32,000 nt of DNA from Candidatus Lokiarchaeum ossiferum (lineage in GTDB: Archaea > Asgardarchaeota > Lokiarchaeia > Sigyniarchaeales > Promethearchaeaceae): the NCBI GenBank assembly GCA_025839675.1, contig CP104013.1, forward strand, positions 1,110,001 to 1,142,000, read 5' to 3'. Below, one piece after another: positions 1 to 32,000 of this stretch; the first letter of the stretch is position 1, and each line of letters opens with the position of its first letter. The notes under the pieces were generated by a model. That model did not search any database and had not been told where the DNA came from. It saw only the letters and a list, made by a program, of their open reading frames with translations. Made by a program: the position numbers and the translations under genes.

Positions 1-542
1 TGAGATGCAATATACATAGTACCAGTCTTGATTTTTGTCATATAATCTGAATAAGAATAATGAACAAATTCTCCATGAATTTCCTGTATAGATACTCCAT
101 CTCTAAGTCCCCATACCATGAAATATAATATAGTAGCATAAGGGGATTTGCGAGTAATTTCTTTTTTGAAAGCATTGATCAAATTGATTTCTTTTTCGTA
201 TAAATCTGGAAAAGCAGATGTATCATCCGATTGCAGAATAATGAAATCCCATTGTTGAGAATTTATCTTTTGCAAAACTATAGCACTCTGAAGCAATTTA
301 GTAAGACTCGCGCCATATACTAAAGCAGAGTCGACATTCACATTTTTTTCGGCAGAATTTGAGAAGTTTTGGAATAATTGAGGCATATCATGATAACCTG
401 TTAAACTGTTCCCAATAAATAGAATTGAAACATTGTCAGTATTATCCATAGGAATAATTGGTACACATAGGGCAGATGCGAAATGCATGGAAATAATTAT
501 GGTTGATAATAGAGGAAAAAAGAGTAAGATGGGTTTTTTCAT
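1..542 (-). CDS. Secreted SGNH/GDSL-like hydrolase (first 180 codons only; the CDS runs off the left window edge)
   Basis: Hand translation of the minus strand from the ATG (complement of 540-542) gives MKKPILLFFPLLSTIIISMHFASALCVPI (signal-peptide-like), then ILFIGNSLTGYHDMPQLF (GNSL block I of SGNH hydrolases). The frame stays open to position 1. It is missing from the ORF track because there is no in-window stop. Confidence 0.55.
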   Translation of the reverse strand, partial: MKKPILLFFPLLSTIIISMHFASALCVPIIPMDNTDNVSILFIGNSLTGYHDMPQLFQNFSNSAEKNVNVDSALVYGASLTKLLQSAIVLQKINSQQWDFIILQSDDTSAFPDLYEKEINLINAFKKEITRKSPYATILYFMVWGLRDGVSIQEIHGEFVHYSYSDYMTKIKTGTMYIAS

Positions 543-687
543 ACTTGATTCTCAGGTATGTACTGAAAATATGATTAATTAAAACTCAGTATTTAATTTG
601 AATTTCATTCAGAAAAAATAGTACTTGTATCGACATTCTATTTAAGAAAAAACCGTGATTTTTTGGAATTAGCCTTTTTTTTTTATT

Positions 688-1146
688 TCACTTTATGGAA
701 TGATTAGTGGTGGTTTTCAATATTTTGCGTATAATAGCCTTTTCTTCAGGAGTATGGACTATCTTTACATAGCCAAATATTAATACACCAATTACTAGAA
801 TCCCAATTGGTTCTAAATAGGTTAGTTCAAATCTAAAACACAAAAATAATAGAATTGTTTCAAGAGTGCCAAAGGAATACATTATTATTAGACTAATATT
901 ATATTTACGGAATATAACTCGGATGAATTCACTATCATATGACTCTAAACTAGATTTTCTTAACACTTGTTGTTCTTTGATAATCGGGACGGATAATAAT
1001 ACAGTGGCAATTATCGTAGGTAATGAAATCATGAGTGCAGATATAAGATTACGTTGACTTCCAATAATTATCAATATGACAATGTATATGATGAGACTTG
1101 ATAGAAGCAAAAATACTTTCAGTTTTATGCTTTTAATTGTGATCAC
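688..1146 (-). CDS. Hypothetical integral membrane protein
   Basis: 152-aa ORF with a GTG start and about four hydrophobic helices. I recognise no motif. Confidence 0.45.
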   Translation of the reverse strand: MITIKSIKLKVFLLLSSLIIYIVILIIIGSQRNLISALMISLPTIIATVLLSVPIIKEQQVLRKSSLESYDSEFIRVIFRKYNISLIIMYSFGTLETILLFLCFRFELTYLEPIGILVIGVLIFGYVKIVHTPEEKAIIRKILKTTTNHSIK

Positions 1147-1236
1147 TTGTTAATTCAACCCGCAAGTTAAGAATTTGATGAAGTAGCTTATCGTTTTAAC
1201 TTATTTAAATGACTCATTTTCTGAGAAGCTTATATT

Positions 1237-2529
1237 TTATTTTTTGGAAATTTCTTGATCGAGGAGAATCAAGTAATTTTTGATCATTTCAAAGCTAATA
1301 TTCAGAGATATGGAATCAAGGTTGGTGAGATCATCCTTTCGCGAATGATAATTCCGCGGTTTGGTTTTGCCTTCATAGAGGATGTAAAAACTTGATGGAA
1401 TCCCAACATGCGCAAATCGACCGGCATCTGATCCAGCAAAAGGAAGGGCGACAATCGAACATGGCAGGGCTTGAAAATTGGTTTTTTCTTCAGATTGTTG
1501 TTGATTATACATTTTATTGGCTTGGAGTAGTCGATTACACACTTCTGGATGATGTTTCGCATTATGCATAAATTCTTTGGAAATAATAAACACCCGGTCT
1601 CCTGCACCCACACTTTCAGGAATGACGGCTTGGGAAAAATTTGGATGAATTTCGCCAGATTTTAAATATTTTTTCACAAAAGCATGGGCACCTCGTTCAC
1701 CACATTCTTCGCTTCCAAAAGATCCGGCCCATAATTCAACATTTTTTAACCGATTTTCTGATTTAGAAAAATAATCCGTCAAAGCAAGGGAAATACCGAC
1801 ACCTGAAAGATTATCATTTGCCCCAATTACGGGATCTCCCGATATTAAGCCATTAAGAAGATAAAGAAAACAGGGCAATCCTATTAAAGAGATTCCAATA
1901 AAAATCAGATCAATATATGTAAAAAGCAAAAATGAATTTGAATAGAGAGGATTTTGCACCCATATCAGATTACTTTGGGAAAGAAACAACTTTAAAATGA
2001 GAAGGAACAAGCTAATTAAAAGATATCCAACTCCAAGTAGTAGAAAAGTAAAGCCTTTATCCATTACGGACATTTCAAAAGCAGAATCGGTATGACCGCA
2101 TACAATGACTTGTTTTTTTGTAATAGAACGGGAAACATTTGAATCACGGGGATATATTCGCCCAGTAGCATTCCAACTCTTTGATTTTTTGAATAGAAAA
2201 TCAAAAGCAAATAATAAATTCATTCGAAATAGGGAAAGATAAATAATAAATAGTCCCAGAAGAAGCAGCCCCAAAGAGAAGAAAAGATACGGAAAGGAAA
2301 AGAAAATGGTAAAAAGGGCCCCAATTATCAATATTGAAGCCATTTTGAGAAATCCATGTGGATAAAATCGCGGATACACATCAAATTCGTCAAAATATGT
2401 ATCATCACAATTTTCTTGGAGATTTTTATAAATATATTGAGATGCCCTATATTCTTCTTCCGACCCAGCGATCCTTGGACCGCATGAATTTACAATATTT
2501 TCAATATGCTTCCTTATGATTTTGTCCAT
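1237..2529 (-). CDS. M28-family zinc metallopeptidase with inserted transmembrane segments
   Basis: M28 signatures appear in order: GPRIAGSEEE (N-terminal), CGHTDSAFE (His ligand), NDNLSGVG (Asp ligand), GSEECGERGAHAF (Glu-Glu), YHSRKDDL (His ligand). Hydrophobic blocks lie at about aa 60-110 and 160-230. Confidence 0.8.
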   Translation of the reverse strand: MDKIIRKHIENIVNSCGPRIAGSEEEYRASQYIYKNLQENCDDTYFDEFDVYPRFYPHGFLKMASILIIGALFTIFFSFPYLFFSLGLLLLGLFIIYLSLFRMNLLFAFDFLFKKSKSWNATGRIYPRDSNVSRSITKKQVIVCGHTDSAFEMSVMDKGFTFLLLGVGYLLISLFLLILKLFLSQSNLIWVQNPLYSNSFLLFTYIDLIFIGISLIGLPCFLYLLNGLISGDPVIGANDNLSGVGISLALTDYFSKSENRLKNVELWAGSFGSEECGERGAHAFVKKYLKSGEIHPNFSQAVIPESVGAGDRVFIISKEFMHNAKHHPEVCNRLLQANKMYNQQQSEEKTNFQALPCSIVALPFAGSDAGRFAHVGIPSSFYILYEGKTKPRNYHSRKDDLTNLDSISLNISFEMIKNYLILLDQEISKK

Positions 2530-2847
2530 TTATTAAATAATCTCCCAAAATTTGCTTCTAAAAATTTTAAACAAAATGATTTCCATCAATTAATTATGAC
2601 TATCTATCTAAAACATTATTCCATTTCATTTTGTTAAAAAATTTTACATATATTTCAATAGAAATGCAAATTCATTCCAAAAACTAATAATCTGCGAAAT
2701 TTTAAAAATATATACCCAATTCGTAGATCTAAAAACTGACACACATAAGTGGGTTTTCTTATTAAATTTCGCCCCAATTTTTAATACTCCTACATATTAT
2801 GTAGGAATAATATGAGAAATTTTATAAAACAAAGAATCAAATAATTA

Positions 2848-2855
2848 TTTATATA
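2848..2855 (+). promoter_or_regulatory. Candidate archaeal TATA box for the plsC-like gene
   Basis: TTTATATA lies 51 nt upstream of the ATG at 2906. Such strings are common in AT-rich DNA, so specificity is low. Confidence 0.3.
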
Positions 2856-2905
2856 AACGGTTTTTTGATCAAATCTTCTTTACGAAAAATAACAACGGGA
2901 TTCTC

Positions 2906-3715
2906 ATGACAATTAAATCAAAACGTAAGAAATTCGTAAAACATATCATTAAATATAATGTTTTAGATTACTTTATTCCACGATTAAGAAGACTCTACAA
3001 ACGATTGGGTATTTTAGATGTCATGGACAACTGTTTCTATTGGATTGCATGGAAATTATGCAATTGGGCATTTACAAAGGGTCGATTATGGAGTGGTGAT
3101 TCCACCCATGAAGCAAATGTACCACAAACAGGCGCAGGAATTTTCATTGCAAATCATAGTCACGCCTTAGATCCATTCATTTCTGCATGTCGTATTAATC
3201 GAAAAGTCCACTGGGTTTCTAAAATAGAAAATTACTATCTTCCATTCTTCAGACCAATTCTTCAAAGTTCGGGAAGTATTCCAATCCGGCGGGGTGAATC
3301 GGATCAAAATGCTATGCGATTGATCCGCAAAGAACTCTCTCAAGGTGAATTTGTTGGGATGTTTCCTGAAGGAACTCGCACACGAAATGGATATTTGGGA
3401 CGATTTCACACTGGTGCTGCACGATTATGCCTTGAATTCCAAATTCCTTATATTCCAGTTGGAGTTGTTGGCTCTTACAAAAGTAAAATTGGAGATAAAA
3501 TTGATGTCCATGTAGGGCGTGCTCGCTATCCTCCAAAGGGTATGAAAGACAATTACGAAAATGCAAAATGGTTTGCAGAACAAATGCGCCAAGATATTCT
3601 TCGGTTAAGTGGAGCAGTTCCAGATCCACAGTATGTTAAAGCAAAAGCTGTCAATGCTAAGGTGGAAGAAATTCCAACAGCAGTTTCCACTCCAAGCATC
3701 ACCAAGATGCATTAA
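2906..3715 (+). CDS. plsC: 1-acyl-sn-glycerol-3-phosphate acyltransferase-like (PlsC family)
   Basis: The glycerolipid acyltransferase blocks are present: ANHSHALD (HX4D catalytic motif), FPEGTRTRNG (block III), IPYIPVGVVG (block IV). Confidence 0.85.
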   Translation: MTIKSKRKKFVKHIIKYNVLDYFIPRLRRLYKRLGILDVMDNCFYWIAWKLCNWAFTKGRLWSGDSTHEANVPQTGAGIFIANHSHALDPFISACRINRKVHWVSKIENYYLPFFRPILQSSGSIPIRRGESDQNAMRLIRKELSQGEFVGMFPEGTRTRNGYLGRFHTGAARLCLEFQIPYIPVGVVGSYKSKIGDKIDVHVGRARYPPKGMKDNYENAKWFAEQMRQDILRLSGAVPDPQYVKAKAVNAKVEEIPTAVSTPSITKMH

Positions 3716-3827
3716 TCTTTTTTCTTTCTCATTTCTTTATTGCAATCTTTTTATAATTTCGATTGATTTTTGGATTTTAAGAAAATCTGTGTGGTTTCTT
3801 AAAGTAAAACTTCGAGAAAAAATTTAC

Positions 3828-4820
3828 TTAGATTAACGCCAGAAGGTCTTTGATTGCTTTTTCCATCAATTTTCCTTCATGTAAAACCTTATACACTTGA
3901 GTTGTCAGAGGCAAATCGATACCATTCTCTTGAGCAAATTGATATATGGATTCTGCCGCCCAGACACCTTCTGCAACCATACCATGCATCTCATCACTAA
4001 TTTGATCAAGGGTTTTACCTCGCGCTATCTCTTCTCCATAAAAATGGTTTCGCGATAACTTCGAACTACAAGTAGCGATTAAATCCCCAATTCCCGCGAT
4101 TCCAAAGAAAGTCCCTCGGGTACACCCAAAATGTTTGCCAATCCGATTCATTTCATGCAATCCTAAGGTCATGATGCTTCCTTTTGAGTTATTCCCTAAA
4201 TTCAATCCATCACAAAATCCTACGGCAATAGCTGTTATATTTTTAACGGCACCGCAAATTTCAATACCTCGTTCATCGGTGATAGCGTAGGGTTTGAAAT
4301 ATTCCGTATGAAAGAGATCCACGAGCTCAGGCAGGATTTCTTCGTGAATAGAAGCAATTACTGTAGCAGTAGGCTGCATATGCGCCACTTCGGATGAGAG
4401 ATTAGGACCAGATAACGCAGCCACTTTCACATTAGATGGAAGAACTTCCCTTAATACTTCAGACATCAGCTTGAAGGTGGTATATTCCAGCCCTTTGGAG
4501 ACGGAAACCAATTTATATTTTTGATCATTTTTAAAGAAAGGTGATATTTGCTCCGCAATCTTGCGAACGTGGCTGGAGGGAACCGCAAATACAAGAATTT
4601 CCGCGTTTGGAATCACTTCTTCGAATTTTGAAAATGCAACTAAATTTGAAGACAAGTGTATGGAAGGAAGAAATTGCTTGTTTTCGTGAAAATTATTTAT
4701 ATTGTCAACAGTTTCTTGTTCAAATGACCAAATTTTAACAAGAAATCCTTTTGTGGCTAGAAGATTACCAAGTGTTGTTCCCCAACCCCCCGCGCCAATC
4801 ACCGATATTTCCGGTACCAT
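3828..4820 (-). CDS. gpsA: NAD(P)H-dependent sn-glycerol-3-phosphate dehydrogenase (GpsA type)
   Basis: Collinear with bacterial GpsA along its length: VIGAGGWGTTLGNLLA (Rossmann), SKGLE, LSGPNLSSEVA, GAVKNITAIAVGFCDGL, GIGDLIATCSSKLSRN, MVAEGV. I prefer the ATG at 4820 (MVPEISVIGAG). The ORF track starts at a GTG at 4838. Confidence 0.9.
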   Translation of the reverse strand: MVPEISVIGAGGWGTTLGNLLATKGFLVKIWSFEQETVDNINNFHENKQFLPSIHLSSNLVAFSKFEEVIPNAEILVFAVPSSHVRKIAEQISPFFKNDQKYKLVSVSKGLEYTTFKLMSEVLREVLPSNVKVAALSGPNLSSEVAHMQPTATVIASIHEEILPELVDLFHTEYFKPYAITDERGIEICGAVKNITAIAVGFCDGLNLGNNSKGSIMTLGLHEMNRIGKHFGCTRGTFFGIAGIGDLIATCSSKLSRNHFYGEEIARGKTLDQISDEMHGMVAEGVWAAESIYQFAQENGIDLPLTTQVYKVLHEGKLMEKAIKDLLALI

Positions 4821-5006
4821 AAAAATAGGAAAACCCACATTTTATATGAATCTTCAGCTTTAGGTTGAAAATCCTACTTTTGTCCATCGGATTCTTCGGA
4901 TTGGATTCAAAATTTCGTTTTTCATATTTTTTTTCATGTTAGGTTCACCTTCGATTGAGAATATTATCTCAAACTTCATATTATTAGACTTCTTTTTCAC
5001 ATTCAT

Positions 5007-5990
5007 ATGAATGGTATCCTTAGTGCATTTTTAATGGTCATTACCTTTGCGCTCTCATTTATCCTTATTCGGAAAGTTGAACAGACTTATTCAACAGTTT
5101 TTATCAATTTCATACGAGCGATTATTGGACTTAGTTGTTTTGCACTCTACACCCTTTTTATCGGCCAAATTCATCATATATTCGATCTAAACTTTCTAAT
5201 ATGGGGAATTTTGGGTGCAAGCATCATTTTTGGAGTCGTGATCGGAGATACTGCTTTCTTTAAATGTCAAAAATTCATTGGACCAACTAATGCGGCCACT
5301 TTTGCCATCACATCCCCGATTTTTACAATGATCCTTGCGATTCTAATTCTTGGAGACTCATTTCAATGGATTTTACTTCTCTCATCCATTATCACTGGAG
5401 CGGGAGTATATTTATTGGTCCATTTACAACAAAATTCTGATGAAGAGCAAGAAGCAAAGACAACAGATAATCTCTCTGAGACTGAAATGAACAAACTTCG
5501 CTTGATTTCAGGAAGTCTCTTTGGTTTACTTGCATCTCTTGCATGGTCCTTTGCAAATATTTATAGTGAAATGGGACTTGGTTTGAGTGAAAATGAGCTG
5601 CAAATTGATTCCAACATTTATGTTGTCACTAATATCATCCGTTATCTTGTAGCCAGCACATGTATGGGAAGCTGGTGGATGATAAATCGATCCAAAAAAA
5701 AAAAAAATAGTGTTGATTTCCATAATAATGAAAGTCCAGATTCTTCTCGAAAATTGATGAGTATATTAATCCTATCTGCAATTTTGGGTACGTTTTTAGG
5801 AGAAATATTCTTTGGTATCACCATTGTGAAAATGGGTTCTACATTTATTGCTATAATGGGATCTTCATTACCTGTGTTTACCATTCCATTGAATTATATT
5901 ATTAATAAAGAAAAATTAAATATCAAAAGTCTTCCAGGAATAGTGATTACTCTTGGGGGAGTTTTTATATTGATATTTGCCTCAAGCTAG
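5007..5990 (+). CDS. EamA/DMT-superfamily transporter
   Basis: 327 aa arranged as two blocks of about 5 TM helices, separated by a polar loop (QQNSDEEQEAKTTDN). This is the usual duplicated EamA topology. Confidence 0.7.
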   Translation: MNGILSAFLMVITFALSFILIRKVEQTYSTVFINFIRAIIGLSCFALYTLFIGQIHHIFDLNFLIWGILGASIIFGVVIGDTAFFKCQKFIGPTNAATFAITSPIFTMILAILILGDSFQWILLLSSIITGAGVYLLVHLQQNSDEEQEAKTTDNLSETEMNKLRLISGSLFGLLASLAWSFANIYSEMGLGLSENELQIDSNIYVVTNIIRYLVASTCMGSWWMINRSKKKKNSVDFHNNESPDSSRKLMSILILSAILGTFLGEIFFGITIVKMGSTFIAIMGSSLPVFTIPLNYIINKEKLNIKSLPGIVITLGGVFILIFASS

Positions 5991-6061
5991 TTGATGAAAA
6001 AAAAACTAGGAGTATTTCTTTCTAGATTGAGTGAATGGTATTAAAAGCGAAAAATATAAAA

Positions 6062-6291
6062 AACAAATAAACAACGTGGGCACGCTCTTTGAATATAATC
6101 CAATGGTTTCATTATACTCTACGTTTGATTCATATTTTTTCCAACGAAGCAAATAACTCTAATAAATCCGCATTTTTTGGAATATCGTGCATACTGTCAC
6201 TATAATATGCATACTGAATAGTCCCTTGTTTGGTTACAATGATCATATCCGGTATCTGTCCCAGCCGCCAAATTTTGATCTCTTGTTTTCA
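6062..6291 (-). repeat. Direct repeat copy A (~230 bp), homologous to 8225-8456
   Basis: Aligns by eye to the 3' UTR plus the last ~52 codons of the redoxin gene at 8295-8774, with scattered substitutions and two small indels. Boundaries are approximate. Confidence 0.8.
6130..6291 (-). pseudogene. 3' fragment of a PRX_like2 redoxin paralog (C-terminal ~52 codons only)
   Basis: The minus strand reads KQEIKIWRLGQIPDMIIVTKQGTIQYAYYSDSMHDIPKNADLLELFASLEKI*. The intact gene has NQEIKIWRLGRMPGMLIVDKQGIIQYAYYSDSMHDIPKNADVLELLASLEKK*. An in-frame TGA sits immediately upstream, and there is no N-terminal half and no start codon. Confidence 0.7.
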
Positions 6292-6430
6292 ACACAATAG
6301 ACCAAAGTACTAAAAATTGTGAATAAATTCGTTAATAGTTCTAATTTAGCTGAATAATCATCAAATAGACAACTATTCTCTTTAAATTTTCAATATCCAT
6401 CATAATTATGAACCTTTTCAAGGTGATATA

Positions 6431-8068
6431 ATGACTAAAAAAAAAAATGCAATTTTATTAATTTTATCCGTTATTTTGCTGGAATTGGGCATGCTTAACT
6501 TAATTCCTACAATTCAATGCACTCCGATAAGTGAGGATGCACAAAATTATATCTACTCAACATATTTCGGAGGATCGGGAAAAGATGTAATCACAGATGT
6601 CGCTTTTGACTCCCAAGGAAATATAATTATCGCGGGAGGAACATTTTCTAGGGATTTAAACACTTCAAATGGATATCAATCCGAATATGGGGGAGGATCA
6701 TCAAGTGATATCCATATTAATGGAGGAGATGGATTTGTATTTAAAATGAACCCTCAAGGAAAACGTATATGGGGTACGTATCTTGGGGGAAATAGTTTAG
6801 ATGTCTGCGATCAACTTGTCATCGACTCTAACGATGAAATCTTTGTCACTGGAGAAACACAATCTTCAAACTTCCCCACTACAGAAGATGCAATTCAACC
6901 TACCTACGGAGGGGGCACGTCCGATGTGTTTATTACAAAATTTATGCCAAATGGTTCTGTTCAATATTCGTCCTTTATCGGAGGTTCTGGTGTTGATTCA
7001 GGCGGAAAATGTAAGATAGATGGATCAGATCAACTTTATATTTCCTTCTTTAGCGCTTCTTCAAACCTAAATGTTACTTCCAACGCCCACCAAACTTCCT
7101 TTGGGGGAGATTATGATGTGTATATTAGTAAATTTGAAAACAATTTAACCAAAATGTTATATGGAAGTTATTTTGGAGGAAGTGATATGGAATTAGTTAG
7201 CAATATTGAAGTAGATGAGGATGATTCACTAATTATCATAGGTAATATCATGGGAGGTAACATGCCTACTCTAAATGCGTTCAACGAAGTTTTTAATGGA
7301 GGTGATAGGGATATATTTATTTCAAAATTCTCAAATAACTATTCTCTCGAATTTTCGACATATTTGGGAGGAGATCAATTTGAAGATCCATTTGGTTCGA
7401 CCATAGGTTCTCACAGTGATATTATAATTAGTGGTCGTACAATGTCTACCGATTATCCCACCGCCAATGCTCTTCAAAAGAATTTTGGTGGTGAAGTTGA
7501 CGGAATCATTTCTGTTCTTTCTTCAGATGGCCAAGAATTAAAATATTCATCTCATTTTGGAGGAATAGGTTGGGATACAATTCATGAAGTAGTGTATGCT
7601 GATAATGGGAAAATATATGGATGTGGTGTTGCAAACTCTAATTTTCCGTTAAAAAATGCCTTTCAAGAATCCATTGATTTAACTACAGGCAATTTGGTGT
7701 TGCTTCAATTATCTAATGAACATGAATTTGAATTTGGTACCTATTTTGGTGATACAAGTGACCAAACTACTCCCTATGGGATCGATTATCATTCTGGTTA
7801 CATTGTAGTCGTAGGAAGAACAAGATCTTCTTCATTCTTTAGGAGCGATGATGCTGATCAATTAACAATGAGTGATACTGAGGATGGTTTTATTTGTCGA
7901 ATTGCCATTGAGGATTATATGGAGGGTAAGGATGTTTCTGGAAAACCAACAAATTTAATTTCTCAAACAATTCCAGGTTATAGCCTAATTTCTCTTGGAA
8001 TTTGTTTAGCTCTGGCCCCAATGTTATTATCGTTGCATAAAAATAGGAAAAGGAGTAAAATCTTCTAA
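6431..8068 (+). CDS. Secreted SBBP-type beta-propeller repeat protein with a C-terminal IPGYS/TM/basic anchor
   Basis: AGGTGA RBS 6 nt upstream. N-terminal signal peptide. About 7 reiterations of YSTYFGGSGxD...SxNFPTT...GGxxDxFIxKF (SBBP repeat pattern). The C-terminus is TIPGYSLISLGICLALAPMLLSLHKNRKRSKIF. Confidence 0.8.
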   Translation: MTKKKNAILLILSVILLELGMLNLIPTIQCTPISEDAQNYIYSTYFGGSGKDVITDVAFDSQGNIIIAGGTFSRDLNTSNGYQSEYGGGSSSDIHINGGDGFVFKMNPQGKRIWGTYLGGNSLDVCDQLVIDSNDEIFVTGETQSSNFPTTEDAIQPTYGGGTSDVFITKFMPNGSVQYSSFIGGSGVDSGGKCKIDGSDQLYISFFSASSNLNVTSNAHQTSFGGDYDVYISKFENNLTKMLYGSYFGGSDMELVSNIEVDEDDSLIIIGNIMGGNMPTLNAFNEVFNGGDRDIFISKFSNNYSLEFSTYLGGDQFEDPFGSTIGSHSDIIISGRTMSTDYPTANALQKNFGGEVDGIISVLSSDGQELKYSSHFGGIGWDTIHEVVYADNGKIYGCGVANSNFPLKNAFQESIDLTTGNLVLLQLSNEHEFEFGTYFGDTSDQTTPYGIDYHSGYIVVVGRTRSSSFFRSDDADQLTMSDTEDGFICRIAIEDYMEGKDVSGKPTNLISQTIPGYSLISLGICLALAPMLLSLHKNRKRSKIF

Positions 8069-8220
8069 TAACTGTGGTATCCAAGCATTTTTTTTCTTTC
8101 TTATTTCTGACCAAATTGATGGAGAAAAACGGGTAGATCTGTCCCAAATCAAGGAACTTACACAATAGGCTTTGGGATATAAACACATCAATCACTCGAA
8201 GGAATTAAAAAAAATAAATA

Positions 8221-8251
8221 AAATAAAAAAACAAACAGCGTGGGCACGCTC
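8221..8251 (-). terminator. Hairpin plus U-tract downstream of the redoxin gene
   Basis: The minus-strand RNA reads AGCGUGCCCACGCU (5-6 bp GC-rich stem) followed by GUUUGUUUUUUUAUUU. Oligo-U tracts act as archaeal terminators. Confidence 0.45.
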
Positions 8252-8456
8252 TTTGAATATAATCCAATGGTTTACATTATATTCTACGTTTGATTCATTT
8301 TTTTTCCAACGAAGCCAATAACTCTAATACATCCGCATTTTTTGGAATATCGTGCATACTGTCGCTATAATATGCATATTGAATAATCCCTTGTTTGTCT
8401 ACAATGAGCATTCCCGGCATCCGTCCCAACCGCCAAATTTTAATTTCCTGATTTAA
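8225..8456 (-). repeat. Direct repeat copy B (the part of the intact redoxin locus homologous to 6062-6291)
   Basis: See copy A. Same orientation, about 2.16 kb apart, bracketing the SBBP gene. Confidence 0.8.
8255..8284 (-). promoter_or_regulatory. Candidate SECIS-like 3' UTR hairpin
   Basis: The RNA is GAAUAUAAU-GUAAA-CC-AUU-GG-AUUAUAUUC: a 9-bp lower stem, a 5'-side purine bulge, a 2-bp G:C helix and a triloop. It starts 10 nt after the stop codon. Copy A (6091-6119) keeps the fold, and its bulge reads GAAA. Confidence 0.35.
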
Positions 8457-8774
8457 TTTTTTGGCGACTTGGTTCGTTTCATCATAGAGAATAGGAAATT
8501 TTCCCTTCGCATATTTTTCTTCCATTTTTTGGGCATTTGTTAATTTATCGACTAAGATTGGAACTATTTCTGTGTTCAAGGCACGAAATTTCTCGTAAGC
8601 CATCGCTAACCGCCCGATGTGTGCCCGACAGAAAGGTCAATGAATATCGCGTAGAAGAACAATGACCAGATTGGATGTTGATCGCATATTCACCGAAGAA
8701 AAGGTTGCGCTACGAGAAGTGGGTAGCTCAAAATCCTCCAAGGGAGTTCCGACTATACCAAATTTATCCTTCAT
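8295..8774 (-). CDS. PRX_like2 / AhpC-TSA family thiol-disulfide oxidoreductase, candidate selenoprotein (UxxC; Sec codon = complement of 8637-8639)
   Basis: Reading through one in-frame TGA gives a 159-aa protein: MKDKFGIVGTPLEDFELPTSRSATFSSVNMRSTSNLVIVLLRDIH-U-PFCRAHIGRLAMAYEKFRALNTEIVPILVD.... The TGA sits exactly where this family has the first Cys of W-C-P-F-C. The ORF track reports only the 102-aa portion after the TGA. Confidence 0.65.
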
Positions 8775-8847
8775 AAGTTCTTCAAATGTATATGAGGGAA
8801 CAAAGTTTAAAATGCTTCTCGTTTCAAATGAAAGAATTCAAAAATAA

Positions 8848-9009
8848 ATGACAATCTTGGAAAATTCTCAATCGGATTTTGAAGGAGCTGATGAAAAATC
8901 AAGTCGCATAGTTAAAACGATTCCGGCCTTTTCTGGACTAACTTTAACGATCTTCTCGCTCGTTGGGATATTTTTTTTATTATCCCAGCCCAAGATCAAA
9001 CAACACTGA
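8848..9009 (+). CDS. 53-aa mini-protein that is little more than an IPAFS/TM/basic C-terminal anchor
   Basis: Hand translation gives MTILENSQSDFEGADEKSSRIVKTIPAFSGLTLTIFSLVGIFFLLSQPKIKQH*, followed by T-rich tracts. It is below the ORF-track length cut-off, and I see no clear RBS. Confidence 0.35.
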   Translation: MTILENSQSDFEGADEKSSRIVKTIPAFSGLTLTIFSLVGIFFLLSQPKIKQH

Positions 9010-9095
9010 TTTGTTTTTTGATGGTTTTTTCTTTTTCTTTTTGTTTCCCTTTCTATCCTTCCTACGGTGTTAGAAAAAAATCAAGAAATTTAATA

Positions 9096-10124
9096 TTATG
9101 AAGAATACGGCTCCGCCCGTTTATATTGACGGGGAAGAACACAATCGACATTCAGCACTTCTGCAGTTTTCAAAACCCAATAGGGATTTCGCAATAGTTC
9201 CCGCCCCAACCATACAAAATCCGCCTCCTTTTTCTCTAAGATGGTTTCTATTTCGGTCGGAGTTGTAATTAACCCCCCCGTTATAACGGGTATATCTACT
9301 TGCTTCCGAATGATCGCCGCAAAGGGGACTTGATAACCGGCCACAAAAGCAATTTCGGGAACAGCTGCTGTCACACCTCCACTACTCACATCCAATAAAT
9401 TCACCTGGGTTTGAGGATCTGCATTTAAAGACTTGATAATTTCCACATGATCCTCCGCATGAAGCCCCTGGGGTTCATATTCATCTCCAGAAATACGAAG
9501 AGCTACGGGTCCCACATAAACCTCCTTGATTGCTTTGATAATGGCAGTCAAAAAGGAAAGATTATACCGCGGGTTACATCCATAGGTATCGCTTCTTTTA
9601 TTCACCAACGGAGACAAAAATTGATTGATCAAATATCCATGGGCTCCATGAATCTCAATAAGATCAAAGCCTGCCTTTTGCGCCCTCTCAGCCGCTTTTT
9701 TGAATGCTTGGGTCACGTCTTCAATTTGTGCGCGGGTCATTTCAAATGGTTCCGGATATTTCTCATTAAAAGCGATACTTGAGGATGAGAACCCTTTGCC
9801 GGTCCCAGTTTTTCGTCCAGCATGCCCTAATTGAATGGCAATCTTAGCTCCAAAATGATGCACAATATCAACTATCGATTTTAAGCCTTCAATATGGCTA
9901 TCAGACCAAATTCCCAAATCCGCATTGCTAATCCGCCCTTCTGGTACCACAGCCGTCGCTTCCAAAATAATAAGTCCCACACCTCCCTGGGCTCGGGTTC
10001 CATAATGCACCACGTGAAATGGTTTTACCATGCCCGATTCATCCGAACTATACATACACATTGGGGGCATAACCACCCGATTTTTCACCGCTATCGTTCC
10101 AATTTTTTTTTCTGTAAAGATCAT
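9096..10124 (-). CDS. namA: NADPH dehydrogenase / Old Yellow Enzyme family (YqjM/NamA type)
   Basis: MIFTEKKIGTIAVKNRVVMPPMCMYSS...HVVHYGTRAQGGVGLIILEATAV...GIWSD.HIEGLK...IQLGHAGRK matches the YqjM pattern closely. I use the internal ATG at 10124, because the track's 43-aa extension overlaps the TetR gene. Confidence 0.85.
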   Translation of the reverse strand: MIFTEKKIGTIAVKNRVVMPPMCMYSSDESGMVKPFHVVHYGTRAQGGVGLIILEATAVVPEGRISNADLGIWSDSHIEGLKSIVDIVHHFGAKIAIQLGHAGRKTGTGKGFSSSSIAFNEKYPEPFEMTRAQIEDVTQAFKKAAERAQKAGFDLIEIHGAHGYLINQFLSPLVNKRSDTYGCNPRYNLSFLTAIIKAIKEVYVGPVALRISGDEYEPQGLHAEDHVEIIKSLNADPQTQVNLLDVSSGGVTAAVPEIAFVAGYQVPFAAIIRKQVDIPVITGGLITTPTEIETILEKKEADFVWLGRELLRNPYWVLKTAEVLNVDCVLPRQYKRAEPYSS

Positions 10125-10233
10125 TTCTTTCCCTCTATTGATATATATTACGATTCTTGCGAAATATGAATTAATCGATTTTTTCCAAAATCTGAGATAC
10201 CTAGCAATCGAAACTTTGATACGATTCTTCCAC

Positions 10234-10851
10234 TTATCCAATAAACTTTTCATAGGATTCCATCAGAAGGAACATCATCTTTTGAATGTTTCCATTCAAT
10301 TCTACTTTAAATTTATCAAATGTCATTCCGATGGTTCTTCGAGTAATGAATTTACACAATTCTCCATGGAGATAGCTATGTAGAATATAAGAAATTTCAT
10401 ATGCTGCATTTCTTGGGACTTTTTCTTGCATACTATTGTAAACTAATTCTGCAAATCGTTTTTTTAATTCTTCCGAAAATTGAGTTACTCGTAGCGGGAT
10501 CGGCTCTTCTATTTTTTCTAACCAGATAAATCTAAAAAGACCTTCATGTTGATGGGCAAAATCGATTTGGGCATCAATAAAGGCAGGAAAATGTTCAAAA
10601 TTTCGAGCCCGTGTTCCGACTTGCTTTTGGGTGAAAAGGATAATATTTTCCATGGTGTGTATCATAGCCGCATATAAAAAACTGTTAAAATCTCCAAAAA
10701 AATTGTAAATGTTTGTGTGCGCACATCCTGCCTTTCTAGCGATCGATCTCAGACTGATATTGTTCAAACCTTTTTTTTCATCAATCATTTGACAACAAAT
10801 TTCTATGAGTTTTTGTTTTAGATTTCTTGATTGATCTGCTGGTTTTTCCAT
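10234..10851 (-). CDS. TetR/AcrR-family transcriptional regulator
   Basis: N-terminal HTH: ISLRSIARKAGCAHTNIYNFFGDFNSFL. The 205-aa size and helical C-terminal domain are typical of the family. Confidence 0.85.
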   Translation of the reverse strand: MEKPADQSRNLKQKLIEICCQMIDEKKGLNNISLRSIARKAGCAHTNIYNFFGDFNSFLYAAMIHTMENIILFTQKQVGTRARNFEHFPAFIDAQIDFAHQHEGLFRFIWLEKIEEPIPLRVTQFSEELKKRFAELVYNSMQEKVPRNAAYEISYILHSYLHGELCKFITRRTIGMTFDKFKVELNGNIQKMMFLLMESYEKFIG

Positions 10852-10864
10852 AATATCTACTTCA

Positions 10865-11734
10865 TTATTTCATTTTTTCAATAATAAATCCATTTATTAA
10901 AATACATGGGAGCAACGCCGGGATTGATATTATTAGATAAAAAATAACCGTCTGCAAGGAATAGCCAAAAACCAGAATGAAACTGAAGTTCATAATATAA
11001 TAGCCCAAAAAGATCAAAATAAAGAAAGAAATAGATTGATTTTTCCAATTTCCTGAAAATGATTCTTTCACTTTGTAATAATAGAGTGGTAATAATCCAC
11101 CCGTTAGTGCAAAAGGTGAAATAAGTGCAAGATAGTACCATGTTTCCGCCCCACTGGGAACAACATAGTCAAAAAGTAATAGGAATTCCCCTAGAAAATG
11201 AAAAATAAGAAATAATAGAGGTAATAAAATAAATCCAATTAAACTTGTTATGATAATGGGTCTTTTAGGCGTTTTTGATGGTTCATTGATCACAATATCA
11301 GCTTTAAAAAATTTCGCAAGAATTACGCCTCCAATCAATAGATTCACAACATCAACAAAACAAACGAAATACTGCTCTAATTTATAGGGTGTCCAAAGAT
11401 TAAATAACCCAGTATGATCAAAAGCGGTCATTCCCAAGACACCAGGAATTAGGACAACAATGGATCCGAAGATCCCATGAGTTAATCCCTTTTGAATAGG
11501 ATTTCTCCCTGGGATATAATCCTTAGTCATCAAAAAAACAATTGAATAGCCAAATCCCATCAACGTATAAACGATTGCAACACTGATGATAAATCCGAAT
11601 TCGGGCATTTCTTTCTCAAGCGCTAGTTGACCCTTTATTACTTGCATAATCATTCCCGATATCATCATTAGGACACCGGTAAGAAGGCATTTTATAATAT
11701 TTTTTGAATTTAATTCTTCGCGTATCGTTACCAC
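10865..11734 (-). CDS. Hypothetical polytopic membrane protein (first gene of the TetR/OYE operon)
   Basis: 289 aa, about 8 hydrophobic helices, GTG start at 11734. It ends 13 nt before the TetR start, on the same strand. Confidence 0.6.
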   Translation of the reverse strand: MVTIREELNSKNIIKCLLTGVLMMISGMIMQVIKGQLALEKEMPEFGFIISVAIVYTLMGFGYSIVFLMTKDYIPGRNPIQKGLTHGIFGSIVVLIPGVLGMTAFDHTGLFNLWTPYKLEQYFVCFVDVVNLLIGGVILAKFFKADIVINEPSKTPKRPIIITSLIGFILLPLLFLIFHFLGEFLLLFDYVVPSGAETWYYLALISPFALTGGLLPLYYYKVKESFSGNWKNQSISFFILIFLGYYIMNFSFILVFGYSLQTVIFYLIISIPALLPCILINGFIIEKMK

Positions 11735-11757
11735 TGGTAATCAGTTACCATTGGTAA
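11728..11757. promoter_or_regulatory. Two tandem 13-bp perfect palindromes TTACCA-N-TGGTAA (candidate TetR operator pair)
   Basis: TTACCAcTGGTAA is at 11728-11740 and TTACCAtTGGTAA at 11745-11757, with centres 17 bp apart. They lie between the TATA box (11764-11771) and the first codons of the operon that encodes the TetR regulator. Confidence 0.5.
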
Positions 11758-11763
11758 TTAAGC

Positions 11764-11771
11764 TATATAAA
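11764..11771 (-). promoter_or_regulatory. Archaeal TATA box of the membrane/TetR/OYE operon
   Basis: The minus strand reads AAAAA-TTTATATA. The GTG start at 11734 lies about 30 nt downstream, which fits a leaderless or near-leaderless transcript. Confidence 0.45.
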
Positions 11772-12575
11772 TTTTTCATTCCTCATGTCTCGTTAATAAA
11801 TAGGCACCTCAAAATTCTATACTCCTGTTCAAGGTTTTTAATTATCGTGATTAGTTATTTTTGTTTCTGTTGTTTCTTTCTTCCCCTTCAGAACAAAAAA
11901 AAGCATTATTTTGGATTTAAAATTGCAAAAAACACATTTCTAAAATCACGGATGCCTTCGCTTTTGAATCATTTTGTTCCCCATATTATCAGACACAAAT
12001 CTTCCCATATATATGAAACACCTAATTTTTACTGCTTTAAACCTCCTTTTTCTCACCGATCTTTGAGATCACGATCTATTTTTCTATTTCTTGAAAATGA
12101 CCCGTTTTCATTATGATGCGGTTTGTGAAAAAATCATCCCTACTTGATCCAACTTTCGAGAATCTTTTTCATCGCGGGAAGGACTCCTTACCCAAAATTT
12201 TAGGAAAATCAGTTATCGTGAAAAATATAAGATTTCAGAGATCTTGACAATTTTCACAGATTTTTAAGTTTAGATTCATTTACACCGATATTTCGGATTT
12301 ATCGAGTCAAAATTTGTAATTCTTCGAAATAAATGCCCAAAAATTCATTGGTCAATGTAGAAAAACTTCCCATAAATTTCTTGGATAATTTTGTCGAATG
12401 GCAAGATTTCTGCTCATAAATTCACCAAATTGCAAAACATTTAAATAGCAAACGAAGCTATATTAGAATTAGATTAGATTGATTTGCATGCGATTCCGAC
12501 AAAAATCGGGACCAACTTGCAAAAAAAAGTCAATCTGATTGGTTGTAAAAAATACTTTCGCGGAGAAAGATTATT

Positions 12576-12794
12576 ATGGCTAAAAAGAAACGATCATTTG
12601 CATGGAGCCCAGTTCGTAAGCTCATGAAAAAATCTGGTGCCAACATTGTTGCACGAGATGCTGTTGAATTATTAATTATCGACTTAGAAAAGACCGCAAC
12701 TGTCTTGACCAAAAAAGCATTAGGGTTCGCCCATCATGCAAAACGCAAGAAGATTTCCAAAGAAGATATGGATTTGGCAATCAAATACCTCTAA
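12576..12794 (+). CDS. Archaeal histone (HMf-type histone fold) with a short basic N-terminal extension
   Basis: FAWSPVRKLMKKSGANIVARDAVELLIIDLEKTATVLTKKALGFAHHAKRKKISKEDMDLAIKYL aligns with HMfB (PIAPIGRIIKDAGAERVSDDA...ARHAGRKTIKAEDIELA). GGAG lies 10 nt upstream of the ATG. Confidence 0.9.
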   Translation: MAKKKRSFAWSPVRKLMKKSGANIVARDAVELLIIDLEKTATVLTKKALGFAHHAKRKKISKEDMDLAIKYL

Positions 12795-13090
12795 AAATTT
12801 AACCCCTTTAGAGATATAAAACCCCTTTTTTTTCCCCTTCTTTCTTGTTTTCAGTTAATATCCTTAACATATTTCGATTATTAAGTAATTTGAAATTTAT
12901 TTAAATAAGTTTAACGGATCTTTGCCTTTCTATATTACGAATTCAAGCGATACGGAAACCTTAGGATTAGATTTGAATACCATTGAGAACTCCTATATAT
13001 TAAAGAGATAGCATGTTAGAGAACAAAAATGCCAATATGGAAAAAAAAAGAGACATAACAAATCTAGTTCTTTAATCTTCGAATCTGCTG

Positions 13091-13789
13091 CTAAGATGTT
13101 TTTTCCCGAAAAAATGCGTTCCTTATACCGAGATAAAACACATACAAGCCAATCCCAGCGATAATATGAAACCCATCATTCTGAGGTCTAAAAATCGCAG
13201 TCCCTTCAGGATTTAAAAAAATACCTTCCTGATCTTCAGGATAGAAAAACATTCCTCCCACAAATTGGAAGATTCCTGAGAGAAGAATGATGGTATTTCC
13301 AAGGAGGATGTTTTTACTAATGGGATGATCTTTTTTATATAAAAGAAAGCCCATGAAGTAAATCAAGATACTGCAGATTCCCAGGAGACCTACCCAAATG
13401 ATAAATTTCCATTCGTAGATAATGGCGATTATAACATAAATAATAACCATAAAGATTGGTAAGAGTAATAACGGCTTATTGTTATCGGGTTTGACATGAA
13501 AAATGAGAGCGCTTACAACACACACAAAAGATAAACCGCCAAAAATCATGGTTGGGGGCCAAAAAAAAGCGACTAAGAAACCATCACTGAGAAAATGACT
13601 AATGGCTCCGAGAATTGCAAACATCACGATACATCCATAACCTCCAACCCAGAGTTTAAGGGAAGCATCAAAGATGTTGGCTTTTTTAGCTTTAGAAACA
13701 ATTAAATATATCAAAAAAACAGCTTCAAGGGTCAATAATATGTCCGTCACCGAGGTTATCGGTTGGATGGGAACAAGTTCACTTTGCAT
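13091..13789 (-). CDS. Hypothetical polytopic membrane protein
   Basis: 232 aa with about 7 hydrophobic helices. No motif recognised. Confidence 0.55.
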   Translation of the reverse strand: MQSELVPIQPITSVTDILLTLEAVFLIYLIVSKAKKANIFDASLKLWVGGYGCIVMFAILGAISHFLSDGFLVAFFWPPTMIFGGLSFVCVVSALIFHVKPDNNKPLLLLPIFMVIIYVIIAIIYEWKFIIWVGLLGICSILIYFMGFLLYKKDHPISKNILLGNTIILLSGIFQFVGGMFFYPEDQEGIFLNPEGTAIFRPQNDGFHIIAGIGLYVFYLGIRNAFFREKTS

Positions 13790-14063
13790 TCTGATTTCAC
13801 ACTTCCTTTACTAGCATAAAACAATGTATCATATTTCGTCTATGTGATATAAATAGCTATTTAATATCAGAAAAAAGCCACTTGGTTGCGATATCACACT
13901 ATTTTTTCTCAGAAATGATTATTAGAAATGATATCAATGACATAAATTGATAAGTTCTATCAAAATGGAGCAATGATGGTATGTAAGATATATTTTTAAC
14001 TGAGGAATTCTGAATAAAGGATTTTTCACCTTCAATTTCAATTTCAATTTTTTCCAAGGATAG

Positions 14064-15458
14064 TTATTTTTGTTGATTTGGATCGTTGTATCGTCGTAAG
14101 TAGAAAGAAAAAGTCGTTCCTTTATGGACTTCCGATTCCACAGTTATAGCACCCTCATGTTTCTTAATAATAGAATAGCATACGGACAATCCTAATCCCG
14201 TACCCGTTGATTTCGTTGTAAAATAGGGGTCAAAGATTTTTTGAAGATTTTGCGGTGGAATCCCAGCTCCTTGATCTCTAATCGAGACTTTCACAAACTC
14301 TCCTGCTTTCAATCCCAGTGAGTTGTTAGAGGAAATTACACTATTCTCGGCCAGAATTTCAATAACACTTCCCTTATCAACAGCTTGAATGGCATTCAGC
14401 ACGATATTTTGTAAGACTTGGCTAATTTGCCCCGCATCCACATATACTGGCCATAAAGAAGGCGAAATTTCATATTTTGCCAACACAGAACTTCCCCGAA
14501 GGGTAAAACTGGTTGATTCTCGAATTAATTTTTCAGTATCGTTCACACTTTTTTGAAGAGCCTCCCCCTTTGAAAATGTAAGCAAACGACGCGTTAATTC
14601 ACTAGCACGATTTGCAGCATTTTCAATCTCCGCAACAATTTCATAATTTTCATTGGTTTCGGGGATTTCTAGCTTCAAAAGGGAGGTATTCCCAAGAATG
14701 GAAGTGAGATAATTATTAAAATCATGGGCGATGCCTCCAGCTAATAATCCGAGAGATTCGAGTTTTTGATTGTGAATCTGTTCTTCCTGCAAGTATGTTT
14801 CTTGAACTAAAATTTCCCGTTCCATGGAAATGATAATAGGTACGATAAGCAGGAAAAGATTTAAGATTAAGTCTAAGCTTAACATGATTTCATGAGCGTA
14901 CCTAACATCAAAATCGGAAAGCACTGTATAAATGATGTCAAAGAGGCCAATAATCAATACATACATGAAAAATTTATAGGTAGGACTTTGTTTCTTCTGA
15001 GAGATCTTAAATAACGACCAAATTGCGAGAATTAATAGCAGAATAGTTATCAATTCAACAATAATTGAAATAAAAAAACGAAAAACATCAGCAAAACCAA
15101 TATTTAGACTCAGAGTAAATATAGAGAAATAGCAGATGCTTAAATTCAAACCTTTTGACTTGTTTTTACTTTTTAAATTCATTAATTTGATATCATAAAT
15201 GTCCATATAATCCCGAACTGAAGAAATGATGAAAATTAGCACTGCTAATCCGGAGAAAATAACATTTAACTCATAAATGTTCATCTCAGGCAATAAATTG
15301 TGGACTAAGGCAAACACACGACCAATGGTATGCATATAGTAAGCGACCATCCATAATAGAAGATCCCGTCTCATGGTAAAGACCGCTTTGGTCATTAATA
15401 TATCCGCAACAACAATAATAATCAAGTTAGTAAGAATAATTCCCGTTCCTTCAACCAT
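14064..15458 (-). CDS. Sensor histidine kinase with a multi-TM N-terminal domain
   Basis: About 6-7 N-terminal TM helices. H-box LAGGIAHDFNNYLTSILG. N-box QVLQNIVLNAIQA. G-boxes RDQGAGIP and GTGLGLSV. ATG at 15458 (the track uses the GTG at 15461). Confidence 0.85.
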   Translation of the reverse strand: MVEGTGIILTNLIIIVVADILMTKAVFTMRRDLLLWMVAYYMHTIGRVFALVHNLLPEMNIYELNVIFSGLAVLIFIISSVRDYMDIYDIKLMNLKSKNKSKGLNLSICYFSIFTLSLNIGFADVFRFFISIIVELITILLLILAIWSLFKISQKKQSPTYKFFMYVLIIGLFDIIYTVLSDFDVRYAHEIMLSLDLILNLFLLIVPIIISMEREILVQETYLQEEQIHNQKLESLGLLAGGIAHDFNNYLTSILGNTSLLKLEIPETNENYEIVAEIENAANRASELTRRLLTFSKGEALQKSVNDTEKLIRESTSFTLRGSSVLAKYEISPSLWPVYVDAGQISQVLQNIVLNAIQAVDKGSVIEILAENSVISSNNSLGLKAGEFVKVSIRDQGAGIPPQNLQKIFDPYFTTKSTGTGLGLSVCYSIIKKHEGAITVESEVHKGTTFSFYLRRYNDPNQQK

Positions 15459-15625
15459 CACTTAACATATGGCAATTATACTTTTGGATTTATATAATAT
15501 TGTTTTAGGAAAATTTTCACGTTCTTTTTATTCTAAAACAGTTTTGTGGTAGATCATTGGAAATAAAGTACGCTAAGGATTTAAGTTCAGTAGAATAGAG
15601 GATAAATGGAGTGAGGAATAGGAAA

Positions 15626-16243
15626 ATGAAAGATTCGTTCAATGAATACTTAATTTATGAAAATAAGATGCAAAGACAAGGGTTATTTGAGGTGATATCC
15701 CAAAAATTTGAGATAAAAAAAGCAATATATCCTGGGAGTTACATTCATATCTCACCATCCTTCTATTTTGAAGAAGTTGTCTATATTGATATGGATAAAA
15801 AAGCGAAGAAATTTTTTACCGATAAAAGTTTTGAAAAAATAATAGAACAGAAAAAAGTGTATTCGAAGGAGTTTTGTTATAGATTCTATCCTTATGATTA
15901 TAATACGCTAATGCACGAGGAGGTAGGAACATTTGATTTACTCATTTCGCAATATGCCGGATTAATTTCGCGAAGTTGTAAGAAATATCTTAAAAAAGGT
16001 GGACTACTTCTGGTAAATAATTCTCATGGAGATGCTCAATTTGCAAATTGGGATGCAGATTTTGAATTCATTGCAGTTATCAATCGCAGAAATAACAAGT
16101 TCTATTACTCCTCGGAAAATCTTAAGACCTATTTTAGACCTAAAAAGGAAGGGCTAAACATCAATTTGGAGTATCTTTTGTCAATTAATAAAGGGATTGG
16201 ATTCAAAAAAGCAGCCGCCCATTACATATTCAGAAAAAAATAG
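15626..16243 (+). CDS. Hypothetical protein, possibly a Rossmann-fold methyltransferase-like protein
   Basis: GAGGA lies 8 nt upstream of the ATG at 15626. IYPGSYIHISPSFYF...VVYIDMD and FDLLISQYAG...LKKGGLLLVNN loosely resemble SAM-methyltransferase motifs I, II and post-II. The functional call is weak. Confidence 0.5.
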   Translation: MKDSFNEYLIYENKMQRQGLFEVISQKFEIKKAIYPGSYIHISPSFYFEEVVYIDMDKKAKKFFTDKSFEKIIEQKKVYSKEFCYRFYPYDYNTLMHEEVGTFDLLISQYAGLISRSCKKYLKKGGLLLVNNSHGDAQFANWDADFEFIAVINRRNNKFYYSSENLKTYFRPKKEGLNINLEYLLSINKGIGFKKAAAHYIFRKK

Positions 16244-16379
16244 TAGCTTGAAAGATTTTTCAGCGAGACGAACACCTTGCTCTTGTTATTAAGACCCATC
16301 TTTCGTGTTCCATTGTGTTAGCAATTTATTTCTTTGGTTTTTTAAATCCTATTCTCAATAACAGTTTTTTTGTAATTTT

Positions 16380-17183
16380 TTACATTTTTTTTAAGATATA
16401 TTTCTGAAATGGATTATATTGGGCATGATTTCGGACTTGGTAAGACCAAATCGCATCTTGAGGACATAGATTAACACATCCATTACATCCAACACATCTC
16501 CACTCATTAAATCTTGGATATCCACTCGTGCTGATTTGAATCGCTCCAGAAGGACAAATTTGGTGAGCACAGAGAGTGCATTGATTGCATTTTATTTTAT
16601 TTAAACGTTTGATTCCCACAGTTGCAGCCATCTGCCACCTTCTTGTTAAAAAAATTGACCATAGAGATATAATCCCATTTTTTTTGGGAGATTTTTCAGC
16701 AACAACTTGATCAGATTGCTTTGAAAGAATTCGAAAAATGAATTCTTTACACCTGCTTTGGGAAATTGGGGGTAAAAAGGACTGATTGGGGGCGGACAAT
16801 GTGTTTCGAGGCATCCAAGAACGAAGGTTAGTGGTAATTGACACTTCAAAATAGCCTAAAAAGAGCCCCGCTTTTCGTTCCACTGCTTTATACAAATTCC
16901 ATAAAGTATTTCCGGGCATCCCTCCGCTTGTACAAAATACAAAAAAAGGGATTTTTTCCAAAGACAAATGTTTGAGGTTCTGGGTTACGAACCTTGGGGC
17001 TCGAAATGAATAAGCAGGAGAACCAATACCTATCAGATCGTATGTTTGGAGATCTGGGTGAAAATTCCGCTTAATTCGCAAGTAAGACACAATATGGCCT
17101 GCGGATTTCAGCTCAGATCCAAAAATATCTGCAATTTTTGCAGTTCCTCCAGTCCCAGAAAAATAAATGAGCCCAATTCTCAT
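16380..17183 (-). CDS. Flavodoxin-like domain fused to a 2x[4Fe-4S] ferredoxin domain
   Basis: The N-terminus MRIGLIYFSGTGGTAKIA is a flavodoxin-type phosphate loop. The C-terminus has CNQCTLCAHQICP and CVGCNGCVNLCP (two CxxCxxCxxxCP clusters). Confidence 0.8.
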   Translation of the reverse strand: MRIGLIYFSGTGGTAKIADIFGSELKSAGHIVSYLRIKRNFHPDLQTYDLIGIGSPAYSFRAPRFVTQNLKHLSLEKIPFFVFCTSGGMPGNTLWNLYKAVERKAGLFLGYFEVSITTNLRSWMPRNTLSAPNQSFLPPISQSRCKEFIFRILSKQSDQVVAEKSPKKNGIISLWSIFLTRRWQMAATVGIKRLNKIKCNQCTLCAHQICPSGAIQISTSGYPRFNEWRCVGCNGCVNLCPQDAIWSYQVRNHAQYNPFQKYILKKM

Positions 17184-17434
17184 ATAAATTACTAAGAAAA
17201 GAAAAGATATATCTATTCCCGTCCATTTCCCCGCAATATTTTGAGAGGAAGAAGCCTATCAAATTATATCGACCTCCCATGAGTTGGTATGCAGCATCTT
17301 TTTTTTTCCGCAATTATAGAAAAGGAAAATAGCCCCCATTTTACGCAAGATGAAGGAAAATTATTAATCTCTAAAGATTGAACAAATAACGACAAAAGGG
17401 GACAAATTAATAAAAAAAGGAAAAAAGCAGAAGT

Positions 17435-17680
17435 TTAATCTTTTTTATATGTGATAGCTTTGATTATTTGCAATAATGCAACTGCAAAGAAACAATAAGC
17501 CCAAAAAGACATGAAACTCCACCATAAGGTTTCAGAATTGCCAAATAGCAACTCATTAAAGCCAAACCCGCTTGTTGCATCACTTAAAAGATCATCAAAA
17601 GCTAAACCAAGATCCAGCACTGACACTCCACAAACCGCTATAAATAGGGATTGAATAATGGATAAAATACGATACGCCAT
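17435..17680 (-). CDS. Small hypothetical membrane protein (81 aa, 2-3 TM)
   Basis: ORF only, with a hydrophobic profile and no motif. Confidence 0.4.
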   Translation of the reverse strand: MAYRILSIIQSLFIAVCGVSVLDLGLAFDDLLSDATSGFGFNELLFGNSETLWWSFMSFWAYCFFAVALLQIIKAITYKKD

Positions 17681-17841
17681 TTTTGTAGGGTTAATACGAC
17701 CTAATTTAAATAGTTATCTGAATAATTCGCCATAGAATTTCCAGTTTTATCATGTAAGTATTGAAATAATATGTTTTTTACATTAAAGTCCAGAATTATG
17801 AATCAAAAAAAATAAAAAAGAAAGAACCTAGGAAATACGAA

Positions 17842-19113
17842 TTAATGCCGAGTTTTCAATTTTTGGAAGGATAAGATCGCGATTAGAGAGATTCCAAATA
17901 TTCCCAATAGGAATTCGAAGGAATATCCGGGAATATTTTCCAAATCAAAACCTAAGCCGTTATCATCGGATTTGGAAAGGTTATCCAAATTTTCACTAAG
18001 ATCACTGTCAGATAACAACAGTTCCATCTTATATGTTTGAGTAGTTACGTTATTTTCATCAACATCTGTCTGTTCCATCCCCAAATGAGTTAAAAGCCCC
18101 TCATCAGAATAATTTGCTATAGTTTTGAAATAATATGCATCGGTGCCATTATATTCAATAACAACAGATTTACCTTCACCACCGATTGTATAGGATGTAT
18201 CCGGCATTGTGAAGAGTGGATTAAATTCCTTAAACTGAAAATTCGATCCCATAAAGGGAGATGCAAAACCAAAGTAAGGAGGATTCGCCTGATGTTCAGG
18301 ATTAATATCAAAATGATAGGATGAGGGAAATATTTCACCCGTCTCATTTAATTCGAGATCTTCGGGCATTTCGTCATCTTCTGGCATCATATAGGCATCA
18401 GGCATCCCTTCCCATAGCATTTCTGCATCGACGGCAACCGAAAAATCTGTTAAAGATATTGATTGAATAGTACCCCGCAATTTACCTTCAGATTGATTTT
18501 CTCCGCCATTTGAATCAATAATTGTGAATTTTGCATCCCATTCTGCCCAAGAGCCTTCGGAAAAAGCAATCCACTCCAAAGATGGTGTCATAGGATTAAA
18601 ATTATTACCATCTACTATAACATCCATATCATATGAATCATTAGTGGATCCGGAGATTTTAAGATAAGACATAGAAATATCAGAAGTTGCAATAAAAACA
18701 AGAGATTTTCCCCATGTTTGTTCGGTCAAATTGTAAACAAAGAGGTTAGAAGCTTCATCAAATAACTCAAGGTTTAATGAAGACGAACTATTATATCGTA
18801 AATCGATGGTTAGTCTCTCATGATTGAGGAGCATCCCAAGTTGGTACCAATCATCATTTAAACACACAAAATTGGTATGAAATCCATAGTTTAAGACATA
18901 GGCTTCTCCCTGATTATCATTTGGTTCAGCCCAATCATCTTCTAGAGAAGGGCTACCATGCACAAAATACTGTTTTTTTTCGGTCCCACACATTTCTGAG
19001 TCAGTAAGTTTCACAACAGAAATAAATAAGATTGAGAAGAAAAACAGAGTTACAATTTTTATTTTTAGTTGATTTGTATCCACACTATACCACTTTTTTT
19101 TTGTAAACTCCAA
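17842..19113 (-). CDS. Secreted acidic protein with a C-terminal IPGYS/TM/basic anchor
   Basis: N-terminal hydrophobic signal, a D/E-rich body with many N-x-S/T sequons, and the C-terminus ENIPGYSFEFLLGIFGISLIAILSFQKLKTRH*. The start codon is uncertain (TTG at 19113, or a GTG about 10 codons downstream). Confidence 0.65.
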   Translation of the reverse strand: MEFTKKKWYSVDTNQLKIKIVTLFFFSILFISVVKLTDSEMCGTEKKQYFVHGSPSLEDDWAEPNDNQGEAYVLNYGFHTNFVCLNDDWYQLGMLLNHERLTIDLRYNSSSSLNLELFDEASNLFVYNLTEQTWGKSLVFIATSDISMSYLKISGSTNDSYDMDVIVDGNNFNPMTPSLEWIAFSEGSWAEWDAKFTIIDSNGGENQSEGKLRGTIQSISLTDFSVAVDAEMLWEGMPDAYMMPEDDEMPEDLELNETGEIFPSSYHFDINPEHQANPPYFGFASPFMGSNFQFKEFNPLFTMPDTSYTIGGEGKSVVIEYNGTDAYYFKTIANYSDEGLLTHLGMEQTDVDENNVTTQTYKMELLLSDSDLSENLDNLSKSDDNGLGFDLENIPGYSFEFLLGIFGISLIAILSFQKLKTRH

Positions 19114-19386
19114 AAGTAGAATAAAACATTCTAAATTATTAAGAAAATTAATGGAGTCTCACAAAATCAAATGATTCCTTGTAATAATAGCTTGATTCCA
19201 ATATTTTTTCTACTAAAATCTATGGTTTTATTTTCAATGTAAAACAATGAATTTTTTAAAAGCACTATCAAATTTTAAACACAATAAAAAATCTAAAGAA
19301 GATTCCACTTCAACGATGTTTTTTAAACCAATCTTTATTAATTGAAGATGGAACAAAAAAAGGAAATAAAATAATCAGAACAAATT

Positions 19387-20598
19387 TCATGAAGCAATAG
19401 GATCAGCTTCGATGGTCATGTCTGTTTTCTTTCGAGTTGGAAATGCAACACACCAAGCTACGCCCCAATCAACAATTCGTTGCACAAAATATGAGCCCAA
19501 AAAGATAAATGGAACGAACAACAAAACGATCCACAAATTAGCTTTAGTGAATAGATTAATGTTAAAGATTCTTGTTATAATCTCTGAAAAAAGGATAAGC
19601 AAGGGCCTATGAAAAAGATAAACACCAAATGTTGTATATCCGAGAGTGGAAAAGATCTTCTGGACAGATTTTTCTTTAAAAATCCTGAACAACAATCGTT
19701 TCACTAAATAGAGGATGGATAAAGAAGACATTATGAACAGTACAGCGATTAAATTCATAAGAATTACTGCAATTGCAATTTCAAAGAATCCTGCTTGTTG
19801 CATTACAAGAAAAACAATATGGGGAGTACCATGCTGTGCATTGAGATAAGTATACGCGAGGTTTGCAGTTAAGAAATATACTGGTAGACACACCAAGGCA
19901 ATAATTAGAGCAAGAAAGATAAATCCATTTTTATTCTTACTAAGTAGTTTTTCCTTCAATTTTTCAAATTCATTCGAAGTGTAAAATTTAGCGATGATGA
20001 TTCCCAAAATAAAAAAGTTGTAATATTGGAAGAACCGATATTCTACAATCCCGAAGAGTAAATTAAGTGCAACAAAAATGCCCTCAATAATTATTGCAGC
20101 AGGAATAATCTTCTTTAATGAATCCAAATAACTCAGAAATATAAAGATCAAGTAATAAAGAACAATTATTCCTATAAACCAAATGGTCCAAATCGGATCT
20201 CCTCCAAGGGGAGCAAAGAATATTTGGAGTCCAAAAACATGAGCCACCCCATAAATGAAACTTGTTTCAAAATAAGGAAATATTATAAAATAAATAGTTA
20301 AGGCAATCCAGTAGAGAGGAAAAATGCGTAGGAAACGTTTTTTGAGAAATTGTCCAATTTTTGTGGGAGAATTTAAATTTCTATTGTTTTTACTAAGGAA
20401 TAAACTAAATCCAGAGATAAATACAAAAGCACTCATTGAGTTATTGATTCCTAGAGTATGGAATAGATAACCCGTGTAAGTGCTGAAGTCTACATAAAAA
20501 GTATAACCATAATTATTTGGGATATGGATTAATACAACGACAACTAAACAACAGATGATACGAAGGATATCCAATTCAATCAAATTTTTTTTTTTCAT
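19387..20598 (-). CDS. Acyltransferase family 3 (OafA/NolL-like membrane O-acyltransferase)
   Basis: N-terminal LDILRIICCLVVVVLIH (the family's LDxLR...H motif) and about 10 TM helices across 403 aa. Confidence 0.75.
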   Translation of the reverse strand: MKKKNLIELDILRIICCLVVVVLIHIPNNYGYTFYVDFSTYTGYLFHTLGINNSMSAFVFISGFSLFLSKNNRNLNSPTKIGQFLKKRFLRIFPLYWIALTIYFIIFPYFETSFIYGVAHVFGLQIFFAPLGGDPIWTIWFIGIIVLYYLIFIFLSYLDSLKKIIPAAIIIEGIFVALNLLFGIVEYRFFQYYNFFILGIIIAKFYTSNEFEKLKEKLLSKNKNGFIFLALIIALVCLPVYFLTANLAYTYLNAQHGTPHIVFLVMQQAGFFEIAIAVILMNLIAVLFIMSSLSILYLVKRLLFRIFKEKSVQKIFSTLGYTTFGVYLFHRPLLILFSEIITRIFNINLFTKANLWIVLLFVPFIFLGSYFVQRIVDWGVAWCVAFPTRKKTDMTIEADPIAS

Positions 20599-20890
20599 TT
20601 TTTGAAAACCTCTTATTAACGGTAACGTGAATAGGCGCCCAATGAAAGTATTTCCTGAGGGCTCTTTGATATTCTATTCTATTTAGATGCTTCTGATTAT
20701 AAAGAATGTTGAACGAGAATGAAATTTTATTCACATAAATTAGCACCATTTTTATGATTCAAACGATTTTATGCAATATTTGGAATCCATGGTTCTAAAA
20801 AAGATGACCAAGAAGGAAAAACCTTTATCCACTCTTTAAATGGTGAGTTAAGTTTATAATGGGTAGTATTATTTTATGGAGGTTTTAAAA

Positions 20891-21667
20891 ATGAATATTA
20901 CACGAAAAAAATTAGCAATAATTTTAATGTCAGTCTTCGGAATAGCATTAATTGGAGGTTTAACTACAGTAATTGCCTTGAATTCAGCAGATATTAAAAT
21001 AACATTTATGGATTCAGGTGAAGAAGAAGCGATGTCGTCAATTATGATAGAAACAGGCGATACTCGGATCTATGTAGATCCATATGCAATAGATTCAAAG
21101 TATGATAAAAAGAAAGCAGATATAATATTTCTTACACATCCTCATGGAGATCATTACGATCAAGATGTTATTGATAGAATTAAGAAAGATTCAACAATAA
21201 TTGTTGCCCCCACATCATGTACTGATATTTTCACTGCAAATAATGCAACTCATGAAGTAATTGGCGTGGCTCCCAATTATACAGGAACAGCAGGTGGAAT
21301 AAGTTTTGAAGCCATTCCCGCATATAATATAAATACGGCGAACATGGGACACCTTAAATCATATAATTGGTGTGGGTATATATTTACTATTGGGGAATAT
21401 ACCATTCTTCAGACGGGGGACACCTCTTGCATTCCCGAATATGAAGATATAGCAGGTGAAATTGATATCGCCATTCTTCCTATTGGATGGGGATGCTCAA
21501 ATATGGGAACGGAAGGTTCTTTAGAAGCTGTTGGAATAATTCAACCTACACATGTCATACCAATTCATTATGGTCCTTACCCCGAAACTTTCGATGAATT
21601 TGTTGCAGGGTGTTCTACCCAATATCCAGATCTAAAAATACATAAGACCACACTTTATGTATTCTGA
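20891..21667 (+). CDS. MBL-fold metallo-hydrolase with an N-terminal membrane anchor or signal
   Basis: FLTHPHGDHYD (HxHxDH). GGAGG lies 8 nt upstream of the ATG at 20891, so I prefer it to the track start at 20876. The N-terminus is KKLAIILMSVFGIALIGG. Confidence 0.8.
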   Translation: MNITRKKLAIILMSVFGIALIGGLTTVIALNSADIKITFMDSGEEEAMSSIMIETGDTRIYVDPYAIDSKYDKKKADIIFLTHPHGDHYDQDVIDRIKKDSTIIVAPTSCTDIFTANNATHEVIGVAPNYTGTAGGISFEAIPAYNINTANMGHLKSYNWCGYIFTIGEYTILQTGDTSCIPEYEDIAGEIDIAILPIGWGCSNMGTEGSLEAVGIIQPTHVIPIHYGPYPETFDEFVAGCSTQYPDLKIHKTTLYVF

Positions 21668-22384
21668 AGTGTATTAAAGAATCTGGAATAATAACATTCT
21701 AACCTTTTTTTTCTATTTTTAATAATCAAATCCTTCATAGGTAATTCTGACCAACATAATTATCACAACCAAGAAATACTATCCAATTTATTAGCTATAA
21801 ATCAAGGTTGGAAGGTATTCTGGGAGATGGGGACATGGGAGAGCGACTTTATAAAAAAGAGGGAAGCAAAAAAAAGTAAAACCGATAAATATGGGGGAGA
21901 ATTACTTTTTTTTGATTTCACTTATTTTTGAAATTAACACAACTATGGGCAATGCAATTGTTGCCATCCAAACTGAAAAAGGAGCAGTAATTTCGGAGAT
22001 GGTCTTAATTATAGTCGGAATAATTTGAGGAGAAATCCTTTTTACCAACAAAGAAGTAAATAACCTGTTATAAATTCGAAAAAGTAACCAAAATCTCTAT
22101 TCTAAGGCAAGTTTGATTTAATATTGCATTTTTGTTATGATAAATTCCTTTTTTTGTAGACAGGGGATTAAAGTAAAAGCTTAGACTGATCATACACACT
22201 CTTTTTGAAAAATCGAATTTTACTCAAATATAAAATGACAAACCAACCATGAGGAGAAGCATAAAATTAATCTATGACGATTTATTCCCAAATTATAGGG
22301 TTAGGTTGATTTTTTCTTCATTTAAGTGAATTAGAGATATTTTAAACAAAACTAAAAATGTGATACACACTAAAAATACATACC

Positions 22385-22392
22385 TTTATATA
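22385..22392 (+). promoter_or_regulatory. Candidate TATA box upstream of the mini-ORF array
   Basis: TTTATATA lies 65 nt upstream of the first mini-ORF ATG. It is flanked by GATACAC at 22362-22368 and 22396-22402. Confidence 0.35.
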
Positions 22393-22456
22393 TTAGATAC
22401 ACCTTAATATAATTAGAAACACATCTCTAATACATAAAAAATGCGGTGCAAAAAAA

Positions 22457-22525
22457 ATGAAAACTCACACTCAAAAAACGGAAAATGTCTGGAGCTTAGT
22501 CTCAACCCGAACCCAATACTACTAA
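22457..22525 (+). CDS. Mini-ORF P1, 22 aa: MKTHTQKTENVWSLVSTRTQYY
   Basis: Member of a 5-copy tandem peptide family. Followed by a T6 tract. No obvious RBS. Confidence 0.45.
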   Translation: MKTHTQKTENVWSLVSTRTQYY

Positions 22526-22563
22526 ACTTTTTTCACACATACAACCCCTGGAGAACCTAAAAA

Positions 22564-22632
22564 ATGAAAACTCACACTCAAAAAACGGAAAATGTTTGGA
22601 GCTTAGTCTCAACCCGAACCCAATACTACTAA
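22564..22632 (+). CDS. Mini-ORF P2, 22 aa: MKTHTQKTENVWSLVSTRTQYY
   Basis: GGAG lies 10 nt upstream of the ATG. The only nucleotide difference from P1 is a synonymous GTC to GTT. Followed by a T6 tract. Confidence 0.55.
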   Translation: MKTHTQKTENVWSLVSTRTQYY

Positions 22633-22667
22633 TCTTTTTTCAAAAATACCCTTGGAGAACATCTAAA

Positions 22668-22739
22668 ATGCGAAAAAATCACACAACACAAAATATCAAA
22701 GTCTGGGAATTAGTTGCTCCTAATCCCCGCTTCTATTAA
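22668..22739 (+). CDS. Mini-ORF P3, 23 aa: MRKNHTTQNIKVWELVAPNPRFY
   Basis: GGAG lies 10 nt upstream of the ATG. The nucleotide sequence has diverged but keeps the VW-x-L-V ... aromatic-aromatic-stop pattern. Confidence 0.5.
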   Translation: MRKNHTTQNIKVWELVAPNPRFY

Positions 22740-22787
22740 AACCCCTTTTTTCAAAGATACACAAAAAAAAAAACAAAGTGAACTACC

Positions 22788-22862
22788 GTGAACACAAATT
22801 TAAAAACTTCCCGAACCGAAAATGTCTGGAGCTTTGTCTCAAACCGAACTCAATATTTCTGA
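22788..22862 (+). CDS. Mini-ORF P4, 24 aa (GTG start): MNTNLKTSRTENVWSFVSNRTQYF
   Basis: Same peptide pattern, followed by a T8 tract. It has no ATG and no RBS, so it may be decaying. Confidence 0.35.
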   Translation: MNTNLKTSRTENVWSFVSNRTQYF

Positions 22863-22910
22863 TTTTTTTTAAAAAACTACAACCTATAACACAGGAGATG
22901 CCACACTACA

Positions 22911-22967
22911 ATGAAAAAAAATACCCCATCAATCTGGAATCAAATTAGCAATAAACAGTATTTCTAG
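22911..22967 (+). CDS. Mini-ORF P5, 18 aa: MKKNTPSIWNQISNKQYF
   Basis: Shorter family member (IW-x-Q-I-S ... QYF-stop). GGAG lies 13 nt upstream. Confidence 0.4.
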   Translation: MKKNTPSIWNQISNKQYF

Positions 22968-23175
22968 TTTTTCTCCCCACTTCCTGCAATCCTCATTATT
23001 CAAGGAATATATCCTTTTCATCAATCCTTGTGCTGGACACATTTTAACCTACAATAAAAAATAAAACATACACCTTCTTTTTCCCAAAAAAAGTTAGAAA
23101 TTCAGAATTAAAAAGCATTTTTACTAATTTCTAATGAAACCCATTCATATCATTTTTTGACTTGAAAACGATTGG

Positions 23176-24084
23176 ATGAGTATGCAAGAAATTCCGATTT
23201 TTGACTCAACAAATCTTTCCGAAATAACCCAAAATATTGAAATCTTTATTAAAAATGCATTAAAACGATTGAAGAAGGATGGTGCAATAATTGGACTTAG
23301 CGGAGGATTAGATTCTGCTGTTACTGCAACCTTACTAGTGAGAAGTTTGGGATTATCGAAAGTAAAATTGTTAAACATGCCAGAAAAAGATAGTAAAAGC
23401 ATCCATCAACGTCACGCGAAACAATTAGCAAATCATCTGGGAATTAAGTTAATGAAAAGGCGAATAAATGGTCCCTTGAGAGTGAGTGGAACATATCGTT
23501 TATTGCCTCTGCGTTTCATTCCGACTCAAAAACTCCGTGCATTGTTAATAAAAGTAGGAAAAAAGCGATTTTTATCAGATGGAGATGCCCATCTATTATT
23601 GGATCGCTTTTCCTATAGGCCAAGATCTTGGATGGCTCGAGCAAATGCATATGCAATGACTAAGCATCGAATGAGGATGACTTTCATTTACAAATATGCA
23701 GACTTTTTAAATTATGCAGTTGTCGGAGCTGCGAATCGTACAGAATGGTTAACAGGAACTTTTTCAAAATGGGGAATTGATCATTGTGCAGATATCATGC
23801 CAATTATTCATGTTTATCGATCTCAATTGGATCCATTAGCGAAATATTTACAAATACCAGACTATATTCGATTTAAAGGAGCAGATCCAGATATAATTCC
23901 AGGGGATTTAAATAAAGGGGATTTATTGGGAGGATTTTCTTTAGTAGATCAAATTCTTTTCAACCTTGAAAATGGATTACCTAAGGAGAAGTTGTTTGAG
24001 AAATTTGATAAATCGAGGGTCGAGATTATCGATCAGCTATGGAAAAATTCTCAATGTATGAGGGAAATTCCCTACCATCTATAA
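23176..24084 (+). CDS. NAD+ synthetase-like PP-loop ATP pyrophosphatase (NadE family) with an internal insertion
   Basis: PP-loop GLSGGLDSAV. NadE-like blocks are KHRMRMTFIYKYAD, VVGAANRTEWLTGTFSKWGI..ADIMPI and LAKYLQIP. About 35-50 extra residues (RRINGPLRVSGTYRLLPLRFIPTQKLRALLIKVGKK...) follow the first alpha/beta unit. Confidence 0.7.
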   Translation: MSMQEIPIFDSTNLSEITQNIEIFIKNALKRLKKDGAIIGLSGGLDSAVTATLLVRSLGLSKVKLLNMPEKDSKSIHQRHAKQLANHLGIKLMKRRINGPLRVSGTYRLLPLRFIPTQKLRALLIKVGKKRFLSDGDAHLLLDRFSYRPRSWMARANAYAMTKHRMRMTFIYKYADFLNYAVVGAANRTEWLTGTFSKWGIDHCADIMPIIHVYRSQLDPLAKYLQIPDYIRFKGADPDIIPGDLNKGDLLGGFSLVDQILFNLENGLPKEKLFEKFDKSRVEIIDQLWKNSQCMREIPYHL

Positions 24085-24392
24085 TTACTGTTTTTGACAA
24101 TAAAAATTGATTATATATAGGAAATGATTAATAATTGTTATTCCCCATAATTGATTTATCACAAATCGTTTAATTTACAAGATGAAAAAATGTCAAATGG
24201 ATCTAATTTTGCTGGAACTATTATTGCCAGCATTTTAATTACATTAGTCTTAACCAGAACTAGGATGAATTTTGGGTTACCCTTAATACTTCCAAATATG
24301 ACTAGCCATTTATCGGAGTGTGCACTTACCGATGATCTTACTGATGGTTGTAGACGGAAGGACCCAAAAGTACAAAAAAATAGGAAGATGAA

Positions 24393-27300
24393 CTATTTTG
24401 AATTGTGATCATTTGAGTTCGAGTTAGAACTTTTTTTTGTTTTTGTATTCTTAACCGTTTGTTTTGCAGTCTTTACTTGTGTTTTTCTTGAAGTTTTCTT
24501 AGAAATTTTCTTTTTAAATGCAGTATCTTCTTTGGTAATTATCCGCTTTTGAGATTTTTTTTCAGTCATCGTTTTGTTTTGCAATTCGGTCTTATTTTCT
24601 ATCTTGAGGTTTTCAGATTCAGAGGGAATTTTATTCTCAACGAGATTTGTTGTGTTTGCAAGATCCTTTAGATTTTGTTTTGCAGCACTAAGTTCTTCTT
24701 TAAAGATCGAATCACTTTTAGAACTATTATTATCTCCTTTCGATTTTTTAGGTATTATCTGTATTTCGTTGTTAGCTTCCATTGTATTTATACCAATTTT
24801 CTCTTCTGGATTGGAGAAATCAGCGACTTTATTGGATCGAGGAGGTCGAATAATTTGAGTTTTATCTTCATTTTTTTCAATTTTAGAATCACCAGGCATA
24901 TCTTTCTGTTTACTCTCCTTAAAAATAGATTTCTTTTTGGTTACTGAAGATTCAGGTCCAATTCCATTTATTTTAGATGGTTTTTCCAAATCTTTGGGAG
25001 AATAAAACTTCTTTTGATGAGATTTAGAACTTTGTTTCAATTTTCCTAAACTGAATCTGCTCTTTTTTTCCTGAGATTTTGGCACTTCTTGCCTTCGAGA
25101 GACTTCATCAAGAATTTGACGATCGCTATCGGTCATCAAGATCACTTTATTTTCATCTATAGCATTTTTGGAAATATCTTCAGGTGTTATGTTGTCATAT
25201 AATCCGAAGTTCCGTTGTCTCCAAATGAGAAATACAATAGTAGATATTGAGCCAGCTAGAAGTACAGCTAAAATACTAATAATCCACCAAAGTGCTGCAT
25301 TCCCTCGATTTTCTGTTCTATCTCCAGTACCAATATCTGCATTTGGATCTTCAACCACAATTAAAACACTATCAGAAACGCTAACTCCGGAAGCAGAAAC
25401 GAGAATGCACTCAAATAAATAGGTACCTACAGTTAAATTATTCACGTTGATAGCAATTGGTTCGCCACTTTGCCATTCGCCTTCATAGATGATAACCCCA
25501 TTTTGTTTAATAATTACATTTCCAGGATTAGGAGAATTTCCATACCAAGTAATGGTTGAAGCAGTCTGATTCACATCTAAAACCACATCTTGTGGTTGAG
25601 AAATGGTTGGAGCAGGGTCTAAAACGATTACTACAACGGAGTCATATACCATCATTCCACTCGTCGAATTAAGGACGCACTCATAAAGATACGAACCAGC
25701 GATTAATCCATCAAGATCGATTGAAATGTCAAGCGAAGAAGTCCAATTATCGAGGAATATTACTTCTCCATCTTTCAAGATTTTAACTTTATCAGGTATT
25801 AAAGAGTTTCCCACCCAGGTTATGTTTTGACCAATCTGATTTATAAGAAAAGATTTATCTGGAGGATGGCTTATCTCCATATTTGGTTCTAAGACTGTAA
25901 GAATTACCGCATCATAAACAACGTTTCCAGTGGTTGTATTTAGATAACATTCATAAAGATATACACCTGGCATTAAACCATCAATGGGGAGAATGATATT
26001 TTCTGAAGAATTCCAAGGATTCTCAAAAATCAGAATATTGTCTTTAAAAATTTTAATATGATCCGGTATTGGGGACGTCCCTACCCAAGTGATATTATTA
26101 TTTAAACTCAAAACAATATAGGAACGATCCTCAGGATGTGAAATTGTGGGAGGAGGTTCTAATACTGTGATAGTGATGGAGTCATATGCAATTTCATTTG
26201 AAGTGGAATTAACATAGAGTTCAAAAGTGTATATTCCTGGATCTAAGTCAGCAATCTCGATAATAAAGGGTTCATCACTATTCCATGATGTATTAGACTC
26301 AATTAATAAACCATTCCGATAAATTAACGCAGTATCTTCTAGAGGTGTATTTACCGACCATATAATTGGATTAACAAACTCTGTAACATTGAACACCACA
26401 TCTTCTGTGGCTGTTATTATAGGATGTGTGCGAATTACTGTAACCAGAACACTATCACTTGAAAAATCACCTTGCGTTGAATTTACAAAGCACGTATACT
26501 GATAAATTCCGACTTGTAATGAATCAATATTAATTAGTATCGGAATATTGTTCTCCCATAACCCTGTTGCAATTATACTTCCATTCCGAGTTATATTGTA
26601 ATAGTTGGGATCAGTAGTATTAGCATTCCAACTGATGCTAAAACCCGTGTACCCAAAATAATAGGATACATCGCCCGTGGATGAAATATTTGGTTTTGGT
26701 TGTAAGTTATAACCATCCCACCAAATAGGAAAACGATCTTCCCCATTGGGCAATATATAATATGACATATTACCAATATAATCATCATCCCAATCATTTC
26801 CAGCAAAGTCATCCCAGTAATTTCCCATTGTACCATTATCCCATAAATTTAGAAAGCCTTCATCAACTGCATGCAATCCATTAGATGAAAAATTATTGAA
26901 ATAAATTTCACTAGATATCGCATTTGCATATAATCCAATTCCAATCCCTGTAGTATTCCAAATATAATTAGAAACAATTAAACTGTCTTGACAATCAGTG
27001 ATTATATAAATTCCAAATGCTGTATTGTTAGAAATGCTACAATTGATAATCTCATTAGAATCACAATTGCTTTCCACTTTAATCCCATATTCTGAGTTAA
27101 ATGAAATTGAATTATTATAAATTTCATTGGAATCACAGAGATCATGAAGGAAAATTCCATGTTGGTTGTTGTATGAAATATTATTATAAAGAATTTGACA
27201 ATAATCGCTATCATCATCAATCCAAATTCCATGTAAGTTGTTATAGGATATATTATTCCATTTAATGAAGGATGAATCGCTTCTTTCATTAATATAAATC

Positions 27301-30128
27301 CCATAGCCATAATCCGCCGCACCATTGAGTCCATTATGTGAAATCGTATTATAATATATGGAGTTATTTATTGAGTCAGTCTCAATATAAATTCCATGAT
27401 ACTGAGTATTGCTTACATTATTGTAAAGAATTTGATTAAAACTACTTTCATCATCATAAAACATACCATAATTTCCTGACACGTTGTTATCTGAAATTTC
27501 ATTGTATTGACATTCATCAAGAAAATAAATTCCATACCGATTATTTCTCATAAATGAATTACTAATAATATAATTGAAATTACAATAATCTTGGAAATAT
27601 ATCCCATCCCACTTATTATCCGATATGACGTTTTTTTTCAAAATGTTTCCATTACAATGGGATAAAAGTGAAATACCTTGTGAATAAGAACCAATACTTT
27701 GCGAAAAAATATTATTTTCAATTAAATTATTATTACAATAATTATCAAGGTAAATTCCATCGCTATAGCTGTTCCTGGCTCTTGAAATATTGTTTCCTTG
27801 AAAATTATTGAATGAACAATATTGATTGAGGTGCACAAGATGATTTTTACTGTAAGTTATATTGCACAGAGTGAAATTATTATTGTTTGAATAATAGAGA
27901 TAAACTCCATTCAAAATTGCTCCAGTAAAATTGCAGTTAGTTATTCCAAGGTAATTTGATTTGTAAAGAAATATTCCATATTGACGATTGGTAATATCAA
28001 GATCTTCAATAATAGAATTATTTGTATTAATCAAATATAATTGACCTCCATTTGAAAAATCCTCTGGTAATAATCCATCTTCATCAACATAATAATAAAT
28101 ATATTTATTATCAACTGAATTGTTTAAATTAAAGAAATGGGTGTAATGGTTTTTGTTTGTTAGAGTTCCTTCTATGCCGAAACCAGTTTTAGTAAAATTA
28201 TTATCCTCAATAAAAAAAAATTCACATGATGAAAGATATAAACCATAATCATTGTTGTCAAAAATTTTGTTATAAGATATATTAACTTCTAAGCAACCTG
28301 TATTAAACTTAACTCCATAATATGCATTTCCACCATTTTTAGAAACCAAATTAGAATGAATTGATACATTTTTAGAAGTAGATAATTCGATTCCATGACG
28401 AGTATTTTCTGAAATGTTATTGTTGAAGATTGTTAAATTTTCTGCCAAATTATAGGATATAGCAGCTCCTGAGATTCCATATAAATTTTTATTAATTTGA
28501 TTTCTCGAGATTTCACAGTTATCAAAATATGATAAATGTATTCCTTGGCCTCCGTTGTTACTGATCTCATTTCTTGAAATATTGATATTTTGACAATAAG
28601 AAGTAAAGGAAGCTCCATAGTTCGTATTATAATTAATGCTGTTACCAACCACAGTTGTATTTATGCAATATCGATCAACATGCAATCCATCATTTTGACA
28701 ATATTTCAGATCATTTAATTCAACCGTAATATTTTCACAATAGGTATCTAAATAAATACCATAACCAGGTGACCCATAGCTATTATAATTATATCCTTGG
28801 ATACCATCGATATTATTACTCGAGATATTGCTATTTATCGTCTTATAAAAGTAAATCCCATCATAGTATGAGTCAGATATAATATTGTCGATAACTGATA
28901 TATTTTTACATTCAATCGACACAACACCGTAATCAGTATATGAAAAATCTTGATTGGAAATTATCGAATCATTACATGTTATTAAATATATTTGAGCGGC
29001 ATTTGTATAATTTAGTTCAGTTAAATTTGCGAGATTTTTAAAATAAAATATTTCCTTTCCATCCACAAAATTATCTTCGATGGTGTGGGTGTAGTATTCA
29101 ATATCAAAAGATGAACCTCTTGCCCCATATATCCCCAAACCTGATTCAGTTAAAGTATTACTTTCAATTATCAAAAAACTCGAACTTGATATTCTGATCC
29201 CAAAAATTGTACTTTCACTAATTGAATTGAAAGATATATTATTGTAATTTGAATTACTCCTGATAGATATTCCAGAATATAAGGAAGTTGAGATAGAATT
29301 ATATGTAATATTATTTTCCAAACAATTAGAAGATAGTATTATTCCATTATTATTTGCATTCGAAATGGTGTTATCTGTTATATTATTGAAATTACTACTT
29401 ATTAGATGAATTCCATCTCTTTTTGGAGTATCCATCGTGTTTTGAGTAATGTTTGATAATTCACAACCAGTTAGATGGAGTGCATCATAAACATGTTTGA
29501 ATATATTATCGAAAATGGTAATATTTTTAAAATTTGATGTTGAATAAATCCCATAATAGTTTTGTGTACTTTTACCTGTAATATTATTACTACTAATCGT
29601 AATATTTTCACATTTATCATAGAAATTTATTGCTCGGTAGTTGTCATTGAATTTGTTATTAGTTAAGATCCCATTAGTAACATTTGAAAAGAAAATACCA
29701 CCATCTCTGTAATAATATGTATATTCATATCCGATAATCTCACAATTCTGAATTATGAAATGTGATTTAGAATCATGAATATAGAGCCCTTTATAATCAT
29801 TTAATGCAAGATCTTCTAAAGTAACATTCTCAATTATATATGGATCGCCTTGAGTACCAGAACCGGAACACCAATCCTGAGATACAGCCCAAGACCAGTT
29901 TTTAGCACCAATACCCGTAGCATCTCCATCAATTTCCAAATTGGTAAACTCCCAGTTTATAGAAGATTTAGGTTGAATTTGATTTTTAAATTGTTCAAAT
30001 CCATGATCAGAACTATCGAAACGAGATTTGAAAGAATTTGCACAAAATCCAAGGATAATAACTATAGTTAGGTAGGATAAAATAAAACAATAGTGCTTTT
30101 TTAGTGATAATTTAGTAAATAATTTCAT
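24393..30128 (-). CDS. Giant (1911 aa) type-I membrane surface protein: signal, about 1050 aa of right-handed parallel beta-helix (PbH1) repeats, 5 Ig-like modules, a TM helix and a ~275-aa Lys/Ser-rich cytoplasmic tail
   Basis: PbH1-like periodicity of the type NNITxNxISxNxxxGIxL runs throughout aa ~95-1130. Five ~90-aa repeats span aa 1146-1595. The TM helix ALWWIISILAVLLAGSISTIVFLIW is at nt 25221-25295. The low-complexity K/S/E tail is at nt 24396-25220. Confidence 0.9.
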   Translation of the reverse strand: MKLFTKLSLKKHYCFILSYLTIVIILGFCANSFKSRFDSSDHGFEQFKNQIQPKSSINWEFTNLEIDGDATGIGAKNWSWAVSQDWCSGSGTQGDPYIIENVTLEDLALNDYKGLYIHDSKSHFIIQNCEIIGYEYTYYYRDGGIFFSNVTNGILTNNKFNDNYRAINFYDKCENITISSNNITGKSTQNYYGIYSTSNFKNITIFDNIFKHVYDALHLTGCELSNITQNTMDTPKRDGIHLISSNFNNITDNTISNANNNGIILSSNCLENNITYNSISTSLYSGISIRSNSNYNNISFNSISESTIFGIRISSSSFLIIESNTLTESGLGIYGARGSSFDIEYYTHTIEDNFVDGKEIFYFKNLANLTELNYTNAAQIYLITCNDSIISNQDFSYTDYGVVSIECKNISVIDNIISDSYYDGIYFYKTINSNISSNNIDGIQGYNYNSYGSPGYGIYLDTYCENITVELNDLKYCQNDGLHVDRYCINTTVVGNSINYNTNYGASFTSYCQNINISRNEISNNGGQGIHLSYFDNCEISRNQINKNLYGISGAAISYNLAENLTIFNNNISENTRHGIELSTSKNVSIHSNLVSKNGGNAYYGVKFNTGCLEVNISYNKIFDNNDYGLYLSSCEFFFIEDNNFTKTGFGIEGTLTNKNHYTHFFNLNNSVDNKYIYYYVDEDGLLPEDFSNGGQLYLINTNNSIIEDLDITNRQYGIFLYKSNYLGITNCNFTGAILNGVYLYYSNNNNFTLCNITYSKNHLVHLNQYCSFNNFQGNNISRARNSYSDGIYLDNYCNNNLIENNIFSQSIGSYSQGISLLSHCNGNILKKNVISDNKWDGIYFQDYCNFNYIISNSFMRNNRYGIYFLDECQYNEISDNNVSGNYGMFYDDESSFNQILYNNVSNTQYHGIYIETDSINNSIYYNTISHNGLNGAADYGYGIYINERSDSSFIKWNNISYNNLHGIWIDDDSDYCQILYNNISYNNQHGIFLHDLCDSNEIYNNSISFNSEYGIKVESNCDSNEIINCSISNNTAFGIYIITDCQDSLIVSNYIWNTTGIGIGLYANAISSEIYFNNFSSNGLHAVDEGFLNLWDNGTMGNYWDDFAGNDWDDDYIGNMSYYILPNGEDRFPIWWDGYNLQPKPNISSTGDVSYYFGYTGFSISWNANTTDPNYYNITRNGSIIATGLWENNIPILINIDSLQVGIYQYTCFVNSTQGDFSSDSVLVTVIRTHPIITATEDVVFNVTEFVNPIIWSVNTPLEDTALIYRNGLLIESNTSWNSDEPFIIEIADLDPGIYTFELYVNSTSNEIAYDSITITVLEPPPTISHPEDRSYIVLSLNNNITWVGTSPIPDHIKIFKDNILIFENPWNSSENIILPIDGLMPGVYLYECYLNTTTGNVVYDAVILTVLEPNMEISHPPDKSFLINQIGQNITWVGNSLIPDKVKILKDGEVIFLDNWTSSLDISIDLDGLIAGSYLYECVLNSTSGMMVYDSVVVIVLDPAPTISQPQDVVLDVNQTASTITWYGNSPNPGNVIIKQNGVIIYEGEWQSGEPIAINVNNLTVGTYLFECILVSASGVSVSDSVLIVVEDPNADIGTGDRTENRGNAALWWIISILAVLLAGSISTIVFLIWRQRNFGLYDNITPEDISKNAIDENKVILMTDSDRQILDEVSRRQEVPKSQEKKSRFSLGKLKQSSKSHQKKFYSPKDLEKPSKINGIGPESSVTKKKSIFKESKQKDMPGDSKIEKNEDKTQIIRPPRSNKVADFSNPEEKIGINTMEANNEIQIIPKKSKGDNNSSKSDSIFKEELSAAKQNLKDLANTTNLVENKIPSESENLKIENKTELQNKTMTEKKSQKRIITKEDTAFKKKISKKTSRKTQVKTAKQTVKNTKTKKSSNSNSNDHNSK
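25344..26693 (-). repeat. Five tandem ~270-nt (90-aa) Ig-like coding repeats inside the giant gene
   Basis: Each module has the shared pattern P.IS.P.D......Q..NITW.G.S..P....I..NG..I....W.S...I.I...L..G.Y.YEC.L.S..G....DSV...V.(E/D)P. Example: PPTISHPEDRSYIVLSLNNNITWVGTSPIPDHIKIF.... Confidence 0.8.
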
Positions 30129-30356
30129 AAAGCAATTTGGATCTTCTTAATATTTTAGTGTTTTTATATTTACAAATTGACAGAATTAACATATTTTAAG
30201 AGGAAACTATTCTTAGTGCTAAATTTACTTAGAATTTGAATAAATTGAAAAAAAAATTATATCAGAATTCAGTTTAGAAAGACATCTGGAAAAAGAGAAT
30301 CTAATTCAAGACACCCTACTGGGAATATTAATATTACATATCCCTACAAAAAATAT

Positions 30357-30932
30357 ATGGTAAAAAAAAAACTTGGAAATAAATATAATTTCTATGCAGC
30401 CCCTCATCCAGCGATTGTGGCAGGAACTTTTGTGAATCAGAAACCAACCTACACCCCTTTAGGAGATTTTGGCATCCTTTGTGCCTACCCGTTACACGTT
30501 TACATCGCTTCTGTACACACTCATTATTTGAATCAAGGAATTATAGACAATTTGACATTTAGTGTTAACATCCCAAATGAAGATAATTTGGAGAAATTGG
30601 ATTATGTAGGTATGGTATCGGGTCATAAAACAGATAAATCACAGGTTTTCAAATATTTTATCGGGGATCTAGAGACAGCACCCATGATTGAAGAATTTCC
30701 AGTCACTATGGAATGTAAAGTCCACAAGATAGAAAGAGTCGGACAAAATGATGTATTCATGGCAAAAGTAGAGAATATCTACGCTGATGAGATCTATATG
30801 GAAGAAGAGAAATTAAATATAGACAAAGTCAACCCGATAACGCTATTCATGGATTTAAGTTACAGAACGATAGGAAAGGTGATAGGCAGATCTTATCAAA
30901 TGGGAAAAAATTACTTAAAAAAGCATCCATAA
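30357..30932 (+). CDS. Flavin reductase-like (FMN-binding split-barrel) protein
   Basis: 191 aa. PAIVAGTFVNQKPTYTPLGDFG...FSVNIP...DKSQVF fits the flavin-reductase-like domain only loosely. Confidence 0.5.
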   Translation: MVKKKLGNKYNFYAAPHPAIVAGTFVNQKPTYTPLGDFGILCAYPLHVYIASVHTHYLNQGIIDNLTFSVNIPNEDNLEKLDYVGMVSGHKTDKSQVFKYFIGDLETAPMIEEFPVTMECKVHKIERVGQNDVFMAKVENIYADEIYMEEEKLNIDKVNPITLFMDLSYRTIGKVIGRSYQMGKNYLKKHP

Positions 30933-31002
30933 TTACTCAAGTCCTTCGACAGTAAAAAAAAAACTTAAATCATGATGACCTATATTTCACGAGGGTTAAA
31001 TT

Positions 31003-32000
31003 GTGAATAACAGAACAAAACAACTTTCTACAGTTATATCAGTATTTTTAATATTCATGGTGAGTTTCTCTTCACTTTCATCAAATGGAATATCAAAAAT
31101 AGAGCAAGATGATTTATTGCCAAAATCACAAGCTGCAGCAACATTTGATTTTACTTTTCCTGAAATTGGAGGGCATGCAGATTATTCTGGTAAATCTAAT
31201 GGAGATTATCTCAAGCTTTATGTTATGGTTGCTTCCCCATCAGGATCAATGCCCGATTTAGTTTATGCTATGATGAATAATGAAAAATATGAATTATCAC
31301 CCATGTTTATTGATCCAGGACGAAATACACTTTCACTTCTTCCAAACGATATAAAATCGGGAATTTATTTTGGAACGGTCTTGGGAAATTTACCAGATAA
31401 TAATTATACTTGTCAATTTTTTGTAGAACTCGGCACTAATGTCAAATCAACGAATTCTACATTCAATGCAAATGTATCCATCCCACTTCCGGATAATGTA
31501 TTTGATCCAATAAGTTATTCTACAGGAAGAACTAAGCTGTACACTAACACTTATAGATTCACTTTTACTCATTTAAATCCTTGTGTAGACGTGCAAAGTG
31601 TCGCAGTTACAATTAATGGTACATCCGAGGAAATGAATTGGGATAAATATGAAGAAGAATTCTTTTTCATCAAAGATTTTGGATTAGATACTAATAGTAC
31701 TTATCTCTATAACATGACTATGGTAATTGGAGGCATTTCTAACACAACTCGCAATCGAACTTTTACAATTTTACCAAAACCTTATGAATTTCAGAATATG
31801 TGGGGAATGGTGACTGATTATGGATGTGAGGCAGATACAAAATACGTCTATTTTGAGTGCAGTAATTGGGAAGATCAAGAACCTGAAGATATTATACTAC
31901 AAGTGAATAATGTGAATACCACCTTGAAATGGAAAATCGAGCCCATTTATAAGACCTATGCAGATGGAACATGTTATAAAGAGATAATTGATTGGAGAAA
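31003..32000 (+). CDS. Secreted hypothetical protein (first 332 codons; the CDS runs off the right window edge)
   Basis: GAGGG lies 8 nt upstream of a GTG at 31003. The N-terminus (M)NNRTKQLSTVISVFLIFMVSFSSLSSNG is signal-peptide-like. The frame is open to 32000 and has many N-x-S/T sequons. It is missing from the ORF track because there is no in-window stop. Confidence 0.6.
   Translation, partial: MNNRTKQLSTVISVFLIFMVSFSSLSSNGISKIEQDDLLPKSQAAATFDFTFPEIGGHADYSGKSNGDYLKLYVMVASPSGSMPDLVYAMMNNEKYELSPMFIDPGRNTLSLLPNDIKSGIYFGTVLGNLPDNNYTCQFFVELGTNVKSTNSTFNANVSIPLPDNVFDPISYSTGRTKLYTNTYRFTFTHLNPCVDVQSVAVTINGTSEEMNWDKYEEEFFFIKDFGLDTNSTYLYNMTMVIGGISNTTRNRTFTILPKPYEFQNMWGMVTDYGCEADTKYVYFECSNWEDQEPEDIILQVNNVNTTLKWKIEPIYKTYADGTCYKEIIDWR

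Follow-up and report, generated by a model that had tools for sequence, protein, structure and literature searches.

A convergent acyltransferase gene and gpsA in 'Candidatus Lokiarchaeum ossiferum' and a possible lineage-specific supply of sn-glycerol-3-phosphate for glycerolipids

The closed genome of 'Candidatus Lokiarchaeum ossiferum' Loki-B35, obtained from an enrichment culture, consists of one circular chromosome of 6,035,313 bp and carries a gene for a PlsC-fold acyltransferase (P0001) and a gpsA gene (P0161) in convergent orientation, 112 bp apart. The two genes are transcribed separately, and it is about an even question whether they reflect a lineage-specific rewiring in which GpsA feeds sn-glycerol-3-phosphate (G3P) into a glycerolipid branch. 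Ester-lipid genes in Asgard archaea are already known; what the analysis adds is a bona fide GpsA in the closed genomes of the cultured archaea L. ossiferum and MK-D1, and its presence in RNA libraries of L. ossiferum. Models of eukaryogenesis have long failed to account for the arrival of G3P ester lipids in an archaeal host lineage, and the lipid-divide question, formerly a matter of metagenome-based speculation, can now be tested in existing cultures. The features discussed here are listed in Table 1; the window is the whole stretch of DNA that was analysed, 32,000 nt in length.

Table 1. Positions of the gene pair, its putative signals and a context marker in the window
Feature	Position	Strand	Basis
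TATA-like box tttatataaa, putative acyltransferase promoter	2847..2856	+	Sequence reading
Candidate transcription start, acyltransferase mRNA	2870..2875	+	RNA-library contigs share this left end
PlsC-fold PF01553 acyltransferase, 269 aa, P0001	2906..3715	+	Pfam, motifs, AF2/Foldseek
Convergent intergenic spacer, 112 bp, oligo-T runs on both strands	3716..3827		Sequence reading
gpsA, predicted NAD(P)H-dependent sn-glycerol-3-phosphate dehydrogenase, 330 aa, P0161	3828..4820	-	Pfam/NCBIfam
TATA-like box ttcatataaa, putative gpsA promoter	4841..4850	-	Sequence reading
Archaeal histone gene, context marker	12576..12794	+	PF00808

Identity and ancestry of the two proteins

P0161 matched both Pfam domains of GpsA (PF01210, 161.5 bits against a cut-off of 23.1; PF07479, 175.9 bits against 25) and passed the NCBIfam subfamily models NF000942 (371 bits against 257) and NF000940 (306 against 202), bearing out the well-conserved GpsA of the preliminary description. 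As the score was under the cut-off of every NCBIfam equivalog model (best NF000941, 322 bits against 423), the membership is at the level of the subfamily. The gpsA open reading frame spans 3828-4838 on the minus strand, and the annotated protein length of 330 aa implies that translation most likely starts at ATG 4820 and not at the in-frame GTG 4838, which would lengthen the protein by six residues. The best solved relatives were the enzymes of Coxiella burnetii (3K96, 208 bits) and Thermotoga maritima (1Z82, 201 bits), with both of which the blocks GAGGWGT (Rossmann), SKG, GAVKNI, GIGDL..TC and SRN align. The residues K109, K193, N194, D246, T250 and R257 (P0161 numbering), which we take from GPD1/GpsA structures to be substrate-binding, were invariant in 14 archaeal relatives. 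Family membership and the conserved blocks together suggest that P0161 would reduce DHAP to G3P with NAD(P)H.

In the GpsA tree, the Asgard sequences formed a clade with support of 100/100, nested among Nano-/Woesearchaeota sequences at 97/95, and this archaeal-type (Asgard + DPANN) clade was split from bacterial GpsA with support of 100/99. Identity to the L. ossiferum protein was 65-80% for Asgard and 46-58% for DPANN sequences, and at most 44% for the bacterial sequences sampled, among the matches listed. The matches listed from the scan of genome contigs, which are not an exhaustive sample, included no Lokiarchaeia. The tree and the identities make exchange among archaea, between the DPANN and Asgard lineages, a more probable source of gpsA than transfer from bacteria. 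A metagenome scan with the single GpsA protein gave no matches; the alignment-based scan did give loci, and in 12 of DPANN type gpsA comes immediately after, and is read in the same direction as, a tandem pair of PF01553 genes, preceded by acd-etfB-etfA in both of the two annotated loci. Linkage of plsC and gpsA was also seen in some Actinomycetota.

P0001 scored 96 bits against the Pfam acyltransferase family PF01553 (cut-off 23), 87.3 bits against the curated PlsC model TIGR00530 (cut-off 102.95) and 33.6 bits against the Escherichia coli-type equivalog NF011593 (cut-off 501). The HMM scores that identify the two proteins greatly exceed what chance would produce. Since the TIGR00530 cut-off was missed, the protein is classed as a PlsC-fold acyltransferase of the LPLAT/GPAT superfamily and not as an established PlsC. 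Its HX4D motif lies at H84-D89 and its FPEGTR motif at F153-R158; among 28 relatives H84, D89, F153 and P154 were invariant and E155, G156 and R158 were at least 90% conserved. The AF2 model (pLDDT 85.9, pTM 0.80) contains helices at residues 4-16, 19-34 and 37-57, and the best Foldseek match was T. maritima PlsC (5KYM, chains A and B, E 1e-8), followed by GPAT1, PatA, LpxM and plant GPAT. The results thus agree with the earlier claims of a PlsC-like protein with both motifs that belongs among the lipid acyltransferases. P0001 most likely transfers an acyl chain onto a glycerophosphate-based acceptor, and the acyl donor is probably acyl-CoA.

P0001 is one paralogue of a PF01553 radiation in which a genome carries several copies and nearly every named member is Asgard, and just 17 representatives among 1.84 billion matched it at E <= 1e-30. 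The L. ossiferum genome contains four PF01553 genes, and the family was absent from all four archaeal control genomes. PF01553 paralogues were common in Lokiarchaeales genomes without GpsA (86 of 102), implying that such acyltransferases do not require GpsA. The second PlsC tree took in non-homologous upstream open reading frames (ETF and others), which formed a separate long-branch group and left the groups cited here unaffected. The preliminary description had called both genes bacterial-type; as a statement of origin this is not supported, as GpsA falls in the Asgard + DPANN clade and is no recent bacterial transfer, and the acyltransferase falls in an Asgard-dominated radiation.

Lipid genes of the clade and the fate of G3P

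Within Lokiarchaeia, Lokiarchaeum, Promethearchaeum (including P. syntrophicum MK-D1) and one further genus form a clade that is supported by the EF-2 tree (98). An orthologue of P0001 was present in all nine genomes of this clade, and GpsA in six of the nine, being missing only from MAGs that are 74-85% complete. Searches with queries from within the family found neither type of G1PDH (EgsA or AraM-like) and no GGGPS in any of the nine. The other five genomes of the family showed the reverse: no P0001 orthologue and no GpsA (both 0/5), with G1PDH in all five and GGGPS in three. This co-distribution amounts to one evolutionary event and not to a repeated association.

Of the lipid genes that the preliminary description had named, a DGGGPS-like UbiA was found in the L. 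ossiferum genome and EgsA, GGGPS, PlsX, PlsY and a fatty-acid synthase were not. For EgsA, the best score in the whole genome against NF002022 was 29 bits against 413, and the low-score matches were all Fe-ADH or AroB; an AraM-like G1PDH was not found either, and the sole match to GGGPS (PF01884) was a HisA/HisIE fusion. The published account of MK-D1 likewise gives GGGPS as absent. PlsB was also missing from the L. ossiferum genome, matches to the fatty-acid synthase KAS (PF00109) were weak and non-specific, so that no fatty-acid synthase is claimed, and those to ACP (PF00550) comprised one weak, non-specific ACP-like open reading frame. At the level of family evidence, the genome has two UbiA genes, the DGGGPS-like one being 40% identical to the GGGPS-adjacent UbiA of another genome (G039), and two CarS-like loci; there are also eight CDP-alcohol transferases. 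The retained UbiA gene is flanked by genes for an MFS transporter, an AAA ATPase and a VWA protein, none of them a candidate substitute for GGGPS. A separate GlpA-like gene (547 bits) was present, as were FGGY kinases, which matched the GlpK model with 426 bits; in bacteria that have both GlpA and GpsA, GpsA is the biosynthetic enzyme. The genome further encodes a FadD-like ligase and a cassette of PF01553 with DUF2229/HGD-D and BcrAD; a PlsA/Ger-like reductase cassette adjoins two other PF01553 paralogues.

The rewiring that we favour would have run as follows. The clade of Lokiarchaeum, Promethearchaeum and the further genus would have lost the AraM-like G1PDH, GGGPS likewise not being found there, and would have gained GpsA from an archaeal clade otherwise seen in Woese-/Nanoarchaeota while evolving the P0001 paralogue. 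GpsA may then supply the G3P backbone of a glycerolipid branch acylated by PF01553 paralogues, and the PlsA/Ger-like reductase cassette could further process those lipids. The lipids produced would have glycerol of the bacterial/eukaryotic configuration and would accompany the canonical G1P lipids or replace them.

A serious competitor, which we consider plausible although on balance doubtful, is that the two are functionally unrelated housekeeping genes and that the bulk membrane stays isoprenoid ether lipid. G3P from GpsA would then serve only archaetidylglycerol-type head groups, redox balance or glycerol metabolism, the acyltransferase would remodel or salvage lipids such as lysolipids from bacterial partners, and ether lipids would depend on unrecognised enzymes that stand in for G1PDH and GGGPS, or on salvage from a methanogen partner. 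This is consistent with the phytane and biphytanes with 0-2 rings described for MK-D1, with the retention of the DGGGPS-like UbiA, CarS and many CDP-alcohol transferases, and with the presence of the GlpA-like gene and FGGY kinases. The wide occurrence of PF01553 genes without GpsA, the failure to find a fatty-acid synthase in the genome and the lack of conserved adjacency between the acyltransferase gene and gpsA also fit it. However, it leaves unexplained why GpsA and an extra paralogue occur in exactly the clade that is without G1PDH and GGGPS, and why the nearest relatives of this GpsA lie in plsC-plsC-gpsA operons; moreover, the analysis turned up nothing that could replace G1PDH or GGGPS, and the neighbours of UbiA offer no candidate.

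For the favoured rewiring, a functional link between the two genes is better supported than their adjacency would suggest: GpsA and P0001 are confined to a clade without G1PDH and GGGPS, in contrast to sister genera that have both, the nearest relatives of this GpsA follow tandem PF01553 genes, and both genes are represented in RNA libraries. Against it, hydrocarbons released from MK-D1 lipids by ether cleavage were isoprenoid, and the authors reported no ester-lipid genes; esters would escape that method. With neither KAS nor PlsB, PlsX or PlsY in the genome, no gene could be assigned to acyl supply or to the initial acylation, and the acyltransferases of the Loki genomes and those of the DPANN operons are not orthologous. 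The GlpA-like gene and FGGY kinases could mean that G3P serves mainly glycerol metabolism. In addition, archaetidylglycerol receives its head group from G3P. The rewiring also has a more far-reaching form, which we regard as possible but rather unlikely: the clade would have swapped G1PDH and GGGPS for a DPANN-type GpsA and would build a substantial part of its membrane lipid on G3P, as acyl esters, as fatty-acid-derived ethers made through the PlsA/Ger-like cassette, or as isoprenoid ethers. In that case living archaea near the eukaryotic stem would have glycerol of the bacterial/eukaryotic configuration in their membranes.

Transcription and genomic arrangement of the gene pair

Four RNA libraries (metatranscriptomes from one study) yielded contigs that were 100% identical to the genome over 2870-4811 and covered both genes. 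In three of the four runs the left ends of these contigs fell at 2870, 2875 and 2874, with loose letters of unrelated sequence in front of each, and the right ends, on the gpsA side, fell at 4802-4811. The TATA-like box of the acyltransferase gene lies approximately 20-27 nt upstream of the left ends, a distance that would match typical archaeal promoter spacing; as contigs cannot prove 5' ends, this is a hint only that transcription of the gene starts there. On the other side, the spacing from the gpsA TATA-like box suggests that the gpsA mRNA is leaderless and starts near ATG 4820. The contigs were continuous across the spacer, which is no proof of a single transcript, and the oligo-T runs on both of its strands are likely terminators. 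Logan contig depth was 85-13,361 over the gene pair and 0-69 on flanking genes in the same runs, arguing against DNA carry-over, although such depths are not suited to ranking genes and were not used as expression ranks. Being convergent and having their own TATA-like boxes, the two genes are separately transcribed and form no operon. The preliminary description was accurate on this layout, namely the tail-to-tail orientation with a spacer of exactly 112 bp, archaeal-style promoters and a histone gene roughly 8 kb off (7.7-8.9 kb from the gene pair).

The adjacency was not kept in any of the relatives compared. The two genes lie 2.3 Mb apart in the closed genome of MK-D1 (G106) and 1.5 Mb apart in that of G055, and they are on separate contigs in G018, G019 and G079. 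In a MAG of the same genus (G078) other genes follow the acyltransferase orthologue, and no acyltransferase was found in the flanks of gpsA on three Loki-type metagenome contigs (L142-L144). Outside this comparison lie another 'L. ossiferum' genome, with a 6.27-Mb contig and a GpsA that is 96% identical, and the Hod-/Helarchaeota contigs, whose GpsA is 65% identical. MK-D1 and three other genomes have a histone copy, 94-97% identical, at a distance of 1-7 kb from their acyltransferase orthologue; this loose linkage was kept, and the neighbours of gpsA were different in every genome. In MK-D1 the neighbours of both genes were uninformative (DNA methylase, histidine phosphatase, P-type ATPase, ATG22-like MFS transporter). 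The side-by-side position in L. ossiferum is a local accident in a variable stretch of about 9 kb between the acyltransferase gene and the conserved histone gene, and the weight that the preliminary description had attached to the physical pairing is not supported, the adjacency by itself having little significance.

A dedicated two-gene module with its tail-to-tail adjacency under selection is accordingly largely refuted and, in our estimate, very improbable: the gap of just 112 bp, the RNA contigs running over both genes and the plsC-gpsA linkage in DPANN archaea and some Actinomycetota would fit it, but a convergent pair has no shared promoter, the genes are distant or unlinked in the genomes and metagenome contigs compared, and the acyltransferase gene stays near the histone gene whereas gpsA changes its neighbours. 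An origin by bacterial contamination, by chimeric assembly or by recent transfer from bacteria, to which the bacterial character of both families and the absence of PF01553 from the control genomes might seem to point, is refuted and retains practically no probability in view of the single circular 6.04-Mb chromosome, the uniform GC content of the window (28-40%), the orthologues in the independently closed MK-D1 genome, the identity of GpsA of 50-57% to DPANN and 65-80% to Asgard sequences against 44% at best to bacterial ones (among the matches listed) with its clade support, and the almost wholly Asgard radiation, by named members, around the acyltransferase. The replicon is archaeal, neither a chimera nor a bacterial contig, just as the first reading of the sequence had assumed. 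Scans of the window for tRNAs and Rfam families gave no matches.

Comparison with known systems

Like bacterial GpsA (3K96, 1Z82), the Loki protein has the PF01210 + PF07479 architecture, and its blocks align over the full length. Unlike bacterial GpsA, it groups with other Asgard and with Woese-/Nanoarchaeota sequences in a clade apart, is at most 44% identical to the bacterial sequences sampled (among the matches listed), and has a host without the PlsX, PlsY and PlsB that would use G3P in the bacterial way. P0001 resembles TmPlsC (5KYM) in fold (TM 0.58/0.64 over approximately 250 columns), in the aligned HX4D, FPEGTR and IPV blocks, and in modelled N-terminal helices before the catalytic domain that may correspond to the TmPlsC membrane anchor. 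It differs in its low sequence similarity (18% identity, a 23-bit match) and in having three N-terminal helices over about 57 residues.

Among archaea with ether lipids, Archaeoglobus fulgidus has an NAD(P)H-dependent G3PDH as well (GpsA, 1TXG), and it matched Loki GpsA much more weakly (132 bits) than the bacterial enzymes did. The occurrence of a G3PDH beside ether lipids in A. fulgidus means that GpsA need not imply bacterial-type membranes. A. fulgidus keeps G1PDH and GGGPS, unlike L. ossiferum.

Villanueva et al. (2017), as cited in PMC6737245 and PMC6431249, described GlpA/GlpD, PlsC and PlsY, and no GpsA, for Lokiarchaeum GC14_75 and Marine Group II/III. The preliminary description's statement that G3PDH has been reported in Lokiarchaeota is correct for the GlpA type and not for GpsA, which published analyses state to be absent from Asgards; later papers give Asgards as having PlsC/PlsY-like genes and no GpsA, or no source of G3P. 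L. ossiferum shares with these archaea the lack of EgsA together with PlsC-like genes, and hence possible G3P-based or chimeric lipids; unlike them, it has GpsA and is without PlsY and GGGPS.

The closest non-Asgard GpsA is that of the acd-etfB-etfA-plsC-plsC-gpsA cluster of Woese-/Nanoarchaeota, in which G3PDH has been noted near MEP genes (Castelle et al., 2021; PMC8204110). The two systems share a GpsA clade and an archaeal host with PF01553 acyltransferases. However, the genes of that cluster are co-directional, nearly abutting and probably form an operon, in contrast to the convergent Loki pair, and the DPANN acyltransferases, at approximately 210 aa, make up two orthologous groups of their own outside the Loki radiation.

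Identity and transcription of the two genes

The window covers C1:1110001-1142000 of the L. ossiferum genome (G000), a single contig of 6,035,313 bp with 33.6% GC, and a circular genome of 'Candidatus Lokiarchaeum ossiferum' from the Loki-B35 enrichment has been published (PMC9834061). ORF and profile evidence confirmed the preliminary description of the gene pair in every particular, namely the identities, the convergent layout, the spacing and the histone gene. Because the database version of the window GpsA (P0161) has 330 aa, gpsA most probably begins with the ATG at 4820. GpsA aligned end to end with the bacterial proteins 3K96 of Coxiella (208 bits) and 1Z82 of Thermotoga; its Rossmann motif and SKG, VKN, GDLxxT and SRN blocks were conserved relative to both and invariant among 14 archaeal relatives. 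The acyltransferase P0001 matched Thermotoga maritima PlsC weakly in sequence (23 bits), with the HX4D, FPEGTR and IPV blocks aligned, and these motifs were kept among 28 relatives. A Foldseek search with the AlphaFold model of P0001 (pLDDT 85.9) returned TmPlsC 5KYM as the top match (E 1e-8, TM 0.58/0.64), followed by GPAT1, PatA, LpxM and plant GPAT. As P0001 fell under the curated PlsC cut-off (TIGR00530, 87 vs 103), it is named a PlsC-fold lipid acyltransferase, of putative GPAT, LPAAT or other LPLAT specificity, rather than an established PlsC.

Features of the window, of the L. ossiferum genome (G000) and of other genomes and loci
Feature	Position	Strand	Basis or content
Acyltransferase P0001, 269 aa	window 2906-3715	+	PF01553
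GpsA ORF	window 3828-4838	-	both Pfam domains and NF000942, 371 bits vs cut-off 257
Convergent intergenic spacer, 112 bp, T-rich	between P0001 gene and gpsA		read from sequence
Histone-fold gene	window 12576-12794		profile match
1911-aa ORF	window 24393-30128	-	nine right-handed beta-helix/NosD repeats, PKD-like domain
FadD-like AMP-binding ligase and divergent 439-aa LpxL/Lip_A_acyltrans-like protein	G000:C1:684574-687736 (L139:574-3736)		ligase 302 bits
Two PF01553, two DUF2229/HGD-D + BcrAD_BadFG	G000:C1:3421690-3427068 (L140:3690-9069)	-	domain content
Fused double acyltransferase, sister family f2 (one example)	G033:C5:103350-104042		two PF01553 domains
Woesearchaeota MAG cluster	L017:1536-8156	co-directional	acyl-CoA dehydrogenase, EtfB, ferredoxin-fused EtfA, two PF01553, gpsA
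Thermodesulfobacteriota MAG module	L021:5339-6963		PF01553 gene, gpsA
GGGP synthase	G063:C58:30965-31768		two in-frame TAG
EF-2 copies	G003:C200:664-2850; C272:19905-21992		one in-frame TAG each
EF-2, family-f1 MAG	G089:C235:5185-7338 (L114)		clusters with family f2

Four metatranscriptome libraries from one study contained 78-88% of the sampled words of the stretch, and RNA-library contigs spanned window 2870-4811 at 100% identity. In three runs the left end lay at 2870-2875, about 20-27 nt 3' of a tttatataaa box and 31-36 nt 5' of the P0001 ATG. The right ends (4802-4811) lay slightly inside gpsA, and a ttcatataaa box stands about 25 nt 5' of the gpsA ATG; this spacing and the contig ends would fit a leaderless mRNA. 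Per-contig depth figures, which are unsuited to ranking genes and were used solely against uniform DNA carry-over, were 85-13,361 on the gene-pair stretch vs 0-69 on the neighbouring peptidase and EamA genes in those runs, and this contrast argues that the RNA signal is not uniform DNA carry-over.

Origins and gene order

Phylogenies of both proteins spoke against recent bacterial transfer. In a careful IQ-TREE run of 65 rows, the Loki GpsA sequences formed a clade (100/98), which joined Hod-/Helarchaeota-labelled sequences in an Asgard clade (100/100), sister to a Nano-/Woesearchaeota subclade (97/95). All fell within an archaeal-type clade (100/99) separate from bacterial GpsA; with the root not fixed, the direction of transfer would follow from nesting alone. 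The closest bacterial GpsA among the matches listed was 44% identical. The P0001 orthogroup (99*) fell inside a radiation that also takes in the other paralogues of the genome and the sister family's fused double acyltransferase; generic ~200-aa PlsC proteins lay outside. All named members were Promethearchaeota or Lokiarchaeota, apart from one 'Bathyarchaeota' MAG. On these trees, neither gene is a recent bacterial import. A chromosome-level Thermodesulfobacteriota MAG carries a GpsA that groups within the archaeal DPANN/Asgard clade, and a single PF01553 gene lies directly 5' of it; the module may have passed from archaea to bacteria.

The physical pairing, earlier considered meaningful, was not conserved. 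The two orthologues lie at 2.93 and 0.58 Mb in the closed genome of Promethearchaeum syntrophicum MK-D1 (contig 4,324,194 bp), at 1.97 and 3.50 Mb in the closed genome G055, and on separate contigs in G018, G019 and G079; genes other than gpsA follow the acyltransferase in the same-genus MAG G078, and three Loki-type metagenome contigs with gpsA showed no acyltransferase in the flanks. The acyltransferase and histone genes are loosely linked, 1-7 kb apart in four relatives (L098, L100, L103, L106) vs 8.9 kb in the window, and the relatives' histone gene is 94-97% identical to that of the window. Since this linkage is kept and the gpsA neighbours differed in every genome inspected, L. ossiferum gpsA occupies a variable stretch of ~9 kb flanked by two conserved neighbours. 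The interval (2906-12794) also holds an EamA transporter, a beta-propeller protein, a truncated AhpC-like ORF, a NamA-type OYE reductase above the bacterial equivalog cut-off (434 vs 431 bits) and a TetR regulator, and resembles a variable insertion zone; at 8-10 kb the GC reaches 39.5%. The 1911-aa ORF sits in the lowest-GC portion of the window (28-30%).

Lipid genes in the genome and across Asgard archaea

This GpsA type was found in only 6 of 400 genomes of the phylum, which represent three genera within a single family; four further genomes, from two other families, carry a distant type (30-35% identity). In the EF-2 tree, Lokiarchaeum, Promethearchaeum and one further genus form one clade (98*), outside which g6, g26 and g3 branch off in succession. 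The nine genomes of this clade (three closed) were compared with the other five of the family. P0001 orthologues (at least 57% identity) were present in 9/9 vs 0/5 and GpsA in 6/9 vs 0/5, absent just from MAGs 74-85% complete, whereas AraM-like G1PDH was present in 0/9 vs 5/5 and GGGP synthase in 0/9 vs 3/5. Elsewhere in the order GGGP synthase is nearly universal (93/102 genomes of sister family f2); at E<=1e-20, f2 yielded no true EgsA, GpsA in 0/102 and AraM-like G1PDH in just 14/102. Within the class, true EgsA is confined to other orders. This co-distribution is suggestive but represents one evolutionary event, which is no statistical proof. Some Lokiarchaeia MAGs have in-frame TAGs inside well-conserved genes, which could be sequencing errors or TAG recoding. 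The EF-2 placement of G089 (80% complete, 880 contigs) suggests a mis-binned contig or wrong family assignment.

The absence of EgsA held across the whole L. ossiferum genome: the top NF002022 score was 29 bits vs 413, and all candidates were Fe-ADHs or AroB. A PF01884 search found no GGGP synthase, its sole match being a HisA/HisIE fusion; searches of the genome also found no PlsX, PlsY or real KAS. The genome contains two CarS-like loci, two UbiA genes (one 40% identical to a UbiA adjoining GGGP synthase in a relative), eight CDP-alcohol transferases, four PF01553 genes, a GlpA-like gene (547 bits) and FGGY kinases. A FadD-like ligase gene, transcribed divergently from that of a 439-aa LpxL/Lip_A_acyltrans-like protein, might allow exogenous fatty acids to be activated. 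That GpsA would feed a glycerolipid branch built on G3P, with the PF01553 paralogues acylating it, is about as likely as not; a head-group, metabolic or salvage role beside an otherwise canonical membrane is a more tentative reading.

Manoharan et al. (2019) reported G3PDH/gps in no Loki or Thor genome and AraM-like G1PDH in Lokis, and a 2019 preprint described the Asgard G3PDH as GlpA, not GpsA. NCBI annotates gpsA genes in P. syntrophicum and L. ossiferum. The searchable literature, which leaves out most subscription journals, linked GpsA with neither organism, and this is not proof of novelty. Bacterial PlsY and PlsC have been reported to accept G1P as well as G3P, esters may have been missed by the MK-D1 lipid method, and a 2026 review regards Asgard lipids as still to be determined.

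Comparison with DPANN clusters and ether lipid reductases

Twelve DPANN-type sister-clade loci (L017, L156, L145, L148-L151, L155, L157, L018-L020) carry two tandem ~210-aa PF01553 genes followed by a co-directional gpsA, no gap being longer than 30 bp; the loci with named records come from two Woesearchaeota, one Nanoarchaeia and a MAG labelled Methanosarcinales. The acyltransferases fall into two orthologous groups, both conserved. In both Pfam-annotated loci (L017, L156), acyl-CoA dehydrogenase, EtfB and EtfA precede them, and Dxr is next in L017. The cluster looks like a compact module that would make phosphatidate from acyl-CoA. Castelle et al. (2021) placed bacterial G3PDH near MEP genes in Woesearchaeota (PMC8204110); no description of the plsC-plsC-gpsA arrangement was found in the searchable literature, and in some Actinomycetota plsC lies directly 5' of gpsA. 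The DPANN loci lend independent support to a functional link between gpsA and acyltransferases. The broader proposal, that the two genes may have to do with lipids built on G3P in an Asgard archaeon, draws support from the co-distribution and the DPANN operon; the emphasis on adjacency is not supported.

In sister family f2, 86 of 102 genomes encode a ~560-aa fused protein with two PF01553 domains, which in L. ossiferum are separate tandem genes. The tandem PF01553 paralogues of L. ossiferum lie directly 5' of the two DUF2229/HGD-D + BcrAD_BadFG ATPase genes on one strand. Ger homologues in MK-D1 have been reported by Sahonero-Canavesi et al., and the L. ossiferum DUF2229/HGD-D and BcrAD_BadFG domain set is that of the PlsA/PlsR/Ger ester-to-ether lipid reductases.

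Follow-up and report, generated by a model that had tools for sequence, protein, structure and literature searches.

A conserved in-frame TGA, probably a selenocysteine codon, at the redox site of a PrxL gene of Candidatus Lokiarchaeum ossiferum, and a three-helix RNA element downstream from the stop codon

The DNA analysed here is a stretch of 32,000 nucleotides from Candidatus Lokiarchaeum ossiferum (contig CP104013.1, positions 1,110,001 to 1,142,000), referred to below as the window, and positions are given in its own numbering. Its minus strand carries a gene with an in-frame TGA at the position of the first redox-active cysteine. The product of this gene is very probably a small peroxiredoxin-like thiol/selenol oxidoreductase with a thioredoxin fold, belonging to the MKDKF...HUP[F/Y]C subfamily of the PrxL family, with the internal UGA decoded as selenocysteine (Sec) under the control of a signal in the 3'-UTR; this assessment covers the explanation as a whole, Sec decoding and 3'-UTR signal included. 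The PrxL family and its selenocysteine have already been published for Lokiarchaeota and other Asgard archaea: the finding in the window is correct but known, and the window sequence is a new allele. The features of the coding region are the following.

8295..8774, minus strand: PrxL selenoprotein CDS (predicted), complete, 159 residues including Sec46; ATG at 8774-8772, TGA stop at 8297-8295
8637..8639, minus strand: UGA codon 46, probably read as selenocysteine; TGA in the same column in orthologues, Cys in Cys-type homologues
8628..8639, minus strand: redox box U-P-F-C (Sec46, Pro47, Phe48, Cys49), as predicted from the translated sequence

An earlier note, made from the sequence alone, had proposed that the minus-strand frame continues through a single TGA (8637-8639) to an ATG at 8774, and the translation proved to be exactly as claimed. 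Read from 8774 to 8295, the frame consists of 45 codons counted from the ATG start, the only internal TGA, 113 further codons and a terminal TGA. The translation around the internal codon is ...NLVIVLLRDIH-[TGA]-PFCRAHIGRLAMAYEKF..., that is, D-I-H-[TGA]-P-F-C-R. The list of open reading frames splits the gene into two parts, 8637..8774 (45 aa) and 8295..8603 (102 aa). When Cys was put at the TGA, the Pfam family AhpC-TSA (PF00578) matched residues 8-133 over profile positions 1-123 of 124 (E=5.6e-19), and the Redoxin family (PF08534) also matched (E=5.3e-13). The single AhpC-TSA match across residues 8-133 indicates that one domain runs through the TGA. The MKDKF... N-terminus is kept in the orthologues.

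The window has a G+C content of 33% and encodes, among others, a peptidase M28, an acyltransferase, a glycerol-3-phosphate dehydrogenase, an EamA transporter, a beta-propeller protein, a histidine kinase and an NAD synthase. Its gene order is common to L081, the relative whose PrxL protein is 92% identical. A gene for an Old-Yellow-Enzyme flavin oxidoreductase is located directly upstream from the PrxL gene and is also its neighbour in L081 and L082. The listed start of this ORF (9096-10253, minus strand) lies 44 codons ahead of the Pfam domain, and the ORF shares 20 bases with an upstream ORF of 205 aa (10234-10851, minus strand); its true start is probably an internal Met (MIFTEKK...). At 24393-30128 (minus strand) the window encodes a protein of 1911 aa in which numerous NosD/right-handed beta-helix repeats accompany a PKD-like domain; a counterpart of 1545 aa is found near PrxL in L081 and L082.

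The conservation of the internal TGA was analysed by scanning one genome per GTDB species, which yielded 80 related loci. TGA occupied the same alignment column in 77 of the 80, at protein identities of 34-75%, and was found as well in ten further metagenomic loci (L081-L091). A metagenome scan with one protein as query yielded three loci only. The TGA-bearing Asgard loci belong to about ten lineages (Promethearchaeota, Thor-, Hermod-, Hod-, Odin-, Borr-, Jord-, Frey- and Atabeyarchaeia), and the bacterial ones to seven Anaerolineae MAGs. The orthologue of Promethearchaeum syntrophicum MK-D1 (L002) carries the TGA and is 75% identical to the window protein. The best matches of the window protein were MK-D1 and other Promethearchaeota (= Lokiarchaeota), in agreement with the lineage that had been inferred from the letters of the sequence; the nearest relative, L081, is an unannotated metagenome contig. 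In the orthologues no frame disruption was detected besides the TGA, which answers a check suggested in the earlier note.

Of the three loci among the 80 without TGA, L080 is a Cys form from a bacterium, L064 a degenerate copy from Helarchaeota that reads D-L-F-C, and L040 a partial tblastn match with a normal 3' element. The claim that the TGA takes the place of the N-terminal redox Cys of a CxxC motif was borne out by the homologues that align Cys in this column: P0043 and P0053 from Asgard archaea and P0114-P0119 from bacteria, whose CPFC stands opposite the [TGA]PFC of the window, and L080. In the Helarchaeota Hel_GB_A copy (L064, 885-1358), D-L-F-C replaces U/C-x-x-C, so that the first redox residue is lost, and there is no 3' element; this copy may be inactive or repurposed. 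The contig of L060 (DATKTW010000112.1), labelled Candidatus Nanopelagicaceae bacterium, carries an Asgard-type PrxL with TGA and an Asgard-type 3' element, and is probably wrongly binned.

Codon changes relative to L081 were counted on both sides of the TGA. Upstream (45 codons) 12 changes were synonymous and 6 non-synonymous; downstream the numbers were 23 and 7. The ratios were similar in five more relatives. The excess of synonymous changes on both sides indicates that the two halves are constrained as coding sequence in one frame. The conservation of the TGA, this two-sided constraint and the continued use of TGA as a stop (see below) make a pseudogene, a genome-wide reassignment of the codon or a pair of separate genes very unlikely.

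The first redox residue is followed in the window protein by Cys49, which is the sole cysteine of the protein, none being found outside the redox box. Exactly one Cys was likewise found in 64 of 64 UxxC orthologues. Thirteen of the 77 Sec-type orthologues (L056, L059, L060, L062, L063, L065-L072; approximately codons 45-49) have U-P-Y-A/S/T instead, with zero cysteines. Judged by their translations, these form a '1-Sec' variant, with the predicted Sec as the only redox-active residue. These 13 sequences are present in the data set of a 2024 survey (PMC11227280), and no discussion of the U-P-Y-A/S/T variant was found in the accessible part of the survey text.

The nearest solved sequences are BCP/PrxQ-type peroxiredoxins (2ywn/4g2e) and thioredoxin-like thiol-disulfide isomerases (2cvb), with E=6e-5 and 1e-4. 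They share the fold, although the similarity is weak (about 25 bits) and these proteins contain no Sec. In the alignment to the PDB sequences, Cys49 falls on the peroxidatic Cys of 2ywn, a TxxC peroxiredoxin, and Sec46 lies opposite the first Cys in the CPY motif of 2cvb. True peroxiredoxins have TxxC, whereas the window protein has UxxC. A C/U-x-x-C/U box replacing T-x-x-C in a thioredoxin fold of the AhpC/TSA type is also found in the SelL-related redox protein (NCBIfam NF040769), which was the best NCBIfam match (E=4.3e-15) at 55.8 bits and did not reach the curated cut-off of 120 bits. A score so far under the cut-off places the protein as a relative of SelL outside the NF040769 subfamily. 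SelL proper has UxxU.

Immediately downstream from the stop codon, the transcript can be folded into three helices, which we regard as the likely SECIS of the PrxL gene, a function assigned from its position, conservation and association with the TGA.

8230..8294, minus strand: three-helix 3'-UTR element, likely SECIS, starting one base after the stop codon (MFE fold; boundaries of P1 approximate)
8294-8288 / 8236-8230, minus strand: helix P1, AUCAAAC/GUUUGUU
8284-8276 / 8263-8255, minus strand: helix P2, 9 bp, GAAUAUAAU/AUUAUAUUC, starting 11 nt after the stop codon
8275-8264, minus strand: P2 loop, 12 nt, GUAAACCAUUGG, with A at three of the first five bases and G as the last base
8250-8246 / 8241-8237, minus strand: helix P3, AGCGU/ACGCU
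8245-8242, minus strand: P3 loop, GCCC
8207..8229, minus strand: T-rich tract UUUUUAUUUUAUUUAUUUUUUUU, directly after the 3' element

The T-rich tract is probably an archaeal oligo-T transcription terminator, and we take it as a putative one. A counterpart of the element was present behind the stop codon of each Sec-type Asgard orthologue that was examined. The three helices were assigned manually and the structure was checked by counting pairs; RNAalifold on a MAFFT alignment recovered helix P3 only. Over 67 Asgard orthologues, 92.9% of the cells were paired, versus 35-57% when the partners were slid, and double changes occurred in 18 of the 22 pairs. The observed values were reached by none of 500 shuffles. 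The MAFFT alignment of the elements from the clade of the window was structurally inconsistent for the four most divergent members, and individual MFE folds were used there. Within this clade the sequence of P1 varies with pairing kept (CAAAC/GUUUG, CUCCC/GGGAG, GAUC/GAUC, UCAAC/GUUGA). In P3 the AGCGU/ACGCU of the window corresponds to AGUGU/ACACU in L081, a compensatory change from C-G to U-A.

A covariance model (R1) was built from the 67 Asgard orthologues, the window and its closest relatives being left out. Its best match in the window was 8303..8209 on the minus strand (26.7 bits, rough E ~0.003). Run with filters off, the model landed on the element after the stop codon in seven of ten relatives of the clade (L081, L086, L089, L001, L085, L002 and L087), with modest scores of 19-23 bits. 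A few unrelated AT-rich sites scored 17-23 bits; since the ranges are similar, the argument rests on the coincidence of position. No match after the stop codon was obtained for the Cys-type Asgard loci L092 and L093, the degenerate L064 and the bacterial Cys-type L080, for which the best score was at most 13.4 bits. The element thus accompanies the TGA and is gone where the TGA is gone, which is the behaviour expected of a SECIS.

The other matches of the model in the window (594-689 and 20688-20779, 28982-29064, plus strand; 2736-2826 and 6047-6137, minus strand) had 17-23 bits and E values of 0.03-0.6, are AT-rich and look like chance matches; no ORF ends upstream from the one at 594-689. 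A match at 5792-5904 (minus strand) of L002, antisense within a 338-aa ORF, was likewise dismissed as an AT-rich chance match.

Across the Asgard lineages (L003-L072), the P3 loop, which falls within the roughly 95 bases that follow the stop codon, is nearly invariant as UUAGCCA, with the U, G, C and A columns showing no variation. No other part of the element is as well conserved, although helix P1 (GAUUUGG/CCAAAUC) comes close; this near-fixation of loop and helix suggests sequence-specific recognition. The clade of the window differs from the other lineages in having GCCC, not UAGCCA, in the P3 loop and a different P1.

A different arrangement was found in the bacterial orthologues. The Anaerolineae (Chloroflexota) loci L073-L079 share the active-site TGA, and about 20 nt after it their coding sequence contains a conserved hairpin, CUCGCGC-AGUU-GCGCGAG, that resembles a bacterial SECIS. 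No bacterial-type SECIS was found after the UGA of the window, where the fold of 8645..8560 (minus strand) was no better than that of shuffled sequence (z=-0.02). A hairpin behind the UGA in the bacteria and none there in the window fits a domain-specific placement of the SECIS.

The element of the window was compared with the published models. The lokiSECIS has been described as AUGA, a 9-bp stem, an 11-nt loop that is A-rich first and has G last, the returning stem and GA, located near the stop codon (PMC4989117). In the 2024 survey, as far as its accessible part goes, the AUGA often overlaps the UGA stop, and loop variants such as G[U/G]AAA occur (PMC11227280). The window element is similar in lying directly 3' of the stop codon, in having an AUGA that overlaps the UGA stop, and in the P2 hairpin of 9 bp, with a loop of 11-12 nt that is A-rich on its 5' side and ends in G. 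The start of this loop, GUAAA, fits the G[U/G]AAA variant reported for other Asgard genes in that same part of the survey.

The differences concern the base of the stem and the overall architecture. The stem in the window is preceded by CGUA and not by AUGA, the sole AUGA being the one that overlaps the stop codon, 10 nt upstream; it is followed by AAAG (AA, not GA), which has no AUGA partner, and no partner for a quartet lies in register. Moreover, the hairpin forms a three-way junction together with two more helices that also covary, and the P3 loop is conserved. In most Asgard lineages the P2 loop has the form nGAAAA...AUGAn, with AUGA inside the loop and opposite a 5' GA, a feature absent in the clade of the window and MK-D1. 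To judge from these sequences, such a loop could place tandem G·A pairs above the stem, in an arrangement similar to a K-loop.

Searches of the window and all loci with the strict lokiSECIS pattern gave scattered chance matches, none of them after a PrxL stop codon. The loose eSECIS-like model of 2024 matched the 230-nt 3' region only weakly, with 2 mismatches and lacking AUGA; these matches were rejected, as they lie about 155 nt downstream, beyond the T-tract, and are not conserved in L081. Rfam produced no SECIS or other relevant match, either at the gathering threshold over the whole window or in a permissive scan of 8000-8800. The Rfam result was to be expected, since standard SECIS tools fail on Loki elements according to the authors of the lokiSECIS model as well (PMC4989117). 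The Loki GC14_75 PrxL genes on which that model was defined (motifs GAWUYYU and GSWUIHC) belong to a PrxL subfamily different from MKDKF...HUP[F/Y]C, and the difference between the elements may therefore be specific to the subfamily.

As a tentative reading, which we hold to be possible though doubtful, the three-helix element could be a working SECIS of this PrxL subfamily with an architecture outside the published lokiSECIS and eSECIS-like models: a hairpin without the AUGA/GA quartet at its base, in which AUGA...GA is apical in most Asgard lineages and absent in the clade of MK-D1 and the window. The 2024 survey, accessible in part, may already describe it.

The absence of the canonical AUGA...GA core from the 3' element would also be compatible with decoding of the UGA as a standard amino acid (Cys, Trp or Gly), through a reassigned code or near-cognate suppression and with no involvement of selenium. 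The same can be said of the gene content of the 32-kb window, which encodes none of the Sec machinery (tRNA-Sec, EFSec, PSTK, SepSecS, SPS) and in which ARAGORN detected no tRNA genes; complete Sec machinery has, however, been reported in related genomes that have the gene (PMC11291895). The statement of the earlier note that TGA is otherwise used as a stop, by this gene included, was found to be accurate: among the 21 main ORFs of the window 12 end in TAA, 5 in TGA and 4 in TAG. The codon terminates the PrxL gene and four other ORFs, and ORFs as long as 1911 aa are intact under table 11, which excludes a genome-wide reassignment. Furthermore, Sec forms are known for the family, the codon falls on its catalytic Cys/Sec site, and a gene-specific 3' structure that tracks the TGA is typical of Sec recoding and not of suppression. 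We consider insertion of a standard amino acid very improbable.

A second possibility is a gene in decay, in which a Cys (TGC/TGT) or Trp (TGG) codon has mutated to TGA. One base change would be enough, standard callers annotate a fragment only, and the proteins in the databases seem to carry W at this column. The protein search yielded 123 relatives, which fall into long products of about 157 aa and stubs of 88-113 aa. At the Sec column most of the long entries show W, but the DNA has TGA there: the W is false and stems from the use of genetic code 4 for gene calling on short contigs. All the stubs have an in-frame TGA upstream, in the same column. The prediction that gene callers would mishandle this gene was thus borne out in dozens of entries, as stubs or as code-4 translations with W. 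The TGA itself is kept in 77/80 loci, in Asgard lineages as well as in bacteria. The frame is otherwise undisrupted, synonymous changes exceed non-synonymous ones upstream as they do downstream, and the conserved 3' RNA goes with the TGA and is missing in Asgard relatives without it. The conservation of the TGA effectively refutes a pseudogene, which we rate as highly improbable.

Many of the entries among P0001-P0067 show Trp at the Sec column, and some of them read beyond the true TGA stop. Examples of code-4 loci with TGA in the DNA are L083 (295-777), L084 (204-677) and L088 (151-687).

Finally, two separate products, a 45-aa peptide ending at the TGA and an independent 102-aa ORF (8603..8295), seem a negligible prospect: the 102-aa ORF does begin with ATG and many databases list such a product, but it would be devoid of the redox box and of the opening beta-alpha unit of the thioredoxin fold, and the Pfam domain requires residues 8-133. 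Its internal Met shows no conservation as a start site, as the truncated calls begin at varying positions and give products of 88-113 aa, and conservation of the N-terminal part is in the same frame.

We return to the reading of codon 46 as selenocysteine, for which the sequence comparisons above argue. Decoding of the UGA would create a Sec46-x-x-Cys49 redox centre, whose two residues would cycle between the selenol/thiol and the selenenylsulfide forms. The Sec would be inserted co-translationally, with the three-helix RNA of the 3'-UTR as the recoding signal, as in archaea and eukaryotes, and this RNA would presumably recruit the archaeal Sec elongation factor. Our search found no report of Sec at the protein level for the MKDKF...HUP[F/Y]C subfamily in any organism.

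The gene agrees with what has been described for this family. Prx-like selenoproteins were reported in Lokiarchaeota in 2016 (Mariotti et al., PMC4989117), as the earlier note had stated of Sec use in this lineage. In the Loki PrxL proteins, cysteine is confined to the redox box (PMC4989117). According to the accessible part of the 2024 survey (ISME J), PrxL occurs in 43.2% of the Sec-using Asgard genomes, and its supplement lists the MK-D1 orthologue as a selenoprotein under the name 'Lokiarchaeia_GCA_008000775_U_2' (PMC11227280); this sequence is identical to the L002 translation. The complete Atabey- and Freyarchaeia genomes from which L017, L034 and L044 derive are reported to encode the complete Sec machinery together with Prx-like selenoproteins (PMC11291895). 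The window gene matches the Asgard PrxL selenoproteins in fold, in the U-x-x-C box with Sec first, in the lack of outside Cys, in lineage and in the 3'-UTR signal after the stop codon.

For annotation, these results mean that the gene should be described as one selenoprotein of 159 residues, not as a 102-aa 'redoxin domain protein' and not as a pseudogene. Dozens of public copies are truncated or mis-translated. Biologically, what was already established about Sec in Asgard archaea is not extended, apart from the possible architecture of the 3' element: the missing AUGA...GA core may be the one new point, with the reservation that the 2024 survey was accessible in part. The conserved 3' RNA is the part of interest to specialists, as it co-occurs strictly with the TGA yet has no canonical core, and is also found in the cultured MK-D1. 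If its architecture is confirmed as that of a working SECIS, Asgard Sec insertion would tolerate or use a signal other than a kink-turn, which would bear on the proposed transition from the archaeal to the eukaryotic SECIS.

Follow-up and report, generated by a model that had tools for sequence, protein, structure and literature searches.

Five mini-ORFs of 18-24 codons, arrayed in tandem on the + strand at 22457-22967 of the window (the whole 32,000-nucleotide stretch of the Lokiarchaeum ossiferum B35 genome analysed here), look like real, unannotated protein-coding genes that are kept in related genomes. Taken whole, the array is probably a tandemly duplicated family of coding micro-genes, so far found only in the genus Lokiarchaeum. 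The units share an architecture consisting of a Shine-Dalgarno-like (SD-like) motif, a start codon, a frame of 18-24 codons, a stop codon and an oligo-T tract within 0-6 nt, and in the three genomes compared the frames have been maintained while the spacers decayed. The original prediction of genuine coding mini-genes belonging to one family is supported by frames that are intact in another strain and a related species, by a frame-specific pattern of substitution and by indels restricted to the spacers.

All five ORFs are present at the predicted places and on the same strand. P1 (22457..22525) and P2 (22564..22632) encode the same 22-aa peptide, MKTHTQKTENVWSLVSTRTQYY, and both terminate in TAA, as does P3 (22668..22739), which encodes 23 aa (MRKNHTTQNIKVWELVAPNPRFY). 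P4 (22788..22862) encodes 24 aa (MNTNLKTSRTENVWSFVSNRTQYF, written (M)NTNLKTSRTENVWSFVSNRTQYF) and terminates in TGA, whilst P5 (22911..22967) encodes 18 aa (MKKNTPSIWNQISNKQYF) and terminates in TAG. P4 initiates with GTG, a feature absent from the original prediction. Successive starts are separated by 107, 104, 120 and 123 nt. P1 and P2 lie within a 107-bp tandem repeat (95% matches, TRF score 368) and, as previously proposed, differ by a single synonymous base (GTC/GTT). Of the window's 1954 stop-to-stop segments in six frames, only P1-P5 matched a motif regex that was made broad on purpose; the pattern exceeds chance expectation.

Orthologous loci provide evidence that these frames are coding. 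Strain B36 of L. ossiferum (CP163304, locus L017) carries the same five-unit array with equal ORF lengths, and a related species, whose NadE is 84% identical, possesses a P5 orthologue of equal length at a contig edge (locus L013). The P1 peptide is identical in B36, where the sole nucleotide change is synonymous, and P2 differs from its B35 counterpart by two synonymous changes (3/3 synonymous for the pair); the GTC/GTT difference is itself swapped between P1 and P2 in this strain. The B36 orthologue of P3 is MRKNHKKQHIKVWELVAPNPRFF, and that of P4 is MNNYSKTSGTENVWSLVSTRTQYF, which has an ATG at the aligned start, a TAA stop and a C-terminal half resembling P1. P5 is represented by MKKNTPAIWNQIHSQQYF in B36 and by MKKTTQPIWNQIHNQQYF in L013, both followed by TAA. 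No frameshift or internal stop interrupts an ORF in any genome examined (B35, B36 and L013), and the frame-breaking indels or stops that had been named in advance as evidence against coding are found in neither B36 nor L013. Between the two strains, the 342 nt of ORF contain no indels whereas the 202 nt of spacer contain five, a distribution with a probability of (202/544)^5 = 0.007 if placement were uniform. The ORFs are 84-99% identical between B35 and B36, and the spacers that follow P3-P5 are 69-76% identical.

The substitutions are also frame-specific. In ungapped orthologous comparisons, frame +0 contains no internal stops and none of 5000 randomisations, under a null that assumes uniform substitution, reached its observed BLOSUM score (P<2e-4), whereas the remaining five frames contain 5-38 stops and give P = 0.018-0.74 in the same test. 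The nucleotide-alignable pairs give P = 0.0012 for P1/P4 and P = 0.003 for P5 and its L013 orthologue. TAA, TGA and TAG are exchanged at one fixed aligned codon, the P4 start is GTG in B35 and ATG in B36, and at one aligned position the Ser codon is TCA in P1/P4 but AGC in P5. ORFs of 39, 47 and 56 aa in the other reading frames were considered and rejected, being broken in units 3 and 5 and devoid of coding signal. The earlier observation that P3-P5 have diverged in nucleotides while keeping frame, peptide pattern and stop position is borne out, with this substitution pattern as an addition.

Constraint on the array overall is nevertheless weak. Between B35 and B36, 10 codon changes are peptide-silent (8 synonymous and 2 stop-to-stop) and 15 are non-synonymous, compared with 18:5 for the flanking MBL gene in the same strain comparison. 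P4 and P5 are 84% identical, against 86-88% for the surrounding intergenic DNA, and the spacers after P1 and P2, together with the P5 leader, are conserved equally to the ORFs or more. Judged from their substitutions, P1 and P2 resemble a single gene under strong constraint that is carried in two doses, although gene conversion within the array could produce the same picture; the GTC/GTT swap and the P1-like C-terminal half of P4 in B36 would be consistent with it. Homology between B35 and B36 stops ~25 nt beyond the T5 run of P5, and the L013 and B35 sequences downstream of P5 are roughly 50% identical and gapped. No array lies downstream of a 64%-identical relative of the MBL hydrolase, or within +/-10 kb of the Promethearchaeum NadE loci; because the family is undetected outside Lokiarchaeum, the comparative depth is three genomes.

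Putative expression signals accompany the ORFs. Upstream of P1, a 20-bp tandem duplication (22382..22422, + strand; TRF and sequence), which is also present in B36, contains two TATA-like boxes, TTTATATA at 22386-22393 and TTAATATAA at 22404-22412. These are candidate promoters for the array on the basis of archaeal TATA-box geometry, and transcription would then start near 22434, giving a leader of ~23 nt before P1. SD-like motifs on the same strand comprise a GGTG (22445..22448) located 8 nt before the P1 ATG, a GGAG 10 nt before the ATG of both P2 (22550..22553) and P3 (22654..22657) and a GGAG 13 nt before that of P5 (22894..22897), with a weak GTGA as the sole such motif upstream of P4. 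The leader of P5, AGGAGATGnCACACTAnAATG, is kept in three genomes. The proposed agreement of the P2 and P3 spacing with that of the histone gene was confirmed, since established leadered genes within the window carry the same motif at 10 nt (histone), 9 nt (MBL hydrolase) and, in two others, 10 and 12 nt. The T5-T8 runs said to close each unit were likewise found, all on the + strand: an archaeal terminator-like T6 run begins 2 nt past the P1 stop (22528..22533), further T6 runs begin 2 nt past that of P2 (22635..22640) and 6 nt past that of P3 (22746..22751), and a T8 run (22863..22870) and a T5 run (22968..22972) directly abut (0 nt) the stops of P4 and P5, respectively. A motif containing the T run, CTTTTTTCAnAnATAC, occurs after P1, P2 and P3, while the T8 run of P4 merges with the A6 that follows it into an TTTTAAAA element, which might also serve unit 5 as a TATA box.

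The encoded peptides, of 2.2-2.9 kDa, are hydrophilic (GRAVY -0.8 to -1.3), basic (pI 8.3-11.2) and for the most part disordered. Across the eight distinct peptides, [VI]-W-x-x-[VI] and a C-terminal [QR]-[YF]-[YF] are invariant while other positions vary; the Trp is fixed 10 residues from the C-terminus (9 in P5). The alignment shows 8-13 variable residues at the N-terminus and a conserved C-terminal stretch of ~12; in P3, P4 and P5 rapid divergence affects the basic, polar tail at the N-terminus and the segment of 3-5 residues that separates the conserved patches. The peptides have neither a conserved leader nor a GG/GA or similar cleavage motif, and Gly is absent. In agreement with the original prediction of no Cys, signal peptide or transmembrane segment, no Cys, signal peptide or hydrophobic segment was found, the top 9-residue Kyte-Doolittle window being <=0.96. 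Helical hydrophobic moments are 0.3-1.2, compared with 1.45 for PSM-alpha3, and the C-terminal half of P3 contains two prolines. An AlphaFold model of the 42-aa stop-to-stop translation around P1 has a mean pLDDT of 60, too low to be informative, and shows no confident fold, its sole feature being a low-confidence helical turn of 6 residues over VWSLVS. Leave-one-out HMMs did not recover P5 or P3 from the remaining members, and the kinship of P5 therefore rests on motif, position and architecture; that of unit 3 rests on homology of the flanking DNA.

Several short linear motifs were compared with these conserved patches. W-x-x-[VI] formally matches a LIR core, the penultimate aromatic residue is a partial match to HbYX, and a PDZ-ligand reading of the C-terminus was also considered; none of these readings is claimed here. 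A PIP-box reading of the C-terminus was rejected, as the spacing is wrong. Digestion with trypsin would give, for every peptide, a single unique fragment of 10-12 residues: in B35 these are TENVWSLVSTR (P1/P2), VWELVAPNPR (P3), TENVWSFVSNR (P4) and NTPSIWNQISNK (P5), and in B36 TENVWSLVSTR (P1, P2 and P4), VWELVAPNPR (P3) and NTPAIWNQIHSQQYF (P5). A B36 proteome dataset, PXD055577, exists (cited in bioRxiv 10.64898/2026.02.13.705702).

That the peptides match no recognised family, as the original prediction had noted, held in the databases searched. There were no matches in NCBIfam or Pfam at E<=10, among PDB chains or in PADLOC, and a search of 5.8 billion clustered proteins with the concatenated peptides was equally empty. 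A profile search of a representative library of 1.84 billion proteins returned only WD40 'TIKVWDL' repeats and junk repeats, and the four peptides long enough for exact look-up in ~15 billion proteins, along with two B36 counterparts, were absent. Viral contigs contained no relatives; in JGI metagenomes the P1/P4 patterns had no match and the P5 patterns a single chance match, inside a long GC-rich ORF. No paper dealing with L. ossiferum small ORFs, peptides or transcriptome maps was found in the literature.

Pfam assigns the B35 and B36 neighbours to an MBL-fold hydrolase, Acyl_transf_3, NAD_synthase, Flavin_Reduct and beta-helix/NosD proteins, besides hypotheticals. The PP-loop ATPase of the original prediction is an NH3-dependent NAD synthetase, NadE, a housekeeping enzyme with homologues of 53-60% identity in other Asgard genomes (Promethearchaeota and Heimdallarchaeota); a search of genome contigs with NadE matched only Chloroflexi and Brocadiaceae MAGs (38-52% identity). 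It had been described as the only adjacent enzyme, which does not hold given the membrane-anchored MBL-fold hydrolase upstream of the array. Its candidacy as a partner is not supported, since NadE is missing from the array locus of B36 and the Promethearchaeum NadE loci are without an array.

The same neighbourhood bears on the suggestion that the peptides are RiPP precursors or diffusible signals, modified and/or exported so as to work extracellularly, for instance between Lokiarchaeum cells or on their syntrophic partners. This interpretation, offered in the original prediction, now seems unlikely. The array does recall pheromone, bacteriocin and multi-precursor loci, in that tiny peptides are encoded in multiple tandem copies of which P3-P5 diversify quickly around a conserved core; it also borders a strain-variable region with giant surface proteins, and a conserved Trp with C-terminal aromatics is typical of cross-linking substrates. 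However, no maturase, protease, exporter or receptor flanks the array in B35 or B36, and in both strains radical-SAM, YcaO, lanthionine synthetase, prenyltransferase, peptidase and ABC exporter genes are absent from ~10 kb upstream and 8-9 kb downstream. The absence of NadE from the B36 locus, the lack of any NCBIfam/Pfam precursor match, the variable N-terminus without leader, signal peptide or cleavage motif, and the distance of ~7 kb to the closest histidine kinase (HisKA), which is encoded on the opposite strand, also argue against it. A peptide quorum-sensing cassette is not supported either, there being no hydrophobic N-terminus, nearby transporter or protease, or adjacent receptor. A different model, which we consider improbable, holds that the units are young, effectively neutral proto-genes that were recently amplified and remain open by chance, without a selected function. 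The confinement to one genus, the divergence of P4 and P5 at about the rate of the flanking intergenic DNA, the ~1.5 non-synonymous changes per silent change and an A/C-rich composition that is naturally poor in stops in frame +0 are all in keeping with this model. Nevertheless, the same DNA contains stops in the other five frames, the ORFs are free of indels, the motif residues are invariant in eight distinct peptides, the P4 start is kept as GTG or ATG and the P1/P2 changes are synonymous only; moreover, P5 is kept in the species represented by L013 despite the divergence of the DNA downstream. An origin of the units as 3'-end gene fragments from integrating elements was rejected, since a start codon and an SD-like motif accompany each of the five and there is no parent gene.

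It is very unlikely that the ORFs are cis-acting leader peptides, in which ribosome arrest or sensing would decide termination at the oligo-T after each stop and the array would form an attenuator cascade for downstream genes. In support of this, the stops lie 0-6 nt from T5-T8 tracts that are kept in three genomes, two aromatic codons end each ORF, and conservation resides in the C-terminal ~12 residues, with the Trp 9-10 from the end and an N-terminus of variable length, recalling TnaC- and SecM-type arrest peptides; in B36, furthermore, a gene of 60 aa begins 34 nt past the P5 stop. A more specific version, still less probable, has the ribosome at the aromatic pair and stop covering the nascent oligo-U and thereby setting termination by RNA polymerase or aCPSF1/FttA; if true, read-through to the next units and the downstream gene would report translational or aromatic-amino-acid status, and the array would be the first case of attenuation by leader peptides to be described for an Asgard archaeon. 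However, the gene downstream is not constant: B35 and L013 have NadE there, and B36 encodes a small hydrophobic protein. A conserved TATA-like block of its own lies ~26 nt before the NadE ATG, and a 72-aa gene in B35 likewise has its own TATA-like element. The array thus shows neither the alternative hairpins or other RNA structures nor the conserved downstream gene expected of an attenuation leader. T-runs 2-6 nt past the stop are also found in ordinary genes of the window, five serial attenuators, two of them identical, are without known precedent, and the constraint on P1/P2 goes beyond what a sensing leader needs. The least probable model is a non-coding element with incidental ORFs, either small RNA genes, such as C/D-box-like guides or CA-rich sRNAs lacking structure, or repeats in the DNA that bind proteins. 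The units measure 57-75 nt and are flanked by A/T runs on both strands, the 5' 'AUGA' and 3' 'CUGA' of unit 4 faintly resemble C and D boxes, and the P1/P2 spacers and P5 leader are at least as conserved as the ORFs. Yet the signal is frame-specific, and the stop exchanges would break a CUGA D box (CTAA in B36). A C/D-box sRNA was rejected because the 5' ends (AUGAAAA/GUGAACA) are a poor match to the C box (RUGAUGA), the 3' ends (CUAA/UUAA/CUGA/CUAG) vary by strain and internal C'/D' boxes are absent. A structured ncRNA was rejected as well: Rfam gave nothing at gathering thresholds and only chance-level matches at E<=10 (snoRNA, E = 2.5-5), ARAGORN detected no tRNA or tmRNA, and all units, assessed on the plus and the minus strand, folded no better than shuffled sequence (units 1, 2 and 4 being worse, z about +1.1 to +1.6, and the best fold, on the minus strand of unit 3, reaching z = -1.24). 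The antisense strand contains no conserved structure or ORF.

If the array is a family of coding micro-genes, as favoured here, transcription would begin at the duplicated TATA element before P1 and the transcript would pass through the units as nested or polycistronic mRNA. The oligo-T tracts would act as leaky archaeal terminators, so that the promoter-proximal P1 and P2 would be made most, and the internal cistrons would be translated from their own SD motifs. Our best guess for the mode of action is that the unmodified peptides serve as small ligands, docking on a partner macromolecule via their Trp patch and their free C-terminus with its two aromatic residues; on this view they would be neither membrane toxins nor RiPP precursors nor cis-regulatory leaders.

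Several known systems of small genes can be compared with the array. The psm-alpha operon of Staphylococcus aureus comprises four tandem genes for phenol-soluble modulins (PSMs) of ~20-22 aa. Like these, the array consists of tandem, same-strand micro-ORFs of ~20 codons with their own ribosome-binding sites, packed into a few hundred bases and encoding paralogues without a signal peptide; psm-alpha-type genes, moreover, went long unannotated because they are too short for gene callers, a property common to the array. The small-protein and PSM context is treated in PMC12607899. PSMs differ, however, in being hydrophobic, amphipathic, membrane-acting helices with dedicated ABC export, and belong to the bacterial domain with no sequence similarity to the array, whose GRAVY is about -1 compared with +0.3 for PSM-alpha3 and whose helical moment is low. 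Membership of the PSM-like peptides was rejected, as the low moment, the P3 prolines and the 6-residue AlphaFold helix do not give an amphipathic helix over most of the peptide. The type I toxin repeats of enterobacteria, ibs/sib and ldr/rdl, encode hydrophobic membrane toxins paired with antisense RNA. They share with the array ORFs of ~18-35 codons in intergenic repeats of variable copy number, whose units diverge between strains, but the array is without a hydrophobic segment and no conserved antisense structure or ORF was seen; a type I toxin was rejected on the Kyte-Doolittle values, which do not reach those of a membrane-spanning peptide. Multi-precursor RiPP loci (prochlorosin/lanthipeptide, cyanobactin and radical-SAM) similarly have adjacent paralogous small genes whose products contain Trp and aromatics, whereas the array peptides, at 18-24 aa, are below a typical leader plus core and lack a maturase, transporter, leader and precursor-model match. 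TnaC is a 24-aa peptide with an essential Trp 12 residues from its C-terminus that stalls at the stop beside a terminator site. It resembles the array units in size, in an invariant Trp at fixed distance, in conservation of the C-terminal half and in a stop that abuts a termination signal. The array differs in its five serial copies, its non-conserved downstream genes with their own promoters, its lack of sequence similarity and the absence of a Rho or rut system or antiterminator structure.

Ribo-seq/MS work on archaeal small proteomes, such as that of Haloferax volcanii (PMC10117724), reports translation of unannotated sORFs far shorter than 50 aa, of which the Lokiarchaeum ORFs, if translated, would be further examples. 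To our knowledge, no tandem five-gene array of one micro-protein family is known from that work or elsewhere in archaea. The finding has no bearing on eukaryogenesis or other long-standing questions unless a partner or regulatory role emerges. L. ossiferum is, nevertheless, among the very few cultured Asgard archaea, and its published annotations miss genes this short. If translated, the array would constitute an orphan, genus-specific micro-protein family, with two identical 'dosage' copies and three fast-diverging ones beside a strain-variable surface-protein region, and it offers a concrete and cheap test case for the hidden small proteomes of Asgard archaea.

Five short open reading frames (ORFs) lie in tandem on the + strand between window positions 22457 and 22967, and inspection of the sequence together with an ORF check finds all of them where the original prediction had placed them. 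P1 (22457-22525) and P2 (22564-22632) encode an identical peptide, MKTHTQKTENVWSLVSTRTQYY; P3 (22668-22739) encodes MRKNHTTQNIKVWELVAPNPRFY, P4 (22788-22862) carries NTNLKTSRTENVWSFVSNRTQYF following a GTG initiator and P5 (22911-22967) encodes MKKNTPSIWNQISNKQYF. A deliberately broad regular expression for their motif matches only these five ORFs among the 1954 six-frame segments of the window. Units 1 and 2, each an ORF with its flanks, form a 107-bp tandem repeat (95% matches), and unit 4 aligns with them gaplessly over 91 nt at 66% nucleotide identity. The proposal of a single peptide family is solid for P1, P2 and P4 and must be graded for the others, as leave-one-out HMMs built from the other members recover neither P5 nor P3. 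The kinship of unit 3 is supported by its DNA flanks, where the spacer motifs CTTTTTTCAnAnATAC and TGGAGAAC are common to other units, and that of P5 by motif, position and layout, its likeness to the rest being confined to peptide motif and architecture.

A second closed genome, CP163304, was reached via the MBL-fold hydrolase gene upstream of the array and belongs to L. ossiferum strain B36 (2026 preprint, bioRxiv 10.64898/2026.02.13.705702). It carries the same five units, with P1 and P2 both encoding MKTHTQKTENVWSLVSTRTQYY, P3 MRKNHKKQHIKVWELVAPNPRFF, P4 MNNYSKTSGTENVWSLVSTRTQYF and P5 MKKNTPAIWNQIHSQQYF. Between B36 and the present strain, B35, identity is 96.7% in the MBL gene (18 synonymous and 5 non-synonymous codon changes) and 86-88%, with indels, in the intergenic DNA around the array. 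The ORFs P1-P5 show 98.6, 97.1, 94.4, 84.0 and 84.2% identity, and the spacers 3' of P3, P4 and P5 show 69-76%. Each spacer has one indel and the 342 nt of ORF have none; under random placement over ORFs and spacers, the chance of all five indels missing the ORFs is ~0.007. The three changes in P1 and P2 are all synonymous; P4 starts with GTG in B35 but with ATG in B36, and the stops of P1-P5 (TAA, TAA, TAA, TGA and TAG in B35) are TAA throughout in B36 and in a third, related species, the stop position remaining constant although the codon differs.

A randomisation test placed as many substitutions as were observed at random positions and scored the translations by BLOSUM62 similarity. For ungapped orthologous pairs in frame +0, which is free of internal stops, none of 5000 randomisations reached the observed score; in the other five frames stops number 5-38 and P is 0.018-0.74. 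Nucleotide-alignable pairs agree (P1/P4, P = 0.0012; P5 and its orthologue in the third species, P = 0.003); scores are high for distant paralogue pairs too, but these were aligned at the protein level, which biases them towards frame 0. This frame-specific substitution, the indel-free ORFs and the start and stop codon exchange support the prediction of coding mini-genes, whose frames are intact in B36 and, for P5, in the third species. The array comprises five autonomous micro-protein genes kept by selection, with one product encoded twice, and comparative sequence evidence makes it very probable that P1-P5 are translated.

In the third species, whose NadE is 84% identical, the contig begins right at the P5 orthologue, MKKTTQPIWNQIHNQQYF, which has the same length as P5; conservation is much higher in its leader and ORF than in the ~250 nt separating it from NadE. 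In two further relatives the contig stops 44-89 nt upstream of NadE, giving no information on the array, and relatives' assemblies as a whole end 44-321 nt upstream of it (loci L001-L004, L009 and L010-L013 cover all breaks). Among short-read assemblies of L. ossiferum, one contig ends at ~22413 and four begin at ~22603 within unit 2, the behaviour on both sides of unit 1 that is expected for a real repeat. The array locus is therefore systematically absent from metagenome-assembled Lokiarchaeum genomes.

Protein databases are nearly blind to ORFs this short, which gene callers skip, and the homologue searches are to be read with this in mind. The concatenated peptides matched none of 5.8 billion protein clusters, and exact look-up among ~15 billion proteins found neither the four B35 peptides of searchable length nor two B36 variants and the alternative-frame ORFs. 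A profile run against 1.84 billion representatives picked up nothing beyond WD40 'TIKVWDL' repeats and spurious repeat matches; NCBIfam, Pfam, PADLOC, PDB and viral contigs gave no match, and nothing turned up in JGI metagenomes but a single match, by chance, within a long ORF. Within the reach of these searches, the family is unannotated and confined to Lokiarchaeum.

The units carry gene-like signals. The GGAG of the original prediction was found 10 nt upstream of the ATG in P2 and P3, within the 9-12 nt range shared by the histone gene to which it had been likened, two further leadered window genes and the MBL hydrolase; at P5 the GGAG stands 13 nt away, P1 is preceded at 8 nt by GGTG, and nothing stronger than a weak GTGA precedes P4. 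The T-runs ascribed to each unit are likewise present (T6, T6, T6, T8 and T5, starting 0-6 nt past the stops of P1-P5 in order), and T-runs also occur 2-35 nt past the stops of ordinary window genes. Directly upstream of P1, a 20-bp tandem duplication (ACCTTAATATAATTAGAAAC x2.1, 22382-22422), conserved in B36, contains two TATA-like boxes and may be a doubled promoter. Further upstream, a 75-nt block (~22003-22077) has a single mismatch to B36 within an intergenic stretch otherwise ~87% identical. It is overlapped by a 27-codon ORF (M[GS]NAIVAIQTEKG..., 21948-22028) whose frame is kept in both strains; a 45-aa Logan-called version loses its ATG in B36 via a 10-nt insertion. Block or ORF could be another small gene or sRNA.

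In B35 the array lies between the membrane-anchored MBL-fold hydrolase and NadE, an NH3-dependent NAD synthetase, past which are a 72-aa hypothetical protein (24190-24408, +; 85 aa in GenBank UYP44641.1, 72 aa in RefSeq) and, in convergent orientation, a beta-helix surface protein of 1911 aa. This NadE matches that of Ca. Lokiarchaeum ossiferum at 100% identity, the locus tag NEF87 pointing to strain B-35. Homology with B36 stops ~25 nt past the P5 T-run. NadE with its promoter, and the 72-aa gene's TATA box, are missing from B36 through a ~1.19-kb presence/absence polymorphism (window ~22995-24185 against ~12115-12127 of L017, the B36 array locus). A 60-aa homologue of the 72-aa protein (L017 12127-12309) begins 34 nt past the B36 P5 stop, directly 3' of the array, with which it could be co-transcribed; the small protein contains a single hydrophobic segment, and its C-terminus differs wholly between strains. 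B36 has an extra gene of 1368 aa without a Pfam domain (L017 12437-16543, -) between the 60-aa gene and a 1921-aa beta-helix protein; the array borders a strain-variable region of giant surface proteins. Elsewhere in the window, a PlsC-like acyltransferase with an H-x4-D motif (2906-3715, +) adjoins a GpsA-type glycerol-3-phosphate dehydrogenase-like ORF (3828-4838, -), by eye a putative pair of bacterial-type lipid genes in an archaeal genome.

The original prediction took the peptides for candidate RiPP precursors or signals and named a PP-loop ATPase, which is NadE, as the only adjacent enzyme. Absence of NadE from the B36 locus, its 53-60% identical homologues in other Asgard genomes (Promethearchaeota, Heimdallarchaeota) and its own TATA-like block indicate that it is not a partner of the peptides. 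This block, ATTTTTTGAyTTGAAAACkATT (window 23150-23172; ~293-315 of L013, the third-species locus), is centred ~26 nt before the NadE ATG and is kept between B35 and the third species, the remaining upstream region not being so; its probable role is that of BRE/TATA element for a leaderless NadE mRNA. A/T-rich boxes ~26 nt before the ATG also occur at several other window genes. No array accompanies NadE in the Promethearchaeum loci examined, nor the MBL gene at a 64%-identical locus. No maturase, peptidase, transporter or receptor gene adjoins the array in B35 or B36, and of the defining features of RiPP loci and quorum-sensing cassettes that were tested, none is present; exported or modified peptides are an unlikely reading that the data do not support. 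As had been claimed, the peptides contain no Cys; they also lack Gly and any hydrophobic segment and are hydrophilic and basic (GRAVY -0.8 to -1.3, pI 8.3-11.2). AlphaFold gives no confident fold for a 42-residue translation containing P1, predicting only a low-confidence helical turn over VWSLVS.

Between the strains' arrays, 10 codon changes are peptide-neutral (8 synonymous, 2 stop-to-stop) and 15 non-synonymous, which indicates that mean purifying selection is weak, and it is spread very unevenly. Neutral proto-genes are a distinctly unlikely reading. The initiator, the predicted [VI]-W and terminal aromatic pair, the latter within a C-terminal [QR]-[YF]-[YF], and [VI] three residues past Trp are invariant across eight distinct peptides. 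The basic N-terminal tail varies in length and sequence, as does the segment between the two conserved patches (STRT, SNRT, APNP, SNK, HSQ, HNQ). B36 shows the GTC/GTT difference of P1/P2 the other way round, and its P4 resembles P1 in the C-terminal half, both suggesting gene conversion among units. The number of residues past Trp is constant at 10 in P1-P4 and 9 in the P5 group; this fixed Trp-to-stop distance, and stops abutting oligo-T, would suit translation-coupled attenuators. However, the downstream gene differs between strains, downstream genes have their own promoters and the array fails every tested defining feature of attenuators, a highly improbable identity. Non-coding elements in place of genes are least credible of all: Rfam yields no family over the array at gathering or permissive thresholds, no tRNA was found, and folding of the units on both strands is no better than that of shuffled sequence, with units 1, 2 and 4 worse (z about +1.1 to +1.6). 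C/D-box sRNA was rejected, each defining feature tested being absent.

The array is accordingly rated a tandem micro-protein gene array from an orphan family. In the most likely mechanism, transcription would start from the duplicated TATA element upstream of P1, internal cistrons would be translated via their own SD motifs, and the oligo-T tracts may be leaky terminators grading expression along the array. The peptides would act unmodified, as small docking ligands, through the Trp patch and a free di-aromatic C-terminus. The closest analogue in layout is the staphylococcal psm-alpha operon, whose tandem genes of ~21 aa have separate RBSs and were left unannotated for a long time, followed by enterobacterial type I toxin sORFs in tandem repeats; unlike both, the array peptides are hydrophilic and predicted not to be membrane-active. 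Restricted to one genus, the array extends the hidden small proteome of L. ossiferum, a key Asgard archaeon available in culture.
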